The translations under genes and the position numbers were made by a program. This document shows positions 1 through 64,000 of a stretch of DNA of 64,000 nt, piece after piece. The notes beneath the pieces were generated by a model. It had not been told where the DNA came from. It searched no databases and worked only from the letters and a program-made list of their open reading frames with translations. This stretch comes from Nanobdellota archaeon (GTDB lineage: Archaea > Nanobdellota > Nanobdellia > Pacearchaeales > GW2011-AR1). The DNA is taken from NCBI GenBank assembly GCA_018817905.1, contig JAHISS010000087.1:985-64984 (forward strand), given 5' to 3'. Each line of letters starts with the position of its first letter. Within the stretch, counting starts at the first letter, position 1.

Positions 1-186
1 TATTATGTAAGAGGTGAGACCTTTTTCTATTAGCTTGTTAGTCAGTTGGTACATTAGAGTTCTGTCGAGGTTTGTTTTTTGTGCTAACGCGGTTGCTGTT
101 GTTTCCCCTAGTTCGAGGAGAGCTAAGTAAGTTTTTGCTTCCTTTTCTTCTAGTCCGTAGTTTTCTAGAGTTTTTTGGAGGTTCAT
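1..186 (-). CDS. TrmB-family HTH transcriptional regulator, N-terminal fragment (gene continues beyond window start)
   Basis: Own translation of minus strand from ATG at 186: MNLQKTLENYGLEEKEAKTYLALLELGETTATALAQKTNLDRTLMYQLTNKLIEKGLTSYII. This fits the TrmB N-terminal winged-helix pattern. Absent from the ORF track because it is truncated. Confidence 0.6.
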   Translation of the reverse strand, partial: MNLQKTLENYGLEEKEAKTYLALLELGETTATALAQKTNLDRTLMYQLTNKLIEKGLTSYII

Positions 187-362
187 TGTTTTGTGAGGAT
201 TTTAGGGTTTATAGTTGTTGTGATTTTATCACAACAAGTGTTTAAGTAGTGTTTGTATGACAAATTTATTATGATAACGGAAACAAAAAACACGAGAGAA
301 GAAGGGAAGAAGCTCATGCTTGGTGAGAAAACTGAGGTTGTGAAAGGAGGTAAGATGAGAAA

Positions 363-752
363 GTGACAATTAGAAAAATAATGAGCAGTGATTTAATGGG
401 TAAGGCAGTTATACTAAGTTTAAGTGGCTCGCTGCTTGCTAGTCCGATTAATTATGCGTTGAAGGTTATAGATACCGGGAGATTGAAAACATCTGAACAA
501 TCGCAAGTTTACCAAGCGAGGGCAGATGCGGAAGAACGAGCTCGTCCAGAGAACGTAGCTTATAGACTGCAACTTCAACACCTTGTTGATGTGGATGGGA
601 ATAACCAAGTAAGTCTTCAAGAATACGATGGATTTAGAAAAGTAACTGGAAGGAAACCGTATTTTGATAAATCTCTTGAGGAGGACTTAGAGGGCATGAA
701 TCCAAACGAAGTTAGGAATGCCATAGAAAAATATAGGAAAATGCCAGAGTAA
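363..752 (+). CDS. hypothetical protein (129 aa)
   Basis: GTG start overlapping (GTGA) the stop of a 31-codon micro-ORF (271-366). GGAGGT lies about 11 nt upstream. No family recognised. Arg/Gln/Asp-rich, unlike Lys-rich neighbours. Confidence 0.45.
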   Translation: MTIRKIMSSDLMGKAVILSLSGSLLASPINYALKVIDTGRLKTSEQSQVYQARADAEERARPENVAYRLQLQHLVDVDGNNQVSLQEYDGFRKVTGRKPYFDKSLEEDLEGMNPNEVRNAIEKYRKMPE

Positions 753-811
753 TTTTGTACAAAACAAAATTTACTTTTAATTTTGCTAAATTCAAGTCGA
801 AGAGTTAGAAA

Positions 812-1339
812 CTAAGCAACATTAAAAACTTTCCTGAAAATAGTTGTGAAAATCATGCTGAAAATTATGTAAGCCCAGAACCAGCTGAGCAGGCCGAATA
901 TTTTTATTGGATTGGCTGTGAAGTAATCGTTAAACCATCTGAAGAAAAGGATAATTGGGATTGAGGTGTACATAATCGGTCTGAGCGTTATCTCAAATGT
1001 CCTTGGGATAAACTGGAGTTGTTTCTTCTGGAGCTCCATCATTTTTTCTGGGTGGTCTTTGTATTTTTTAATTTCTTCCTGAAGAATTTTTTGTTCTTTC
1101 TTTATTTGTCTAAGAGTTTCCTGGTCTGTCGTGTATTTTTGAATTAACGTGATGAAAAGGGAAATTGCGGCTGCAAAAAGCAAAATTCCGACGTTGGCGC
1201 TCCAGTTAAGAAGTTTTCCACCTGTAGGGTCAAGGATTAAATGAACAGACTGGCTAATCGCCGGAACTTTATTCCAAAACATCGCGATTGCCATGCTAAC
1301 AGCAACAACCAAAAACAAGGACCTCATTGATTTGTTCAT
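812..1339 (-). CDS. DUF106-type membrane protein (archaeal YidC/Oxa1/EMC3-like insertase homologue)
   Basis: 175 aa with TM1, a Lys/Glu coiled coil (RQIKKEQKILQEEIKKYKDHPEKMMELQKKQ), then TM2 and TM3. This family typically follows secY/adk in archaeal r-protein superclusters. Confidence 0.7.
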   Translation of the reverse strand: MNKSMRSLFLVVAVSMAIAMFWNKVPAISQSVHLILDPTGGKLLNWSANVGILLFAAAISLFITLIQKYTTDQETLRQIKKEQKILQEEIKKYKDHPEKMMELQKKQLQFIPRTFEITLRPIMYTSIPIILFFRWFNDYFTANPIKIFGLLSWFWAYIIFSMIFTTIFRKVFNVA

Positions 1340-1398
1340 TTTCTCTTTTGCATGGAAGTTAAGGAAAGTTAGTTTTTAAAATTATTTAATTTGGAGTT

Positions 1399-1722
1399 TT
1401 AAGCACCCTTCGTCTCAGCGTTTTCTGCGTATCTGGTTTGATTAACTATCTTGCTCTCAGGAAGATTCCACCGTGCCCAACACTCTGCCAAAGCATGCAA
1501 CGTCGAACTAACTTCTTCCAAATTTGTAAAGTTTCCTTCCAAAAAACCCCCAACTCTCATCGGATTTTCTCCAAAAAATTCTTGAGTGTCAAGCTCTACT
1601 CTTCCATTCCCACCTTTACCAGCAATACGATAGAGATATCTATACGGTTCTGTTCCAGCGACTACGTAGGAACATTCGTCCGGTGTCCATGCTTCTAATA
1701 TTCTGACTATTTCTGCCATCAA
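1399..1722 (-). CDS. hypothetical protein (107 aa)
   Basis: Clean ORF with no family recognised. Arg 8 vs Lys 3, Trp/Glu/Gly-rich. Compositionally similar to the r-operon insert ORFs. Confidence 0.5.
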   Translation of the reverse strand: MMAEIVRILEAWTPDECSYVVAGTEPYRYLYRIAGKGGNGRVELDTQEFFGENPMRVGGFLEGNFTNLEEVSSTLHALAECWARWNLPESKIVNQTRYAENAETKGA

Positions 1723-1880
1723 AGATTCACAAAACAGCCCTATAAAAATGTTTTGGTTAACCGAACATTTCTAAAAATCATTTTCGCATAAACCTTAACC
1801 GGGTTGGTGATAATTATTATTCAAAAAATTCCGGTGCAGGAATGCTGTAACCGAACATCTTTAAGAGGCGTTACATTTTT

Positions 1881-2249
1881 TCATTTCTTCACAAATTCAA
1901 CATTTTCCAAACCTTCGAATTCCTTATCGCCTGTCAAAAATTTGACGCCCATTTCCCTTGCCATTGTATAAGAAACGCAATCTGTCATTGACATCTTCTT
2001 CTTTTTGTTTTCATAACGAAATTTCATGGCCTTCTTTAGGATTTCAGGATTGGGAAAAATTATCGCAGGTTCAACTTCATCAAGTATTTCTTCCTTATTC
2101 TCGGCCTTCCCAACAATCAACTGGTAAGAAAACTCTGCAAATATAAAATCATTGATTATGATTTCCTTGTCTGTGTATTGGTCGTAATTTGGGTTTTTAT
2201 TTAATATCTCAATCAAAGCATAAGTATCGTAAAGAAACGTCTCAGTCAT
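1881..2249 (-). CDS. vapC: PIN-domain toxin VapC
   Basis: 122 aa. N-terminal acidic motif FLYDTYALIE, then MTDCVSY and FLTGDKEF, typical of PIN. 8-nt overlap with the upstream AbrB-type antitoxin. Confidence 0.8.
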   Translation of the reverse strand: MTETFLYDTYALIEILNKNPNYDQYTDKEIIINDFIFAEFSYQLIVGKAENKEEILDEVEPAIIFPNPEILKKAMKFRYENKKKKMSMTDCVSYTMAREMGVKFLTGDKEFEGLENVEFVKK

Positions 2250-2463
2250 TGTACAAATCCTCTTCCATTTCTTTCATCAGCTGTTCAGTTGGTTTGGAAA
2301 ATTTATGCGCGCCAAATAATTTTCTTAAATTTGGTTTGTGTCTTTGTATGAAAATGGTTATTTCTTGTCCTTGAACTGCCTTGGCTTTTTCAATTGCTTT
2401 TTGAGGCACAACTATGCCGAACGAGTTTCCCCATTTTCTCAATTTCGTTTTTATCTCAATCAT
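2242..2463 (-). CDS. vapB: AbrB/SpoVT-fold antitoxin VapB
   Basis: 73 aa. KLRKWGNSFGIVVPQKAIEKA is the SpoVT/AbrB swapped-hairpin signature. Overlaps the vapC start. Confidence 0.8.
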   Translation of the reverse strand: MIEIKTKLRKWGNSFGIVVPQKAIEKAKAVQGQEITIFIQRHKPNLRKLFGAHKFSKPTEQLMKEMEEDLYND

Positions 2464-2612
2464 GTATAAACAATATAATTAGATTATATAAACTTTTCGT
2501 TTGTGTTCTTAGTAAAAAATCTATCCCTAAAGAATTCAATATTCTTATTTAGGAAAATTGAGAAATAGCTAAGGAGATGGTTTTTTAAATAGCTAATACA
2601 TTCAGATATCTA

Positions 2613-3311
2613 ATGGTAAAAGCGTTTAAGAAAAGAATTCCAGAGCTTGAAGAATTGTTTGAAGATGATAAAATTACTAAGAAATTTGTGGAAAGAGATG
2701 CCAAATTATTTTCTAGGAATGGAAGTTCATATCACAGAGTTAGTAAAGATATTATGACAAATATAAAAATTAAAGAAGGAAAAGTTTTGGATTTAGCATG
2801 CGGATATGGGGGTTTGATAGGGACCTTACAGGAGTATATGGTAAATAGTGATCTTGTTGGAATAGATGGTTCAGAATGGATAATAAAATTAGCTAAAAAA
2901 ACTATTAAATCAAAAAATATTAATTTTAAAGTTGCTCGAGCTGAAAAAATTCCATTTAAAGATGAGTCATTTGATTTAGTTTTATGTAGGGATTCAGTAC
3001 ACCATTTTAAAGACCCAATAAAAATCTTTAAAGAAATGTATAGAGTTACAAAGAAGAGCGGTATAATTTACATTCTTGATTTGAGAAGGGATGTTCCTGA
3101 AAAATTAATTTATGATGGTTTATTAGAGTTTTTCTGGACAAACCCCACCTTTACTACAGAATATCTTTACTCAATTAGGGCATCATATACAATATCTGAA
3201 ATAAGAAAAATACTAAATAAAATTAAAATAAAAAATTATTCATTACATAATTGCAGAGGGATTTCAGATTCCTATTTTAGAACCAGGTGGAAATTAATAA
3301 TTAAAAAGTAA
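2613..3311 (+). CDS. class I SAM-dependent methyltransferase
   Basis: 232 aa. Motif I VLDLACGYGGL, post-I LVGIDGS, and FDLVLCRDSVHHF typical of the Methyltransf_11/25 type. Confidence 0.8.
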   Translation: MVKAFKKRIPELEELFEDDKITKKFVERDAKLFSRNGSSYHRVSKDIMTNIKIKEGKVLDLACGYGGLIGTLQEYMVNSDLVGIDGSEWIIKLAKKTIKSKNINFKVARAEKIPFKDESFDLVLCRDSVHHFKDPIKIFKEMYRVTKKSGIIYILDLRRDVPEKLIYDGLLEFFWTNPTFTTEYLYSIRASYTISEIRKILNKIKIKNYSLHNCRGISDSYFRTRWKLIIKK

Positions 3312-3320
3312 ACAGTCAGA

Positions 3321-3503
3321 TGAGGCTGTCCGACAATACAAAACCAACCCGAATAAATTCATTCTAACAACCTATAAAAATTAGGTGTTAAAAAGACTTA
3401 TCTCCACACGAAATAAAAGATTAGTGTAAATCACAAGCTGAATGTGAACTATTTTAATCAAGGAATCGTCCCTAAATTTTGACTGGATTGTCGGACAGCC
3501 TCA
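3321..3503. repeat. 17-bp perfect inverted repeat pair (TGAGGCTGTCCGACAAT / ATTGTCGGACAGCCTCA) enclosing 149 nt of non-coding DNA
   Basis: Read directly: 3321-3337 is the exact reverse complement of 3487-3503. Lies between the methyltransferase stop and the secY stop. Confidence 0.85.
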
Positions 3504-3572
3504 AGCAATCATTTACTCTTAACCCGAACATTTCTAAGAAATCTTACACTTACAGAACATCTTGTTAATCAA

Positions 3573-4970
3573 TCACCCCATAAACTTTCTTAACGCGGGA
3601 TGCATATCAACTGCGTGTTGTTCTGCAATTCCTTTGTAAAGGTTGTACATAATCATTACCGCGAGCAAGATTGAAGTTCCGCCGGTAAGTGCGCCGAGCA
3701 AGTCTGCTGTTGAAGCAAGCAGGCCGATTGCCAGGCCGCCCATAATTGTCAAAGGCATTATGTATCTTTTCAAAATTGATTCTATAACTCGCGGGTCTTT
3801 TCTAAATCCAGGCAATTGCAGACCAGAACTAAGAATGTTTTTTGCCTGACTTGATTCGTCCATTCCAGAGGTCTTGACCCAGAACACTGCGAAGATTGCT
3901 GCGAAAATCATGTAAAACAAAAGATGGACGACTGCCTGCAAGATGAATCTTGATTGCATACTTCCACGAATTATCGCTTCAACAAGATTTGTGCTGGAAA
4001 TCCAGTAGGCAAAACCAGAAATTGCCGTGCCGTCGACGAAATTCCCAATGAAAGTTGGATGGCCGAGCCAATTTTGCAGCAAGTTTCCGAACAGCTGAAC
4101 ATTTGCAGAAAGGGCTGCGACCAAAATAACTGGAATAACGCTTGAATAGAAAAATGCAAGAGGCCATTTGACGCTGTAGCCGCGGATTCTTTCGTAAGTT
4201 AATGGGATTTCTACTTTTAGAGATTGTGCCCAGACAACGCCGAGGAAAATTACTACTGTTACGGCGATTGCTGCGATTGCAGAAAGTGCGTCGCGCGGCG
4301 CTCCGTTTATCACTGCCTGAATAATCACAAGTGCGTTTCCAGAACAAGGAGTGCCAGCAAAATCAAACAAACAGTTTTCTCCTGTCGGACCGATGAACTG
4401 GAACAATCTTGCAAAAAGAGTCCATGCAACTCCGGCAACAATGAAAAGCGAGACGCCGCCGCCGTTCTTGAATCCATATTTTTGCAAAACTTCATCCATG
4501 TACATTATTGCCAAGCCACCGAGAATTAACTGAAAGATTAAGATAATTGTAAAACCAGGAGCTGCTTGCAAACCGCCCATCACGACATAAACAATTGCTT
4601 CAAAAACAATGAAGAACAAAACGCCTACTTTTTGCAATCCCTGAAAGCGCCTTTTTCCTTCTTCGGTTTTTGTGTCAATGTTAAGAATTCCTGAGCCAGC
4701 AAGAAGCTGTAAAATAATTGATGACATAACTATTGGGCCAATCCCTAAACTAATTATGCTTCCAAACTGCGAGGCGAGAATAACTTGCAAAAATTCCAGA
4801 TTGCCGAGCGCGTTTTTTGACAAGCCGTAAAGGTCAATGTTCGCTAAGACGAAAAAAGCTGAAAGAATAATCAGAGTCCATTTTAGCTTTATGTTGAACG
4901 AAAGCTTTTTCTCTATAGGTTTTTTAACTTCTGGAAAATTGTACAACAGGGTTTGTATGTTGAGTGGCAT
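3573..4970 (-). CDS. secY: preprotein translocase subunit SecY
   Basis: 465 aa polytopic protein of archaeal SecY type (MPLNIQTLLYNFPEVKKP..., 10 TM pattern). Located distal to the r-protein supercluster as usual. Confidence 0.95.
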   Translation of the reverse strand: MPLNIQTLLYNFPEVKKPIEKKLSFNIKLKWTLIILSAFFVLANIDLYGLSKNALGNLEFLQVILASQFGSIISLGIGPIVMSSIILQLLAGSGILNIDTKTEEGKRRFQGLQKVGVLFFIVFEAIVYVVMGGLQAAPGFTIILIFQLILGGLAIMYMDEVLQKYGFKNGGGVSLFIVAGVAWTLFARLFQFIGPTGENCLFDFAGTPCSGNALVIIQAVINGAPRDALSAIAAIAVTVVIFLGVVWAQSLKVEIPLTYERIRGYSVKWPLAFFYSSVIPVILVAALSANVQLFGNLLQNWLGHPTFIGNFVDGTAISGFAYWISSTNLVEAIIRGSMQSRFILQAVVHLLFYMIFAAIFAVFWVKTSGMDESSQAKNILSSGLQLPGFRKDPRVIESILKRYIMPLTIMGGLAIGLLASTADLLGALTGGTSILLAVMIMYNLYKGIAEQHAVDMHPALRKFMG

Positions 4971-5118
4971 GTTATGGAAAGATTATAGAAAGAGGGTTTT
5001 AAAAGATTTGCCTGACTCCATTATCTCCCACGTGTTCATCGGAGATACTGGAAACAAGAAATAGATTTATATACTAAAGTGTCAGTATATTATTAAATAA
5101 ATGGGACTGTGTTAAAAA

Positions 5119-5394
5119 ATGGATAATCCAACATGGAGTGATATTTTCTCGTCTAATGACGTTTCATTAATAGTTGGTAAACAGCAGATGGAAGGATTTG
5201 TTAATGACTTAGGTAATGAGAAAGATGAAAGCGGATTTTTAATAGACTCAAATGATAAAAAGAGAGTGATTTCACAAGACGAGGATGAAATTAAACTAAA
5301 AGAATTGGGGAGCATTTCTTCTGGTTCTAAGATTTTTATAAAAGATAATCTTGCAAGTTATGCGGAGTTCTTAGCCCAGAAAAGAAGTTTGTAG
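5119..5394 (+). CDS. hypothetical acidic protein (91 aa)
   Basis: ORF opposite in strand to secY and the r-operon. 2-nt gap to the next ORF. No family recognised. Confidence 0.5.
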   Translation: MDNPTWSDIFSSNDVSLIVGKQQMEGFVNDLGNEKDESGFLIDSNDKKRVISQDEDEIKLKELGSISSGSKIFIKDNLASYAEFLAQKRSL

Positions 5395-5396
5395 CG

Positions 5397-6263
5397 ATGA
5401 CTGACGTTGTTTCTGTTGTCTTAGCTATTAAAAGTGTTTGGGAAGCAATAAAAGGAACACGAGAGTTAAAAAAAGTTGACCTGCCTTTAGCAATGAACGG
5501 AGAAGCTAGAAAAGATTTTCTAAACAACAATCCCAATTCTACCATAATCAATATAGCCGGTAATTGTTATATCGGAGATAAATCTCAAATAACTCAAGAA
5601 GAAAAGGATAAACTGAAAGAAATTTATAATCCAACAACACAAAGTGAAAAAAATTATGATATAATAGATACTGATTTTTTTGGAAGAATTCAAGAGTTCA
5701 AAAAAGAGCTTCCAGATAACAAGTCAATTAATCCTTTTCTTAAATTTCTTGAGCATGATTTAAGAACAATCTTGAATCTATCAATTTATTCAAAAAAACT
5801 GTTTGATAATAAAGAAGGAGAAAAAGCTCAAAAAGTTAGAGATGATATTGGTAAGCAGTATGGAAAAGGTGGAAGAAAACTTTGTAATTTATATCTTTCG
5901 GGTTATATAGATGGTATGACTGAATTCCTCATACAAGAATATGGGGACAACTTAGAAAAGGTGAAATCAGATATAAACAACAAAATAAGAAAATTTGTTG
6001 AAGATTCCGACTATATTTTTTTCGTACATTCCAGCTCAGATGAAAACCACATATTAAACAATATCCTAGAGTGTATTAATCAGGGCAGACCATACATCGC
6101 AATACATGGCGCTGGACCCACAAATATAAAAAAAGTCAGGAACATAATCTCAAAAATAGAAGGAGAACTTTCCAGTTTCGGATATGATAAAAATGAAGAT
6201 AATAAAAGAACACTTTCGCTCTGCCCTTTACTATACGTGTATTTGACAAAAAAGAAGATTTGA
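5397..6263 (+). CDS. hypothetical protein (288 aa)
   Basis: Long clean ORF coupled to 5119-5394. No motif recognised. Confidence 0.55.
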   Translation: MTDVVSVVLAIKSVWEAIKGTRELKKVDLPLAMNGEARKDFLNNNPNSTIINIAGNCYIGDKSQITQEEKDKLKEIYNPTTQSEKNYDIIDTDFFGRIQEFKKELPDNKSINPFLKFLEHDLRTILNLSIYSKKLFDNKEGEKAQKVRDDIGKQYGKGGRKLCNLYLSGYIDGMTEFLIQEYGDNLEKVKSDINNKIRKFVEDSDYIFFVHSSSDENHILNNILECINQGRPYIAIHGAGPTNIKKVRNIISKIEGELSSFGYDKNEDNKRTLSLCPLLYVYLTKKKI

Positions 6264-6394
6264 TTTAGAAGTTTATAACATTTCGCTGGTTCAATCTGTT
6301 TCCTTATGTAACTTTTCCATTTAAGAAAATACCTGTCTTTTACCAACTGCTTACGCAACAATGTAGCCTGACTCTAATTTCATGAAAGAATAAA

Positions 6395-7085
6395 CGTAAA
6401 CTACCGAGGGCTAAAGCCCTCAGCGTTTTAAGTTGAAAAATCAACAATTCTTTTTTGCATATCTTCGACAAGTTTAGGGGCTGAAGCCCTTTCCCAATGC
6501 TTGTCTTGACAGTCTTCAATGTAGTGCTTCATCGTCTCTTTGTTCACAGCACCGACGCTGCGGTAGAAATGTCCTCCACTCCAAAACTTATTTCCCCACA
6601 GCTTGTTTTTGAAAAGAGAGCTAAAGTGTCTTCGCATCTTGAAAGAACTGTAACCTTTGATTTGTCTGACAAGTTCTATCTCGCTGACAAATCTTACATT
6701 CGCAACAAACAAATGCAAATGATCTGGTCCAAAATTGTATGCAACCAAAACAACTTTCAGTTCATTTAACTTTTCCAGAATGCATGCAAAAGTTAATTCT
6801 GCAACTTGCTCATCTCGAAAAATCTGTCTTCGAAAAGCAGGAGTTAGCTGAATGTGAAAGTTGCTTTCACCGATAGCATTACTGCTCAGAATCAATTCCT
6901 TTTCCATTTTCACCTCCCGTAAGATTTAATTACGAGCAAGGCTACAGCTAACTGCTACGTGCAATGAGCTACAACCAGCTCATTGCTTATGTTCATTCAG
7001 ATTAGAAAAATATTACTGACTCGCTTTTGCGTCGTTGAAATTCAATCCGAGGGTTAAAACCTCACAGGGTTTCTTTCAACTGGCT
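6395..7085 (-). mobile_element. IS200/IS605-family insertion sequence (tnpA only); boundaries approximate
   Basis: Y1 transposase gene flanked by related subterminal hairpins CCGAGGGCTAAAGCCCTCA (6404-6422) and CCGAGGGTTAAAACCTCA (7047-7064). A perfect 10-bp stem hairpin GCAATGAGCT-acaacc-AGCTCATTGC (6961-6986) sits just upstream of tnpA. Confidence 0.6.
6428..6913 (-). CDS. tnpA: IS200/IS605-family Y1 (HUH) transposase TnpA
   Basis: 161 aa. FHIQLTPAFRRQIF, HUH motif DHLHLFV, IKGYSSFKMRRHF, and catalytic-Tyr region FWSGGHFYRSVG..ETMKHYIEDCQ. Confidence 0.85.
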   Translation of the reverse strand: MKMEKELILSSNAIGESNFHIQLTPAFRRQIFRDEQVAELTFACILEKLNELKVVLVAYNFGPDHLHLFVANVRFVSEIELVRQIKGYSSFKMRRHFSSLFKNKLWGNKFWSGGHFYRSVGAVNKETMKHYIEDCQDKHWERASAPKLVEDMQKRIVDFST

Positions 7086-7312
7086 CGTCCTAAAAACCAG
7101 ATTTGATTAATGATAATTATAGGTGTGGAATGAGAGATTAAAGTTTCTTTTCGTTATGACGGCAAGAATTATTTTCAATAAAGCCTCTGTCTGGGCCACA
7201 TCTTAGGACAAAGATTAATAGATAAGCCTTGTTCGGAGTTGATGGGTAGGGAGGTTATCTTTTTCTTTATTCCGAGGTCCAACACTTTGGCATCAATAAA
7301 CTGCCCAACCAC

Positions 7313-7380
7313 GATAGTCGTCTGGTTTATGAGATAATCATTTGGTGCTGGTGGTGGAACATATTTTTATTCAAGATAAT
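7313..7380 (+). repeat. dispersed intergenic repeat, copy A (about 70 nt)
   Basis: GTCGTCTGGTTTATGAGATAATCAT (7317-7341) is identical over 25 nt to 33951-33975. The following TATTTTTATTCAAGATAAT parallels TATTTTTGTTTAAGATAAAT in the other copy. Confidence 0.8.
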
Positions 7381-7772
7381 TATTTCCCAGAAACCAAAAT
7401 TTCCCCGCCGGCTTTTTTAACTTTGTCAATTGCCGAACTTGAAGCTGCGGACGCTTTTATTGTCAGCTTTTCCTTTACTTCGCCAAGTCCGAGAATCTTG
7501 TAACCCTTGAGTTCGATTTCTTTTTTACCTTTGAACTTTTCCACCAGGTCTCTCAAGTTTATTGTTTTCAGTTTTTTAGAGGGTTCTTTTCTCAAAGTTT
7601 TGTCTTTTCCAAAAGGATATTTGATTAAATTCTTTTTCTGGTCTGCTCGTTTTCCAGTTCCTGCTTTTCCAACTCCTCCCCTGTTTCCAGAACCTCTGGC
7701 TTTTTTCTTAAATCCTCTTGCAGCTGTGTGCGAACCGCGATGCCTTGTGTTTTTCTTTCTTTTTTTATTCAT
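7380..7772 (-). CDS. rpl15: 50S ribosomal protein uL15
   Basis: 130 aa. MNKKRKKNTRHRGSHTAARGFKKKARGSGNRGGVGKAGTGKR is the uL15 N-terminal signature. Last gene of the cluster. Confidence 0.92.
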   Translation of the reverse strand: MNKKRKKNTRHRGSHTAARGFKKKARGSGNRGGVGKAGTGKRADQKKNLIKYPFGKDKTLRKEPSKKLKTINLRDLVEKFKGKKEIELKGYKILGLGEVKEKLTIKASAASSSAIDKVKKAGGEILVSGK

Positions 7773-7947
7773 CTTCTTCCTCTGGCTGCATTGCTAAAAC
7801 ATTTTCAGCTTCTTTTTTTTCAATCATATCTTCTGGAACTTTAGCAAAACTTTCAATTGCCTGGCATTCCTCGCATTCTTGCGGAGGATACTGGCCGTAT
7901 TCGACGTTTCCGCATTCGCATTCCCACATGAAACCGTCTTTTGACAT
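7765..7947 (-). CDS. small zinc-ribbon protein (60 aa) inserted between uL30 and uL15 (insert 13)
   Basis: WECECGNVEYGQYPPQECEECQ gives a CxC...CxxC knuckle pair, followed by an acidic tail. Start overlaps the uL30 stop (1 nt) and the end overlaps the uL15 start (8 nt). Confidence 0.6.
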   Translation of the reverse strand: MSKDGFMWECECGNVEYGQYPPQECEECQAIESFAKVPEDMIEKKEAENVLAMQPEEEDE

Positions 7948-8369
7948 TACAACATCCTCCTAACCAAATCATTTATTTTCTCTTTGTTGTCTCCGAGAAC
8001 TGCCTTGCTGCTTGTTCCGAAATGTTTCTTTGAGTCTATTCCTCCTCTTGGCGGATGCAGCCTGAAAAAAGATTTTAAGCCTAAATCGTTCAATGATTTT
8101 TTGGCTAATCCTTCAACAATTTTCTCAGCGCTGATTTTATCTCCAGCTTTAATCGGTTGGCCTCTTTCCTTTATTAGTTGAACAAGAGTTTCTTTGTCTA
8201 TTGTTCCGTATGCGACATAGCTCCTTATTTTTTTTAAGAGTTTCAGATTTTCTTTAGTTGGCGCAAGAAGAACTGCAGAATACTTTCTTCTAAGTTTAAT
8301 TCTGAACAGGGTTTCTGTTACTTCCTTTGGAATTTCTACTTGGCCTGATATTCTTATTGTTAAAATCAT
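7947..8369 (-). CDS. rpl30: 50S ribosomal protein uL30
   Basis: 140 aa. ILTIRISGQV..TLFRIKLRRKYSAVL and FRLHPPRGG are archaeal uL30 hallmarks. Confidence 0.92.
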   Translation of the reverse strand: MILTIRISGQVEIPKEVTETLFRIKLRRKYSAVLLAPTKENLKLLKKIRSYVAYGTIDKETLVQLIKERGQPIKAGDKISAEKIVEGLAKKSLNDLGLKSFFRLHPPRGGIDSKKHFGTSSKAVLGDNKEKINDLVRRML

Positions 8370-9187
8370 TATGTCCTCATCTTTGTTGTTTTTTCAAGAG
8401 CATTGACGCATGCTTTTGCTAAATTGAAAGTTGTTTTTGTTTGTCCCTGCGTTTTTGTGTAGGCGTCTTTGATTCCTGCGAGTTTAAGGATTTTTTTGCA
8501 TTCGTCTCCTGTGACCAAGCCGGTTCCGCGAGGCGCTGGCCAGAGAGTAATTTTTACACTGCCTGATTTTCCCTGAACTTTGAACGGAACTGTGTGGGGA
8601 ATGCTGTCTTCTTTTTCATCTTCTGGAGATTCAAAACCAAGGTTAATTTTTATGAGGTTTAGTTTTGAGTTCCTAACTGCTTTTTCCCTTGCTGGCAGGG
8701 TTTCGCTTGCCTTGCCAAAACCAACTCCAACATGTCCTTTTTTATCTCCAGCAACTGCCATTGCAGAAAATGAAACAACATTTCCCTCCTGGGTTTTCTT
8801 TTGCGTTTGCCTCCACGCTCTTCTCTTGCCTCCGCCAAATTTTCCCTTTGCCTGACCAATTAAAATCAGGTCTGTCTCAATATTCAAAAGCGAATCAACA
8901 ATTTCTGATTCTAAAATCTTTTTTCCTTTTTCTAAAATCTTGTCAATGTCTTTTTCTTTTTTTTCTTTTACTAATCTTCCAAGATTGGTTTTTGGAACCC
9001 ATGCAGCTAACAGCACCTTAGGATCTTCCCTCTGAAATCTCCCATCTCTCCGGCCGTATTGTTTTTTTGAATTTTCTGTTTTTTCTGGCTCTTCTGTTTT
9101 TTCTGTTTCTTTCTCTAACTTTACAACTTCTTCTGGTGTTGCTTCAACAAGATCTTTTGGTTCGTTTTTTGTTTCTTTTTCTGCCAT
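8369..9187 (-). CDS. rps5: 30S ribosomal protein uS5 with Lys/Glu-rich N-terminal extension
   Basis: 272 aa. Core GKRRAWRQTQKKTQEGNVVSFSAMAVAGDKKGHVGVGFGKA and WPAPRGTGLV. The first 45 aa or so are a KE-rich extension. Confidence 0.92.
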   Translation of the reverse strand: MAEKETKNEPKDLVEATPEEVVKLEKETEKTEEPEKTENSKKQYGRRDGRFQREDPKVLLAAWVPKTNLGRLVKEKKEKDIDKILEKGKKILESEIVDSLLNIETDLILIGQAKGKFGGGKRRAWRQTQKKTQEGNVVSFSAMAVAGDKKGHVGVGFGKASETLPAREKAVRNSKLNLIKINLGFESPEDEKEDSIPHTVPFKVQGKSGSVKITLWPAPRGTGLVTGDECKKILKLAGIKDAYTKTQGQTKTTFNLAKACVNALEKTTKMRT

Positions 9188-9188
9188 T

Positions 9189-9509
9189 TTATTTTCCGTG
9201 CCTCCTTAATACTGCGTCTCTTTCTGAATGTCCTTCATCCTTAGGGCCATAGCCCCTATCTCGATTCGGATGTAAAAACGTTACTTTTCCATTATGTATT
9301 GGGTAGGAAATAACATCAATTGCTTGAGTTCCAGGGACCCTTCTAAGAAATCTTGCTCTTTCCGAATGACTCCTATAATTTCCTTCATGTGTCTCACTAA
9401 AAAACAATTCCAATTCTGATCCTTGATCGGGCTGAACTAACACCCTATCTTCAGACACGAGGTTTCTTGCCTTTAACGTTTGGCTTGATTTTATTTCTAA
9501 AGTTGCCAT
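9189..9509 (-). CDS. hypothetical protein interleaved in r-protein operon (insert 12, 106 aa, uL18|uS5 junction)
   Basis: 1-nt spacers on both sides. Its own SD AAGGAGGT lies in the last uL18 codons. Its last codons AAGGAGGCACGGAAAATAA supply the SD for uS5. Arg 12 vs Lys 5. No family recognised. Confidence 0.65.
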   Translation of the reverse strand: MATLEIKSSQTLKARNLVSEDRVLVQPDQGSELELFFSETHEGNYRSHSERARFLRRVPGTQAIDVISYPIHNGKVTFLHPNRDRGYGPKDEGHSERDAVLRRHGK

Positions 9510-9510
9510 T

Positions 9511-9984
9511 TTATAACTTTTCCTTTACCTCCTTAAAGATACTTTTAAGCTTTTCGTTAGCTTCAATTCTTTCTGTTTTTGGCAAGGTGCTTTCTTTATG
9601 CGGGATTTTCAAACCAGCGTCTATTGCTCCTTTTACAAGTGCGTAGATTCTTGAACCGTGAATGTTTCTGTTCAGACCGAAATCTAAAATCGCTTCGTTG
9701 ACTTTTGTCTTTATGTTTTTTACTAGGAGGAATCCGGTTAAGTAAGCGGCTGGAAGAGATTTCAAACTTCCTGATTTTTCTTTTGGCCAACCTTTTTCAA
9801 GGAGTTCCTGCGAGCTCGCCTTTGCTACAACTTTGTCCTGAGCTATTTGCGATTCAACAATCTGAGCGATAATGTAATGATTTGTTTTTCTTACGACTAA
9901 GCGCGGTTTTTCTGACTTCAACATTGTAAATCTTGCTTTGTAGTCTGTTTTTGCTTGTTTTCGGCGACGTTTTAGAGTTTTCAC
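9511..9984 (-). CDS. rpl18: 50S ribosomal protein uL18
   Basis: 157 aa. RRRKQAKTDYKARFTMLKSEKPRLVVRKTNHYIIAQIV is the uL18 signature. Confidence 0.92.
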   Translation of the reverse strand: MKTLKRRRKQAKTDYKARFTMLKSEKPRLVVRKTNHYIIAQIVESQIAQDKVVAKASSQELLEKGWPKEKSGSLKSLPAAYLTGFLLVKNIKTKVNEAILDFGLNRNIHGSRIYALVKGAIDAGLKIPHKESTLPKTERIEANEKLKSIFKEVKEKL

Positions 9985-10397
9985 TTTTCTTCCTCCTGCA
10001 TTTCAGCTAACCTTTCTTTCATGTGAGCCAAACTTCTGAAGTCTGAGGCCCGGATTTCTTTCCGCAATTTGTAATAATCTTCCAGCGAAATTTTCTTTCT
10101 CTTCTTCAAGTTTGAAAGATAAGTTCTTAATTTTCTCGTCATAGTAACATAATCTTGTTTTCTTGTCTTCACTGTTTTCTTTACTGAACCAGCACGTCTT
10201 CTTGTTTTTCTTTTTTTGATTTTTCTCCGTCCCTTTTTTTCCTCTATGAAAATCGCGCCAGATTCTTTCAAATCTTTCATGTCTTGTTTTGTTATTGCTT
10301 CTTTTAATTCTGCCAAGCGCGCGGTGTTGAAAGAGATTCTGTTCTTTCCTGTCTTTAACGCCCTTGCAGCTAACTCTTTTTTCTTTTCAAGTTTCAT
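9981..10397 (-). CDS. rpl19e: 50S ribosomal protein eL19
   Basis: 138 aa. KKELAARALKTGKNRISF...ITKQDMKDLKESGAIFIEEKKGRRK is typical eL19. Confidence 0.92.
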   Translation of the reverse strand: MKLEKKKELAARALKTGKNRISFNTARLAELKEAITKQDMKDLKESGAIFIEEKKGRRKIKKRKTRRRAGSVKKTVKTRKQDYVTMTRKLRTYLSNLKKRKKISLEDYYKLRKEIRASDFRSLAHMKERLAEMQEEEK

Positions 10398-10696
10398 GCT
10401 GTCCCCCGATGTTGTTCGACGAATTCTGAAACTGTCTTAAATTCAGGATGTGTTTCAGGAATTCTGCTCGTTGAAGTAAGGGATGGTTCTAAAACATCTA
10501 AGCCCGATAAATTATAAACACTTCTTAAAAATGCTAACTGACCCTCCACTGGGACTGGTTTTGGATCAATTATTTCTACAACCGTTCCCTTGGTTTTATA
10601 CACTAATCCTTTTGGGATCCTTTGACAAAAAACTTTTTCTCCAGGGTGATAAGATCCTCTAACTTTCAGTTCCCTTGGTCTTGTTTGCGTTGTCAT
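10394..10696 (-). CDS. hypothetical protein interleaved in r-protein operon (insert 11, 100 aa, eL32|eL19 junction)
   Basis: ATGA overlaps with the eL32 stop and the eL19 start. Begins MTTQT. Ends ..ACAGCATGA. No family recognised. Confidence 0.65.
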   Translation of the reverse strand: MTTQTRPRELKVRGSYHPGEKVFCQRIPKGLVYKTKGTVVEIIDPKPVPVEGQLAFLRSVYNLSGLDVLEPSLTSTSRIPETHPEFKTVSEFVEQHRGTA

Positions 10697-11043
10697 TTCT
10701 TCTCCCCCTTAACATTTAAAATTTTTATTTTCTTTTCAGTTGCTTCTTTTATAAGCTCCAACTTTTTCTTTGCTCCGACTTTTGCGAGAATTGCTCCCTG
10801 GTTTTTTCCCAAATCGTTTAGTTCTTTTCTGTTGTGGACTAAAACAACTTGGAGATTTTGGATTTTTCCTGCTTGTTTTTTTGGTTTTTTGTATCCAACT
10901 GAAACTGTTTTTGCATGACCATGCATGTTTAGCCTCATCTTACTGTCGCGGCCCTTTGGTCTTCGCCATTTTTGCAGTTTCTTTCTTCGCTTTCCGATTC
11001 TTGAATGTCTGTCTGCTTCCTGCCTGATGAATTTTTTTTTCAT
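10693..11043 (-). CDS. rpl32e: 50S ribosomal protein eL32
   Basis: 116 aa. FIRQEADRHSRIGKRRKKLQKWRRPKGRDSKMR is the eL32 signature. Confidence 0.92.
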   Translation of the reverse strand: MKKKFIRQEADRHSRIGKRRKKLQKWRRPKGRDSKMRLNMHGHAKTVSVGYKKPKKQAGKIQNLQVVLVHNRKELNDLGKNQGAILAKVGAKKKLELIKEATEKKIKILNVKGEKK

Positions 11044-11585
11044 TATAATCCCCTCCCTGGTTTTGAAACCAAGTGAATACCGTCTTGGAAAATTCTTCGG
11101 TCCCTGCCTCGAACCTTGGTAGCTTTTTCAATATTTGCCATTGTTTTTCCTGCAGCTTCTCGGTCATTAGAAGAAATAGTTACCTTCTGCCCCTTAATTT
11201 GAACTTCGACATTTGGAAAAATTTTTGCATGTCTTGGAGTTTTCTCCCCTAAAAAATTGTTTATTGCGAGTTGATTTCCTTCGACTTTCAAAGTCATCGG
11301 AAAATGAACATTCACTGCCTCTAACTCGTAAACAAACTTCTCTCCTAAACCTCTAAAAAGATTTTTGATGTGCGCGATTTGCGACTTGATGATTTTGTAT
11401 TGGTTTTTGTTTCCTTTTTTACAACTGATGACAATTTCGTTTCCCTGAAGTTGTATTTCTATCTGCGGAATGTTCATATCTCTTGAAATTGAATCAGAAC
11501 CCTTTGTGCAAGTTAGTTTTTTATTTTCATAAGTGCAAGAAATGCCTTCGGGTATTTCAACTTTTTCTAGGATTTGGTGTTTCAT
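11043..11585 (-). CDS. rpl6: 50S ribosomal protein uL6
   Basis: 180 aa. Two-domain uL6 pattern: VEIPEGIS..., HFPMTLKVEGNQLAINNFLGEK, RGRDRRIFQDGI. Confidence 0.92.
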   Translation of the reverse strand: MKHQILEKVEIPEGISCTYENKKLTCTKGSDSISRDMNIPQIEIQLQGNEIVISCKKGNKNQYKIIKSQIAHIKNLFRGLGEKFVYELEAVNVHFPMTLKVEGNQLAINNFLGEKTPRHAKIFPNVEVQIKGQKVTISSNDREAAGKTMANIEKATKVRGRDRRIFQDGIHLVSKPGRGL

Positions 11586-11586
11586 C

Positions 11587-11952
11587 TTATGCTGCGCTCC
11601 TATCTTTCTTACAGGATAATTCTAAAACTGCTTGATAGGGTTTATAGAAACGTTCACGAACAATTTCAATTAATGGTTTGTAATAATCTGGAAAAACAGG
11701 TCTTTCTGTTTTTGGATTAATGCCATATTTTCTAAAATCTGATTGGGCCAAGGGCATGGCTTCAAAAGCTGTGTGATACTCTCTCATCAAAACGTTTGTT
11801 TTACCAGGGTTGCCAATTACCTGTTCTGCCCTGTCTAAATGTGTATGTATAAAATTTGCAACAACTAAAAATTTAGCCATGTCTCCGCTTATAGCCCGTT
11901 GTTCCCAAAGTTTTCCTATTGTGACAAGAGAAGGATTTAATTTTTTAGCCAT
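11587..11952 (-). CDS. hypothetical protein interleaved in r-protein operon (insert 10, 121 aa, uS8|uL6 junction)
   Basis: 1-nt spacers to the uS8 stop and the uL6 start. Ends AGCGCAGCATAA. No family recognised. Confidence 0.65.
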   Translation of the reverse strand: MAKKLNPSLVTIGKLWEQRAISGDMAKFLVVANFIHTHLDRAEQVIGNPGKTNVLMREYHTAFEAMPLAQSDFRKYGINPKTERPVFPDYYKPLIEIVRERFYKPYQAVLELSCKKDRSAA

Positions 11953-11953
11953 C

Positions 11954-12328
11954 TTAATAAAAATAAGCTATCAAGCTTCCTCCGATGTTTTTATCCTGGG
12001 CTGTTTGGTGAGTCATGAGTCCTTGCGATGTTGAAATGATTAAAAATCCGATGTTTTTTGCCGGCAGGTATCTCTTGACGTATTTTTCAATTTCGTCGAC
12101 TTTTACCATGAAGCGCGGCTTGATTGCGTTGCAGTTGTTTAATTTTCCAAGTTCAATCTTTAGGTTTGTTTTGTCGGTTTTGTAACTTTTTACATATCCT
12201 TTTAATTTCGCGATTGCTAAAACAGAACTGAGAAGTTTTGAATGTCTTTTTACTTCTACGATTTCCTTTCCAGCTCTTCGGATGTTCATCATCTGGTTTA
12301 GCGCGTCTGCTACTACATCTTGTGACAT
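11954..12328 (-). CDS. rps8: 30S ribosomal protein uS8
   Basis: 124 aa. DVVADALNQMMNIRRAGKEIVEV and GGSLIAYFY are the uS8 termini. Confidence 0.92.
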   Translation of the reverse strand: MSQDVVADALNQMMNIRRAGKEIVEVKRHSKLLSSVLAIAKLKGYVKSYKTDKTNLKIELGKLNNCNAIKPRFMVKVDEIEKYVKRYLPAKNIGFLIISTSQGLMTHQTAQDKNIGGSLIAYFY

Positions 12329-12329
12329 T

Positions 12330-12560
12330 TTAACTATATTTTTTGAAGCCGATTTCTACTGCGATTTCTCGGAAGCAGTGTCGGCAGATGTTTAGATTAT
12401 ACTGATTGAGGTGAGCGCCGAAGCGACCGCATCTTTCGCATTTTCGCGCGGCGATTCCGGTCTTTCTTTCCTTCGGCTTGCAGTGCTTTAGGAACTTTTT
12501 CATAATTTCTGGTTTGTCCTTCAATTGCTTTGTTATTTTTTTCCAATCTGATGCTGTCAT
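12330..12560 (-). CDS. rps14: 30S ribosomal protein uS14 (zinc type)
   Basis: 76 aa. CERCGRFGAHLNQYNLNICRHCFRE is the Zn-ribbon uS14 core. Has an N-terminal extension relative to typical archaeal uS14. Confidence 0.88.
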   Translation of the reverse strand: MTASDWKKITKQLKDKPEIMKKFLKHCKPKERKTGIAARKCERCGRFGAHLNQYNLNICRHCFREIAVEIGFKKYS

Positions 12561-12862
12561 ATTGTGTCTGCCTCCAAGATTTCCTTAAACCTTTCGAATA
12601 TTTCCATTTCTTTTTCTCCACGCAAACAGTCTGGGTGCATTGTATAAACACTATCATCTCCATTCCTACGCGATATTGTTGAGCCATCGAATAATAATTT
12701 AAAATGCGTGGTGCCGAAAACTTCGATTGATCCTTTGTTGTTGCCTGGTTTAATAAATTGATGATATGGGTATTCTCCATCAACATATTTGAATCTTTCT
12801 CCAGAAGGTCTGACTGGATACCATTCGCCCATTGCCAACTTTGGTTTTGTTTGTGTTGTCAT
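12557..12862 (-). CDS. hypothetical protein interleaved in r-protein operon (insert 9, 101 aa, second ORF at the uL5|uS14 junction)
   Basis: ATGA overlaps at both ends. Begins MTTQT. Last codons CTTGGAGGCAGACACAATATGA carry the SD for uS14. No family recognised. Confidence 0.65.
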   Translation of the reverse strand: MTTQTKPKLAMGEWYPVRPSGERFKYVDGEYPYHQFIKPGNNKGSIEVFGTTHFKLLFDGSTISRRNGDDSVYTMHPDCLRGEKEMEIFERFKEILEADTI

Positions 12863-13215
12863 ATTCTCCTTTGTTCACTCCTTTCAACCATGGCATACAA
12901 ATCTTGAAAGCCTATTGTTCCTTCTTCAATACCCTCACATGGACAGATTTTTCGGATGCTGAAATTACTCCCTTGATCCACTGCTGCCCAATATAGGCGA
13001 AGATATTTTTTGCGAAGTATCTTATCTGTTTGTGCGAATAGTGCTCTTGCCCCGTCTGTATCGGCCACGGTTCCAACATAGTTATATCTAACCCGCCTAT
13101 CTGGGGAAACTATTATATCTCCTTCATGTATAATGGTAATATCTATGAGGGGATTTGCTACTACTACCGCATGTTCACGATGAATTAATGGGGTTGCCGC
13201 TGTCATCTCACTCAA
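12859..13215 (-). CDS. hypothetical protein interleaved in r-protein operon (insert 8, 118 aa, first ORF at the uL5|uS14 junction)
   Basis: 8-nt overlap with the uL5 end and ATGA overlap with insert 9. AAAGGAGAATATGA supplies the SD for insert 9. Arg 11 vs Lys 4. Confidence 0.65.
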   Translation of the reverse strand: MSEMTAATPLIHREHAVVVANPLIDITIIHEGDIIVSPDRRVRYNYVGTVADTDGARALFAQTDKILRKKYLRLYWAAVDQGSNFSIRKICPCEGIEEGTIGFQDLYAMVERSEQRRI

Positions 13216-13744
13216 CCTCTGTCTCGAAGTTTTCTTCGAGGAATTTAATTATTTCTTCAGGGGAAATTTTTTGTTTTTCTGGGAGTTTTCCTCTTTTGAT
13301 TTTTCTTCTCTTAACTCTTACTCCTGCTCTGATAAAACATGCAGTTACATTTAAACCTCTAATTCCAATTTCTCTTTGATATTCTATCCCGGGAATTTCA
13401 ATGTATTCATGGATTCCAAAAGAAAACGAGTTTTCTGCGATTTGCTTTTCGTCGAGCTCGTTGTCAACTGCGCCTAAAAGTTTTTTCAGGATTTCAAAAG
13501 CATGTTTTCCACGCAATGTCACTGATGTTCCAAGAGGTAAGTGCGGCTTCACTCCAAAGTCAGGAATTCTCCGCTTTGGTCCTGCCTTCATGATTTGCGC
13601 TTTTTTTCCTGAAATCATTTCCAAAAGTTTCTGCGACTTTTCAAGATTCGGACCTGTTGCTCCACAGCTAAGAACAACTTTCTCAAGTTTTACTTCTCTC
13701 ATTGGATTTTCTTTTTTTTCCTGGATTTGGGTTTGGGTTGTCAT
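13208..13744 (-). CDS. rpl5: 50S ribosomal protein uL5
   Basis: 178 aa. NPMREVKLEKVVLSCG..., RRIPDFGVKPHLPLGTSVTLRG, GIHEYIEIPGIEY. N-terminal MTTQTQIQEKKE precedes the usual start; an alternative start is M15 at 13702. Confidence 0.92.
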   Translation of the reverse strand: MTTQTQIQEKKENPMREVKLEKVVLSCGATGPNLEKSQKLLEMISGKKAQIMKAGPKRRIPDFGVKPHLPLGTSVTLRGKHAFEILKKLLGAVDNELDEKQIAENSFSFGIHEYIEIPGIEYQREIGIRGLNVTACFIRAGVRVKRRKIKRGKLPEKQKISPEEIIKFLEENFETEVE

Positions 13745-14013
13745 CTTTGTCCTCCCGGACCTCTGAAATAAGCATTCGTAAATTGAATTAGTAAAATACT
13801 GTAAAGTCTCTCCATTGCATTAACTAAACCGAGATATGCCTCTTGATTCGGTGGCGATGCCAGGGTTCTTCTCATTTCTCCAAAACGTTGATTAATTCTG
13901 TCCCTTGCTGCGAAAAAACCTTTAATGTTATTTCCTTCTTCGGCATATCTTCTTTGTTCGCTTACATCTTTCAATACTTCTTCTGTGAAAGATGCGATTT
14001 TTGCTAAACTCAT
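13741..14013 (-). CDS. hypothetical protein interleaved in r-protein operon (insert 7, 90 aa, eS4|uL5 junction)
   Basis: ATGA overlaps with the eS4 stop and the uL5 start. Last codons GGTCCGGGAGGACAAAGATGA carry the SD for uL5. Arg 10 vs Lys 3. Confidence 0.65.
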   Translation of the reverse strand: MSLAKIASFTEEVLKDVSEQRRYAEEGNNIKGFFAARDRINQRFGEMRRTLASPPNQEAYLGLVNAMERLYSILLIQFTNAYFRGPGGQR

Positions 14014-14630
14014 AGCGCCACCACCTGCTGTCTTTCCAAAACAGTTTCTTTATCTTTGAGCTGTATCTTTGCCTTGCTTCCTTCGACAGAAATTATTTTT
14101 CCCTTGTTCCCAATATATTTTCCAGCAATTATGAAACAGTTCTTTGTTTTTTCCAAGGGAACGTGTTTTGTTATTTTTCCAGAAAAGTCGAGATAAACTG
14201 TGTCCTGCGTGTTTATTTTCCTGTCTTCTGAAAGAACGTTGGAACCGTCGTGCAAGTTCAATTGGGTTTTGTTTCCCTTTAATATTTTTTTGTCTATCAC
14301 TTTGCAGATTCTTTCCTTGTCTTTTGTTTTTTCAAATGTGAACTTTCCATTTGCCGTGAAAGTCAAAACATAAGATTCTCCTGCTTCGAAAACGTTGAAG
14401 AGCCGAATTGAATCTCTGTAATCTTTAATTTCTTTTCCGTTGAGTTTTAGCAATTTTTGTTTTATCATTTCTCTTACTTCTTTTGCTGTTGTCGCGAGGT
14501 TTAACATGTTCCGGACAGCTACGACGACGGGAACCGAGTTTTCCAAATCAACTAAAGACCTAGCTATGTATCTGGTTCCTTTTCTTTCTATTGGAATTTT
14601 TTTTGTTAGCTTAGCTCTTGTTTGGTACAT
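14010..14630 (-). CDS. rps4e: 30S ribosomal protein eS4
   Basis: 206 aa. KLTKKIPIERKGTRYIARS...VVVAVRNMLNLATTAKEVREMI is typical eS4. Confidence 0.92.
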   Translation of the reverse strand: MYQTRAKLTKKIPIERKGTRYIARSLVDLENSVPVVVAVRNMLNLATTAKEVREMIKQKLLKLNGKEIKDYRDSIRLFNVFEAGESYVLTFTANGKFTFEKTKDKERICKVIDKKILKGNKTQLNLHDGSNVLSEDRKINTQDTVYLDFSGKITKHVPLEKTKNCFIIAGKYIGNKGKIISVEGSKAKIQLKDKETVLERQQVVAL

Positions 14631-15021
14631 TTTTCTTTTCCTTTGATTTGTTTAAAGCAGATATTCTTTTTTTGTCTTCTAAGTTTAAAGTTTGAATCTG
14701 CAACGAACTTGGATGGAACCAGACGCTGACTTTTGTTCCGTCTTTTTTTGTCCGCTGGATGTTTTCCAAAGCAATTCTTGTTCTTTTCAAATCAATTGTG
14801 ATGACTTTTGCTTTTTTCTTCTTGAACGAACCGCGCATGACAAGCACTTCATCATTCTTCCTGATTGGAATGCTTTTCTTGCCGTGCTTTTTCCTTAATT
14901 CTTTTGAAAGCTGGGCGCTTAAAAACTTATGCTTTGTGTGAAGCGGCGCGTTAGCTAAGTATTTTCGCTGCTTGCGAGGCTGCTTCGAAGATTTCCATTG
15001 GGTTGAGAATTTGTTTTTCAT
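14611..15021 (-). CDS. rpl24: 50S ribosomal protein uL24
   Basis: 136 aa. SKQPRKQRKYLANAPLHTKHKFLSAQLSKELRKKHG..IPIRKNDEVLVMRGSFKKKKAKV (KOW motif). 20-nt overlap with the eS4 start. Confidence 0.92.
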   Translation of the reverse strand: MKNKFSTQWKSSKQPRKQRKYLANAPLHTKHKFLSAQLSKELRKKHGKKSIPIRKNDEVLVMRGSFKKKKAKVITIDLKRTRIALENIQRTKKDGTKVSVWFHPSSLQIQTLNLEDKKRISALNKSKEKKNVPNKS

Positions 15022-15022
15022 T

Positions 15023-15322
15023 TTATGCTGCAGTCCCGCTACTTCTAATGAAATGACTAACTACTATAAGTTGGATTTCCAAGGCATTTTGAAGGTGCCC
15101 GTTAATTTCCCTTAAATGATTAACATTTGAAACATCTATGTTTTCGACAATGGCTAAGTGTTCACCAATTCTCTCATTATAATACCTTGCTCCCACTGTA
15201 TTACCAGATATTATTGCAGTCGCTAATTCATCTACGTAGCGCTTAAGAGCTTGGCTGGACCTTTTAGCCACTAAATAATTCCTTCTTTCAGAATCCTGAC
15301 TTAATCTAATTGTTGTATTCAT
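15023..15322 (-). CDS. hypothetical protein interleaved in r-protein operon (insert 6, 99 aa, uL14|uL24 junction)
   Basis: Track ORF 15023-15385 trimmed to the ATG at 15322 (MNTTIRLS...), 1 nt after the uL14 stop. 1-nt spacer to the uL24 ATG. Ends ACTGCAGCATAA. Arg 9 vs Lys 2. Confidence 0.6.
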   Translation of the reverse strand: MNTTIRLSQDSERRNYLVAKRSSQALKRYVDELATAIISGNTVGARYYNERIGEHLAIVENIDVSNVNHLREINGHLQNALEIQLIVVSHFIRSSGTAA

Positions 15323-15323
15323 T

Positions 15324-15749
15324 TTACAAAACATACTGAGCAATCTTGGCGACAGATGGCCAACGCTCCTGAACCTCCCTTGCAACTGGACCTTTAATTT
15401 GAGTTCCTTTTGGATTGCCTTTGTCGTCTTTCATTAAGGCTACGGCGTTGTCTTCGAAGCAGACTCTCTCACCTGTTAGTCTCCGGTAAGGTTTCTTTTG
15501 GCGGATTACAACTGCATCAAACACTTGGCCTTTCATGTCCGGCTTTCCTTTTCTGACAGAGACTTTTACCCAGTCCGATATTTTAGCATACTGCTGTCTT
15601 TTCTTTGTTGTTTTTCCGCCTTTTACTCCTGTGATTCTGACAATTCTCGCGCCGCTGTTGTCTGAAGCAAGAACCTGACTGCCAATGTTTAAACCGCGCG
15701 TTGCTCTTGCACTAATCGCCTTTCCGAATATTTTTTTTGATTTTGTCAT
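15324..15749 (-). CDS. rpl14: 50S ribosomal protein uL14
   Basis: 141 aa. GLNIGSQVLASDNSGARIVRITGVKG...FEDNAVALM is the uL14 signature. Confidence 0.92.
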   Translation of the reverse strand: MTKSKKIFGKAISARATRGLNIGSQVLASDNSGARIVRITGVKGGKTTKKRQQYAKISDWVKVSVRKGKPDMKGQVFDAVVIRQKKPYRRLTGERVCFEDNAVALMKDDKGNPKGTQIKGPVAREVQERWPSVAKIAQYVL

Positions 15750-16057
15750 TATTCGATTTCCTCCAAAGCTTTCTTAATTAAAGGATAAAGCGGATGACGC
15801 CTGTTTGCCCAGTAATGATTGTGACTCTTCTGAACAGAAGAGAACGTTCCATTTGGAAAAAGGACAAAACTATAAACCGGAATACAGCCAATAGTGTGGA
15901 AATTCTCCGTGTCCACTACGATAAGACTCCCGTCTTCCATGCCTGCGTATCGTCCTTCTATCCCTGAAGCCTCTCCGATAACTACATTATCTCCAATCTT
16001 AGTGTTTCTCGCATCTTCTGCTGTTCTTACTAACAATGCGGGTCTTCGTGGACTCAT
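15749..16057 (-). CDS. hypothetical protein interleaved in r-protein operon (insert 5, 102 aa, uS17|uL14 junction); weak Rpp29-like motif
   Basis: ATGA overlap with the uS17 stop and TAATG overlap with the uL14 start. GCTTTGGAGGAAATCGAATAATG supplies the uL14 SD. KIGDNVVIGEASGIEGR...IPVYSFVLFPNG loosely recalls the Rpp29 Sm-like pattern (LIGxxVxV..GIEGxVVDET..IPK..xFxF). This assignment is not secure. Confidence 0.6.
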   Translation of the reverse strand: MSPRRPALLVRTAEDARNTKIGDNVVIGEASGIEGRYAGMEDGSLIVVDTENFHTIGCIPVYSFVLFPNGTFSSVQKSHNHYWANRRHPLYPLIKKALEEIE

Positions 16058-16398
16058 TCTCCCCCTCCCTCTTTTTTCCTAATCTTCTCAACAACAATGA
16101 AATGAATCATCTTGCTCAATGGCCTGCATTCCTGGACTTTGATTAAATCACCAATATGGATTTCATGGGCAAGTTCTTCTGGCAAACGGGCGTGGATTCT
16201 TGTTTTCTTTTTGAGAAAGCGCTCGTATTTTTTAATTTTAACTGTGCGCTCGAATTCTATGGCGACTCGGGTTGGGAATTTCCTTGTGACAACTCCTTGA
16301 AAAATCCTGCCGCGGGTTGAGACTTTAGTTCTGACTAAGTTTTCTGTTTTCTTTTTTGTGGATTTCTCTATCTGTTTTTTCTTTGACGTTTCTGTCAT
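16054..16398 (-). CDS. rps17: 30S ribosomal protein uS17
   Basis: 114 aa. GRIFQGVVTRKFPTRVAIEFERTVKIKKYERFLKKKTRIHA..IGDLIKVQECRPLSK is the uS17 OB-fold signature. Confidence 0.92.
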   Translation of the reverse strand: MTETSKKKQIEKSTKKKTENLVRTKVSTRGRIFQGVVTRKFPTRVAIEFERTVKIKKYERFLKKKTRIHARLPEELAHEIHIGDLIKVQECRPLSKMIHFIVVEKIRKKEGGGE

Positions 16399-16424
16399 TT
16401 TCTCTTTGCTTTGCGATGTGCGAG

Positions 16425-16721
16425 TTAATCGCTGATGGACTCTTCGGGAAAGCCTAGCTTCACAAGAATCGGCCGGAGCTTTTTCTTGTGGTCGCCTTGC
16501 AGTTCGATGACGCCGTTTTTAGACGTGCCGCCGCATGCCAGTTCTTCTTTCAGGCGTTTTCCTGTTGCCTTGATGTCCACGTGTTTGTCAAACCCCTCGA
16601 CAAGTGTTATTTTTTTTCCGTATCTCCTTGTCTCGGTGCGCACTTTTATGTGCTGTTCGCTTTTAGCGATTTCTTCAAACACATCGGTTTCTGTTGGTAA
16701 ACCGAATTCGTTTGAATCCAT
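16425..16721 (-). CDS. sui1: translation initiation factor aIF1 (SUI1)
   Basis: 98 aa. IKVRTETRRYGKKITLVEGF...LKEELACGGTSKNGVIELQGDHKKKL is the SUI1 signature. Confidence 0.9.
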   Translation of the reverse strand: MDSNEFGLPTETDVFEEIAKSEQHIKVRTETRRYGKKITLVEGFDKHVDIKATGKRLKEELACGGTSKNGVIELQGDHKKKLRPILVKLGFPEESISD

Positions 16722-16942
16722 TATTTCTTTTTCAACCCATCCTCTTTCAAGGATTTGTTGAATTTTTCTGATTTCATGAATGTATTTAATCGTGAAATTG
16801 CCCTTTTAATCTCTTTGGTTTTAGCATTTGTCTTGTTTGCAGCGACATTTGCTCTGACCAGTTCCATTTTCAAATCTTTTAACTTGCTATCTCTCTCCCT
16901 TGCTGTCATCTTTGCTATTTCTTTTGATTTTAGGATTGCCAT
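16721..16942 (-). CDS. rpl29: 50S ribosomal protein uL29
   Basis: 73 aa. ILKSKEIAKMTARERDSKLKDLKMELVRANVAANKTNAKTKEIKRAISRLNT is typical uL29. Confidence 0.9.
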   Translation of the reverse strand: MAILKSKEIAKMTARERDSKLKDLKMELVRANVAANKTNAKTKEIKRAISRLNTFMKSEKFNKSLKEDGLKKK

Positions 16943-16948
16943 TTTATG

Positions 16949-17254
16949 CTATTGAACCTCCCCAGGTATATTACTTCTCCTTCTTAGTTCAGTTAATTCT
17001 TGTTCTAACTCTCCTAATGAAGACATCAATTCTACTCTCATTTGACTGGGCGCTTTTTGTGATAAATGATCTGTGGGAATGCAGGGAAGTTCTTGGCTAA
17101 TGAATTGATACACCTCTACATCCAAACTTGCCAATTGGTCAAGGAGTCCTGAATATCCTGGCAAGCCAACAGTTTGAACACCTTGCACTCTCTTTGTAAG
17201 ACTCTGGGTTTGTTTATAGAGTTCTTCGTATACTTCTCGGCCTTGTGCAATCAT
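16949..17254 (-). CDS. hypothetical protein interleaved in r-protein operon (insert 4, 101 aa, uS3|uL29 junction)
   Basis: ATGA overlap with the uS3 stop. Last codons GGGGAGGTTCAATAG give the SD for uL29, 6 nt downstream. Gln/Leu/Glu-rich and helical-looking. Confidence 0.62.
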   Translation of the reverse strand: MIAQGREVYEELYKQTQSLTKRVQGVQTVGLPGYSGLLDQLASLDVEVYQFISQELPCIPTDHLSQKAPSQMRVELMSSLGELEQELTELRRRSNIPGEVQ

Positions 17255-17973
17255 TCTTTTTCCTCCTCAACTTTCTTAGGCGCTTTCTTTTTGACTGTCT
17301 TCTTATCTGTCTTTTTCTTAACTTCGGTTTCTTCTTGCTGGTTCATTTCTTCTAAAGTAACCTTTATTTTTTGTCTGAGAGCTTCATCAATTTTTATTTG
17401 GTCGTGAAGTTCTGCTTCTGGTCTGAGAATAGCGACTTTGACACCGACAACTCCGGCGATTGTTGTTGCCTGGCTTTGGGCCCTGTTGACTACTTTTGCG
17501 GTATCGCCGGTTTTTTTCAAATAACCCTGGGTGAATCTCCAGGTTCTGGCTCTGTCGCTTGGCAGTTTTCCTGACAAAACAATTTCTGTTCCTAAAGCTC
17601 CTGCTTTCATTATCTGTTGTAATGTTCTGTAAGCGATAACTTTGAATTTTAATGAGCCTCTTCTTTCAAGTAACAAAGCGATGTCATCTGCAACTAATTG
17701 CGCGTCAAGCACTGGCTGCGTAATTTCTACAATTTCAATGTGCGGATTGTCGAGGTTGAATCTTTTTTTAAGTATTCTTGTCAGCTCGTCTATTTTTTCG
17801 CCTTTCCTTCCAATTACTAATCCTGGACGCGAAGTGAAAACTTTTATTTTTTCTCCTACTGGCGTATACTCAATGCTGACGTCGCTGATTTTTCCCTTCC
17901 CCAAACTATTTTTGATGTAATCTCTTACTCTGAACTCATCTTTCTTAAACGCGACAAATCTTTTTTCTTCCAT
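17251..17973 (-). CDS. rps3: 30S ribosomal protein uS3 with Lys/Glu-rich C-terminal tail
   Basis: 240 aa. KH-domain region PGLVIGRKGEKIDELT and GALGTEIVLSGKLPSDRARTWRF. The last 40 aa or so are a KE-rich tail. Confidence 0.92.
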   Translation of the reverse strand: MEEKRFVAFKKDEFRVRDYIKNSLGKGKISDVSIEYTPVGEKIKVFTSRPGLVIGRKGEKIDELTRILKKRFNLDNPHIEIVEITQPVLDAQLVADDIALLLERRGSLKFKVIAYRTLQQIMKAGALGTEIVLSGKLPSDRARTWRFTQGYLKKTGDTAKVVNRAQSQATTIAGVVGVKVAILRPEAELHDQIKIDEALRQKIKVTLEEMNQQEETEVKKKTDKKTVKKKAPKKVEEEKE

Positions 17974-17974
17974 T

Positions 17975-18415
17975 TTATGCGAAAACCTCCCTTAGCACTC
18001 TTAAAGCGTTATCTCTTTTTTTCCAATCTGGGTTCGTTACTCTGAGATAAGACCTGCCGTGACCTTCATCAGTAAAATGTTCTACGGTGCAATCTCTCAC
18101 ATGATAAATAAGGGAGGTTGAATCATGATATGCGCTATGATCTGGACTTGTAATGGGGGCACTAAAGTCTGTATCGCCAAAGCAGAGTATAATCGGATTA
18201 TCAATTCTGCGTTGAGGACTGGCTAATTTGGCTAATGCATTTCCTAAGTTTGCATTAGCACTTGTCACAAATTCTAACATTTCATGCATTTCAGGAAAAT
18301 CCCCCGCATCAAAGATATATAAATCAAACTCGTCGTCTCTGGCTGAACCGATTTTCCATTCAAACCCCCCAATACGATTTTGTCCAATTAACTTTTGTTG
18401 TGTTGCTTTTGCCAT
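17975..18415 (-). CDS. hypothetical protein interleaved in r-protein operon (insert 3, 146 aa, uL22|uS3 junction)
   Basis: Start overlaps the uL22 stop (TAATG). Last codons GGGAGGTTTTCGCATAA supply the SD for uS3, 1 nt downstream. Asp/His-rich (DHSAYHDSTSLIYH, HFTDEGHG). No family recognised. Confidence 0.65.
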   Translation of the reverse strand: MAKATQQKLIGQNRIGGFEWKIGSARDDEFDLYIFDAGDFPEMHEMLEFVTSANANLGNALAKLASPQRRIDNPIILCFGDTDFSAPITSPDHSAYHDSTSLIYHVRDCTVEHFTDEGHGRSYLRVTNPDWKKRDNALRVLREVFA

Positions 18416-19029
18416 TATTCCTTTCCTCCTTGTTTCTTAGGAAATTCCTTTGCTTTTAGAATAATGTTTGTCCTCTTTGATAATGTGCCGCCGCGACGCA
18501 TTTGTCTTCGCGCCCAAGAAGCAGAGGCGATGGAAATTCGCGTGGTTTCAAGTTCAAGTCCGTTTGTTATCGCGTTGCCTTTCAAAGCTTTCAAAAGATT
18601 AATAAAATATCCTGATGCTTTAATCGGGTATCTGCCTCGCTCCATGCTCCCTTTTCTGTGCGGCGTTTCTCCCCTGAACGGAACTGCCTGCTTAAACTTG
18701 GAAACTTTCTCAACGTCAGAAATTGCCTGGTCTATTTTTTTGTTTTTGATAAATCTGCAAAGATACACTGAATGTTTTTTCGAAATCGGCAATCCTGCGC
18801 CTCTGGCAATTGCTTCTTCTTTCTTAACTTTAGGAATTTCTTTCTTTTTTTCTTCCTTCTTCTCTGACTTTTCTTCAACTTTATCTTCCAATTTTTCTTC
18901 AGCTGTTTCTTTTTTTTCTTGCCTCATCTTTTCTTCTATTTCTTTGGTTTTTTCTTTGTCGACTGGCAACGGCTTTGCTTCTATCTTTTTCTTTTTTTCT
19001 TCTGCTGGTTGTTTATTTTCTTCTTTCAT
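18415..19029 (-). CDS. rpl22: 50S ribosomal protein uL22 with a ~75-aa Lys/Glu-rich N-terminal extension
   Basis: 204 aa. Core ARGAGLPISKKHSVYLCRFIKNKKIDQAISDVE...PFRGETPHRKG..GRYPIKA. Confidence 0.9.
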   Translation of the reverse strand: MKEENKQPAEEKKKKIEAKPLPVDKEKTKEIEEKMRQEKKETAEEKLEDKVEEKSEKKEEKKKEIPKVKKEEAIARGAGLPISKKHSVYLCRFIKNKKIDQAISDVEKVSKFKQAVPFRGETPHRKGSMERGRYPIKASGYFINLLKALKGNAITNGLELETTRISIASASWARRQMRRGGTLSKRTNIILKAKEFPKKQGGKE

Positions 19030-19030
19030 T

Positions 19031-19447
19031 TTATTTCTTCATTGCTCTCGATGATTTAGTTGCTCCGATTCCTGCGCTGCCGTGGTTTACTCTTGTTCGC
19101 GTTGGTGCGAATTCTCCCAACCGGTGTCCAATCATTTCAAAAGTTATTAGAACTTCTTGGAAATTTTTTCCGTTGTGAACGCCGATTGTCAAACCAACAA
19201 GTTTGGGAACTATGACTATGTCTCTTAGATGTGTCCTGATTTTTTTGCCTTTTGCAACTTTTCTATCGCATCTTTTTATGAATTTTTCAATTGAATCAAA
19301 AGTTCTTAAGACAGTTCTCCTGCTGCGTGAAGGAAGGAACTTGGCTATCTCTCTTGCATCTAGGGTTTTTAATTCTTCTATGGGCCTGCCTCTGTAAATT
19401 TGTTCTCTTCGCTTTACTTTTTCTTTTTCTTTCTTTTTGTGTGCCAT
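19031..19447 (-). CDS. rps19: 30S ribosomal protein uS19
   Basis: Track ORF trimmed to MAHKKKEKEK (ATG at 19447), 1 nt after the uL2 stop. Core GLTIGVHNGKNFQEVLITFEMIGHRLGEFAPTR. Confidence 0.9.
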   Translation of the reverse strand: MAHKKKEKEKVKRREQIYRGRPIEELKTLDAREIAKFLPSRSRRTVLRTFDSIEKFIKRCDRKVAKGKKIRTHLRDIVIVPKLVGLTIGVHNGKNFQEVLITFEMIGHRLGEFAPTRTRVNHGSAGIGATKSSRAMKK

Positions 19448-19448
19448 T

Positions 19449-20150
19449 TTATTTCCTACAACCTGTTCTTCTTGGACGAACATGCCCAACTTTTCTTCCT
19501 GGGGGAGCGTTACGTTTTGCTATCTTTTGTTTGACTCTCTTGCCTCGGCCAGAACCAAACGGGTGGTCTACTGCGTTAGCTTTTACTGCGGAAGTTCTCG
19601 GCCATAATTTTGATTTTGCTTTCATCTTGTAATACTTTTTCCCAGCTGTGACAAAAGGCTTTGCGACGCGGCCGTCACCGGCAATTCTTCCGATTGTTGC
19701 GCGACAGTTCTCGTTGAGGGTTACAACTTTCTTATTGGGCATGGTGACTGTTACTTCTGTGTTTTCTAATTTTTTTGAGAGTATTGCTGACGAGCCAGCT
19801 GTTCGCATCATTTTTCCTCCGTCTCCAGGATTTTTCTCTATGTTAAAAATATGAGTTCCTGGAGGTATTTTGTTTAATGGTAAAATGTTTCCTTCTCCGG
19901 GACTGGTGTTAATGGAAATTTTTTGCCCGACAAATGCGCCGTTGAACGCAGCGTTGTAGAAAGTTTTGTTCTTGATTTGGACTTTCATCAATGGAGCAGA
20001 ATGTGCGGCAGAATGGATGATTGCGATAATCTCTGCCTCGCCTTGTGCTTCGACTGGAGGATAAGCAATCTTTTTGTTGAACGCTTTCTTTCTGACTCTG
20101 TAAGTTAAACTTCCCTTGCCCCGCGCTTGTTGAATTATTCGTTTTCCCAT
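19449..20150 (-). CDS. rpl2: 50S ribosomal protein uL2
   Basis: 233 aa. GKRIIQQARGKGS..., NAVDHPFGSGRGKR and PGRKVG are uL2 hallmarks. Confidence 0.93.
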   Translation of the reverse strand: MGKRIIQQARGKGSLTYRVRKKAFNKKIAYPPVEAQGEAEIIAIIHSAAHSAPLMKVQIKNKTFYNAAFNGAFVGQKISINTSPGEGNILPLNKIPPGTHIFNIEKNPGDGGKMMRTAGSSAILSKKLENTEVTVTMPNKKVVTLNENCRATIGRIAGDGRVAKPFVTAGKKYYKMKAKSKLWPRTSAVKANAVDHPFGSGRGKRVKQKIAKRNAPPGRKVGHVRPRRTGCRK

Positions 20151-20151
20151 T

Positions 20152-20499
20152 TTATTCTCTTCTTCTAAGATTTACTTCTACCATGTCATCAAACAACTCC
20201 TTGTATCTTACATCACTTTGGTCTAAGGTGATATATCTACCACCAAGAGTTGTAACTATTCCATTCTTCCCAAATCTAAGCCCATTTTCAGACACGATAA
20301 ATAAATAAATGGAATCTCTTGTGCGTGGGAAAGCAAACGAGAAGTCTCCTTCTTCTGAACCTCGATATTGGGCTAGTGTTCCCCCAGCAGACAAGCCATA
20401 GCCGTCTATTCTTACTACTTTTTTAACCGCCCGATGCAGCTCATCTAAACTATTTACTTGTGTCTCTATATCTTCTATATCCCTTGCTTCTTGTGCCAT
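20152..20499 (-). CDS. hypothetical protein interleaved in r-protein operon (insert 2, 115 aa, uL23|uL2 junction)
   Basis: Start overlaps the uL23 stop (TAATG). 1-nt spacer to the uL2 ATG. Arg 12 vs Lys 4. No family recognised. Confidence 0.65.
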   Translation of the reverse strand: MAQEARDIEDIETQVNSLDELHRAVKKVVRIDGYGLSAGGTLAQYRGSEEGDFSFAFPRTRDSIYLFIVSENGLRFGKNGIVTTLGGRYITLDQSDVRYKELFDDMVEVNLRRRE

Positions 20500-20741
20500 T
20501 ATATCATCCCCAGCTTTGTCGCGACGTCGATGGCTGGGTTCTCCTTTGCAAATTTTACATAAGCATATTTTTTGTTATTGCGAAGCAAGGTCCTGACTTT
20601 TTCAACTTTCACTTTGAATGTTTCTTCTACTTCTTTCTTGATTTCTTCTTTTGAGAATTTTCTCCCAACCTGGAACAAGAGAGTGTTGTCTATGTCCACC
20701 ATTTTTACTGCTTTTTCTGAAGTTATTGGTTTGAGTATCAT
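20499..20741 (-). CDS. rpl23: 50S ribosomal protein uL23
   Basis: 80 aa. ILKPITSEKAVKMVDIDNTLLFQV..KEEIKKEVEETFKVKVEKVRTL is the uL23 signature. Confidence 0.9.
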   Translation of the reverse strand: MILKPITSEKAVKMVDIDNTLLFQVGRKFSKEEIKKEVEETFKVKVEKVRTLLRNNKKYAYVKFAKENPAIDVATKLGMI

Positions 20742-21520
20742 GATGTTTCTTCCTTCTTTTCATTCCCAAGTTCTTTAATTGCTTTGTGAGTGTAAATTGT
20801 CAATCTTCCCAACGGATACAAATCAGCAATGGAAATATCGCCAACTGTCTTCACTTCAACGCCAGAAAACTTCACGTTTTCTTTTTCTGAGATTATCAAA
20901 AGTGCGCCTGCGCTGGATTTGTATTTCCTTCCGCGAAGTTTTCCTTTGCCGGCTCTAACTGCTTTTTTCTTAAATGCGAGAGCAAAACTTTTCCCAAGAA
21001 TATTTTTCATGGCTTGTGCAAGTTCTTTTGTTTTTTTTGGCAGCGACTCTATGACAAAAGGAATGTTTTCAATTTTTTCAAGAGAAAAATATCTTTTCAG
21101 GACAAAGTCTTTTTGCGCAGTCGCGGCAATCGCAGAGTTCATCGCTAACTGGATTTCTTTTTTGTTAATTTTCTTTTCCTTGCCAATTCCTTTTGGGGGA
21201 TGTGCTCTTCGGCCGCCTCTTGAACCTGGGATGTTTGCGCCAACCCAAATAAACTGAGTTCCCCGTCTCGACATTGTTTTTCTTGGAACGCGAGAGATTC
21301 CTCGACCGTAGTGTCCTTTCCAGTCATGTCTTTTGTGAGATATTGTTCCTGAAGCTGACTGACGAAGCCCTGCCCGGGGATTTGAAGAATACGGCTGGAT
21401 GAATTTGTCTGCTTCGAAATATTTTTGGACGATGTCTTTTCTCACGCGGATTTCAAATATCTTGGGTAATTCTATTTGGGATTTTTTCTTTCCGTCGCTT
21501 GAATAAAGTGTTGTTTTCAT
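20738..21520 (-). CDS. rpl4: 50S ribosomal protein uL4
   Basis: Track ORF trimmed to MKTTLYSSDGKKK (ATG at 21520), because the longer form would overlap insert 1. Core SHKRHDWKGHYGRGISRVPR and GGRRAHPPK. Confidence 0.9.
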   Translation of the reverse strand: MKTTLYSSDGKKKSQIELPKIFEIRVRKDIVQKYFEADKFIQPYSSNPRAGLRQSASGTISHKRHDWKGHYGRGISRVPRKTMSRRGTQFIWVGANIPGSRGGRRAHPPKGIGKEKKINKKEIQLAMNSAIAATAQKDFVLKRYFSLEKIENIPFVIESLPKKTKELAQAMKNILGKSFALAFKKKAVRAGKGKLRGRKYKSSAGALLIISEKENVKFSGVEVKTVGDISIADLYPLGRLTIYTHKAIKELGNEKKEETS

Positions 21521-21524
21521 TTTG

Positions 21525-21812
21525 CTAAATATATTGAATATTTCCCCCTGCTTCCAATCTTGCAGATATTTCTGGAATGGACTCAAGGGTTCCAACCCTT
21601 TCGACTGTTTTTCCAGTTTCTGATTCATAAACTCGAGTTAGATAGTCACATGAAGCTAAAACATGAACTCGCATAATCACTAATCTGTCATCAAGTGTCT
21701 GCGCTTTTTCACAATCGCCATTTTCTCTAGCACCCTTAGCAGCCTTTCTAAATAAGTCATGCTTTTTCTTCCAATAAATTACTCTTTCTGCAGCTTTTTT
21801 TAATTCGCTCAT
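21525..21812 (-). CDS. hypothetical protein interleaved in r-protein operon (insert 1, 95 aa, uL3|uL4 junction)
   Basis: 1-nt spacer after the uL3 stop and 4-nt spacer before the uL4 ATG. SD GGAGGT lies within the last uL3 codons. No family recognised. Confidence 0.62.
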   Translation of the reverse strand: MSELKKAAERVIYWKKKHDLFRKAAKGARENGDCEKAQTLDDRLVIMRVHVLASCDYLTRVYESETGKTVERVGTLESIPEISARLEAGGNIQYI

Positions 21813-21813
21813 T

Positions 21814-22755
21814 TTATTTCAAAACCTCCAGAAATTCAAATTTCTTTTTAGATTGCGCTTTGCTTGGTCTTATCGGGGGTGTTAAAAGAATTTGTCTTTT
21901 TTGAGGTCCTGGGACTGAACCCTTGAGGATGATGAAGGAGGTTTTTATTTTGCCGTAGTGAGGGAAGCCTTGTTTGGGATTGACGTCGGTTTCGGAGATT
22001 TTTCCAGAGGTTATGACATTGAGGTTGTAGACGAGCCGCGTGAAGTAACCCATTTGGCCGGCCATTGGCGTTCTGAAGGTTACTCTGGCTGGGTGCCAAG
22101 GTGCTATCGAACCAACTTTTCTAATGCCTTTTTCAGACTTGTGGAATCTTAGCGCGATGCCGAATCGCTTTACCGGACCCTGCATGCCTTTGCCTTTTGT
22201 TAATCCACGGACGTCTAACAGTTCAGATTTCAAGCAATCTGCTAACGTGATTTCTTTTCCAATAAGGCCTTTTGCGAATTCAAGTTTGTTCTCGGATTGA
22301 ATTGCCAGTTCTATCATGTCTGGGGTTTTCTTGATTGAAGTTTGTTTTGGCAGAGAATAAGCGATAAGACGAATGTCGTCATAACCTTCTGGGACGTTGA
22401 CGAGGTTTTTGACTTGCTTCGGAATTTTAACTTTTTTCTTTAGTTCTTTTTCATTTGAAACAATTATTTCAGTCAAAGGGCGATTATGTTTGTAAAACCT
22501 GACGGAGAAGATTTTCATTGATGGAACTTCGAGGATTGTAACAGGAATTGCGATGTGTTTATTTTCTGTTAGGGATTTTTTAGTGAGGTCTTTAACAACT
22601 GCAGTTGCCATGCCTGCCTTGTATGCGATGAATCCTAAAACGCCGTCATCTTTCGAAGAAATAGGTTTCCAGTTTGCGCTCGGCAAAATTTTTGCAGCTC
22701 TCTTTCTAGGCCAGTACTGTAAACTTCCTTTTCTCGGTCTTGATAATTTTGGCAT
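21814..22755 (-). CDS. rpl3: 50S ribosomal protein uL3
   Basis: 313 aa. PRKGSLQYWPRKRA..., GVLGFIAYKAGM, TKGKGMQGPVKRFG are archaeal uL3 hallmarks. First gene of the cluster. Confidence 0.93.
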   Translation of the reverse strand: MPKLSRPRKGSLQYWPRKRAAKILPSANWKPISSKDDGVLGFIAYKAGMATAVVKDLTKKSLTENKHIAIPVTILEVPSMKIFSVRFYKHNRPLTEIIVSNEKELKKKVKIPKQVKNLVNVPEGYDDIRLIAYSLPKQTSIKKTPDMIELAIQSENKLEFAKGLIGKEITLADCLKSELLDVRGLTKGKGMQGPVKRFGIALRFHKSEKGIRKVGSIAPWHPARVTFRTPMAGQMGYFTRLVYNLNVITSGKISETDVNPKQGFPHYGKIKTSFIILKGSVPGPQKRQILLTPPIRPSKAQSKKKFEFLEVLK

Positions 22756-22895
22756 GTGTTGTGTTTACCATTTTGTTTTGGGTGCAACTCTCCCTGTTTA
22801 TGTAAATCTTGAGGGTGAAGATTCCTCTTGATTTGTATTAGATTCTTACGGGTTGAGATGATAATTGGGGTTTTTAAAACTTTGTGGCTTGAGAA

Positions 22896-23378
22896 TTAAT
22901 CCTTCAGAACAACAACATTAGTCATTCCTCTTCGCTTTCTTTCAATCAAATCTTTGTTCTCCAGCCTGTCTAAAATCCTGGAAACCTTTGCCTTGCCAAA
23001 ACCGCTCTTTTCGATAAGGCCTGCTTGGAAAATTGTTCCTTGCTCTTGGATGAGTTTGAAAACATCTCTGTCTTCTTTCCTTAAACCAGACAAATCAATC
23101 TTTGTTTTCTTTATTTTTTCCTTTACTTTTTTAACAACAATTCTTTCTTTTGGTTTGGTAAAAATTAAAACCAACCCTATGACAACTAAAACTGCGACGA
23201 TTGTTAAGGAAAGATAGGTTTGCTGCTCTACGGTTTGGTTCATCGGACAGACAGGTCCGTGAGTTGGTCCACAGTTTCCTACGATGATTTCTTTCATTGC
23301 GTTGTTGAAGAGAAAGATTATTATTACAATCGCTATAGAAATTCCTAGGATGAGATAGCCGACGTTTTTGTTTTCCAT
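22896..23378 (-). CDS. membrane-anchored winged-helix (MarR/ArsR-like) transcriptional regulator
   Basis: 160 aa with two TM segments and a CGPTHGPVCP motif between them. C-terminal wHTH FKLIQEQGTIFQAGLIEKSGFGKAKVSRILDRLENKDLIERKRRG. Divergent from the metal island. Confidence 0.7.
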   Translation of the reverse strand: MENKNVGYLILGISIAIVIIIFLFNNAMKEIIVGNCGPTHGPVCPMNQTVEQQTYLSLTIVAVLVVIGLVLIFTKPKERIVVKKVKEKIKKTKIDLSGLRKEDRDVFKLIQEQGTIFQAGLIEKSGFGKAKVSRILDRLENKDLIERKRRGMTNVVVLKD

Positions 23379-23475
23379 CTTTCTGTTTATGTTTTTAGGT
23401 ATAATAAGTTTACTATTTATCTTGTGAAACTAGTTTCACAAAAGCGGTTAAGTAGTGGGATATTTTAGAAAAGGC

Positions 23476-24423
23476 ATGGAAAAAAATGTTGTTGTTAAAA
23501 TCAAAGGAATGCATTGTCAGAATTGCGTTGAAAGAATTGAATCTGGTGTTGGTTCTCTCGAGGGTGTTGATAAAGTAAAAGTTGATTTGATAAATAATGA
23601 AGCAAAGATTAGTTTTGATGACGAGAAAGTTAATTTGGAACAGATTAATAATAAGATAAAGGAAGTTGGTTATAATTTAGGAGATGGAGAGAAAAAGAAG
23701 AAGACAATTATTCAGGGAATTGCTTACGGATTGATTCCGCACATTGGATGCATTGCGTTTATTATCGCGGCTGTTCTTGGTTCCACGATTTTGATGCAAT
23801 ATTTCAGACCGGTTCTTATGAATAGGTATGTGTTTCATTATTTGATTTTGATTTCTGTTGGGTTTGCCACTTTGTCTTCTGGAATTTATTTGAAGAAGAA
23901 CAAATTATTGTCTTGGGAAGGCATCAAGAGAAAGAAGGGATATTTGTCAATTATGTTTGGTTCTGTTGTCGGGATTAATTTGATTTTGTTTTTGGGCGTG
24001 TTTCCTGTGTTGGCAAATGTTGGGGTTGGAAGTATTAGTGGGGATGCTATTGATAGCGGAGAGTTTAGTGTCATGAGGATAAGTGTTGATATTCCTTGTC
24101 CGGGACATGCGCCTTTGATTACTTCGGAGTTGGCGACTGTTAATGGAGTTGAAGGAAGCGAATTTAGTTTTCCAAATGATTTTGATGTTTATTATGATCC
24201 AACGGTGACTTCTGAAGAAGAGATGCTGTCTTTGGAAGTTTTTGATGAATATCCTGCGACTGTTTTAACATTGGAATCTGGTTCAGGTTCGAGCGGCGGA
24301 GTGAATAAAGTTCAGCCTTTGGCAAGTCCTAGTGGTGGAAGTGCAGGAACTTGCGGAAGTCCAAGTTGTGGCAATCCTACTTGTACTGGTGGAGGAAGCT
24401 GTGGCGGAGGTTGTGGAGGTTAA
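23476..24423 (+). CDS. HMA-domain membrane protein with Cys/Gly-rich C-terminal tail
   Basis: Start set at the ATG (MEKNVVVKIKGMHCQNCVERIE, an MxCxxC heavy-metal-associated fold). Followed by 4-5 TM and a tail GTCGSPSCGNPTCTGGGSCGGGCGG. Confidence 0.75.
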   Translation: MEKNVVVKIKGMHCQNCVERIESGVGSLEGVDKVKVDLINNEAKISFDDEKVNLEQINNKIKEVGYNLGDGEKKKKTIIQGIAYGLIPHIGCIAFIIAAVLGSTILMQYFRPVLMNRYVFHYLILISVGFATLSSGIYLKKNKLLSWEGIKRKKGYLSIMFGSVVGINLILFLGVFPVLANVGVGSISGDAIDSGEFSVMRISVDIPCPGHAPLITSELATVNGVEGSEFSFPNDFDVYYDPTVTSEEEMLSLEVFDEYPATVLTLESGSGSSGGVNKVQPLASPSGGSAGTCGSPSCGNPTCTGGGSCGGGCGG

Positions 24424-24424
24424 T

Positions 24425-24511
24425 ATGGATGAAAATATTTTGTTCTTTATTATAATGGGGATTGTTGGAGTGGCAATTTTCTTTTATGGCGGTGGAGGAT
24501 GTGGAATATGA
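24425..24511 (+). CDS. micro-ORF: 28-aa single-TM peptide ending GGGGCGI
   Basis: Own translation MDENILFFIIMGIVGVAIFFYGGGGCGI. SD GGAGGT lies 5 nt upstream. Stop overlaps (ATGA) the next gene's start at 24508. Below the ORF-track size cut-off. Confidence 0.45.
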   Translation: MDENILFFIIMGIVGVAIFFYGGGGCGI

Positions 24512-24957
24512 AAATTAAAAAGAGCACCTTAATTTGGATTGCAATTATTATTATAGCAGGGATATTTTTCTTTAGGGGGAAAATTACAGGGAATGTTGTT
24601 GGTGGAAATTCAGGGACTATGGAGATTCCTCTTGCTGATATATCTGAAAATGCAGAATGGTATGAATATCAATCAAATGGGAAGACGATTAGGTTTTTTG
24701 TTGTTAAAGCTGGTGATGGAAGTGTGAAGACCGCGTTTGATGCGTGCGATGTTTGTTATGAAAGCAAGAAAGGTTATAGTCAACAGGGAGATGTAATGGT
24801 TTGTAATAATTGCGGCAATAAGTATCCAATTTCTGGGCTGGGAACTGAGAACGAGAAAGGCGGTGGTTGTTGGCCTGGTTATCTGCCGAGCAAGATTGTG
24901 GGGGACAAACTGATAATTAAGAATTCTGATATAGAAAAAGGAGCGTATCGGTTTTAG
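24508..24957 (+). CDS. membrane-anchored Cys-rich metal-binding protein (DUF2318-like)
   Basis: N-terminal TM. DACDVCYESKKGYSQQGDVMVCNNCGNKYPISGLG...GGGCWPGYLP is a CxxC..CxxC pattern seen in DUF2318-type metal-uptake partners. Start chosen at the coupled ATG at 24508. Confidence 0.6.
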   Translation: MKIKKSTLIWIAIIIIAGIFFFRGKITGNVVGGNSGTMEIPLADISENAEWYEYQSNGKTIRFFVVKAGDGSVKTAFDACDVCYESKKGYSQQGDVMVCNNCGNKYPISGLGTENEKGGGCWPGYLPSKIVGDKLIIKNSDIEKGAYRF

Positions 24958-24961
24958 TAAA

Positions 24962-25348
24962 ATGGCGAAAGAATTAAAATGTCCGGTGTGTTATGAAGTT
25001 GTGTATTCAGGAGTTGGAAAAGGGTGTAAAATGTGCGACATGGTTTTAGAAGATAAAAGCAGAGAGTTTTGTTCGAAGATGTGCCGGGTTAATTATTTTA
25101 AGATAAACAAAACAAAGGCTTCAATGATTTTATTGTTAGTTTTGATTGGTTTGACTGGTTTTGTTTCGGCCCATTCTGGGGACGATGGATATTCACATCA
25201 TGGAATGATGTCCTGCTTTTATGGGGGAGGATTTTCTGGAATGAATTTTTTTGGTTGGATGTTTATGGCTTTAGTTTTAGTTGCATTGGTTTTGGTGATA
25301 GTTTGGTTAGCTAAGCAGATACAAGGTCCTGGAGGTAAAAGAAGATGA
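24962..25348 (+). CDS. zinc-ribbon/TRASH-like metal-binding protein with TM segments and a His/Met-rich loop
   Basis: CPVC..CKMC..FCSKMCRVNYF (TRASH/YHS-like). Then TM, HSGDDGYSHHGMMSCFYGG, then TM. Confidence 0.6.
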   Translation: MAKELKCPVCYEVVYSGVGKGCKMCDMVLEDKSREFCSKMCRVNYFKINKTKASMILLLVLIGLTGFVSAHSGDDGYSHHGMMSCFYGGGFSGMNFFGWMFMALVLVALVLVIVWLAKQIQGPGGKRR

Positions 25349-25557
25349 AAAAAATTAAATTGACAATTGAAGGAATGCATTGCGCGGCTTGTGCTGGGAT
25401 TGCTGAGAAAGAACTGCGGAAGGTGCCGGGTGTGAAAGAAGTTAGTGTTAGTGTGACAACTAACAAAGGTTTTGTGTATGCAGAGGATTCTGTGAGCGAG
25501 GAGAGCTTGAAGAAAGCAGTTGCAGAAGCTGGATATAAAGTTGTCGGGGTGAAATAA
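25345..25557 (+). CDS. copZ: copper chaperone CopZ (HMA domain)
   Basis: 70 aa. KLTIEGMHCAACAGIAEKELRKVPGVKEVSV is the MxCxxC ferredoxin-like fold. Confidence 0.88.
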   Translation: MKKIKLTIEGMHCAACAGIAEKELRKVPGVKEVSVSVTTNKGFVYAEDSVSEESLKKAVAEAGYKVVGVK

Positions 25558-27492
25558 ATGGAAGAGTCGGTAGAGGCGAGGGAGATTAGGGGTTGGAAAC
25601 TTAAGCTTGTTTGGGCGTGGGTTTTGACTATTCCGATAATGTTGATAATGTATTCTGGAATGGTTTTTGGGATTGAGATTGTGCCAATGAAGTATATGCC
25701 TATTTCTCTGCTTATTTTAGGATTTCCAGTTATATTTATTATTGGATGGGGAACTATTAAAGCTGGGACTAGGGGATTTTTTAAGTTAAGATTTAGTATG
25801 GACTCTTTGATTTCAATGGGGACAATTGTTGCGTACGCGACAGGGTTTTTGGCGTTTTTTGAATTGACGCAAGATTATTCTGGTGTGAGTTCTATGATTA
25901 TGACTATTTTTATTACTGGGAAATTTATAGAATCAAAGGCAAGGGGGCAGGCAAGTAAAGAGATAAAGAAGTTACTGGAGTTGGGAGCTAAGAAAGCGGT
26001 GGTTTTGCGGGGAAAGAAAGAAGTTGAAGTTCCGATTGAAGAAGTTGGGGTTGGCGACATTTTTATTGTGAAACCAGGGGAGAAAATTCCTACGGACGGG
26101 GTTGTTACAAGGGGCGAGAGCACAGTTGATGAAAGCATGGTTACTGGAGAAAGCCTGCCTGTTGACAAGACTGTAAAAAGTCATGTGATTGGGGCGACGA
26201 TAAATCAGGACGGTGTCTTATATGTTAAAGCGAGCAAGGTCGGCGATGATACTTTTCTTGCCCATATTATTGAATTAGTTGAGGAGGCGCAGGGCACGAA
26301 AATTCCGATACAGAAATTTGCAGATAGTGTTACAAATGTTTTTGTTCCGATTATATTGACTGTTGCGGTCTTGACGTTTATTGGATGGATTGCTGCGACA
26401 GGAGATTGGAGCCGATCTATCGGGGTGGGCATATCTGTTTTAGTTATTGCGTGTCCGTGCGCTTTAGGTTTAGCGACGCCGATTGCGTTAATGGTTGGAA
26501 GTGGGATGGGTGCTAAGAAGGGGATATTGATTAGAAAAGGAGAAGCGATTCAGACAATGAAAGAAATCAAGATAATTGTTTTTGATAAGACCGGGACAAT
26601 AACGAAAGGAAAGCCAGAGGTGACTGATGTTTATTCAGTTCTGAAGAAAAATGAGGCGAGCGTGATTGAGAAAACTGCTGCGCTTGAGAAATTGAGCGAG
26701 CATCCTATTGGGAAGGCGATTGTTGAGTATGGGAATCTTTCTAAATTCAAAAACGTTACAAAATTTAAAATTCTTCGGGGGCGGGGTGTTGAAGGAGTTT
26801 TAGATAAAAAGAAGATGTTAATTGGCAATACTGCGTTGATGAAAGAGAGAAATGTGGACATTAGTAAGATTAAGGAAGTGTTAGAAGAATATGAAACTGG
26901 CGGGAAGACAACTATGATTGTTGCCGAGGGCGGGAAGGTTATCGGAGTTATTGCGGTTGCCGATACTGTGAAGGAAGAATCAAAGAAAGTAATTCATTAT
27001 TTGAGAAGGCAAGGATTTAGAACTGTGATGATTACTGGTGATAATGAAAGAACTGCGAAGGCGATTGCAAAGCAAGTTGGGATTGATGAGGTCATTGCAA
27101 ATGTTTTGCCAGAGGACAAATCCAACAAAGTTAAAGAGCTTCAGAAAAGGGGAATGGTTGCTTTTGTTGGGGACGGGATTAACGATGCTCCGGCGTTGAA
27201 GCAGGCGAATGTTGGTATTGCAATGGGGACTGGGACTGATATTGCAATTGAGGCCGGCGACATTGTTTTGGCGAGCGGCTCTTTACGAGGTGTGCCGCAG
27301 GCGATTGTGTTATCTAAAGCTACGTTTGGGAAAATAAAACAGAATTTGTTCTGGGCGTTTGCTTACAATGTTGTTGCTATTCCGTTGGCTATTGCTGGTT
27401 TTTTGCATCCAGTTATTGCAGAGATTGCAATGGCTTTGTCATCGATAACTGTTGTCACTAATGCGAACTTGCTACGACGAAAGCGAATCTAA
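25558..27492 (+). CDS. copA: P1B-type copper-translocating ATPase (no N-terminal HMA domain)
   Basis: 644 aa. CPC motif [37 protein letters not shown]. Confidence 0.93.
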
Positions 27493-27555
27493 ATGTGAGG
27501 AGTAATGGGTGAGCTATTTGGGGACGAATGCTAATTTGTTGAGGCGGAAGAGGAT

Positions 27556-27972
27556 TTAATCTTCAAACCTAAATTCCTTAAATGTAACTTCATCAGATTT
27601 CAAATCGTCAATTAAATCCTTGATTTGTTTTTGATGTTTGCTTAGCTTTGAAGTTCCCTGCTTTACCTCGACAAAATGCACGCCTTTGACATCTCGTTCG
27701 TCCAGACCTTCGAATGCAACGTAATCAATTGGATCGCCGAGGAACTTGCATTCGCTTGGTTTGAATGGGAAACCTCCAAGGAACGGAGCGAAAGTTTCTG
27801 AGACTTTTCCTTTGATTCCTGCTCTTTGCTGGTCGGCGATTGATTTTCTTAGAGAGACAAGATTCTTTTGCCATTTTAGGTCTGCTCGAAGAACTGCGAG
27901 TTTGTAAGTCAGCCAGATAACTATGATGAATGCTGCTGCTGCGAGAAGGATTGTTATTGTTGAGATTTGCAT
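27556..27972 (-). CDS. membrane-anchored Holliday-junction-resolvase-related endonuclease (PF10107-like)
   Basis: 138 aa. N-terminal TM and coiled coil, then LGDPIDYVAFEGLDERDVKGVHFVEVKQGTSKLSKHQKQIKDLI, a restriction-endonuclease-like core. Confidence 0.6.
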   Translation of the reverse strand: MQISTITILLAAAAFIIVIWLTYKLAVLRADLKWQKNLVSLRKSIADQQRAGIKGKVSETFAPFLGGFPFKPSECKFLGDPIDYVAFEGLDERDVKGVHFVEVKQGTSKLSKHQKQIKDLIDDLKSDEVTFKEFRFED

Positions 27973-28146
27973 TATTTCACAAACTCCACATTTTCAATCT
28001 TAGGGAAAATAATCCTCATTGAATTTCCATATTTTTTTACAAATTCATATGCCATGTTGATATCTATTATCGAAAGTATTTGAATTTTGTCATTTTGAAA
28101 AGAGATTAATAGAAAAGATGACTTGGGAATTATTGCACAAAAAGCT

Positions 28147-28245
28147 TTAGATAATTAAAATGGCATTGAACAGTAAATAAATTATCAAGGCGATGTATCC
28201 AATTACTAACAATTTGTTTAAAGTGTTAATTTGTTTTGATGTCAT
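28147..28245 (-). CDS. micro-ORF, 32-aa single-TM peptide
   Basis: Own translation MTSKQINTLNKLLVIGYIALIIYLLFNAILII. ATGA overlap with the upstream micro-ORF. GGAG lies 8 nt upstream. Confidence 0.4.
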   Translation of the reverse strand: MTSKQINTLNKLLVIGYIALIIYLLFNAILII

Positions 28246-28412
28246 CTTTTCTCCAACAAATTATACAAATTTATCAAGGCTCCGACAAAAACTCCGAAAG
28301 AGGCAATAGCAAAATCTGTAATTGCTCCTTCTTGATTAATCAGTTGTGATGCAAAATAAACTAATATTGAAAAATTCAACATGCTTCCGAGCCAGCTCAA
28401 GAACTCTCCCAT
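28242..28412 (-). CDS. micro-ORF, 56-aa two-TM peptide
   Basis: Own translation MGEFLSWLGSMLNFSILVYFASQLINQEGAITDFAIASFGVFVGALINLYNLLEKR. Starts immediately after the upstream micro-ORF stop. GGAG lies 11 nt upstream. Confidence 0.45.
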   Translation of the reverse strand: MGEFLSWLGSMLNFSILVYFASQLINQEGAITDFAIASFGVFVGALINLYNLLEKR

Positions 28413-28505
28413 TTAGATAACTCCAAAAGCAGATAAAAGGAGAAGGATTATTGCGATTACCCCTGCGATTATAAGAATCTTTTCTAGAATACTTTTCTTA
28501 GCCAT
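28413..28505 (-). CDS. micro-ORF, 30-aa single-TM peptide
   Basis: Own translation MAKKSILEKILIIAGVIAIILLLLSAFGVI. First of three tandem, abutting hydrophobic micro-ORFs. Confidence 0.4.
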   Translation of the reverse strand: MAKKSILEKILIIAGVIAIILLLLSAFGVI

Positions 28506-28783
28506 ATTAATCTATGTCTTGCTTATATTTAGATTTTTGCATTGGGAAAATATAAATATTTATCTTTTGATTTATTTGATTATCGGGCTGTTTGGCAGGA
28601 ATTACCTTGGGTGGATGATTTTGCCTTCAATAATCTTTGAAGAAGTTTTTGAAAGATGTTGTTATGCTTTTTCTAACAATCGTGTTGGGAATTTTGCGTT
28701 TGTGATATTGTTTTGGTTTGTTGTAGGGGGTGGTTGGGAAGATTGTTGGGGTGGTGAAGAGGAAATAATTAGTTGGTTTTTTA

Positions 28784-29083
28784 TTATGAATTCACTTGTT
28801 GTTTTCTTTGTTTAATTTTTCCAATGACCAAACCGATTAAAGCCCCTATTAAAAAATATGTTATTGGAGCAGTTATAATCCCAAAATATATCGGTCCAAA
28901 ACCACGCCAGCCACCCCCACTAATAGCAACAAGTAATAATCCATTTGGGACATTGAGAACCATTAACGGTCCGACTGATGGCATAATGCTATAAGCCGCG
29001 CCTAAAAAATATCCTAAAATTCCAACTAGGGAGATGCCTAGTCCAATCAGTCCTCCCTTTAGCCAAGTCTTCATAAAGAACAA
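28784..29083 (-). CDS. small Gly-rich polytopic membrane protein (99 aa)
   Basis: Three hydrophobic segments (GLIGLGISLVGILGYFLGAAY, LLLVAISGGGW, ITYFLIGALIGLVIG). No family recognised. Confidence 0.5.
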   Translation of the reverse strand: MFFMKTWLKGGLIGLGISLVGILGYFLGAAYSIMPSVGPLMVLNVPNGLLLVAISGGGWRGFGPIYFGIITAPITYFLIGALIGLVIGKIKQRKQQVNS

Positions 29084-29202
29084 ACGAATAAAACTATTAT
29101 AAATCTTCCTAAATAACCATCTCCTTACTATCTCTCAAATTTCTTTTATAAAAAATTATCTTTTCTTGGGGGACAAATTATTTACTAATCGTCCTGCTTG
29201 AA

Positions 29203-30141
29203 TCAAAAAGGCAACGTCTTAACATTACCTTCGTTTTCCATTAGAAGTAATTCTGAGTCTTGAATGTCTTGTTGAAAAGTTGAGTTAATGTCTTTTATAG
29301 CGTCTCGGAGTTCTTTTTCTTCTTGATAGAAGAACTGGATAATGCAGTTGTATTTTGAGATTCCGAAGACAAGCGCGTTGATGTTTTTGTGCTGCTGGCA
29401 AAAACTCTTGATTTTGTTTTTTTCTAAGGGGTTTAGCTTTAGCTTGAGTGCTGCAAAGTTGAATCCGAGTTTTTCCATGTCGAATTGGATTCTGTTGCCT
29501 AAAATGATTTTCTTTTTGTAAAGTTGTTTTAATTTGTAAGCTATTAGTTCTCCTGAGAGATTTATTTTTTTTGAGAGATCGGTGATCTTTGCTCTGCCAT
29601 TTGTTTCTAGTGCTTTCATTAATGCAATATCTTTTTGCTGTAGCGTTACTTTTGCGACTGGTTGCATGAATGTGTACGTTTCCGCTTCTTTTTGCTCTCC
29701 AAAAGTCTTTAGAGGATATAATGAGGACGAGGTTGTCGTGAAAACTTCATAATGGGTAATTTCTTTATTCTCTTTTAGAAGATTGCTGAATTTCTCTTCA
29801 AATTCGTCCTTGTCCTTGAAAACAAAGTCTACAAATAAGTCATATTTCGAAAGCGTTTCTCCGACGGAGACTACATTGGGACTTTTCTCTAAACTGCTCT
29901 TTATCTGTTGTTTTTTGGAAGAGACTTTTAACCAGACGATTATGAACTCGTTATAACCGAGAAGAGCGTAATTGAAAATTGTGACATATTTCTTTATGAA
30001 CCCTTGCGACTCAAATTTTTTCAATCGGTATTCTGCCTGGTCGCGTGAAATTCTACAGGCTTTTGCTATCTGAGTTATTGGTTTTCTGTAGCTATGGTAA
30101 AGATATTTTATTAGTTTTTTGTCTATTGCGTCTAGTTTCAT
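29203..30141 (-). CDS. tandem Lrp/AsnC-type HTH transcriptional regulator
   Basis: 312 aa with two HTH_AsnC-like modules (LDAIDKKLIKYLYHSYRKPITQIAKACRISRDQAEYRLKKFESQGFIKKY and LQQKDIALMKALETNGRAKITDLSKKINLSGELIAYKLKQL). Each is followed by a RAM-like half. Confidence 0.75.
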   Translation of the reverse strand: MKLDAIDKKLIKYLYHSYRKPITQIAKACRISRDQAEYRLKKFESQGFIKKYVTIFNYALLGYNEFIIVWLKVSSKKQQIKSSLEKSPNVVSVGETLSKYDLFVDFVFKDKDEFEEKFSNLLKENKEITHYEVFTTTSSSLYPLKTFGEQKEAETYTFMQPVAKVTLQQKDIALMKALETNGRAKITDLSKKINLSGELIAYKLKQLYKKKIILGNRIQFDMEKLGFNFAALKLKLNPLEKNKIKSFCQQHKNINALVFGISKYNCIIQFFYQEEKELRDAIKDINSTFQQDIQDSELLLMENEGNVKTLPF

Positions 30142-30240
30142 TTTGGCATTGCTAAATACGGAAAGAATTGCTTAAATATCTTTTGTTTTTTAGGAAAATC
30201 TGGGGGATGTTTTTATGTATTTCTGGAGCTAGTAAAGAAC

Positions 30241-30456
30241 ATGGCAGTAGGATTGTCGGGATCGAACGGTGGAATCGGAAGAGTTTACAGAGCAGTGCTA
30301 GTGGCAGATGTCGAAGCGGGAATTACAAAGTACGAAACGCTTAGAAGTCAGATTCCTGAGGAAAATAGAGAAGTTAGAACAATGTATTCTGGGTTTATAG
30401 AGTCTTTGAGGGAGTTGCAGGCGAGCATGACTAAAGATAACCCAAGGGGTGACTAA
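30241..30456 (+). CDS. small protein (71 aa) coupled to the radical SAM gene
   Basis: MAVGLSGSNGGIGRVYRAV... shares a GxSGSxGGxG[RK] N-terminal motif with the downstream enzyme. 8-nt overlap with its GTG start. Confidence 0.55.
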   Translation: MAVGLSGSNGGIGRVYRAVLVADVEAGITKYETLRSQIPEENREVRTMYSGFIESLRELQASMTKDNPRGD

Positions 30457-31498
30457 AGTGGTCTTGGGATTTTCTGGTTCTAGTGGGGGCGTTGGTAAAG
30501 AAACTTTTGGGAAAGTTGGTTTAGTTAATCGGCCTTTAGAAGTTTCTTATTTTGTTAATAATCGATGCAATCTAAGTTGCAGACATTGTTATGTTGGATA
30601 TGAGCAGACTGATGGGGAATTGTCTGTTGGTGAATGGAGTGAAACGTTTGATAGGCTTATTGAGATGGGTGCTTTGACTTTTGGGAATGTTGGCAAGGAA
30701 CCTTTGCTTTCTTCGGATAAGACTATTGCTATTATGCAACACTTGGCTAAGAGGCGGGAGGAAATCCCTGCCTTGAGGTTTGGATTTGTCACGAATGGAA
30801 CTCTCCTTGACTGTAGAATGGTTGAAGATTTAGAAAGAATTTCTCCCGATTACATTGATGTAAGTTTAGATGGCGGCAGAAAAGTTCATGATTTTATTCG
30901 TGGAGATTATAATTATATTAGAACAGTTAGGAAACTTAGAGGTCTTCCTTCTGGTTTAACTGAGAAAGTTTTCTTAAGTTTTACTTTGATGAAGCCGAAT
31001 GTGGGAGAGTTTAGAGGGGTTGTTGGAGATATGAGTGCGTTGGGTTTAACAAAATTTCTTGTTTCTCCGTATGTTGCGACTCCTGGATCAAATGGAGAAT
31101 TGTTTATTAGTGATGAGGAAGTTGTCGATTTTTACGAACGAGTTGCTGATGGCTCTGAAATAAAGTTTGCAGACTTGCCCCAGATAGAAATAATCCTGAA
31201 ATCGGATTACGATTCTCAAAAAGCATTAATGGATAGATTAGTTGAACGGGGCGTAATTGATTTAGGAAATCTGTCAATAGATGAGTACGGAGTGATATTC
31301 AATAGGCACGTGCAAGGTGGTGGTTCAGAGGTTGTTGTTAATTACATGCCTTTTTCAGACACTCTCTCTAGGGCTGTTAGAATAAGCCATGATGGTTATG
31401 TTGGCGGTTGTTTAGAAATGTTTCACAAGGACTATCCTGAAAGAGCAAGGGCAAACTTGCGAGATAAGAAAATTGAAGAAATCCTCGGTAGAAATTAA
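30449..31498 (+). CDS. radical SAM enzyme (no SPASM/twitch Cys cluster visible)
   Basis: 349 aa. CNLSCRHCY (CX3CX2C), GKEPLL, VTNGTLL, VSLDGGRKVHDFIRG. The C-terminal half has a single Cys. GTG start. Confidence 0.85.
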   Translation: MTKVVLGFSGSSGGVGKETFGKVGLVNRPLEVSYFVNNRCNLSCRHCYVGYEQTDGELSVGEWSETFDRLIEMGALTFGNVGKEPLLSSDKTIAIMQHLAKRREEIPALRFGFVTNGTLLDCRMVEDLERISPDYIDVSLDGGRKVHDFIRGDYNYIRTVRKLRGLPSGLTEKVFLSFTLMKPNVGEFRGVVGDMSALGLTKFLVSPYVATPGSNGELFISDEEVVDFYERVADGSEIKFADLPQIEIILKSDYDSQKALMDRLVERGVIDLGNLSIDEYGVIFNRHVQGGGSEVVVNYMPFSDTLSRAVRISHDGYVGGCLEMFHKDYPERARANLRDKKIEEILGRN

Positions 31499-32226
31499 TC
31501 GTCCTGCTCAACTCTCGGCGCAAGAACGAAACTTAGGACGACGTCGCCGGTGTGGAAGTCCAGCCGCATTGGATGATTGTCTGAGAAACTCAGGGTCGAC
31601 TGGTTTGAAATCTTTGCTCCTTTGATGAACTTGCTTAGATATTCCAAGGAAAATCTTGCTGTGCTGTTTCCTGAATGGATTTCTGCTTCGTCGGTGGAGA
31701 ATTCTGCTCTCGCGCTGTTTAGGCTGTGGGCTTCAACAACAAACTTGTCTGGTTCGGCTATGAATGTGCAAGCGTCGCTTACGACTGAACAATCTTCGAT
31801 GACTTCAGTTAGGGTGTCTGAATTTATTTTGATAACTGAGTTGAACTCCCATTCTGGCAATGGCTTTTCTTCTGTGTCTGTGTCAATCAAAGCGAGAGAG
31901 AAATCCCGCTTGATTCTGTCTCTTATTGAAAGTTTCAACAGGTTGTCTTGTTTTTCCAAAGTAAGAGCTGCTCCAATCTTGCATCTTCTTAAAACTGCTT
32001 TCAAATTACTCAGATTGACTCCTAACTCCTCTTCTTCTTTGTCTATCTCAAAGTCTGAGAAGAGGGTATTTGGAATTTTAAAATAAATCATTGCGACATT
32101 TGCTGGGTCGATTGCAACAAGGCTCATTCCTTCTTTGTTTATTTTAATTCTCACTTCGGTAACTAACTCTGAAATGATTGTTACAATGTCTGAAAAAATC
32201 TTCGGGTTTTGAAGTGTGAGTTTCAT
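31495..32226 (-). CDS. pcn: DNA polymerase sliding clamp PCNA
   Basis: Track ORF trimmed to MKLTLQNPKIFSDIVTIISELVTEVRIKINKEGMSLVAIDPANVAM (ATG at 32226). 243 aa, typical PCNA. The stop overlaps the radical SAM stop by 4 nt (convergent genes). Confidence 0.9.
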   Translation of the reverse strand: MKLTLQNPKIFSDIVTIISELVTEVRIKINKEGMSLVAIDPANVAMIYFKIPNTLFSDFEIDKEEEELGVNLSNLKAVLRRCKIGAALTLEKQDNLLKLSIRDRIKRDFSLALIDTDTEEKPLPEWEFNSVIKINSDTLTEVIEDCSVVSDACTFIAEPDKFVVEAHSLNSARAEFSTDEAEIHSGNSTARFSLEYLSKFIKGAKISNQSTLSFSDNHPMRLDFHTGDVVLSFVLAPRVEQDD

Positions 32227-32296
32227 GGATTTTGATAAGATAAGAAGGTTAAAAGCTTTGTTGTAGTAAGAGAACAACAAACAATAAATAACCTCC

Positions 32297-33877
32297 TTGA
32301 TTCTCATTGGCGTGGAAGCAAAAGAAAAAAGAGTTCGGGCGATAACAAGTCTTTATTACTCGAATCAGAAGGTTCAGCAGGCGATTTTAGAGTTTGCAAA
32401 AGATAGAGAAGTTGTGCCGCAGTATTTTGAAGGTTTTGGAAAGCGGCCTGACATGCTTCAATACCAATCTGACATTGATGGTTTGGTTAGGAAAGGTGCG
32501 ACGTCTTTTCATGCTTCTGAAGAGTTATGGGAAAATCCCTTGAGCCTTAATTCAGAAATAACGCAGAAAGAAATGACGAAGCTGCGAAAGGGCTGGGATT
32601 TGCTGATTGATATTGACTCGCCTTTTCTTGACTGCTCGAAGATTGCAGCAGGCCTTCTTATCGAAGCTTTAGAACAACATGACGTGAAGAATTATGGCGT
32701 GAAATTTTCAGGAAGCAAAGGTTTCCATTTAATGATTTCTGGAAAAGCATTTCCAAAAGAGTTTGATGATAAAAAAACAAAAGAAATGTTTCCAGACTGG
32801 GCGCGGGTGGTTTGTTCTTATTTGATGGATTACATCAGAAAAGATTATAATGTTATGGCGAGCGAAATTCTTACGGATTTTGATGCGATAAAGCGGCGGA
32901 CAAAATTAACAAAAGAACAATTGCAAGAAGTCAGGTGCAATAAGTGCGGCGGTGTTGCGAGAAAAGGTTCAATTGCAGAGTTTTCCTGCCCTGTGTGCGG
33001 GATGAACGTTAAAAGAAAAAATATCAAAATAACAAAACGAAGATTGAAGTGTTTAAGCAACGACTGCGCTGGAATTTTGGAAATTGGCGATAGTGAGGAA
33101 TTTTATTATTGCGAGGATTGCAAAGACCAAGAAAACGAAAACCTGCAGTTGAATTCAAGCAAGCATCCTGAAAATTTTGAAAAGTTCGAAGGAGTCAGCG
33201 CTGAAAAAGTGGCTTCGCTGGATTTGGTTTTAGTTGCTCCGAGACATTTGTTCAGAATGCCTTACTCGCTTCATGAAAAAACCGCCTTGGCAAGCGTTGT
33301 TCTTTCAAAAAATGAAATTGAAAAATTCTCTCCGAAAGATGCAGATCCTTTGAAAGTTAAAGTCAGGAATTTTATGCCAGAGAATGTTGAAGGTGAGGCG
33401 AAAAAATTATTGAGCAAAGCACTTGATTGGGGAAGGGGAAGGGAAATTGTTCAGAAAGAAATTGAAGAAAAAAGATACAAGGGGAAGAGTTTTGAAAATG
33501 TTGAAATGAAAAACATCAGCGAGGACATGTTTCCGCCTGCGATAAAAAAACTTTTGAAAGGTTTAGAGGAAGGAAGGAAGCGGGGATTGTTTGTTTTGAT
33601 TACTTTTTTGAAAGCAGTTGGCAAGACGCCAGAAGAACTCAATAAAAGTATCAGAGAATGGAACGAAAAAAATGAGCCGCCGCTGAAAGAAGGTTATGTT
33701 AGGAGTCAGATTGAATGGCATCTGAAACAAACAAAGACAATCATCCCGCCAAATTACAGCAATGACGCGTTTTATCGAGACATTGGAATCTTAGACAAAA
33801 AACCGAAAACGAAAAATCCGCTGGTGGATGTTCGGAGGAGGATGTGGGGGCGAAGTGGTGATAATCTGAAAAAATAA
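32297..33877 (+). CDS. priS: DNA primase: PriS catalytic domain fused to a PriL/PriX-like helical C-terminal domain
   Basis: 526 aa. WDLLIDIDSP (DxD), FSGSKGFHLMIS, and a Zn-knuckle insert CNKCGG..CPVCG. The C-terminal FPPAIKKLLKGLEEGRKRGLFVLITFLKAVG resembles a primase large-subunit helical bundle. TTG start at 32297, or GTG at 32312. Confidence 0.8.
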   Translation: MILIGVEAKEKRVRAITSLYYSNQKVQQAILEFAKDREVVPQYFEGFGKRPDMLQYQSDIDGLVRKGATSFHASEELWENPLSLNSEITQKEMTKLRKGWDLLIDIDSPFLDCSKIAAGLLIEALEQHDVKNYGVKFSGSKGFHLMISGKAFPKEFDDKKTKEMFPDWARVVCSYLMDYIRKDYNVMASEILTDFDAIKRRTKLTKEQLQEVRCNKCGGVARKGSIAEFSCPVCGMNVKRKNIKITKRRLKCLSNDCAGILEIGDSEEFYYCEDCKDQENENLQLNSSKHPENFEKFEGVSAEKVASLDLVLVAPRHLFRMPYSLHEKTALASVVLSKNEIEKFSPKDADPLKVKVRNFMPENVEGEAKKLLSKALDWGRGREIVQKEIEEKRYKGKSFENVEMKNISEDMFPPAIKKLLKGLEEGRKRGLFVLITFLKAVGKTPEELNKSIREWNEKNEPPLKEGYVRSQIEWHLKQTKTIIPPNYSNDAFYRDIGILDKKPKTKNPLVDVRRRMWGRSGDNLKK

Positions 33878-33945
33878 TTGGAAATAACTGTAAAACCAGA
33901 TTCACTAAATACGCAAACACCAATAATAAAAAACCGTTCAGCTAT

Positions 33946-34015
33946 GATAGGTCGTCTGGTTTATGAGATAATCATAAGGCTGTGGCTATTATTGAAGCTA
34001 TTTTTGTTTAAGATA
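33946..34015 (+). repeat. dispersed intergenic repeat, copy B (about 70 nt)
   Basis: 25-nt exact match (33951-33975) to 7317-7341 plus flanking similarity. Sits about 30-100 nt upstream of the surface-protein gene at 34047. Confidence 0.8.
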
Positions 34016-34046
34016 AATTTTTAAACATCTCCTGCTTGAAAATAAG

Positions 34047-36173
34047 ATGAGAAAAAAGGTGCTGGCTGGCTTGTTAGTTGTTGCTTTTGTGGCAGTCTTA
34101 TTTTGCGGCCTTGTCACACCAGAAGATGATGACTCTGAAAAAATAAATGCTGCGTTCAATTGTTTGGATGAGAGAGTTGCTGCGACTTCTATCTCTCTTG
34201 AAGAGGCTGTGTTTGCTGCCTTGACAAAAGTTCCTGGAACAAAGGCGGCAGACAAGATAGAACAGGAAAAAAGTTCTTCAGCAGATTGCTGGCCAAAGTC
34301 TGGATGCGGGGTTAAAGAAAGCGCACAAGCTGCCCTGGCAAAATTAAGCATGGGTGAAAGTGTTGAGGAGATTACAGCATGGCTGGTTACAAAAAGCGGA
34401 ATGCCTAAAGAGCTCACTTGGTATCTGCAAATTTCAATAGGCGACAACGGGCCTGCAACATGTGTTGTTAATTACGACGGTTCTGATCATTCTGTAAGCG
34501 TGAACGAAGAAATGAAATTAAGCGGAAGTGCTGGCTCTTGTTTTAACTTGGCAAACTCTGACTATTGGTTGAAGATAAAAACTAACTGCTTAGAAAAAGA
34601 ATTTAACATTCAATGTGATAAAGAATTTAAGACAAATCTTTTGTACGAGAAAAGTTCTGGCGGCACGATTTATGTTTCTTCGCAAACGCATGGGGCAAGT
34701 TCTGGCGCTTGGACGGTTGAAGCAATAACAGCAAGATGTTTCAGGGAAGGGAATGACTGCGATTACGAAGCAAGTTTGTGGGGCGCTGTTGCCCTTTACG
34801 CAAACGGAGAAGATGTTTCTGAATTTGCACCTTACTTGCGGGCGCTTTCCTCGGAAAATGGAAAATATTTCCCAAGCGCTTTTCTTGTCGCTATTTTGGA
34901 AGGTGGGGAAAATCATTATTCTAAAATAATTGAAAACCAGCGAGCCAGACCAGAAGGAGCTTATTGGGAAATGCCCAACACTCCACACAACAAATACTAC
35001 GACACAGCGCTTGGAATGCTTGCCTTGGGCGGCGCTGGCTCTTCGGAGATAACAAACGCAAACACGATTGGTTATTTATTCAAAAAACAAGATGCAAGCG
35101 GCTGCTGGAATAACAACAATATCCGAGATACAGCGTTTTTGATTTATGCTGCGCAATGGTTGCGGGGAACAGGCGGCGGAGTAGAGTGTTATATTAATTC
35201 TGATTGTTCAGAAGGTTACGTTTGCGAGGATGGAAACTGTGTTTCAGAAGCTGTGTTGGAATGCAATAATAACGGCGTGATGAATGATTCTGAACAATGC
35301 GATGGAAACGACTTTGGAACTTTCAGCGATGGCGTTGGTCAATGTGATGAGTATAATTCTGGTTTCACAGGCGGTGATTTAATCTGTGAGGATTGCAAGA
35401 TTAATACAACGCAATGCACTGGAACAGGCCCGCCGCCAGTGGTAAATGGAAGTACTGGCAACGGCACTGATGATGAATCTTATGACCCAAACATGATAAC
35501 AGATTGCGAGTTGGCAAATCTTTTCTGCGCGCCAAGTCGAGCTTCTTGTTTGGAAAATGGCGGGAGTTTTTATCCTCAGGAAACACACGCCTGTGCTGAC
35601 CATTATGAATTTTGCTGCACTGTTGAAACTCCTGAATTGCCGAATTGTTTTAGTTTAGGGGGAAGTGTTTGCGCTTATGAAGAAGAATGCGGCGGCGCGG
35701 TGCAACAGGCCTCTGACGGAGCATGTTGTTTAGATATTTGTGAACTAACTGGAACAACTGGATGCTCTTTGGATAGTGATTGTCTTTCTGGAGAAACATG
35801 CCAAAGTGGTGCATGTGTTTATTCCGGTAGCAGTTCGAATGGGGGCGGTGGAGATGACGATGAAGGTGGAAGCAGTTTATGGATTTGGATTGTTATTCTT
35901 TTGATTTTAATCGGGCTTGTTGTTTTAGGAATAATTTACAGAGATAAAATCAGAGTTTGGTGGTTTAAGTTCAGAGGAAAAGCAAAAACTTCTAAAGTTC
36001 CTCCGGGAAGACCGCCAGGAATGAACTCTTTGATAAGAAGACCAACTCCGAGATTTATGCCTCAGGGGATGAGGACAATGCCTGAGCCTCAGAGAGCTCC
36101 GCCAAAACAAATGTCAAAAAAAGATAAGGAAATGGAAGAGACCTTTAAAAAATTGAAGGAGATTGGGGAATAG
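34047..36173 (+). CDS. cell-surface protein: signal/TM, toroid-like repeat region, Cys-rich modules, C-terminal TM and Pro/Arg-rich tail
   Basis: 708 aa. N-terminal hydrophobic leader. YYDTALGMLALGG and QDASGCWNNNNIRDTAFLIYAAQW recall prenyltransferase/terpene-cyclase-like repeats. Also ECNNNGVMNDSEQCDGND and many further Cys. TM LWIWIVILLILIGLVVLGII. Confidence 0.7.
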   Translation: MRKKVLAGLLVVAFVAVLFCGLVTPEDDDSEKINAAFNCLDERVAATSISLEEAVFAALTKVPGTKAADKIEQEKSSSADCWPKSGCGVKESAQAALAKLSMGESVEEITAWLVTKSGMPKELTWYLQISIGDNGPATCVVNYDGSDHSVSVNEEMKLSGSAGSCFNLANSDYWLKIKTNCLEKEFNIQCDKEFKTNLLYEKSSGGTIYVSSQTHGASSGAWTVEAITARCFREGNDCDYEASLWGAVALYANGEDVSEFAPYLRALSSENGKYFPSAFLVAILEGGENHYSKIIENQRARPEGAYWEMPNTPHNKYYDTALGMLALGGAGSSEITNANTIGYLFKKQDASGCWNNNNIRDTAFLIYAAQWLRGTGGGVECYINSDCSEGYVCEDGNCVSEAVLECNNNGVMNDSEQCDGNDFGTFSDGVGQCDEYNSGFTGGDLICEDCKINTTQCTGTGPPPVVNGSTGNGTDDESYDPNMITDCELANLFCAPSRASCLENGGSFYPQETHACADHYEFCCTVETPELPNCFSLGGSVCAYEEECGGAVQQASDGACCLDICELTGTTGCSLDSDCLSGETCQSGACVYSGSSSNGGGGDDDEGGSSLWIWIVILLILIGLVVLGIIYRDKIRVWWFKFRGKAKTSKVPPGRPPGMNSLIRRPTPRFMPQGMRTMPEPQRAPPKQMSKKDKEMEETFKKLKEIGE

Positions 36174-36345
36174 TTAACTGCGCGTCATTGAGAAACAGAT
36201 CTCACCAACCAAAAAAATCATTATCAATAACACACATCATCCCATCTGATTCTGGTTGATATAATAATCTTTGGGGTGGGTGGCGATGGAAACAACAGGA
36301 ATAGGTTTCAGCAGAATTTATATAACTGAATTATTTAATTAGATT

Positions 36346-38076
36346 ATGAAAAAAGTTGTGATTTTATTTGCATTGGTTATTTTGCTTCCAATTGTTGCAG
36401 GGGTTTCTTCTGATTTGGCGGATGTTTATCTTCCTAAGGAAACAATGATTGGCGAGATTTCTGGAGGGATTTTAGCTTCGATTTCTCCTGAGCAAGTTAA
36501 AGTTGTTAGAGACGAACACATTGAGGTTGCAGTTGAGTATGGTGTTAAAAAATTAGGAAGCAAACATTACATCTGGCTGATTTCCCCAGAAAATCCAGGA
36601 AATTACACATTGAAAATAAAAGAGATTATCGCGCTTGTTGATGGAGTTCCAGAAGTTGTTGATTACTCCAAAGATTTCCGAGTTGAGGGCTTGGCTGATT
36701 ATTCGATTAAGCCGGGCTTTGTACTTGCAGTAGATGATTTTGAAATTGTTGCTACTTTGTATGAATCAGTTGGAAAGTCAATAACTGTTGATTTTCCAGA
36801 AAGCCGGGAAATCAGTTTGCTCCCTGGAATAAATTACATTGACTTTTCAATTGCAGAGATTGTTGGCGTTCAGGAAGTTAAAATTGGCGTTGGGAAATAT
36901 TCTGTTCCGGGATATGTTGTTGGGCAAGAATATATTTGCGGAGACGGACAGATTGACGGAAGGGAAGTTTGCGACGGAGAGAATCTGAATGGAAAAGATT
37001 GTGCGGGAGTTGGAGATTTTTCAGGAGAAGATTTAGCTTGTTCAAGCGATTGTTTAAGTTTTGATGATAGTGGTTGTGTTTTGTCAGAACCAGAACCTGA
37101 ATGTGATTTAGAAAACTTGGATTTGTGTTTAACAGAAAACGACTGTGTTGGCGTTGGAGGTTATTGGTATAATGAAAGCTGCAATGTTTACGAGCAAGGA
37201 GCTGTATGCGACTCTGAGCATGTCGGTCTTTGCGAAACTTTAGAAACTTGTTCAGAAGCTGAAGGCTATTGGTATAACGAGAGCTGCAATGAAGACTCTT
37301 GCGGAAACTTGGAAATAGACGCTGGGGAAGTCTGCGATGGAACCAACTTAAGCGGAGAAACCTGCTTTTCCAAAGGTTATGCCAAAGGAAATTTATCTTG
37401 CTCAAGCGATTGTTTAAGTTTTGACTTTGGGGGTTGTGTTGTTGGAACTGTAACGCCGTTGAATTTTGCAATCAACCCAAGCGTAATCAGAGACACAATT
37501 TTGTCTTCGGGACAAATTCCAGTTTATTCTTTTAAAATTATTAACTCTTGGGAAAATTCAATTAAGGATTTGCGCCTTGATTATGACCGAAGTAAATTTA
37601 CAGTTGAACCTGATGAGATTTTTTCTATTGGTGTGAATGAAAGCGCTTATTTTAATTTGACATTTAAACAAATGCCAAGAGGTGCTGCGAAAGGAGTTGT
37701 TGTTGCTTATTCTGGAGATGTTTATGAATATTTATTGTTTATGTTTAACCTGACAGATGATGAGGCGCAAGTTAGAAGAGAATATTATCAAAATAATTCT
37801 GTCAGCACTCCATCGTACTACTGCACTGAAATTCCTGACGGGAAGTTCTGCGGTTCTGATGAGAGTTGTTCTGTTGTGGAAGTTGCTGCTCTTGACGGAA
37901 TGTGCTGCGCAGGACAATGTGAAGAAGAATCTTCTGGCGGCGGAAGGGCGTGGATTGGTTACTTGGTTGCTGGAATTGTCATCCTTGTTTTGCTGATTAT
38001 TTATGTAAAATACAAAAAGACAAAGCCTGCGAAAGATCCCATGGGGGTGAGAGTTTCCCAGATTGAGAAGGGTTAG
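36346..38076 (+). CDS. cell-surface protein with duplicated Cys-rich (CGxGxxDxGExCDG) modules and a C-terminal TM anchor
   Basis: 576 aa with a signal peptide. Two ~47-aa modules, paired GYWYNESCN motifs, and C-terminal TM WIGYLVAGIVILVLLIIYV. Confidence 0.75.
   Translation: MKKVVILFALVILLPIVAGVSSDLADVYLPKETMIGEISGGILASISPEQVKVVRDEHIEVAVEYGVKKLGSKHYIWLISPENPGNYTLKIKEIIALVDGVPEVVDYSKDFRVEGLADYSIKPGFVLAVDDFEIVATLYESVGKSITVDFPESREISLLPGINYIDFSIAEIVGVQEVKIGVGKYSVPGYVVGQEYICGDGQIDGREVCDGENLNGKDCAGVGDFSGEDLACSSDCLSFDDSGCVLSEPEPECDLENLDLCLTENDCVGVGGYWYNESCNVYEQGAVCDSEHVGLCETLETCSEAEGYWYNESCNEDSCGNLEIDAGEVCDGTNLSGETCFSKGYAKGNLSCSSDCLSFDFGGCVVGTVTPLNFAINPSVIRDTILSSGQIPVYSFKIINSWENSIKDLRLDYDRSKFTVEPDEIFSIGVNESAYFNLTFKQMPRGAAKGVVVAYSGDVYEYLLFMFNLTDDEAQVRREYYQNNSVSTPSYYCTEIPDGKFCGSDESCSVVEVAALDGMCCAGQCEEESSGGGRAWIGYLVAGIVILVLLIIYVKYKKTKPAKDPMGVRVSQIEKG
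36937..37077 (+). repeat. intragenic Cys-rich module, copy 1
   Basis: CGDGQIDGREVCDGENLNGKDCAGVGDFSGEDLACSSDCLSFDDSGC. Shares the 23-nt exact string TCAAGCGATTGTTTAAGTTTTGA (37042-37064) with copy 2. Confidence 0.85.
37300..37437 (+). repeat. intragenic Cys-rich module, copy 2
   Basis: CGNLEIDAGEVCDGTNLSGETCFSKGYAKGNLSCSSDCLSFDFGGC. The 23-nt exact match lies at 37402-37424. Confidence 0.85.
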
Positions 38077-38223
38077 GGTGATTTTTTCTTCAAGTTACCC
38101 AAACCCACCACAAATCCAACTAATTCGATAGTATCCAAAACTCAATTAATGTGACATCCGATTGGTTTTGTTATTAATTTGGCGGATTGCTGCTATAGTT
38201 AAAACTATTTTTTTAAAGATTTT

Positions 38224-38730
38224 CTACTTTGACTTCTTTTTTGTTTTTTTAGATTTTTTAACTGGTTTGCTTTTTTCTGCTGGCTGTTGGACAGTAGCGT
38301 CTTTTTGCTTGAATAAGTGCGGCGCAACTTCTTGTAGTTTTTTTACAAGAACATCGCGGTCTGCCAGTGCTTTTTTTACAACTGCGTCGTAATTATGCAG
38401 CCTTTGTGTCAAGGCGTTTGCAACTTCGTTCAAATCAGCGTTTGTAATTGTTAGTTTTTCTGGATAAGTTATTTCTATGTGGGATGGCATATAAGCCAAC
38501 AAAATCCCGAAATAATTCGACAAAGATTCTAACTCTACATCGATTTCTGCAAATGTTGTGAAGAAATCTTTTGAACCTTCTACCTCTTTAGGTTCATGAC
38601 AGGTTTTGTTTATGATTTTCACGCCTTTTTCAGAGCCCATTTTTTCTACGAGGAGGTTTAGGGATTCTTTTAGATGATCTGGCGGTCTGCCCAGGATTTC
38701 CACAATCAATGATGCGTTTAATTTGTCCAT
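38224..38730 (-). CDS. hypothetical protein with Lys-rich C-terminal tail (168 aa)
   Basis: Clean ORF with a host-like Lys-rich composition. No family recognised. Confidence 0.55.
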   Translation of the reverse strand: MDKLNASLIVEILGRPPDHLKESLNLLVEKMGSEKGVKIINKTCHEPKEVEGSKDFFTTFAEIDVELESLSNYFGILLAYMPSHIEITYPEKLTITNADLNEVANALTQRLHNYDAVVKKALADRDVLVKKLQEVAPHLFKQKDATVQQPAEKSKPVKKSKKTKKKSK

Positions 38731-38830
38731 TGCTGGCTAAAGTTTAGGGAGTTTTTAAAAGTTAGGTTTGGAAAAATGATTGGATTGCCCGCATCGATAA
38801 ATTTATTAACCAAGAATAAATCAATCAGAC

Positions 38831-39040
38831 ATGGGACAAAAACAAATAACTCTTGAAGAAATCTATGCGGCTATCCAAAACTTACAGCGAGAGGTTCATG
38901 TTATCAGGGAAAATGTTGAGGAAACGGAAATGACTGACTGGGCAGAACAAGAACTTGAAGAAGCAAGAAATGAACCAGGAGAAAAATACATCTCGCTTGA
39001 AGATTTAGAAAACGAGATAAAAAATGACGTGGAAGATTGA
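38831..39040 (+). CDS. putative antitoxin partner of RelE (69 aa, acidic)
   Basis: Small acidic ORF overlapping the RelE start by 17 nt, as in the classic type II TA layout. Confidence 0.6.
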   Translation: MGQKQITLEEIYAAIQNLQREVHVIRENVEETEMTDWAEQELEEARNEPGEKYISLEDLENEIKNDVED

Positions 39041-39278
39041 ATTCAGTTCCAAAGCAGAAAGATTTCTAAAAAAATTACCAAAGGATATTTCCTTAAGAAT
39101 CCTAAACAAGTTTAAATTATTGCAACAAAATCCGTTTAGATTTTTAGAGCATTACGAAGGTGCAAATTGTTTTAAGTTTAGAATCGGAGATTACAGAGCT
39201 TTGGTAGATATTGATTTTGACAGAAAAATCTTGTTGGTAAGAGTTTTTGATAAGCGAGGAAGAATTTACAAGAGATGA
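39024..39278 (+). CDS. relE: RelE/ParE-family toxin
   Basis: 84 aa. WKIEFSSKAERFLKKLPKDISLRILNKFKLLQQNPF...FKFRIGDYRALVDIDFDRKILLVRVFDKRGRIY. Confidence 0.85.
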   Translation: MTWKIEFSSKAERFLKKLPKDISLRILNKFKLLQQNPFRFLEHYEGANCFKFRIGDYRALVDIDFDRKILLVRVFDKRGRIYKR

Positions 39279-39293
39279 TTTCACAAATCAATT

Positions 39294-40307
39294 TTACTGT
39301 AAAGAATTCTTGGTGTCTAAAATCCTTGTCACAGAATCATCGATTCTTTCTTCTGGGATTTCTCCGCTGAGAACTGCTTTTTCTATTGCATTGATTCCTT
39401 GCTTAACTCTTTGGTGGTTTGAAAGAACATACGTCGTGTCTAGGATTATGTCATTTCCTGCTTTGACCAAATCAGGATATAATTTTTCTGGTTTGAATAA
39501 ATAAGACCACTTTAAGCCCCACATTCCGATTGCATCTGTGATTATCAGTCCGTTGAAATTTTTCCTTAAATTAGAAATAACTTCTTCAGAAACAGTGCTT
39601 TGTTTTCCGTTGGAGTTGAGTTCTCCAGAAACAATTGCATGACCGACCATTACAGATGAAACATTATTTTTAATTGCGTAATCGAATAACTCTAAATCCT
39701 CTCTTGAGATTTCTGCCTTGACTTTGAACCAGTGCGGGTCTTTGAGCATGCTTCCTCCGGGGTAGTGTTTTGCAGTCGCTAAAATTTTCTGTTCTTGCAA
39801 ACCTTTAATGTAAAATGCTATTTTCTCTTTAATTTCCTCATGCGTTCCTGAAAAACTTCTTCCAGGCCAAACAGTATTTTTTTCTTCTGCAACTGGGGAA
39901 AAGTCAAAATTAAAACCAACTTGTTTTAGAATTTTCCCGTGTTCTTTTCCTAATTCATAAGCTTCTTCTTTATTCTTTATTTCTTTGAAATTTTTGCTTT
40001 GATAAAATGGAAAAGGATTCCAATATCCTTCCATGTCTGTCGCAACGAGCAGTTTTATTTTTGAATTTTTTTGATAGGAATTGACGAGGTTTTTGTAAGT
40101 TTGCTCTGAGCTTTGTTTGTCGAGAAAAATCCCTCCAATTCCCAAGTCCAAAAAACGAGCATCGTATTTTGCCCCTCTAACCATGACCATTTGCGCGATT
40201 TTTTCTTTCAAGGTTAAATCTGAAATGTTTATGCTTTCCATTTCTTGAGCTATGGCAAGGTTCATCATAAAAACAAAGATTGTCAAGATAAAAATGTATT
40301 GTTTCAT
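39294..40307 (-). CDS. secreted glycoside hydrolase family 3 (NagZ-like N-terminal domain)
   Basis: 337 aa with a signal peptide. KIAQMVMVRG, GIGGIFL, ATDMEGY, KHYPGGS, VMVGHA, ITDAIGM. Confidence 0.8.
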   Translation of the reverse strand: MKQYIFILTIFVFMMNLAIAQEMESINISDLTLKEKIAQMVMVRGAKYDARFLDLGIGGIFLDKQSSEQTYKNLVNSYQKNSKIKLLVATDMEGYWNPFPFYQSKNFKEIKNKEEAYELGKEHGKILKQVGFNFDFSPVAEEKNTVWPGRSFSGTHEEIKEKIAFYIKGLQEQKILATAKHYPGGSMLKDPHWFKVKAEISREDLELFDYAIKNNVSSVMVGHAIVSGELNSNGKQSTVSEEVISNLRKNFNGLIITDAIGMWGLKWSYLFKPEKLYPDLVKAGNDIILDTTYVLSNHQRVKQGINAIEKAVLSGEIPEERIDDSVTRILDTKNSLQ

Positions 40308-40993
40308 AACTTCCTCAAAGCCAAAAGAATTATCAAAACTACGCAGAAGGAGGTGAAGGCGTAGATGATCCAGGTGCGGTTTTTTCCTTGTTTTGTTTTT
40401 AGAACTTGGGGTTCATCTTGATCTTGGGACTGCTTTGAGTTGAGGAGGATTTTTTCATTTTCATTTGAATTGGTTGACAAAGGTTTAATTTCTTCGCTCG
40501 CATCAGAAAGGTCGATTTCAATTTCTTCTTCGTGGACAGTTTCTTTTTCTTCCTGTATTTCTTCTTCAACTGGAGTTTGTTCTTCTTGAGTTTGTTCTTC
40601 GCCGGTGATTTTAATTTCCTGACAGATTTGTTCAAATCCTGAATCGCGTACTGAAGATTTTCTCAACCTCAGACAAATCTGCTGATTTCCAGGGGATTCT
40701 GTAACTTTTATTTTATATTCTGTTTTCTCAGGAAAAACTTCTTGCAAATAATACCATGGATTGCTCCAAGACTCCTTGTCTTCGCTGTAAATCTCAGAGA
40801 TGTAATCTGATGAAGGGATTTTATCGCTTTCTGATTTGTGGACAAAAATCTTTACATCGAAGTTTTCATCTGAATCTGCAGAAATCAAGACAGAAAACTC
40901 TTCATTGATTTCTACTTGACCTGGGGAATTTAACGACAGTTCGAGGGCTGAAGCATTGTGACTCAGGAAAAAACTAATAACCATAGCAATCAT
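40304..40993 (-). CDS. secreted acidic protein with C-terminal TM anchor
   Basis: Start moved to MIAMVISFFLSHNASA to limit overlap with the upstream nuclease. Glu/Gln-rich linker. C-terminal TM WIIYAFTSFCVVLIILLAL. Confidence 0.5.
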   Translation of the reverse strand: MIAMVISFFLSHNASALELSLNSPGQVEINEEFSVLISADSDENFDVKIFVHKSESDKIPSSDYISEIYSEDKESWSNPWYYLQEVFPEKTEYKIKVTESPGNQQICLRLRKSSVRDSGFEQICQEIKITGEEQTQEEQTPVEEEIQEEKETVHEEEIEIDLSDASEEIKPLSTNSNENEKILLNSKQSQDQDEPQVLKTKQGKNRTWIIYAFTSFCVVLIILLALRKL

Positions 40994-41714
40994 AATGAAC
41001 AAGAGCTTGCTCCTTGTCGAAAATGTATGCTGTGTCGCGGTCGTTGTTCCAAATGTTTTGCTTGCTTTGCCAAAATAAATCTGTTTCATTGTCTTTTCCT
41101 TCTCCTGTGTGGAGGATTACCTCACTTAAATCAATATCTGGAAACTTATATTTTTTTCTGCTCTCGTCTGTTATGGTCCAATCCTTGATATTTACTTCAC
41201 CGCAGAGACTTTTTATCTCTACTGTTTCTTTTTCTGCTTGGATTTTTGTTTGAAGACAATTAAAGTGTTGGGACTTTTTCCAAATTCCTTTTTGGTTTTC
41301 GATAGCGTTGGCTTCTGTTTGTGAAAAAAGTTTTAACTCGTCGTCTTCTACAAGAAATTTTTTTGCAAGTCCCTGCTCCACGAGTTTTAGGTTTAGATAT
41401 TCTGGAGCAAAAACTCTGGCAAGTGTTCTCCCGTATTTGTCTGGGGCGAGTTCTTGTATTTCTACTGTTTTATTTTCAAAAAGCGCGAGGAATTTTTTCG
41501 CTTCTTCGTAACCAGGTTCTGACTTTTCAGGGGCATTTATGTTGAGCAAACGAAAGCTTGTTCCTGTGCTGTCTTTGAAAGTGTCGCCGTCTATAACTCT
41601 GGATATTGTAATTGTTCTATAGGCCGAGCTTTCTAAAAAAGAAAAGAGAAAAAAGTTAGCTGCAAGCAAAAGTGTCAAGACAAGTGCTATTGTGAAAGCT
41701 TGTTTTGATTTCAT
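40974..41714 (-). CDS. secreted thermonuclease (SNase) fused to a lamin-tail-like domain
   Basis: 246 aa with a signal/TM. RVIDGDTFKDSTGTSFRLLNINAPE...YGRTLARVF. C-terminal VEIKSLCGEVNIKDWTITDESRKKYKFP...WNNDRDTAYIFD is LTD-like. Confidence 0.8.
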   Translation of the reverse strand: MKSKQAFTIALVLTLLLAANFFLFSFLESSAYRTITISRVIDGDTFKDSTGTSFRLLNINAPEKSEPGYEEAKKFLALFENKTVEIQELAPDKYGRTLARVFAPEYLNLKLVEQGLAKKFLVEDDELKLFSQTEANAIENQKGIWKKSQHFNCLQTKIQAEKETVEIKSLCGEVNIKDWTITDESRKKYKFPDIDLSEVILHTGEGKDNETDLFWQSKQNIWNNDRDTAYIFDKEQALVHYDCYGY

Positions 41715-42190
41715 AATTCCATAATCTGTTTTTTTGTTTTAAGAGAGTTGTAAAATCTTTCTAAATCTTCGTGCGTGATTTCCAAAGTCGCAGTATTAAT
41801 GTTTGGATGGAAACCAACAACCGGAGCTTCCCAAACTTGTTTGTCAAGAACTAAATAAACCTCTGTTGCGTGAATCATTCCAAAGATTGAAACAGAGCCA
41901 GGAGTTAGATTTAGTTTTTCCTTTAGCTGTTCTGCCGAAGCAAATGACAATTTCTTTTTAGCGTGGAGTTTTTTCGCAAGCGATTTCAAGTCAAGGCGTT
42001 TGTGCGCAAACATTGAAACAAGAAAGAATTTTTTATTTTCATCCTTAAGGAAAAGGTTTTTTGTGTGGAGAATGTTCGGAAGTTGCTCCTTTAGTTTCAT
42101 TGATTCTTCAACTGTGAAAACCGCTGGATGTTTGTGTTCGGTGTAAGCGATGCTGCACTTTTCTAAATATGTTTTTAGCGTTTGTTCCAC
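41711..42190 (-). CDS. YbaK/ProX-type aminoacyl-tRNA deacylase
   Basis: 159 aa. HPAVFTVEES..., HTKNLFLKDENKKFFLV, LSFASAEQLKEKLNLTPGSVSIFG. Confidence 0.8.
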   Translation of the reverse strand: MEQTLKTYLEKCSIAYTEHKHPAVFTVEESMKLKEQLPNILHTKNLFLKDENKKFFLVSMFAHKRLDLKSLAKKLHAKKKLSFASAEQLKEKLNLTPGSVSIFGMIHATEVYLVLDKQVWEAPVVGFHPNINTATLEITHEDLERFYNSLKTKKQIMEL

Positions 42191-42240
42191 CCATGTATTG
42201 ATGACGAATATTTTATATAATCTGTGTTTTTTAAGAATGT

Positions 42241-43176
42241 ATGACTTATGATTTTATCATCGTTGGAGCAGGAGTTGCTGGCTTGGCTGGAGCAATGTAT
42301 GCGGCGCGGCTTGGGATGAAGACGCTTGTTCTTGGAACATCGCACGGAAGCGAGATGCCTGTCGGCGGAGTTATCACAACTACAAATCTTGTTGAAAATT
42401 ATCCTGGATTTGTAAAATTAACTGGAACTGAATTAGCTGAAAAAATCAGAAAACATACAGAGAGTTACAAACTGGTTGAAATTAAAGAAGAAAAAGTTGA
42501 AGGTGTGAAAAAAACTGGGAAGAATTTCGAAGTTAAAACCGGCGGGGGAAATTATTTGGCAAAGGCAATTTTGTTTGCAACAGGAACAGAATGGAAAAGG
42601 CTTGAAGTTCCCGGCGGCAGGGAATTTGAAAACCGGGGCGTGGCTTACTGCACTTTGTGCGATGCGCCGCTTTACAAAAACAAAACTGTCGCAGTTGTCG
42701 GAGGAAGCGATGTGGCTGCAAAAGACGCATTGGTTTTAGCAGAACATGCGAAAAAAGTTTACATCATTTACCGAAGAGAAAAAATCCGGGCTGAGCCGAT
42801 TAATTTGGAAAGAATTGAAAAGAATAAAAAAATCGAAGTGATAAACAACACAAATGTCTTGGAAGTCAAAGGGGAGAACGTTGTCAAGTCAGTTGTTTTA
42901 GACAAGAATTATAGTGGTGGAAAAGGGCTTTTGGTTGACGGAGTTTTTGTCGCAATTGGACACCGGATTTTATCTGATTTGGCCAATGAGCTTGGAGTGA
43001 AATTGAACAAAAAGAGAGAGATTGTGATTGACCATAAAACTTGTGAAACAAACCTTGCTGGAGTTTTTGCGGCAGGTGATGTTGCAGACAAACCGTTCAA
43101 ACAGGCAATCACAGGAGTTGCAGAAGGCTGCACTGCTGCGTATTCTGCTTACGAGTATTTGAAGACAATTGAATAA
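42241..43176 (+). CDS. trxB: thioredoxin-disulfide reductase
   Basis: 311 aa. YDFIIVGAGVAGLAGAMYAAR, redox CTLCDAPLY, VAVVGGSDVAAKDAL, FAAGDV. Confidence 0.9.
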   Translation: MTYDFIIVGAGVAGLAGAMYAARLGMKTLVLGTSHGSEMPVGGVITTTNLVENYPGFVKLTGTELAEKIRKHTESYKLVEIKEEKVEGVKKTGKNFEVKTGGGNYLAKAILFATGTEWKRLEVPGGREFENRGVAYCTLCDAPLYKNKTVAVVGGSDVAAKDALVLAEHAKKVYIIYRREKIRAEPINLERIEKNKKIEVINNTNVLEVKGENVVKSVVLDKNYSGGKGLLVDGVFVAIGHRILSDLANELGVKLNKKREIVIDHKTCETNLAGVFAAGDVADKPFKQAITGVAEGCTAAYSAYEYLKTIE

Positions 43177-43203
43177 ATTTTTAAAGAAGAAAGATTATTT
43201 AAT

Positions 43204-43659
43204 TTGATGATTGTTGAGAAAAAAAGAGGGCTGTCTCCAGTTATAGCAACTGTTTTACTTGTTTCGATTGCTTTAGTTTTGGCAGTTATCATTTTTTTAT
43301 GGGCGAGAAGTTTTATTGCTGAAACTGTTTTGAAGGGTGGAGAGCGAGTTGAATTGATGTGCGAAGATGTTGGGTTTTTGGCGGAAGCATACGGTGAGCA
43401 GTTGCTCATAGAAAATATTGCGACTGTTCCGATTTATGGTGTTGAAATCAGGGTTCTTGGAAGCGGCGAAATAAGAGAAGTTGCACCGACAACGGGCGGG
43501 ACAATCGAGGCAGGGCAAACAATGAGCTTTGATCTTCCGGTTGGTATTTCTTCTGGAGAAACAATTATTGCTGTTCCGATTCTGCTCGGCGAAACAGATG
43601 AAGAACAGGTCCCATATATTTGCGACATTGATTATGGCGTGGAAGCTGTAGTGGGATGA
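43204..43659 (+). CDS. archaeal type IV pilin-like protein (class III signal peptide)
   Basis: MMIVEKKRGLSPVIATVLLVSIALVLAVIIF, with the KRG|LSPVIATVLL prepilin motif. Confidence 0.85.
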   Translation: MMIVEKKRGLSPVIATVLLVSIALVLAVIIFLWARSFIAETVLKGGERVELMCEDVGFLAEAYGEQLLIENIATVPIYGVEIRVLGSGEIREVAPTTGGTIEAGQTMSFDLPVGISSGETIIAVPILLGETDEEQVPYICDIDYGVEAVVG

Positions 43660-43663
43660 TGAA

Positions 43664-44212
43664 ATGAAAAAAAAAGGTCTGTCAACTATTGTTGCTACGA
43701 TTGCAGTTGTTTTGCTGACTTTGGCTGCTGCGGCGTTTATCGCTGGATTTATTGTTCCGCTTGTGAGAAACCAGCTGAATGAAGGAACAGAATGTCTTGG
43801 CTATGAAGATTATTTTACGTTTTATGAAGAGTTTGAGTATAATTGTTACAGACAGGGTGGATCGACCTGGCTTTACGGGATTTCTGTTCAAGCAGATTCG
43901 GTGAGAGAAGAAACTGCAGATGAAGTAGCAGGATTTAAACTTCAGTTTTTGAAAACAGGAGAATCAAAAAGTGTTGAGGTTGAAGATGAAATGCCGAAGA
44001 CAGATGAAATCAGAATGTTAAATTCTTCTGTGGCGAAGTTAGAAATTCCTAAGAGTGGGGAAGTAAGAACCTATGTTTATACCGGGAATGGACTTTTCGG
44101 AACAGTTAAAATAGCTCCCGTGTTAAAGTCAGGAAGAACTTGTGAAATAACTGATTCAATAGATATTGGAGGAATAGAATGCGCTCCAGGAGTAGATTTG
44201 GCGCTCACTTAA
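43664..44212 (+). CDS. archaeal type IV pilin-like protein
   Basis: MKKKGLSTIVATIAVVLLTLAAAAFIAGF is a class III signal peptide. Confidence 0.85.
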   Translation: MKKKGLSTIVATIAVVLLTLAAAAFIAGFIVPLVRNQLNEGTECLGYEDYFTFYEEFEYNCYRQGGSTWLYGISVQADSVREETADEVAGFKLQFLKTGESKSVEVEDEMPKTDEIRMLNSSVAKLEIPKSGEVRTYVYTGNGLFGTVKIAPVLKSGRTCEITDSIDIGGIECAPGVDLALT

Positions 44213-44503
44213 AATGAGCTACTAAAGGGGATGCACCAAAAAATAAAATGCCACCAAAAACAAACAAGCAAAAAAGAGATTTAATATTTAATCTTAGATT
44301 TATCAATCACAAAGTGAAGCTCCCAACCGTAAAATCAAAAAACAATCGTTATCAACAACGCACATTATTGGATATGATAATCTTTGGTGGGGCAGTAGCA
44401 TTTGCCCAACTGCAACAAGCGGAAGGAATCTCTTTTCAATTAAATTTAGGGGGCGACAATTCCTCTTTCGGTTTCAAAACCGAGTATCATTGGTGTTGAT
44501 GCG

Positions 44504-45040
44504 ATGGATAAAAAAAATGCCCAAGTTTGGATAGAGACTGTGATGTACACTTTGATTGGACTTGCTTTGATAGGCATTGTCCTGGCAATTGCAACTCCGA
44601 GAATAAACGAAGCAAAGGACAGGATTGCAGTTGAGCAGACAATTGAATCGTTAAATGTTTGGGATGAAAAAATCAGCGAGGTTTTGGACAGAGGTCCTGG
44701 AAACAACAGAAACATTCCTTCTTTTGTTATGAAACGGGGTGAGCTTTTTATCAACGGCGATACAGACACAATTGTTTTTATTTTAGACGAACTTGGAAAG
44801 CCATATTCAGAACCAGATATTGAAATAGAGTTCGGAGAAGTTGTTCTTGTTTCCAGACAAGAGGGAAAATCAAATTCTGTTGAAATGACTTTGAATTATC
44901 TTAACGTTACAAACTTAACTTATGACGGGGAAGACAATGTTAAAAAGTTCACTGCTGCTGCAACACCTTATGCGTTTTCTATAAAAAATCTTGGCGGAGT
45001 TAACATCAGCAATGTTGATATCGAAGAGAGCTCCAGATAG
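44504..45040 (+). CDS. pilin-like protein
   Basis: MDKKNAQVWIETVMYTLIGLALIGIVLAI. Short basic leader, Glu at +5 after A|Q, then a hydrophobic helix. Confidence 0.7.
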   Translation: MDKKNAQVWIETVMYTLIGLALIGIVLAIATPRINEAKDRIAVEQTIESLNVWDEKISEVLDRGPGNNRNIPSFVMKRGELFINGDTDTIVFILDELGKPYSEPDIEIEFGEVVLVSRQEGKSNSVEMTLNYLNVTNLTYDGEDNVKKFTAAATPYAFSIKNLGGVNISNVDIEESSR

Positions 45041-45070
45041 TTTTAAATAAATGTTTTCTTTAAAATCGAT

Positions 45071-46597
45071 ATGGCTGGCAAGATAAATCTAAATCCAGTA
45101 GTGCCGCCGCTTCCGCGGAATGAAGATAAAAAAAAGGTAGATGTGAGGTATATGCTGATTTCACCTTATGCTTCTGCGCACATTTACTGGAACAAGAAAG
45201 TAAATGAGTTGGTTTACGAACTTGAAGAGCCGATTCTGACAAAAGAAGAAGAGGAAGTGCTTGAAAGAGTTGAAAGCGCAATGCTTGAGTTGATTAATGT
45301 TAACGTTGCTATTGAAAAAACCCTTGAGGCAACAACGAATTATATAGATAAAACGGCGAGGTTACTGATTGATGAATTGAATATTGGGGTATCTTCTGAG
45401 AGTTATGATAAAATATTTTATTATCTGTTTAGGGATTTTATCGGACTGAATGAGATTGATCCATTGTTAAGGGATTATTTTATTGAAGATATAGAGTGCA
45501 ATGGAATTGATACGCCGTTATTTATCGTTCATAGGATGTATCGGAATCTTAGGACTAACCTTATTTTCAATGACTTTGACAAGCTTGCGAGTTTTATAGA
45601 AAAACTTGCGCAGCGCACAGGCAGGTATGTTTCTTACGCGCAGCCGCTGCTTGATGGAACACTGCCAGATGGTTCGAGAGTTAATGCTACATACACAAAA
45701 GATGTTTCTTCACGGGGACCTACTTTCACAATTAGAAAATTCACTAAAGTTCCATGGACTCCGACACAATTGATTTCGATGAACACGCTTTCCCCTGAAA
45801 TGCTGGCTTATTTCTGGATTTTGCTTGACAACAAAGCAAACATCTTGGTTACAGGAAGCACTTCTTCTGGAAAAACAACTTTGTTGAATGCGCTGGCTTT
45901 TTTTATCCCGCCTGAGGCGAGAGTTGTCAGTATTGAAGACACTCGAGAAATAAATTTACCGAGGGAAAACTGGCTGCCTTCGGTTGCAAGAACTTCTGTC
46001 GGCGTTGGAAAAATTGGCGAGGTTGATTTGTTTGAAATTTTGAAAAGCTCGTTCAGACAAAATCCAGATTATTTGATTGTGGGGGAAGTCAGAGGAAAAG
46101 AAGCGTTTGTTTTGTTTCAGGGAATGGCGAGCGGCCACACGTCCATCAGCACAATGCATTCTGACTCTGTGGACACTTTAATAAGGCGATTGCAGACTCC
46201 TCCAATAGATTTATCTCCAACCTTGGTAAATTCTTTAGATTGTGTTGTTGTTACAACGCACGCGGTAGCTAAAAAACAAGAAACCAGAAAAGTTAGAGAA
46301 ATCGTTGAGATTGTTAATGTTAACAAAGACGGAACAGCTTTGGTGAATACGCCGTTTAAGTGGGATCCTGCGAAAGATGTTTTTTACTCAAAAAAACAGA
46401 GCAAGGTTTTTGAAAAAATATCTACGCGAACTGGCACTCCTATTGAAAAATTGTATAAAGATTTAGCTACGAGGGCGAAATTGCTTTACGAGTTATACAA
46501 ACGAAAGATATTTGGATTTGATGAGGTTGGTTGGATTATTAATGAATTCCACAAAAACCCGGTTGGCGTTTTGAATAAATTTAATATTGCGGAGTGA
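45071..46597 (+). CDS. type II/IV secretion-family ATPase (ArlI/PilB-like)
   Basis: 508 aa. Walker A GSTSSGKTTLLNAL, EDTREI, Walker B/His box LIVGEVRGKEAFVLFQGMASGH. Confidence 0.9.
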   Translation: MAGKINLNPVVPPLPRNEDKKKVDVRYMLISPYASAHIYWNKKVNELVYELEEPILTKEEEEVLERVESAMLELINVNVAIEKTLEATTNYIDKTARLLIDELNIGVSSESYDKIFYYLFRDFIGLNEIDPLLRDYFIEDIECNGIDTPLFIVHRMYRNLRTNLIFNDFDKLASFIEKLAQRTGRYVSYAQPLLDGTLPDGSRVNATYTKDVSSRGPTFTIRKFTKVPWTPTQLISMNTLSPEMLAYFWILLDNKANILVTGSTSSGKTTLLNALAFFIPPEARVVSIEDTREINLPRENWLPSVARTSVGVGKIGEVDLFEILKSSFRQNPDYLIVGEVRGKEAFVLFQGMASGHTSISTMHSDSVDTLIRRLQTPPIDLSPTLVNSLDCVVVTTHAVAKKQETRKVREIVEIVNVNKDGTALVNTPFKWDPAKDVFYSKKQSKVFEKISTRTGTPIEKLYKDLATRAKLLYELYKRKIFGFDEVGWIINEFHKNPVGVLNKFNIAE

Positions 46598-46628
46598 TTG
46601 AAAACTATTTAAATCTTCTACTTCTTTT

Positions 46629-46799
46629 ATGTTGATGAAAAAAGAGAACATCGTAGTTGTAGCTCAGCTTTTGACAGCTATTAAGGACAACATTGAAAAA
46701 ATAGAAGAAGCTGAACGGGAAAAAGATGCTGAGAAACTTTCTTCTGGAAGGCAGGAGATTTTGAGTTTTCAAAAGAAAATCGGGGAGCTTTTGAAATGA
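46629..46799 (+). CDS. small coiled-coil protein (56 aa)
   Basis: Own translation MLMKKENIVVVAQLLTAIKDNIEKIEEAEREKDAEKLSSGRQEILSFQKKIGELLK. Stop overlaps (ATGA) the platform-gene start. Confidence 0.4.
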   Translation: MLMKKENIVVVAQLLTAIKDNIEKIEEAEREKDAEKLSSGRQEILSFQKKIGELLK

Positions 46800-48106
46800 T
46801 TGGCGAACTGAAAAAAAACATTGAAACAGAAATCGGAATGCTTCGGGAGATTTCTAATTATCAGCGCAAACTGGAATCTGCGACAGAAGAAGAGAAAGTT
46901 CTTTTGGAAGGGACGGTTAAGTCGCTGGTGGCTGGAATGAAAATAATTAATGATTCAGTTCCGAAAATGCTGCAGGATGTTTCTATCTCAAAAAAATTGC
47001 CTTCTCTTGGTCGGGGGAAAAAAGAAAAACAGAGATTTGAAAAAATTAATTTTAAGCGGGCGGGGTCAGATGTTGAGGTTGTTCTTAAGTCGGGGGACAA
47101 AGAAAGGTTTTTGAAGGAACTTGACATAAGCGAGCAGTTTGTGAAGAAACTTCGGAAAAAACAATTTGAAAAACAGGAGACATATGGAGAGTTTAAAGCG
47201 TCGCGTGGATACCTGAAACTTGCGAACAGTTTTTTTCTAAAAAGTGCTGGGAAGTCAATAAGAAAGGGTTATTTCAAAAGTCTTTCAGGGAGTTTGAGGA
47301 AGGCAAACATTGATATTTTGTTTGAATCCTATGTTGCACTAATCTATCTTTCTGTTTTGTTGTCTTTTATTGCGTCAATTTTCATCACAGTTGTTTTATT
47401 ATTTTTCAGCACTATGCCCATCTGGCCTTTTTTTGAAGTTAATGATGGCGGTTATCTTTTAAGAATTGGGAAAATCTTTTGGATACCAGTCGCTGTTCCG
47501 CTGCTAACTTTTTTAGGGCTTTACATTTACCCGCTGACTGAAAAAAAGTCTATTGGAAACAAAATAAATCAAGAACTGCCTTTTGCAGTGATTCATATGA
47601 GCGCGATATCTGGCTCTGGAATTGAACCTTCGGAAATATTCAGGATAATTGGACTGAATAAAGAATACCCTTATCTGAGAAGAGAGATTAGGAAAGTTCT
47701 GAACCAGATTAATCTTTATGGTTATGATTTGACTACTGCGCTTAGCAATGCGGCTAAAAGTTCTCCGAGCGAAAAATTGTCAGAGTTGTTTTCTGGTTTG
47801 TCGACTACGATAACTTCTGGCGCTGACCTTTCCGAGTTTTTCGAAAAAAGGGCGGAAACATTGCTTCTGGGTTATAGGATAGAACGGGAGAAATATACTC
47901 AGCTTGTTGAAACTTTTCTTGATATTTATATTAGCGTTGTCATCGCAGCCCCAATGATATTTTTGCTGCTGCTTGTGATGATGGCTGTTTCTGGGATGGG
48001 CGTTGCCTTGAGCTCGTTTCAGATAAGCGTCTTAGCTGTCCTCATCATAGCTGTCTTAAACATTGTTTTCCTGTTGTTTTTACAAATGAAACAACCGAGT
48101 TACTAA
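46796..48106 (+). CDS. pilus/archaellum platform protein, first half (T2SSF domain; ArlJ/TadC-like)
   Basis: 436 aa. Cytoplasmic coiled coil, then TMs and LPFAVIHMSAISGSGIEPSEIFRII...YDLTTALSNAAKSSPSEKLSELFSGL. Confidence 0.8.
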   Translation: MIGELKKNIETEIGMLREISNYQRKLESATEEEKVLLEGTVKSLVAGMKIINDSVPKMLQDVSISKKLPSLGRGKKEKQRFEKINFKRAGSDVEVVLKSGDKERFLKELDISEQFVKKLRKKQFEKQETYGEFKASRGYLKLANSFFLKSAGKSIRKGYFKSLSGSLRKANIDILFESYVALIYLSVLLSFIASIFITVVLLFFSTMPIWPFFEVNDGGYLLRIGKIFWIPVAVPLLTFLGLYIYPLTEKKSIGNKINQELPFAVIHMSAISGSGIEPSEIFRIIGLNKEYPYLRREIRKVLNQINLYGYDLTTALSNAAKSSPSEKLSELFSGLSTTITSGADLSEFFEKRAETLLLGYRIEREKYTQLVETFLDIYISVVIAAPMIFLLLLVMMAVSGMGVALSSFQISVLAVLIIAVLNIVFLLFLQMKQPSY

Positions 48107-48107
48107 A

Positions 48108-48479
48108 ATGAAAAATAAATTACAAAAGAAAATTTGTCAGGAATGGAAAAATATTATTTTTAATGCCCTATTTGCAGTTTTAACAATGCTGTTCGCTGTG
48201 CTATTTTACGAAAATATATTTTTAACAACGGCGGTGATTGGGGTTGTTAGTCTTGTTGGTTTAATTAAATGGAAATCTAAATTGACTTTGGTTATTTTTA
48301 TTTTTTCAGCGTTGTTAGGGACAATCGGCGAGATGATTGCTACAAATTATGGTGTTTGGGAATATTCGTTTGCTAATTTTGTTAATATCCCATTATGGCT
48401 ATTTTTAGTTTGGGGGAACGCTGGGGCTTTTATTTATCAAACTGCTTTAGAATTTAAAAGATTGGGAGTCAAAAAATAA
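48108..48479 (+). CDS. small polytopic membrane protein (123 aa)
   Basis: Four hydrophobic segments. Sits between the two platform halves with 1-nt spacers. No family recognised. Confidence 0.55.
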   Translation: MKNKLQKKICQEWKNIIFNALFAVLTMLFAVLFYENIFLTTAVIGVVSLVGLIKWKSKLTLVIFIFSALLGTIGEMIATNYGVWEYSFANFVNIPLWLFLVWGNAGAFIYQTALEFKRLGVKK

Positions 48480-48480
48480 A

Positions 48481-49341
48481 ATGGCGCTGAAAAAAATGCA
48501 CTGGTTTGGGATAATTGCAGGCGTAGTTATCGCGCTTTTTGATTTTGTATTCTTCTACAAAAATGAAAAGATGTTGTTTTTCCTTTTGGGAATCGGCATT
48601 GGAATTATAGCTTTGCCGTTTATTATCGGACTTAGCCTTGAGAACAAGAAAGAACACAAAGTTGATGATATGTTTTTAGAATTCACGAGGAATCTTGCAG
48701 AAAGCGTGGCAACTGGAACTCCGATAAGCAAAGGAGTAATCAACATGAGAAAAAAGAATTATGGGGTTTTGAATCCTCATGTCAATAAACTTGCAAACCA
48801 GATAGAGCTTGGAATTCCTGTTGACGAGGCGCTGCAAACTTTTGCGAAAGAGCTGGACAGCACTGTTGTTAAGCGGGCGATTGCCCTGATACGCGAAGCT
48901 GAAAAAGCTGGGGGAGATATTGACTATATTTTGGATTCAACAGCAAAGTCAATTTGTGAAGTTGAAAAGCTGAAGAAAGAAAGAAGGGCTGTGATTTATG
49001 GGCTGGTTGTTCAAGGTTATGTTATCTTTTTTATTTTTATCGGGATAATACTTATCATGGAATTCAAAATCATTCCGCTTACTGCTGGAGTCAGCACCTT
49101 CGGAGGTTTGGGCGGGGCAGGAGATTTGGGCTCTGGAGCAGCTGGAGTGGGAGAGATATCTCCTGAACAGTTTACTAAACCTTTTTTGTATCTTTTGCTG
49201 GCGCAGGGATTGTTTGTCGGGCTTGTAATCGGGAAGCTGACAGAAGGTTCGATAAAGAAAGGGCTGAAACATTCTTTTATCTTGATGATAACTGCTTTTC
49301 TTATTTCAACTGGGGCGCGGCTGTTTTTGAGTGGTGGGTGA
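48481..49341 (+). CDS. pilus/archaellum platform protein, second half (T2SSF domain; TadB/TadC-like)
   Basis: 286 aa. FLEFTRNLAESVATGTPISKGV...IELGIPVDEALQTFAKELDSTVVKRAIALIREAEKAGGD. Confidence 0.8.
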   Translation: MALKKMHWFGIIAGVVIALFDFVFFYKNEKMLFFLLGIGIGIIALPFIIGLSLENKKEHKVDDMFLEFTRNLAESVATGTPISKGVINMRKKNYGVLNPHVNKLANQIELGIPVDEALQTFAKELDSTVVKRAIALIREAEKAGGDIDYILDSTAKSICEVEKLKKERRAVIYGLVVQGYVIFFIFIGIILIMEFKIIPLTAGVSTFGGLGGAGDLGSGAAGVGEISPEQFTKPFLYLLLAQGLFVGLVIGKLTEGSIKKGLKHSFILMITAFLISTGARLFLSGG

Positions 49342-49488
49342 ATTGAAAAATCTGAAAAGAGTTAGTTGATGAAGGGAGGCATTTCTTTAGTCCGATTAGA
49401 ATGGAAAAACATTATGACTACTATAACTTGAAAGTGATAACAAAAAGAAAAGTTTATAAAGCAAGATACTGGAACTTTTATAGAGAAA

Positions 49489-52128
49489 ATGAAAGGAAAA
49501 GTACTCATCTGTGCCCTTTTGGCATCATTAGTTTTACTTAATTTAGCAAGTGCGGAAGCAAATGAGATTCCTGTCTCTACATGTCAAGTCTTGGATATGG
49601 GGAATGCTGTTTATGTGTTGCAGAAGGATATTGTAACTTCAGAAACTTGTTTTATTATTGGAGCAGACTTTGTAACTCTTGATTTAAGGGGATACACTGT
49701 AACTGGAGCAAACACTAATGTTGGAGTCGATAATAATGGATATAACTCTATGGTTCTCAAAAACGGAAGGATAACAAACTTCAATAAAGGGATTTATATC
49801 AGAGATGGTTCAAATAATCAAATAATCAACAATAACTTTGACTTCAGCGATGATGGAGGTATTTTCTTAAGAAATTCTAATAACAATTTAATGAGTGATA
49901 ATATCCTGAACTCGAATGAATTTGGCATCTTTATTGAAGGTGGTTCAAATAATATTATCAGAGATAGCCAAATCTTTAATAGCGGGTATCAAGGAATTCG
50001 TTTTAATTATGGTAGCACAAATAACGAGATAACTGATACGATTATCCAAAATAGTGTGCGCCATGATTTCTTTATCGCGACTAATTCAGTAACACAATGT
50101 AATCATCAGTTTACAAATGTTATTGGGACAGGAAATAAGCCAATTTTGTTCTTCAAAGATTCTGTAGAAATAAGTGACCTGGATGTAAGCGAAATGATAT
50201 TATGTAACGCAGATAATTCTGTAATAAGTGGTGTGACTCTAAACAATGAAAATCAGCAAAATAATGGTCTGCTCTTGTTATGGACAGATAATACAATATT
50301 ATCTCACATGTTAGTAAACAACTCAAGGGAAGGGATTTACATGGAAGACGGGAATTATAATACCATAATCAATTCTGAATTAACTCATAATCGGCAAGGG
50401 CTTGAGATTTATCGGGGGGATGGAAATTCCATAAGTGATAATCATATTAGCGATAATTCCAACGACGGTCTCACATTAGATAATGCAATCAATAGCATCG
50501 TAGAAAATAATTATTTAGAAAACAACGGCAGAGCTGGGGTGGATATTTCTGGAGGAGCATTGAATAATATCATTAGAGGTAACTTCATTAAAAACAACGA
50601 GGAGGTTGGAATCGATGTAGGGGATAGTAACAATCTATTTTTTAATAATTTTATTAGTAATCAGCTTAATGTTGAGATTGATGTTATAGATGATGATGAG
50701 GAAGAGATAATTAATGCTTGGAATACTGATTTACAGAATGGATTAAATATTGTTGGTGGAAATTTTTTAGGCGGAAACTACTGGGCAAATCCATTTGGAA
50801 CAGGTTTCTCAGAAACCTGTGGGGATTCTGATGAAGATGGAATATGTGATGAGCCTTATGTTTTAGAAGAGAGTAATATAGATTATTTGCCTTTAACTTC
50901 TATAGCCCCCAAAGAACCATCACTTTCAATAACAAAAACTCAAGAATTAACCTTAACACAAAATGGAATATTATCAATCATCAATACTGGAGATATGCTC
51001 CTAACCAATGTAACTCTTTCCGCAATAGGAGATTTTGAAATTGATTTTTCCCATAACAACTTCAATTTACCTGTACAGCCAGGAGCCATAGCACTAACAC
51101 AAGTTTCATTAATTAATTTAGATGATTTAGAATTTGGTCAAAACATAGTAACAATTACTGCCCAATCAGATGAAGGAGCACAAGACATAACAACATTCAC
51201 ACTAAAAGAAACATTCTGCAAAAATGGCGAAATAGGAGCTCTTAGAATAAATGACGTCAGCATAGAAAATGCAGACGGAGAAGACGACAAATGGATTCTT
51301 TGGGATTATGTTGAGATTGACATTGAAATAAAAAACGAGGGAGATGAAAAAATAAAGGATGTTATTGTTGAGCTTGGCTTATTTGATTCTTCTGGCCGGA
51401 ATGTTGCAGATGACTTAGAATTCTTCGGTGGAGATGAAGAGGTTGAGATTGGTAGTTTGAATGATGGAGAAAGAGAGACCGCCAGTTTTAAGTTTAAAGT
51501 TCCTGCTGATTTTGAGGACGGAGACTATAAATTGACTGTTAAGGCATATAGTGATGAGTTAGGGGAAGAGAACGAATGTGTTGATAGCGCAAGAGATTTA
51601 GATACTGACTTTTTCCAAGAAATCGAAATTGAACGAGAAGACGATGAAAGCAGATTTATTATTTTTGATAATGTTGTGATTGAACCATCTGAAACTTCAT
51701 GCGGAGACAGCGTGACATTGACAGCAGATATTTACAACATTGGTGAAGATGACCAGGATAGAGTTAGAGTTAATTTGGTTAACAATGAATTGGGGCTTGA
51801 CGAGTTTGTGGAGATAATGGGTGATTTTGATGTCGGAGATGAGGAAAGTGTTAGTTTTGATTTTGTGATTCCTAATGTTGCTAAGAATAAAATTTATCAG
51901 TTACGTTTATCTACAGATTATGATTTTAAGCGTAACGCTTACAGTGAATCTTCTGATGAAGAATTAATAGAATTAAGCATAACTGCTTGCGGTGTTACGC
52001 CAATTGTTGCAGTGGATGACAACGGACAAAGCGGAGATATTATTTACTTAGGTGGAAGAGCTGACGAAGAATCTGAAAAAGGTTTCTTTAGTAATCTTTG
52101 GGAAGAGATTTCTTCTTGGTTTGGTTGA
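49489..52128 (+). CDS. secreted parallel beta-helix (PbH1/NosD-like) repeat protein with acidic CARDB-like C-terminal modules
   Basis: 879 aa with a signal peptide. About 15 tandem ~22-aa repeats (GIYIRDGSNNQIINNNF, GIFLRNSNNNLMSDNIL, GIFIEGGSNNIIRDSQI ...). Followed by Asp/Glu-rich beta-sandwich-like segments. Confidence 0.8.
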   Translation: MKGKVLICALLASLVLLNLASAEANEIPVSTCQVLDMGNAVYVLQKDIVTSETCFIIGADFVTLDLRGYTVTGANTNVGVDNNGYNSMVLKNGRITNFNKGIYIRDGSNNQIINNNFDFSDDGGIFLRNSNNNLMSDNILNSNEFGIFIEGGSNNIIRDSQIFNSGYQGIRFNYGSTNNEITDTIIQNSVRHDFFIATNSVTQCNHQFTNVIGTGNKPILFFKDSVEISDLDVSEMILCNADNSVISGVTLNNENQQNNGLLLLWTDNTILSHMLVNNSREGIYMEDGNYNTIINSELTHNRQGLEIYRGDGNSISDNHISDNSNDGLTLDNAINSIVENNYLENNGRAGVDISGGALNNIIRGNFIKNNEEVGIDVGDSNNLFFNNFISNQLNVEIDVIDDDEEEIINAWNTDLQNGLNIVGGNFLGGNYWANPFGTGFSETCGDSDEDGICDEPYVLEESNIDYLPLTSIAPKEPSLSITKTQELTLTQNGILSIINTGDMLLTNVTLSAIGDFEIDFSHNNFNLPVQPGAIALTQVSLINLDDLEFGQNIVTITAQSDEGAQDITTFTLKETFCKNGEIGALRINDVSIENADGEDDKWILWDYVEIDIEIKNEGDEKIKDVIVELGLFDSSGRNVADDLEFFGGDEEVEIGSLNDGERETASFKFKVPADFEDGDYKLTVKAYSDELGEENECVDSARDLDTDFFQEIEIEREDDESRFIIFDNVVIEPSETSCGDSVTLTADIYNIGEDDQDRVRVNLVNNELGLDEFVEIMGDFDVGDEESVSFDFVIPNVAKNKIYQLRLSTDYDFKRNAYSESSDEELIELSITACGVTPIVAVDDNGQSGDIIYLGGRADEESEKGFFSNLWEEISSWFG

Positions 52129-52150
52129 GTTTTACCATTAATCATTCTGT

Positions 52151-52906
52151 TTAGCTTCCCTTCTCCACAAAATAAAAAACCTCGTTTTCGCTTTTGAATG
52201 TTTTGAAAGGGAAGTTTAATTTTTTCAAAAGAACTTCAAACCAAATCCTCTTCGGAAAATTCATCGGCTTGCCGGATAACTTTCTTGTTGAAAAGCTGAC
52301 TATCAATCTGGTGCAGGGAACTGTTGTGAGAATTTTTCTGGCGTGTTTTTTTTCTATTACGTCGAGAACTTTGAAAAGAAGGCACAGGTCTGCACGGGGA
52401 AGATTTTTTTTAAGATTCCTTAAATCGCAAATGAAAGTTTCCCCTTTTATTTTGTTTTTTTTGAAGAATTTTTTAACAAGGGAGAGTTCGTCTTGCTTTA
52501 TGTCTGAGGCGTGATATTTTATTTTTGGATTTGCTAAGGCAAGGGGGTTTAATCCGCAGCCCAGGTCTAAGATTGAAGCGGGTTTGAGAGAGGCTACGAT
52601 TTTTTTAAGTTCAGGATAAAACTCTAATCTTTCTGCTGTTGAAGAATGTGTCTTGAGAATCTTTTGGAAATCCCCTTCTTTGAAAAGTTTTTCTCTGTTT
52701 TTCAAACTTTTTTGAAATCTTCCGGTGAGGATTCTCAATTCAGCTCTTAAATCTTTGACGATTATTTTTTTTTGTTTTTGTGAAAGGTTGGCTAATTCTA
52801 TTCTGTATTTGTTAAGATAATTATTTAGAGCGGTTTTCACAACTGAATCGACCAAGCCGGACAGTTCTTTTTTTTGTTTTATTGTTTTGATTAGTTCATT
52901 TTTCAT
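52151..52906 (-). CDS. Arm/Rmt (FmrO)-family 16S rRNA (guanine1405-N7)-methyltransferase homologue
   Basis: 251 aa. LKTHSSTAERL, ILDLGCGLNPLAL, YHASDI, LLFKVLDVIE, IVSFSTRKLSGKPMNFPKRIWFE, NEVFYFVEK. These align by eye with the conserved blocks of ArmA/RmtB (HxSTxER, LDxxCGxNPLA, FKxLPxLE, SFPxxSLxGxxKGM..WFE). Confidence 0.75.
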   Translation of the reverse strand: MKNELIKTIKQKKELSGLVDSVVKTALNNYLNKYRIELANLSQKQKKIIVKDLRAELRILTGRFQKSLKNREKLFKEGDFQKILKTHSSTAERLEFYPELKKIVASLKPASILDLGCGLNPLALANPKIKYHASDIKQDELSLVKKFFKKNKIKGETFICDLRNLKKNLPRADLCLLFKVLDVIEKKHARKILTTVPCTRLIVSFSTRKLSGKPMNFPKRIWFEVLLKKLNFPFKTFKSENEVFYFVEKGS

Positions 52907-52955
52907 TTTATTTGGTGTGGGAAAATGTATATAAATGTAGGCGGCATTGATTGTT

Positions 52956-53684
52956 ATGAGAAGCTGCGGATTGTTTGGAAAAAAAGGCGTAAGCCATGTT
53001 GAAATTATTCTGGCATTTGTGATTTTTATCGCTGCTGTGGGATTTGCGCTGTATTTTTTTAATCCTGGAGATAGTGATAGGTTGGTGGGAACTTCTTTGA
53101 CTTATGCGTTTCGTGAAATAAAACAGAACGCAAGTGTGGGCGTTGAGACATTTTCAGTTGTGATTGACGATGTTGCGGTTGTTACTGGGGGAAGTGATAC
53201 GATTGCGATGAATTTCCCAGGTGTTGAAGGAAAAACAAGAGTTGAAACTTATGACGGAGAGGTTTTGAACTCTTCACATGTAGCGGACATTGTTAATGTT
53301 AACACTGATAATTGGAACGGGATAGATTTTCTTTTTGTAAAGTTTGGTGAAGAATTTGTTGAAACTGCTGGTTTGTCTGGAACTGAGAATGCGACTTATT
53401 ATGAAATTGGTTCTTCAAATTTAAAAGAAGTGATTTCTGAAAAAAGGATTTTAAATCTCAAGGATGCTTATGATGCAGATTATTATTCCTTGCGAGGGGA
53501 GGATAATTTCAATCTTCCTGACAGGGTGAATTTTGGTTTTTCTCTGGTTTTTGATGATGGTTCTATCGAGGCAGAAAGAGAAATTCCGGCAAGTCTTGAA
53601 GTTTTTTCAGACACAGAAAGAGTTGAGGTTCTTAGAGATGGAGGAGAGATTGTGTTTGCTGATTTGATGGTTAAACTGTGGTAA
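52956..53684 (+). CDS. pilin-like protein (class III signal peptide)
   Basis: ATG at 52956. MRSCGLFGKKGVSHVEIILAFVIFIAAVGFALYFF, with KKG|VSHVE and Glu at +5. Confidence 0.7.
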   Translation: MRSCGLFGKKGVSHVEIILAFVIFIAAVGFALYFFNPGDSDRLVGTSLTYAFREIKQNASVGVETFSVVIDDVAVVTGGSDTIAMNFPGVEGKTRVETYDGEVLNSSHVADIVNVNTDNWNGIDFLFVKFGEEFVETAGLSGTENATYYEIGSSNLKEVISEKRILNLKDAYDADYYSLRGEDNFNLPDRVNFGFSLVFDDGSIEAEREIPASLEVFSDTERVEVLRDGGEIVFADLMVKLW

Positions 53685-53688
53685 TGAA

Positions 53689-54114
53689 ATGATGAACAAA
53701 AAAGGTTTTATGCGCGTGGTTGAAGCGACAATTGCTATTTTGATTATCTTCGGAGTTTTGTTAGTGATTGTTCCAAAAAAAACAAGTAGTGAAGAGAAAG
53801 ATTTTAGTGAGATTTTACCAGGACTTTTGGACGAGTTGGCGCAAAATCTGACATTGCGCGAAGAGCTAATCTCTGGAGCTAAAGAAGATGGTTTTCTTGA
53901 GGGAGAGATAGAAACTTTGCTTGGGCAGAGGATTAAAAATCCTTCTTTAAGTTATTCTGTTGAGATTTGTGAGCTGGATGAAATTTGTTATCTTGAGCCG
54001 TATCCTGCTGATGTTGAAGAAGACATTTATGCGGCAGAGAGAGTTGTAAGTGCGAGTATAAAGAACTTGGATTTCTCTCCGAAGAAAATAAAAATATTCT
54101 TATGGCAGAATTGA
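53689..54114 (+). CDS. pilin-like protein (class III signal peptide)
   Basis: MMNKKGFMRVVEATIAILIIFGVLLVIV, with the KKG|FMRVVEA motif. Confidence 0.7.
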   Translation: MMNKKGFMRVVEATIAILIIFGVLLVIVPKKTSSEEKDFSEILPGLLDELAQNLTLREELISGAKEDGFLEGEIETLLGQRIKNPSLSYSVEICELDEICYLEPYPADVEEDIYAAERVVSASIKNLDFSPKKIKIFLWQN

Positions 54115-54338
54115 TTTGATAGCATGCGCTATTGAAATATTGCCAGCAATAAACAACCCAGTAGATATCTCTCTGCGTGTCATTGAATTGTTTTGTAATA
54201 TTATTTGAAGAAATTTGGTGGCGCGGGTTGGGGAAATGAATCGTGCTATCTTGTGCTGTAACAAACGAGTTAATGGTTGTAACCTACAACGAGATTGATT
54301 TTGACAATCTTTATAAAGTTGCGTTCTTTAGAAAAATC

Positions 54339-55904
54339 ATGAAGAGGATATTGAGTTGTATTTTACTTGTAAGTGTTTTGTTTTGCATTCTTACGTTGGG
54401 AATTGTTTCTGCTGTAATAACTTGCGTTAATGGAGAAGACAGAATGTTTAGAATAAGCAGTGTTACAAATGCTCATGCGGAAAAATGGGTTCAAACTAAT
54501 TATGGTGAAGAGATTTGTTACGAGGATTATTTCCAAGGATATGGGAGTGGCGTGAGGGGCTGCGCTGGAGGAAATAAAATCTTGGGAATTTCTGGAGATA
54601 CAAATGCTCATGTTGAAATTCCTACCCAAAGTAATTATGAATCTGTTTGTTATGGGGACTTGACTTGTAAAGCAGTTCAAGGACAATGCAATGATACTGA
54701 CTTAGGAGTTGGAACAGATTACAGTGTGATTGTTTCGTTGGCTGATGAAGAAAACAGCCATGTTTCACTTGCTTATGTTTATCCTTACAGAATTTGTTGT
54801 AAGGGTCCGCATTCTCCGATTTGTAATTATGACGGTGTTTGTGATTATTTATCTCGCGGGGAAACAGCGCAAAATTGTCCTGACGATTGTGTTTGCGGGA
54901 ACGGACAGATTGACGCGGGAGAAGTTTGCGATATTGGAGACGACCCCGAAGATCCAAGTGATGATGTATTCACAATTCCAGGGTTTGATTGTACTGATCT
55001 CGATTACAGCAGTGGACCACTTTATTGTGCTGAAGGATGCATGAGTTATGATGTAAGTTCGTGTGAGGTAGAATGTGATGATGGAATTCTTAGTCCTGGG
55101 GAAACATGTGAACCTTCTCTTGATCCTGATGGAGCGGATTGTAATGATGCTGAAGGTTATCCTGGAACGCGGCAATGTAGTAATGTAACTTGCAATTGGG
55201 TTTGTGATACAGGTTTGTTTTGCGGAGATACAATTTTCACTTCTCCCCCAGAAGAATGCGAAATTGACGATGAAGAAAGTTGCGAAGAGCATGATTTTGA
55301 AAGCGGCCTAGAAGTAACTTGTGACGAAGATACGTGCAAGTGGGACACAAGCCAATGCGTTGGAAAATTAACTTTTTGTGAAAAACATGAACCATTTACT
55401 TACGAACATCCAGACGAAAGTGGAAATTATTTTTCTCCGATGAGGTGCGTTGAATACAATCTTGTTTATCCTGGTTCTAGTAAAGCAGAAGAAAGGGAAG
55501 AACTTTGTCTTGGCGACTGTGTCGCTGGCGCTTCTGTTCCTGTGAACAATGGCTATGCTGGGACAAATCTTTTTAGCTCTGGATGTGCTTGGGATTCTGA
55601 CGGAACAGATGGCGGGCAGTGTTACTTTTATTTTGAAAGAAACGAAGGAGATAGATGTAGGACAGATTTTGTTTCTGAAGCAGACTGCGAGCCAGATGAT
55701 TCATTTAGAGAAGTGACAATTAACGCGAGCGCTGTCGGCGGAGGAACTTGGACTTGTGATGCTGGCTGTGGTGAAGATACTTGCACTTCGCAAATCTATT
55801 GTCCAACAGTTATACGTCTCCCTTTCTTTGGTTGGGTGGCTTTTGTTTCTGGAATTTTCTTAATTGGAATTATTTATATGTTTAATTTTGCAAGAAAAAG
55901 ATGA
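54339..55904 (+). CDS. Cys-rich cell-surface protein with C-terminal TM anchor
   Basis: Track ORF trimmed to MKRILSCILLVSVLFCILTLGIVSA (signal peptide). Repeated SxxTNAHxExxxQxNY motif, CVCGNGQIDAGEVCD module, more than 50 Cys, C-terminal TM. Confidence 0.75.
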   Translation: MKRILSCILLVSVLFCILTLGIVSAVITCVNGEDRMFRISSVTNAHAEKWVQTNYGEEICYEDYFQGYGSGVRGCAGGNKILGISGDTNAHVEIPTQSNYESVCYGDLTCKAVQGQCNDTDLGVGTDYSVIVSLADEENSHVSLAYVYPYRICCKGPHSPICNYDGVCDYLSRGETAQNCPDDCVCGNGQIDAGEVCDIGDDPEDPSDDVFTIPGFDCTDLDYSSGPLYCAEGCMSYDVSSCEVECDDGILSPGETCEPSLDPDGADCNDAEGYPGTRQCSNVTCNWVCDTGLFCGDTIFTSPPEECEIDDEESCEEHDFESGLEVTCDEDTCKWDTSQCVGKLTFCEKHEPFTYEHPDESGNYFSPMRCVEYNLVYPGSSKAEEREELCLGDCVAGASVPVNNGYAGTNLFSSGCAWDSDGTDGGQCYFYFERNEGDRCRTDFVSEADCEPDDSFREVTINASAVGGGTWTCDAGCGEDTCTSQIYCPTVIRLPFFGWVAFVSGIFLIGIIYMFNFARKR

Positions 55905-58642
55905 TAAAAAAGAGGATGTTAATTGTGGGGCTTGTTTTGATGATTGGCTTAGCAAGCGCGAGTTTTGACGTTGATGATAGTTCTTCTGTGATTGAAAAGA
56001 ATTATTACGAAGGGGATTTTGTCAGAGGTGTTTTGAATATGAGTTTTTCTGAACAAGATAATGAGGATTTTACAAGCAACTTTAAGGGAGGAATTGATAT
56101 AGTCGAACTTCTTAGAGGAATGAGTTATAATTCAAGCAGAGATTTTATTTGTGATCCTGTGAATTGCGAAAGTGATTATTATGTTAATTCTGGCACAGGT
56201 TCTGAAATTCATGGTTTAAATATAGGAGTCAAGAAAGTTTATGGTTTTCAAATAAAGGGAGGAGAAATTACTGGAATTGTAAATAACGGGCTAAAGTTTA
56301 ATGTTAATGTTACATCTCCTCCAATTTGCGGGGATAACCAAGTGTTTGTTGATTTGTTTGATGATGGGACGCTTGACTTTTACAATACTCAATCTGTCAG
56401 CGGCGGGGCGTGCATCTATGAAGAAAAAGATTTTGGCTGTTTTGACGAAGATGAAGTAACTGGAACTGTTTCAATTGAAGGTGAACCTTATTGTGAAAAG
56501 ATTAAACTGCGTCCTGCACCTGGTTACAGAATCGGAGCAGTGATAAGCGGCAGTAGCAGCGGGCAGTTAAGATTTTCAATTTATTCAACTGATTGGGACA
56601 GTGCTTTGGTTTATGGAACTGCGACAAATCCTTTGGCGGCGCCGTGGGTTGAGCCGTGGGTTGATGTTGATTATTCTTTTACAGAAGATACTGAAGTGTT
56701 TGTCTGTGTTGATGCTCCTTCGGGAAGTGAAGGGAAATATTCAATCAGAATCAATGAGGATAGCGATGAAATGTGCGGGGTGAATGTTGGGGAAGGAACA
56801 TCTGACACTGAGTTTGAAGTGGATTATGAAATTTTTGCTTTGCCGCGCCCTTATGGTTGGCTTAAAGAATTTGAATTTAATGCAGATTCTTATGCGAAGC
56901 TAACTAAAAGAAAACTTATAGATGATTTAGAAGATTATCTTGAAACAAAATATGACAATGATTGTTCTGGAGATGACGGATGCATTATCCCTTTCAGCAT
57001 TTTGGTGAGGAATTCTACAACCTCTCCGATTTTGCATTCCCCAACGCTGAAATATAAAAAGAAGAGTGCTGGCAGTCCAACAATTTACCAGTTGTTTGAG
57101 CTTAGTAAACGCCTTCCAAAAGTTAGTTCTGATTATCTTCTTTTGGACGTTGAAAAAATGGAATTCAGAGTTCCTGATTCAGATGGAGGATACAACTTTA
57201 AGTTAAAACTTGACGGGAGAAATGTGATTGAAGAAGAAGTGGATGTTGATATTGGATTTGTTTTCAATGTTGCGCCGCGGTTTGCGTTTATTGGGAGAAG
57301 CACTTCGTTTATTGCCTCTGGCTCAACCGGTGTGAATGGTTCGACCTGGGATTTCGGAGACGGAAGTTCTGTTGTTTATTCTAACAGCAATAGCGCGCAG
57401 CATCTTTATTCTGAAGCAGGGAGTTATGTTATCAAAACTACTTTAAAAAAATCTTCTGGCGCGACTTCTACGCGAAGGTTTAGAGTCATTGTTGGCGACG
57501 CGAAAACTTCGGCAAATTTAACACTTACAGATTACAAGTCGAGAATTTTGAACATTCAGTCTGGAATAAACTCCCTGCCAGAATGGGCGAGGCCGAGTGT
57601 TGAAACTGCTTTGAATTTTAACACGATGAAGGCAGCTGTTGCCAGCAAGAAAAATTCTTTTGAATTGCTAGGAACAAATGCTGCGGAATCAGCTTACGTT
57701 GAGATTGTCAATAGTTTGATGAATCTCTGGGTTCCGTATTCGGTTTTTGTCAGTGCAAGCGGAGAGCTTCCTGCGCTGGTTGGATTTAATAATCTTAATG
57801 TTGAACACATAAAATCAATTTCCGGCGAAGGCGCGGGGGTTGATAGTTCTGAAATGCGCCAGAGCATTGCTGATTGGATGGAACGAAATTATGAGCTTTC
57901 TGTGGCCTTTGAAACAATTTCTGCTGATGGAGATTTACAAACAACTGAGTTGTTGAAGAAGTATAAAATAAAAATCACGCAAAAACCAAACGCTGAAGAA
58001 GATTATTCTTATTTGGTAATAAATCATCCGCGGAGCGGCATAGTTGCAAAATCTTCTGCAAGTGGTCTTGAAGAAACAGTTTCTGGCGACGGAGCTTATG
58101 TTGGAATTGATTACAGCAGTCCATTGCAAGAAATAGAATTTTTGATTGTTGGTGCTGACGCTCCTGATGTTGAGGCATTGGGTGCGTATGTTTCTCCGAT
58201 TGTCAGCGCCTTGGGGGTAAGTGAACTGCCAATTAGGCCAAATTGGTGGGAAGATGAGGGGGGAAATTTCAGTTGGGGGAAATTTCTCATTGGAATGTTG
58301 ATTCTTTTAATTGTAACTCTTGCCGCATATATTCTTCTCCAGATGTGGTATAAAAAACATTATGAAAACCATTTATTCAAAGACCCGACCCATCTTTACA
58401 ACTTAATTAATTTCATTTACAATTCAAGAAGGGCTGGGCTGAAAGACAGCGTTATCAAAAGCCAGCTCAAAGAGAGAAAATGGAAAGGCGAGCAAATAGA
58501 TTATGCGTTTAAGAAAATAGACGGAAAGCGAACCGGAATGTGGGAGATACCTTTGTTCAAGTTTGTTGAAAACAGAAAAGTCAGGGAGGAAATTGAGAAA
58601 AAGCAAGGAATGCCAATAGACGCAAGATTTATTAAAAGATAA
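55901..58642 (+). CDS. giant surface protein with PKD domain, C-terminal TM and basic cytoplasmic tail
   Basis: 913 aa with a signal peptide. PKD-like WDFGDGSSVVYSNSNSAQHLYSEAGSYVIKTTL. TM FLIGMLILLIVTLAAYILL. ATGA overlap with the upstream gene. Confidence 0.75.
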   Translation: MIKKRMLIVGLVLMIGLASASFDVDDSSSVIEKNYYEGDFVRGVLNMSFSEQDNEDFTSNFKGGIDIVELLRGMSYNSSRDFICDPVNCESDYYVNSGTGSEIHGLNIGVKKVYGFQIKGGEITGIVNNGLKFNVNVTSPPICGDNQVFVDLFDDGTLDFYNTQSVSGGACIYEEKDFGCFDEDEVTGTVSIEGEPYCEKIKLRPAPGYRIGAVISGSSSGQLRFSIYSTDWDSALVYGTATNPLAAPWVEPWVDVDYSFTEDTEVFVCVDAPSGSEGKYSIRINEDSDEMCGVNVGEGTSDTEFEVDYEIFALPRPYGWLKEFEFNADSYAKLTKRKLIDDLEDYLETKYDNDCSGDDGCIIPFSILVRNSTTSPILHSPTLKYKKKSAGSPTIYQLFELSKRLPKVSSDYLLLDVEKMEFRVPDSDGGYNFKLKLDGRNVIEEEVDVDIGFVFNVAPRFAFIGRSTSFIASGSTGVNGSTWDFGDGSSVVYSNSNSAQHLYSEAGSYVIKTTLKKSSGATSTRRFRVIVGDAKTSANLTLTDYKSRILNIQSGINSLPEWARPSVETALNFNTMKAAVASKKNSFELLGTNAAESAYVEIVNSLMNLWVPYSVFVSASGELPALVGFNNLNVEHIKSISGEGAGVDSSEMRQSIADWMERNYELSVAFETISADGDLQTTELLKKYKIKITQKPNAEEDYSYLVINHPRSGIVAKSSASGLEETVSGDGAYVGIDYSSPLQEIEFLIVGADAPDVEALGAYVSPIVSALGVSELPIRPNWWEDEGGNFSWGKFLIGMLILLIVTLAAYILLQMWYKKHYENHLFKDPTHLYNLINFIYNSRRAGLKDSVIKSQLKERKWKGEQIDYAFKKIDGKRTGMWEIPLFKFVENRKVREEIEKKQGMPIDARFIKR

Positions 58643-58656
58643 AATCTCTATTTAAA

Positions 58657-59295
58657 ATGTTCAAGTTATTGAAAAAATTTTCAGCGAGGATTTTCGGTGG
58701 GCTGTTTAGAAAGAAAGATAATTTAAAAATTGGTTTTTACGGTCCGCCAAATGCTGGGAAGACGAGTTTGGCCAACAAAATTTGCAAGGACTGGACAGGT
58801 GAAGATATTGGAACTGTCAGCAATGTGCCTCATGAAACAAGAAATGTTCAAATCAAAGAAAAAGTCGAAATAAAATACAAGGGCAAAACGCTGATGTTTA
58901 AATTGATCGATACGCCGGGAATTGCCACGAAAATAGATTATGAAAATTTCATGAAGTTTGGCTTGAAAAAGAAAAAAGCAAAGAAGAGGGCCAAGGAAGC
59001 GACTCAAGGAATTATTGAAGCGATACAATGGCTTGACGACATGGATGCAGTGATTATTGTTCTTGACTCGACGCAAAACCCTTATTCTCAAGTGAACATT
59101 ACAATCATTGGGAATTTGGTTGCAAGGAAAATTCCTATCCTGATTGCCGCAAATAAGATAGATTTAAAAAAATCAGATGTTAAAAAAATAGAATCTGCAT
59201 TTCCTGAGTATGAAGTTGTCGGGATTTCAGCTAAAGAAGGGAAAAATATAGATGAATTTTATGAGTCATTGTTTAAACTTTCGAAAAAAATCTAA
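58657..59295 (+). CDS. small GTP-binding protein
   Basis: 212 aa. G1 GPPNAGKTS, G3 DTPG, G4 NKID, G5 SAK. Confidence 0.8.
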   Translation: MFKLLKKFSARIFGGLFRKKDNLKIGFYGPPNAGKTSLANKICKDWTGEDIGTVSNVPHETRNVQIKEKVEIKYKGKTLMFKLIDTPGIATKIDYENFMKFGLKKKKAKKRAKEATQGIIEAIQWLDDMDAVIIVLDSTQNPYSQVNITIIGNLVARKIPILIAANKIDLKKSDVKKIESAFPEYEVVGISAKEGKNIDEFYESLFKLSKKI

Positions 59296-59297
59296 AG

Positions 59298-59705
59298 ATG
59301 GAAAATAAAATGAAAAAAGGGGTGAAGAGAATAAAAGGATTGAGTTTGCAGGTGATACCGTTTGCAGAAGTTCAGGGCCTGACAATTGCTCAAAGAGTTA
59401 AGAAAATTTTGAGTTTAGTTTTAGGAAATAAGATTGTTATTTTGCATGGAAGGTTAAGGGCGGAGGAAGAGGCGAGATTAATCGAAGATACAATGGCTTT
59501 AGTTGACCATGTTAAGAATTTTAAGGGAATTGAGCTGGCTGTCATTGAACCTGACTTGAGGAATAGAAGTATTTTTATTAAAATGAAATATGGGATTGCG
59601 AAACGGCTTGTCGGAGATAACAGCGCTTTGACAGTTATTGGGCCTGCGACAGTAATTAAGGAAATCAAAAGGGACCCGAAAAGATTAGAACTGATGCTGG
59701 GGTGA
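59298..59705 (+). CDS. conserved archaeal protein (DUF2073-like) coupled to the GTPase
   Basis: 135 aa with a 2-nt gap after the GTPase. The family assignment is from memory of the GTPase/DUF2073/Zn-ribbon gene triad and is not verified. Confidence 0.45.
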   Translation: MENKMKKGVKRIKGLSLQVIPFAEVQGLTIAQRVKKILSLVLGNKIVILHGRLRAEEEARLIEDTMALVDHVKNFKGIELAVIEPDLRNRSIFIKMKYGIAKRLVGDNSALTVIGPATVIKEIKRDPKRLELMLG

Positions 59706-59778
59706 TTTGTGATTTTTTGGATAGGGATTTATTTCTTAATAACTAAATCTTTATTAATTGATTTAACTTCTGAAATGT

Positions 59779-60168
59779 ATGCCTTACAAATGTGTCCACT
59801 GCTCGAAACTTTACGAAGATGGGAGTGAGCAGGTGCTGAAAGGTTGTGACGGCTGCGGACGGAAGTTTTTCTTTTATATTCGGAAAGACCAAGTTGATAA
59901 AATAAGGGAGAATGAAGAGCTTGACGTTGAACTTGATGCTGTGGAAAAAAAACAGATAGAACAAGACGTGCGGGAGATTTCTGGTTTTGAAGACGAAGAA
60001 GTGCCGGTATTCCTTGATTTTGAAAGCGTGAAAGTGATTCGGCCTGGAAAGTATGCTGTGGATTTAGGGAATTTATTTGCTACGAACAAACCAAGAGTTT
60101 ACAAACTGGAAGACGGGAAGTATATCATTGATCTTTCGACAATTAAAATCAGTGAAAGACAAACTTAA
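59779..60168 (+). CDS. Zn-ribbon protein (DUF2072-like)
   Basis: MPYKCVHCSKLYEDGSEQVLKGCDGCGRKFFFYI is a CxxC..CxxC ribbon, followed by an acidic linker. Confidence 0.55.
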   Translation: MPYKCVHCSKLYEDGSEQVLKGCDGCGRKFFFYIRKDQVDKIRENEELDVELDAVEKKQIEQDVREISGFEDEEVPVFLDFESVKVIRPGKYAVDLGNLFATNKPRVYKLEDGKYIIDLSTIKISERQT

Positions 60169-60192
60169 AAGCTTTGAATTCTTTTAAAAGTT

Positions 60193-61458
60193 ATGAACGC
60201 AAAGAGGGTATTGGAAACATTGGATTTTTCTGTTGGCAAGAATGAATTTAATGAGTTAGAAAAAGAAACAAAAAGTTTTTTGAACTTGTTGAAGAAACAG
60301 GTTTCTAAGAAAAAAGTTAATTGTGAAGTTTTTCTCGGGGGAAGTTTTGCAAAAGGAACGCTGGCAAAATCAGAGAGCTATGATGCAGATATTTTTGTGA
60401 GATTTGGCCGTAAGTGCGGAGATTTATCAGATTATTTGGGGAAAATTTTGAAAAACCTTGTGAAAAGAACGGGGATGAAAATTGAGAGATTGCATGGAAG
60501 CAGAGACTATTTTAGGATTAGAAAAAATGAAAAATTAATCTTTGAACTTATTCCTGTCTTGAAAATAAAAAAAATTGTTGAAGCGATGAATGTCATGGAC
60601 TTGAGTTATTTTCATGTGAATTATGTGCGGAGAAATCTGAAAGGTCGACTGAGAAAAGAGGTGAGTTTTGCAAAGAAATTCTGCGAGGCGCAGGGCGTTT
60701 ACGGGGCTGAATCTTACATCAACGGTTTTTCAGGATACGGGCTGGAATGTTTGATAATTCATTTCAAGAGCTTTGAAAAAATGCTAAAAGAATTGATAAA
60801 GATTAAAGACAAAAAACTTGTGATTGATACGAAAAAGTTTTACAAGAAGAAAGGTGATGTTTTTATCGAGTTGAATGAGTCCAAATTGCAGTCGCCAATA
60901 ATTTTAATTGATCCGACGTGGAAAGAAAGGAATGTTTTGGCTTCTTTGAATTGGGAAACGTTTGTGAAGTTTCAAAGCGCTGCAAGAAATTTTTTGAAAA
61001 AACCTTCTGAAAAGTTTTTTTACAAGAAAGAAATTAATGTTTCCCAATTGAAGAAGAAAAATGGTGAGTTTTTGCATCTTGTTTTGGAAACAGACAAACA
61101 AGAAGGAGATATTGCTGGGACAAAGCTAAGAAAGTTTTCTAATTTTTTAATCAGAGAGATTGAGAAATATTTCTACGTTCTTGGGAAAGAATTTGTTTAT
61201 CGCGGAGAAGGAAAAAAGGCAGAACTTTATTTGACTTTGAAATCTCGCGGCGAAGTTTTGAAAAAAGGGCCACCAGTAACGATGAAGAAAGATGCTGTTT
61301 GCTTTAGGAAAAAGAATGAGAAAACAGCAGTTAGGGGTGGGGTTTTATATTGCAAGGTAAAGACTGATTTTTCTGGGAAGGAGTTTTTGAAGAAATTTGT
61401 TAGGAAGAATGAAAAGAAAATTAAGGAGATGGGTGTTGTTGACGTGAGGATAGAGTAA
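60193..61458 (+). CDS. cca: archaeal class I CCA-adding tRNA nucleotidyltransferase
   Basis: 421 aa. VFLGGSFAKGTLAKSESYDADIFVRF, MDLSYFHVNYV, GVYGAESYINGFSGYGLECLIIHF. Confidence 0.85.
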   Translation: MNAKRVLETLDFSVGKNEFNELEKETKSFLNLLKKQVSKKKVNCEVFLGGSFAKGTLAKSESYDADIFVRFGRKCGDLSDYLGKILKNLVKRTGMKIERLHGSRDYFRIRKNEKLIFELIPVLKIKKIVEAMNVMDLSYFHVNYVRRNLKGRLRKEVSFAKKFCEAQGVYGAESYINGFSGYGLECLIIHFKSFEKMLKELIKIKDKKLVIDTKKFYKKKGDVFIELNESKLQSPIILIDPTWKERNVLASLNWETFVKFQSAARNFLKKPSEKFFYKKEINVSQLKKKNGEFLHLVLETDKQEGDIAGTKLRKFSNFLIREIEKYFYVLGKEFVYRGEGKKAELYLTLKSRGEVLKKGPPVTMKKDAVCFRKKNEKTAVRGGVLYCKVKTDFSGKEFLKKFVRKNEKKIKEMGVVDVRIE

Positions 61459-61680
61459 TTCGAAGAGTTTTTCTCTTGTTATGTTTGCTTGTTTGATTAT
61501 GCTGTTTAAAGTTCCTTTTGCTATCTCTCTGTGGAGTGGAACAGGAACAGTAGTCTTTCCCTTTTCTTCGCCTATTTTATTCAGAATTGCATGGCTTCCT
61601 GTTGTTCTTACGTGTTGAAATCCAATCTTAGCCAATGCTTTTATCAGTTCCTTGCCTGAGAGAATTGGCAATTTTGGCAT
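61345..61680 (-). CDS. hicA: HicA-family toxin (C-terminally extended ORF overlapping the cca 3' end)
   Basis: MPKLPILSGKELIKALAKIGFQHVRTTGSHAILNK...VPVPLHREIAKGTLNSIIKQANI is the HicA signature. The ORF continues 114 nt into convergent cca. Confidence 0.8.
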   Translation of the reverse strand: MPKLPILSGKELIKALAKIGFQHVRTTGSHAILNKIGEEKGKTTVPVPLHREIAKGTLNSIIKQANITREKLFELLYPHVNNTHLLNFLFILPNKFLQKLLPRKISLYLAI

Positions 61681-61921
61681 TTTGACTTATCTCGATTACA
61701 GAAAAAAGAGAAGGTTCTGTTGAGATGTTTAATTCAGAATATTTTTCTGGCTGCTCTTCAAGATAAAGTTCAATTGCTTCTTTAATATTTTTGATTGCTT
61801 CTTCTGTTGTAGTTCCTTGGCTGGCAATTCCCAAATTTGTGCAATGAGCTACAAAAACATTTGAATCATCGCTTAGTTTCTCTTTCTTAATTACAATGTC
61901 TGCAAAATATTTTTCTGGCAT
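61628..61921 (-). CDS. hicB: HicB-family antitoxin
   Basis: FVAHCTNLGIASQGTTTEEAIKNIKEAIELYLEE is the HicB/UPF0150 signature. Lies upstream of and overlapping hicA. Confidence 0.8.
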   Translation of the reverse strand: MPEKYFADIVIKKEKLSDDSNVFVAHCTNLGIASQGTTTEEAIKNIKEAIELYLEEQPEKYSELNISTEPSLFSVIEISQNAKIANSLRQGTDKSIG

Positions 61922-61951
61922 GTTTTATCAAAAAGGCGGAGTTATATAAAG

Positions 61952-62386
61952 TTATTCTTTTTTCTTTGGAGGATGTGCTTTGAGGCGGTCTTGGATGTCT
62001 TCTAATCGTTCCTCCGCTACATCTGTAAGACAGAGGTTTGCTACCCATCCTAAAAGCTTCCCCGCGACATAAAGGGCAGCGCCCGCATTTGCATATGGTC
62101 TAAGAGATTCTGGCACGATTGTGTTAGCAAGAGTAAATAGCCCTCCTGTTTTAAGTAACCCTTCTCCTAACGATAACCACATGTACTTGTTAAATCTTTC
62201 AGTTCTTTTCTCTGCCCTATCCTCAACTTCTCCTAAATCTAATTCTGCATTAAGCCTATTCCCTAAATCATCAAGTTTTCTTCCAACAGTTTCGTCAACT
62301 AAACCACCAATTGGAGATTCACTGCCGCAACGCGGACAATATCCATTTCTATTTTGTGTTGCTGGGTCGTATTGTGTTTGTGTCAT
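61952..62386 (-). CDS. hypothetical protein with N-terminal Zn-knuckle and a hydrophobic hairpin (144 aa)
   Basis: Begins MTQTQ. CPRCGSE. Hydrophobic GGLFTLANTIV..AGAALYVAGKLLGWVANL. No family recognised. Confidence 0.5.
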   Translation of the reverse strand: MTQTQYDPATQNRNGYCPRCGSESPIGGLVDETVGRKLDDLGNRLNAELDLGEVEDRAEKRTERFNKYMWLSLGEGLLKTGGLFTLANTIVPESLRPYANAGAALYVAGKLLGWVANLCLTDVAEERLEDIQDRLKAHPPKKKE

Positions 62387-62410
62387 TTTATTTTTCTAAT
62401 TTCCTTTTTT

Positions 62411-62614
62411 TTAAATTTTACTTTTTCCCCGGTAAGGCGGGAGTCCGTAATTTCTTCTGAACTTCTCAATTCTCGGGTTCTCTAAAGTAACAACTCGCGC
62501 ATCTTTTCCAGAGATATCTTCTTCATCGCTACCTATTCGTTTCATTGCTGCGAACATGCTGTCGCCAGCTGCATCAACCCTTGAAGATTTGCTTGTTAAA
62601 ACTATTTTTTTCAT
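62411..62614 (-). CDS. hypothetical small protein (67 aa)
   Basis: Start overlaps (ATGA) the TrmB stop. No family recognised. Confidence 0.45.
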   Translation of the reverse strand: MKKIVLTSKSSRVDAAGDSMFAAMKRIGSDEEDISGKDARVVTLENPRIEKFRRNYGLPPYRGKSKI

Positions 62615-63396
62615 TTACTTCTCCTCCCTACTTGAGATTCTAAAATTCCTGACAAGGATTGCGCAAAGAACGGCGAGTTAAGCCAGATAGCGATTTCTTC
62701 GTCTGCTTTTTCTGAAGTTATCATGAACAAAACTTCTTTTTTGTCTGAAATATACATCCTGGCATCTGAGTCAGTTAAAAACGGTTTGAGGTTTGTTTTG
62801 GCGCTGATTTTTTTAATCTTTTCCGGTGCTCCAGTTAAAGCTAATCTTACATGAATATTATTTTTTGCAGCCTGCTCTAAAGCTGGAAGCAAAACCCTGC
62901 TCTTGTCTTCAAAATCCAAGACAGATGTTGAAATTGAGATTTCTTTTTTTGCGTTTTGAATTAGTTCTCTAACCCTTGAAATGATATTTGACCTTCCCCT
63001 AAGCGAGCCGGTTATTTCATGGGCCTTGACTGGGGCGATTCCTGTTTTGTGCAGTTTTTCAAGTTCTTCGTATTCTGTTGTTTCTTTTAAGGTTCCGAGA
63101 TTTTTTACTTTTTCCTGCGCTTCCTGCATGGCATTTGATTTCATTTTTTCAATAACCTCTGTAGGTTTAACTGCTATGTACTTCACTGGCTTGCCTATTT
63201 TTACTATTGCAAACCCGTGTTTTTCTAAAGATTCGAGGACATCGTAAGTTCTTGACCTTGGAACACCAGAAATTGTTGCAATTTCTCCAGCAGAAGCAAT
63301 TCCCCTTGAAAGCAGAGAAATCCAGACCTTGGTTTCATAAATATTCAAATTAAAGTATTCTTTGATTCTCTTCACAAGTTCATTCTTTACCATCAT
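62611..63396 (-). CDS. TrmB-family transcriptional regulator
   Basis: Track ORF trimmed to MMVKNELVKRIKEYFNLNIYETKVWISLLSRGIASAGEIATISGVPRSRTYDVLESLEKHGF (ATG at 63396). The upstream 97 codons are low-quality read-through. Confidence 0.8.
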   Translation of the reverse strand: MMVKNELVKRIKEYFNLNIYETKVWISLLSRGIASAGEIATISGVPRSRTYDVLESLEKHGFAIVKIGKPVKYIAVKPTEVIEKMKSNAMQEAQEKVKNLGTLKETTEYEELEKLHKTGIAPVKAHEITGSLRGRSNIISRVRELIQNAKKEISISTSVLDFEDKSRVLLPALEQAAKNNIHVRLALTGAPEKIKKISAKTNLKPFLTDSDARMYISDKKEVLFMITSEKADEEIAIWLNSPFFAQSLSGILESQVGRRSK

Positions 63397-63499
63397 ACTG
63401 GAGCAACAATTATTGGGTATATAAAGTTTTCTATTTTGTTGTAACTTGGGGATGACAAGTAATGGGAAGGTTTGAGTATTGAAAGACGTGAAAGGAAAC

Positions 63500-64000
63500 A
63501 TGGCAATTGATGAAAAAATATTAGATGAATCAGAAGAACTCCTCAAGGCAATGAAAAAAGTACAGATGTTTAGCTCAAAATATCGGGGAATCCCAGTTAA
63601 CGAATTGGTACGAGTGATAAATGGGATGAGGTGTTTAGAAGACTCTCTTCCAAATATTACAACGCCAAAAAACGCTGACGAGGCCACAACTAACGAATTG
63701 AAAAGAAGACTTCACGGCGAGGCAGCACATCTTGACCATTGGGTATCAGGAGAGCCATATGACTTCGAAACTGTTGTAGATATTTATAGAATTCCCAAAG
63801 AAGATCTTGAAGAACTGAGACCTTGGTTACTTGAAAACAAAGAGCCCACACAAAAATCAATTGAAAGGTTATTTGGAAAAAGCGATGTTCAAAGTTTTGA
63901 ATTGCCCCTTGCTGCAGATATCCCTAGTGTGAGGCGGGCTGCTGAGGAAGTAGCCAGGACTAAAATTCAACATTATCACAGAGTTATCGGAAGGTACATT
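63500..64000 (+). CDS. hypothetical protein, N-terminal 167 codons (runs off window end)
   Basis: Own translation MAIDEKILDESEELLKAMKKVQMFSSKYRGIPVNELVRVINGMRCLEDSL... is open to the last base. Not in the track because there is no stop. Confidence 0.5.
   Translation, partial: MAIDEKILDESEELLKAMKKVQMFSSKYRGIPVNELVRVINGMRCLEDSLPNITTPKNADEATTNELKRRLHGEAAHLDHWVSGEPYDFETVVDIYRIPKEDLEELRPWLLENKEPTQKSIERLFGKSDVQSFELPLAADIPSVRRAAEEVARTKIQHYHRVIGRYI

Follow-up and report, generated by a model that had tools for sequence, protein, structure and literature searches.

Why does an archaeon carry, antisense within a pilus locus, a relative of the methyltransferases that modify G1405 of 16S rRNA, a family of known resistance determinants? 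An earlier note on this DNA offered two answers: a horizontally acquired self-protection or resistance gene, or an endogenous rRNA-modification enzyme. We analysed the protein, its setting in the window (the whole stretch of 64,000 nucleotides under analysis) and related loci elsewhere; of the two alternatives, the evidence favours the endogenous enzyme.

An FmrO-family protein encoded on the minus strand

The earlier note had placed an ORF of 251 aa on the minus strand. ORF and translation checks find it intact, with an ATG start and exactly the same coordinates and strand (Table 1). The five sequence blocks that had been aligned by eye with Arm/Rmt motifs are all present in the translation (5/5); one detail of that comparison does not hold, the proline of FKxLPxLE being replaced by an aspartate (D182) that is invariant in the archaeal clade.

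The proposed Arm/Rmt homology, which hinged on an FmrO hit, is borne out by profile searches: the 251-aa protein is a member of the FmrO/Arm-Rmt family, with a similarity far beyond chance. It matches PF07091 (FmrO) with 61.1 bits and an E-value of 1.5e-16, above the gathering cut-off of 27. FmrO is the sole Pfam family above its cut-off; the runner-up is a generic methyltransferase domain with 23 bits. The NCBIfam model Rmt_gen aligns end to end (residues 5-247 on model positions 3-253, E 1.2e-32), and the equivalog cut-off of NF000466, Rmt family 16S rRNA (guanine(1405)-N(7))-methyltransferase, is missed (113.2 vs 250 bits).

Searched against the PDB with phmmer, the protein retrieves m7G1405 methyltransferases alone at significant E-values: RmtB (1.3e-15), RmtF (7e-14), ArmA (4e-13), Sgm (8e-8) and RmtC (1e-5). 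With a profile built from 40 homologues, the E-values for m7G1405 methyltransferases improve to 8e-25 through 1e-17. PF07091 is found in 120/120 homologues among the matches listed, in each of two homologue searches. A protein identical to the product of the 251-aa ORF occurs in a Nanoarchaeota MAG (KJ600_04635), where it is annotated merely as hypothetical.

The family had already been reported from archaea. NEQ545 of Nanoarchaeum equitans was assigned to the Arm family 'in the evolutionary sense' (Husain et al. 2010, PMC2896518), and three years later it appeared among the signature genes of the Nanoarchaeota (Podar et al. 2013, PMC3655853). The 251-aa protein is a further member of this known archaeal clade, and its novelty was overstated in the earlier note.

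Table 1. The methyltransferase gene and its neighbourhood, in window coordinates.
Feature	Position	Strand	Basis and remarks
Pilin-like ORFs upstream of the assembly genes	at 43204, 43664 and 44504		Pilin-type N-termini and weak Pilin_N match
Pilus assembly genes	45071..49341	+	Convergent with the methyltransferase; Pfam families on an identical public contig
T2SSE ATPase	45071-46597	+	Pfam
T2SSF	46796-48106	+	Pfam
Membrane ORF, 123 aa	48108-48479	+
T2SSF	48481-49341	+	Pfam
Secreted beta-helix/NosD/CARDB protein, 879 aa	49489..52128	+	Pfam; between T2SSF and the methyltransferase 3' end
FmrO/Arm-Rmt-family SAM-dependent rRNA methyltransferase CDS (putative)	52151..52906	-	ORF, Pfam, PDB matches, AlphaFold2, Foldseek
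Divergent intergenic region, 49 bp	52907..52955	.	Sequence; single central TATA box
TATA box	52928-52935		TATATAAA on the + strand, TTTATATA on the - strand
Pilin-like protein, 242 aa, first gene of the divergent operon	52956..53684	+	N-terminus KKG/VSHVEIILAFVIFIAAVGF
Second pilin-like gene, 141 aa	53689..54114	+	N-terminus NKKG/FMRVVEATIAILIIFGVLL

Predicted fold and functional residues

The AlphaFold2 model of the protein (pLDDT 93.7) has the two-domain architecture of the family, an N1 three-helix bundle with N2 followed by a class I Rossmann methyltransferase domain. The helical N1 + N2 domain spans residues ~1-106 and the C-terminal Rossmann domain ~107-251; the model has helices at 2-9, 20-33, 43-61 and 71-106, then an alternating beta/alpha core of Rossmann type. 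In Foldseek the best 16 matches are all m7G1405 methyltransferases, with full-length TM-scores of 0.78-0.83 to Sgm, RmtF and RmtB, and the E-value gap to generic Rossmann methyltransferases exceeds 6 orders of magnitude.

We mapped functional residues from the RmtC-30S study (PMC10288597), which also supplied the role of RmtC D160; the roles of the SAM site, including Sgm R108 and D156, come from PMC2896518. The SAM site is complete: H87/S89/T90/E92/R93 correspond to RmtC H105/S107/T108/E110/R111 and form the HxSTxER motif with its arginine, D114-G116-G118 provide the D/GxG of motif I, and D135 is the acidic residue of motif II, equivalent to the ribose-binding D160 of RmtC. Across 40 homologues H87, S89, T90, E92, R93, D114, G118 and D135 are invariant, and G116 is nearly so.

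The residues that position G1405 are also in place. F64 stands for RmtC Y60, which positions the flipped G1405 and is F or Y across the family; K179 stands for the universally conserved K204 that contacts N7, and is found in 144/146 sequences; R208 stands for K236, a further G1405 contact, and is K or R in most. The h44-distorting loop retains S211-G212-K213 (RmtC S239-G240-R241) and, in the h44 pocket, M215 (RmtC M245), which is invariant among close homologues; the loop is 2 residues shorter than RmtC 237-246.

The N1 face is different. Its docking residues R39, K43 and K47 of RmtC correspond to K33, K47 and K51, and R50 to the invariant R54. The other three residues that dock on h45 are replaced: RmtC K20, Y21 and H54, which contact h45 G1515/G1516 and are essential or nearly universal among Rmt enzymes (PMC10288597), become E14, L15 and R58, a mapping that for residues 1-44, unaligned by HMMER, comes only from MAFFT and the fold match. 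The triad reads E-[L/F]..R in 254/371 archaeal homologues and K-Y..H in 74/371; E-[L/F]..H intermediates number 15-21 of 371, and K-Y..R is essentially absent. As judged from these alignments, the E14/L15/R58 switch is conserved and co-varying across the archaeal clade. An archaeal U1516 was considered as the cause of the E-L..R switch and dropped, the loop being a GGAA tetraloop in most archaea (PMC7897474).

A conserved place in a pilus locus

The gene indeed lies, as had been described, antisense within a plus-strand array of pilus and surface genes: its flanks hold T2SSE, two T2SSF, PKD and beta-helix proteins, and five ORFs with pilin-type N-termini. The same antisense placement inside a type-IV-pilus-like locus recurs in ~75 of 79 related loci. 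Assembly genes are kept at +1, +2 and +3 from the methyltransferase in 58-70 of them, with T2SSF as the immediate +1 neighbour in 61/70; the 879-aa beta-helix gene of our contig is, by this comparison of gene orders, a lineage-specific insertion into the usual arrangement. On the other side, 74 of ~79 loci have, at position -1 and on the other strand, a homologue of the 242-aa pilin-like protein, and 72 have one of the 141-aa protein at position -2. The 242-aa protein, whose start we place at M4 of the longest ORF in agreement with the public gene call, has no Pfam match.

The single TATA box between the divergent genes is centred ~26 nt from the start codon of the methyltransferase and ~25 nt from that of the pilin gene, with a GGGAAAA BRE-like element on its pilin-sense side. 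This geometry is conserved. The two start codons are spaced by exactly 50 bp in 22/70 loci and by 45-52 bp in 41/70, and, counted from the start codon of the methyltransferase, a TATA-like motif begins at -30 to -27 in ~60 of 76 loci, any other position accounting for at most 4.

In archaea the TATA box lies ~26 nt from the transcription start site. From this distance we infer promoter function: 52907-52955 is a putative bidirectional promoter common to both genes, which would yield two leaderless mRNAs. The methyltransferase of this sub-clade would apparently be transcribed as a leaderless mRNA from a TATA box common to it and to the divergent pilin operon, and this sharing is the likely reason why its antisense position in the pilus locus is frozen. 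One central TATA box for two apparently leaderless genes, in ~60 species, would be a clear-cut case from nature of an archaeal promoter that works in both directions, albeit a putative one; it would also illustrate that promoter sharing can freeze an unrelated gene within an operon-like locus.

The constancy of place might instead reflect a role connected with the pilus, for instance the methylation of pilins or of another product of the locus, given that the gene sits between assembly and pilin genes in nearly all these loci and shares a promoter region with the latter. We find this barely credible. The N-terminal domain for RNA docking is conserved, as are the residues that bind the guanine; distant archaeal homologues adjoin unrelated housekeeping genes (topoisomerase I, endonuclease III, archease with RtcB, thymidylate kinase, CTP synthase), and a shared TATA box suffices to explain why the arrangement resists rearrangement.

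Distribution and inheritance

Species-representative genomes contain homologues at 317 sites, and the family comprises 1,627 clusters at 50% identity. Among the best 80 of the 317 loci, the titles read Nanoarchaeota, Woese-, Pace- or Parvarchaeota or plain archaeon, with one exception, Methanosarcinales. In a neighbour-joining tree of the archaeal sequences with four Rmt/ArmA sequences, these four form an outgroup to the archaeal ones.

The composition of the gene, a check that the earlier note had proposed, is native: GC is 0.345 vs a window mean of 0.383 (sd 0.029), and GC3 is 0.365 vs 0.349. Position, neighbours and promoter are kept in the ~75 of 79 loci down to 42% protein identity. The methyltransferase diverges in step with its neighbours, Mantel r between their distance matrices being 0.45-0.60 with 0/500 permutations as high. 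Because of composition, synteny and the Mantel test, we reject a recent horizontal transfer.

The window also contains a ribosomal-protein operon, at 7.9-22.8 kb, to which the methyltransferase had been tentatively related. The operon is 30 kb away and ordinary in content, its ten scanned ORFs giving ordinary matches to the ribosomal proteins L3, L4, L2, L22, S3, S4e, L5, L6 and S5, so that we see no link. Rfam and tRNA scans found no RNA genes in the window, and a 16S rRNA motif search over 92 related loci (~1 Mb) found no rRNA. An IS200-type transposase is encoded elsewhere in the window, at 6428-6913.

Could the gene nonetheless be a recently acquired aminoglycoside-resistance or self-protection determinant, as in pathogens or antibiotic producers? 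Its family and the presence of a transposase in the window would fit, yet we hold this very improbable. No mobile element was seen flanking the methyltransferase gene, and no aminoglycoside biosynthesis genes were found near it; the nearest plasmid-borne Rmt or ArmA shares only 29-31% identity with its product. The marks of a mobile resistance determinant, namely mobile elements, foreign composition and patchy distribution, are missing. What we find is native GC and GC3, clade-wide spread, a locus and promoter conserved in ~75 cases and a divergence that tracks the neighbours, and the acquired origin suggested in the earlier note gives way to these observations. In the explanation that we prefer, to which as a whole we give slightly better than even credence, the gene is old, vertically inherited and chromosomal, and belongs to a large DPANN-specific clade labelled Nanoarchaeota, Pacearchaeota or Woesearchaeota.

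Ribosomal target and role

The most likely activity would be an intrinsic N7-methylation, performed on the assembled small subunit, of G1405 or of a guanine close to it in the decoding centre. On balance we lean, modestly, towards a vertically inherited FmrO-family 16S rRNA guanine-N7 methyltransferase that takes its own ribosome as substrate and flips and methylates G1405. By analogy with the RmtC-30S complex, the helical N-terminal domain would dock onto the assembled subunit at its h24/h27/h44/h45 surface, and the loop with S211-G212-K213 and M215 would distort the top of h44. The target guanine (G1405 in E. coli numbering) would flip between F64 and K179, with R208 alongside, and would receive on N7 the methyl group of SAM, held by H87/S89/T90/E92/R93, D114-G116-G118 and D135. 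The modification would be an intrinsic trait of the organism's own ribosome rather than an acquired determinant of resistance; should G1405 be the target, an insensitivity to 4,6-disubstituted deoxystreptamine aminoglycosides would be a by-product.

Data from N. equitans, the sole relative in culture, bear on the choice of nucleotide. MALDI-MS of its 16S rRNA detected the RNase T1 fragment of nt 1406-1410 (PMC5389701). The fragment implies a cut 3' of G1405. As m7G1405 blocks RNase T1 cleavage (PMC2760815), G1405 would be at least partly without N7-methyl, which argues against stoichiometric m7G1405 in that species. Fragments with nt 1402 were missing and G1401 seemed to be modified (PMC5389701), which leaves room for a neighbouring target.

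The enzyme may, with fold and chemistry unchanged, have been retargeted to another decoding-centre guanine (e.g. G1401) or to another RNA, its h45-contacting N1 face having been rebuilt. This would account for the co-varying E-[L/F]..R triad at the positions that in RmtC contact h45 G1515/G1516, for the invariant D182 at a position that P or T occupies in resistance enzymes and for the shorter h44 loop; it also agrees with the T1 cut after G1405, the displaced nt-1402 fragments and the apparently base-modified G1401 of N. equitans (PMC5389701, PMC2760815). However, all residues touching the flipped G1405, and most of those touching h44 1405-1409/1492-1495, are kept (F64, K179, R208, K213, M215). 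The archaeal h45 loop is generally a GGAA tetraloop as in bacteria (PMC7897474), so there is no obvious rRNA change to adapt to. Moreover, the homologue behind the N. equitans data is far more diverged, and a partial m7G1405 is still compatible with those data. We regard retargeting as possible, if unlikely.

In another reading methylation is secondary, and the protein is a late small-subunit biogenesis or quality-control factor that replaces KsgA/Dim1 on the h24/h27/h44/h45 platform. N. equitans and N. acidilobi are both without the otherwise almost universal RsmA/KsgA/Dim1 (PMC5389701, PMC7897474), and the Arm homologue is among 15 genes common to two nanoarchaea and without confident homologues in the archaeal genomes then sequenced (PMC3655853). 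RmtC docks on the same 30S helices, h24, h27, h44 and h45 (PMC10288597), and the gene is kept in very many reduced genomes. E. coli RsmA, run with phmmer on the six-frame ORFs from the window and from related loci, a small part of each genome, gave no match. This replacement is distinctly improbable in our view: the idea is purely inferential, the authors of the N. equitans study favoured an sRNA-guided substitute (PMC5389701), and Rmt enzymes require the mature 30S subunit, not a precursor (PMC10288597).

A broader version would see, in place of a G1405 methylase of the resistance type, a repurposed late small-subunit factor with a rebuilt h45 face, either taking over the KsgA/Dim1 checkpoint or acting on another guanine such as G1401. 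It would connect three published observations that otherwise lack an explanation: the absence of KsgA in N. equitans, its T1-cleaved G1405 and the unassigned base modification at or near nt 1401-1402 of its 16S rRNA. We consider it rather improbable.

Should the preferred reading hold and m7G1405 be made, a whole archaeal radiation would natively carry the modification that gives pathogens pan-resistance to 4,6-aminoglycosides, and this would be the first housekeeping use of the FmrO family. Functional relatives would also form a very large reservoir in the environment, some of them as near to RmtC or ArmA as those are to each other: against RmtB, ArmA, RmtF and RmtC the archaeal members reach 95-111 bits at 30-33% identity, and these four enzymes score 89-130 bits among themselves, except for RmtB-RmtF (185-193 bits). 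If the product is not m7G1405, the switch of the h45 face and the N. equitans mass spectrometry would point to a retargeted resistance scaffold, with a bearing on how specificity is encoded.

Comparison with known enzymes

KsgA/RsmA/Dim1 resembles the 251-aa protein in being a Rossmann methyltransferase that works late on the small subunit, in the adjoining region of h45 and the top of h44. It belongs to another family, PF00398, targets A1518/A1519 with a different chemistry and has no sequence relationship to our protein.

The enzymes of actinomycete producers, Sgm, KgmB and GrmA, are chromosomal and non-mobile like the archaeal gene, and Sgm is its best structural match (Foldseek E 2e-16, TM 0.83). 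In sequence, Sgm matches more weakly than RmtB/ArmA (8e-8 vs 1e-15), and the archaeal gene has no aminoglycoside cluster nearby; we know of no antibiotic production by the archaeal host.

With RmtB, ArmA, RmtF and RmtC (EC 2.1.1.179) the protein shares the Pfam family, the two-domain fold and the SAM-binding, G1405-contacting and h44-distorting residues, at an identity of 24-31%. It departs from them at RmtC K20/Y21/H54 and P/T207, which are E14/L15/R58 and D182 here. The acquired Rmt/ArmA genes are borne on plasmids or transposons, whereas the archaeal gene is chromosomal, ancient and non-mobile.

NEQ545 is likewise an archaeal (Nanoarchaeota sensu lato), chromosomal FmrO/Arm-family member from reduced-genome symbionts, with fully conserved motifs of the catalytic domain. 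Compared by its published description, it has a strongly diverged N-terminal domain in which one helix is missing (PMC2896518), in contrast to the complete N1 + N2 modelled for the 251-aa protein.

Family assignment and predicted structure

The gene is real, and its placement in the Arm/Rmt (FmrO) family by an earlier note is right: the ORF was found at its coordinates (see table) with every sequence block quoted there. A Pfam search with the protein returned FmrO (PF07091) at 61.1 bits and E 1.5e-16, with a gathering score of 27; the second-ranked families are generic methyltransferase domains of at most 23 bits, under their own cut-offs. The outcome that the note named as refuting it, a profile search without an FmrO match, thus did not occur. 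The general NCBIfam Rmt model is matched over its whole length by residues 5-247 (E 1.2e-32); the score is 113 bits vs an equivalog cut-off of 250, a miss that reflects how the model was trained. In a sequence search of the PDB the only significant matches are m7G1405 methyltransferases: RmtB (E 1.3e-15), RmtF (7e-14), ArmA (4e-13), Sgm (8e-8) and RmtC (1e-5). With a profile of 40 homologues, E-values for these enzymes improve to 8e-25 through 1e-17.

The protein shares 28-31% identity (70-75 bits) with RmtB, ArmA and RmtF, and matches RmtC more weakly, at 45 bits. Other archaeal members reach 95-111 bits against the four enzymes, at 30-33% identity over 82-99% of each. Since the four score 89-130 bits among themselves (RmtB-RmtF excepted, at 185-193 bits), the archaeal family falls within the range of sequence divergence that the experimentally defined one covers.

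A confident AlphaFold2 model made from 40 homologues (mean pLDDT 93.7, pTM 0.89) predicts an N-terminal N1 of three helices, then N2, another helical bundle, and a Rossmann domain. All 16 top Foldseek matches of this model in the PDB are m7G1405 methyltransferases, with full-length superpositions on Sgm (E 2e-16, TM 0.83), RmtF (0.81) and RmtB (0.78). From E 3e-8 onwards comes another fold class, that of TehB-type and other small-molecule methyltransferases.

Distribution and previous work

An identical protein, KJ600_04635, is annotated as 'hypothetical protein' in the Nanoarchaeota MAG GCA_018815165.1. The best 120 homologues are 50-67% identical and all carry PF07091; their named sources are Nanoarchaeota, Pacearchaeota or 'archaeon' MAGs. 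Scanning one genome per GTDB species gave 317 sites that encode a relative, the best 80 of which are titled Nanoarchaeota, Woese-, Pace-, Parvarchaeota or plain archaeon, with one exception on a Methanosarcinales-labelled contig. An exhaustive profile search yielded 1,627 clusters (50% identity) at E ≤1e-3 and 389 at ≤1e-30. The members of a second, larger sub-clade, found in MAGs of Nanoarchaeota and Woesearchaeota, have a median length of ~277 aa and include forms with the K-Y..H triad of resistance enzymes; many of them are already labelled '16S rRNA (guanine(1405)-N(7))-methyltransferase' by the JGI pipeline.

The gene is a further member of a known, uncharacterised archaeal FmrO clade, not something categorically new. 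Husain et al. 2010 (PMC2896518) described NEQ545 of Nanoarchaeum equitans as 'the first archaeal ortholog' of the Arm family, with perfect catalytic motifs and a diverged N-terminal domain, and called its function unclear. Podar et al. 2013 (PMC3655853) listed it among 15 genes that two nanoarchaea have in common and for which the other archaeal genomes sequenced by then gave no confident homologue. Our literature search found no paper that tests any archaeal member. What is new beyond the literature searched is the clade's scale, the frozen antisense position with its shared central TATA box, and the co-varying switch from K-Y..H to E-L..R; these points deserve a brief communication, and testing the enzyme at the bench would be easy.

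Inheritance and gene neighbourhood

The methyltransferase gene is inherited, not acquired. Its GC (0.345) and GC3 (0.365) are near the means of 28 window genes (0.383 ± 0.029 and 0.349 ± 0.048), no mobile element flanks it, and its neighbours are strikingly constant across 79 related loci. On its 5' side, divergently, stand a pilin-like gene of ~240 aa (74 loci) and another of ~140 aa (72 loci), often followed by a Cys-rich protein of ~580 aa and a PKD-domain protein of ~900 aa. On its 3' side, convergently, come T2SSF (+1 in 61 loci), a second T2SSF, a T2SSE ATPase and another pilin-like gene. Matrices of pairwise distance for the methyltransferase and for four neighbours are correlated (Mantel r 0.45-0.60, 0/500 permutations as high). 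The earlier note had offered horizontal acquisition as one origin; recent acquisition as a resistance gene is highly improbable on these grounds.

The one sign of a mobile element observed in the window is a Y1 transposase, which may be what that note took for 'remodelling' of the ribosomal operon, a remark irrelevant to the methyltransferase. What else the window encodes agrees with an archaeon of Nanoarchaeota type: an archaeal ribosomal-protein operon that includes S4e, PCNA, and a single ORF whose Pfam matches suggest a fused PriS-PriL primase, which resembles N. equitans. In the region at ~21-23 kb, cumulative GC skew has its minimum (~21-22 kb), after which it rises steadily; here the ribosomal-protein operon on the minus strand gives way to genes mostly on the plus strand, and the skew could be coding-strand bias or a replication landmark.

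Within the pilus locus, the 879-aa secreted protein between T2SSF and the methyltransferase is missing at this position in most syntenic loci, and looks like a lineage-specific surface-protein insertion into an otherwise standard gene order. The Cys-rich 553-aa protein, with no Pfam match, has homologues at position -3 in ~36 loci, downstream of two pilin-like genes, and may be a pilus-associated adhesin.

Coordinates of the methyltransferase gene and other features
Feature	Position	Strand	Remarks
secY	3573-4970		
IS200-like Y1 transposase	6428-6913	-	between secY and ribosomal-protein operon end (~7.4 kb)
PCNA	31495-32307		convergent with primase ORF
Putative fused primase	32297-33877	+	526 aa; Pfam DNA primase small- and large-subunit families
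Beta-helix/NosD/CARDB protein	49489-52128	+	879 aa, secreted
FmrO-family methyltransferase	52151-52906	-	ATG start, 251 aa, unbroken frame
Intergenic region	52907-52955		
TATA box	52928-52935		
Pilin start	52956		as in public gene call
Cys-rich protein	54243-55904	+	553 aa; C-terminal hydrophobic segment, repeated 'T/DTNAHxE' motifs
Small GTPase (MMR_HSR1), OapB and OapC homologues, CCA-adding enzyme	58657-61680		downstream of pilus/surface genes; HicA toxin-like ORF on opposite strand overlaps end of CCA-adding enzyme gene
Distant homologue, locus L088	8840-12198		methyltransferase, then endonuclease III, archease, RtcB
Giant ORF, locus L093	8775-12807		called product 8,631 aa, no Pfam match; near distant methyltransferase homologue on 178-kb metagenomic contig

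A shared TATA box

In the window, 49 bp separate the methyltransferase and pilin start codons; of 70 loci compared, 22 have a gap of exactly 50 bp and 41 one of 45-52 bp. Between the two genes is one conserved central TATA box (consensus ATTTATATA), which spans -30 to -22 relative to the methyltransferase ATG. In ~60 of 76 loci a TATA-like motif begins between -30 and -27, against a maximum of 4 loci for any other position. The box is near-palindromic and common to both divergent genes, and among the related loci L006-L083 it is conserved in ~60; on its pilin side is a conserved GGGAAAA BRE-like element. In the window its distances to the two ATGs are ~26 and ~25 nt. Archaeal TATA boxes lie ~26 nt upstream of the transcription start, so two leaderless transcripts are predicted from one TATA, implying a putative bidirectional promoter.

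The shared box would be a simple reason for the frozen antisense arrangement, without a functional tie to pili. More distant homologues support this, as they have unrelated housekeeping genes around them: topoisomerase I, endonuclease III, archease and RtcB; CarS; thymidylate kinase; CTP synthase. A pilus-related function for the enzyme is accordingly hardly plausible, despite its constant pilin neighbours.

At L066, L063 and other loci with homologues, archease and the RNA ligase RtcB follow the two pilin genes (positions -3/-4). Together with L088, this is a hint that the methyltransferase was linked at an earlier stage to genes for RNA repair and tRNA ligation.

Functional residues and probable activity

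We aligned the products of plasmid rmtB, armA, rmtF and rmtC with the protein and four archaeal homologues, taking residue roles from the RmtC-30S complex (Srinivas et al. 2023, PMC10288597). Most of the positions in the table below are invariant or nearly so among 146 cluster representatives.

Functional positions of RmtC and their counterparts
Role	RmtC	This protein
N1 docking	R39, K43, K47, R50	K33, K47, K51, R54
Aromatic between SAM and G1405	Y60	F64
SAM site	H105/S107/T108/E110/R111, D160	H87/S89/T90/E92/R93, D135
N7-contacting lysine	K204	K179
G1405 contact	K236	R208
h44-distorting loop	S239-G240-R241, M245	S211-G212-K213, M215

The likeliest reading, at somewhat better than even odds, is that the enzyme is an intrinsic small-subunit rRNA guanine-N7 methyltransferase of RmtC-like action. 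N1 and N2 would dock on the small subunit as in RmtC, h44 would be distorted and G1405 flipped onto K179 and F64; the gene would be expressed together with the pilin operon and be functionally independent of it.

The h45 contact differs. RmtC K20, Y21 and H54 all touch G1515/G1516, the latter two are conserved 'near universally', and changes at any of the three abolish resistance or nearly so (PMC10288597). Their counterparts here are E14, L15 and R58, residues 1-44 being placed by MAFFT and the fold match only, as HMMER leaves that stretch unaligned. Among 371 archaeal homologues, in counts inflated by kinship, the triad is K-Y..H in 74 and E-[L/F]..R in 254; E-[L/F]..H intermediates number 15-21 and K-Y..R is practically absent. 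Despite this inflation, the pattern reads as a coherent rebuild of one contact face.

Such a rebuilt face prompts the main rival, retargeting of the enzyme to an adjacent guanine or to a different RNA, and so do MALDI-MS data on h44 and h45 of N. equitans 16S rRNA (Seistrup et al. 2017, PMC5389701). There the RNase T1 fragment UC(Am)(Am)Gp, nt 1406-1410, was detected; no fragments containing nt 1402 were, and there was evidence for a base modification of G1401. Because m7G1405 makes the site T1-resistant (Savic et al. 2009, PMC2760815), N7-methylation is absent from a share of N. equitans G1405 large enough to detect. We nevertheless regard retargeting as unlikely. The 2017 study, which does not discuss NEQ545, reports that N. 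equitans and N. acidilobi are without KsgA/Dim1; a biogenesis role replacing KsgA is more speculative, and quite unlikely. A phmmer search with E. coli RsmA, confined to the window and the related loci and so to a small part of each genome, gave no match.

There are three further differences from RmtC. T207, a proline in RmtB, ArmA and RmtF, is replaced by D182, invariant in the archaeal family; N248 is replaced by P218; and the h44-distorting loop is two residues shorter than that of RmtC.
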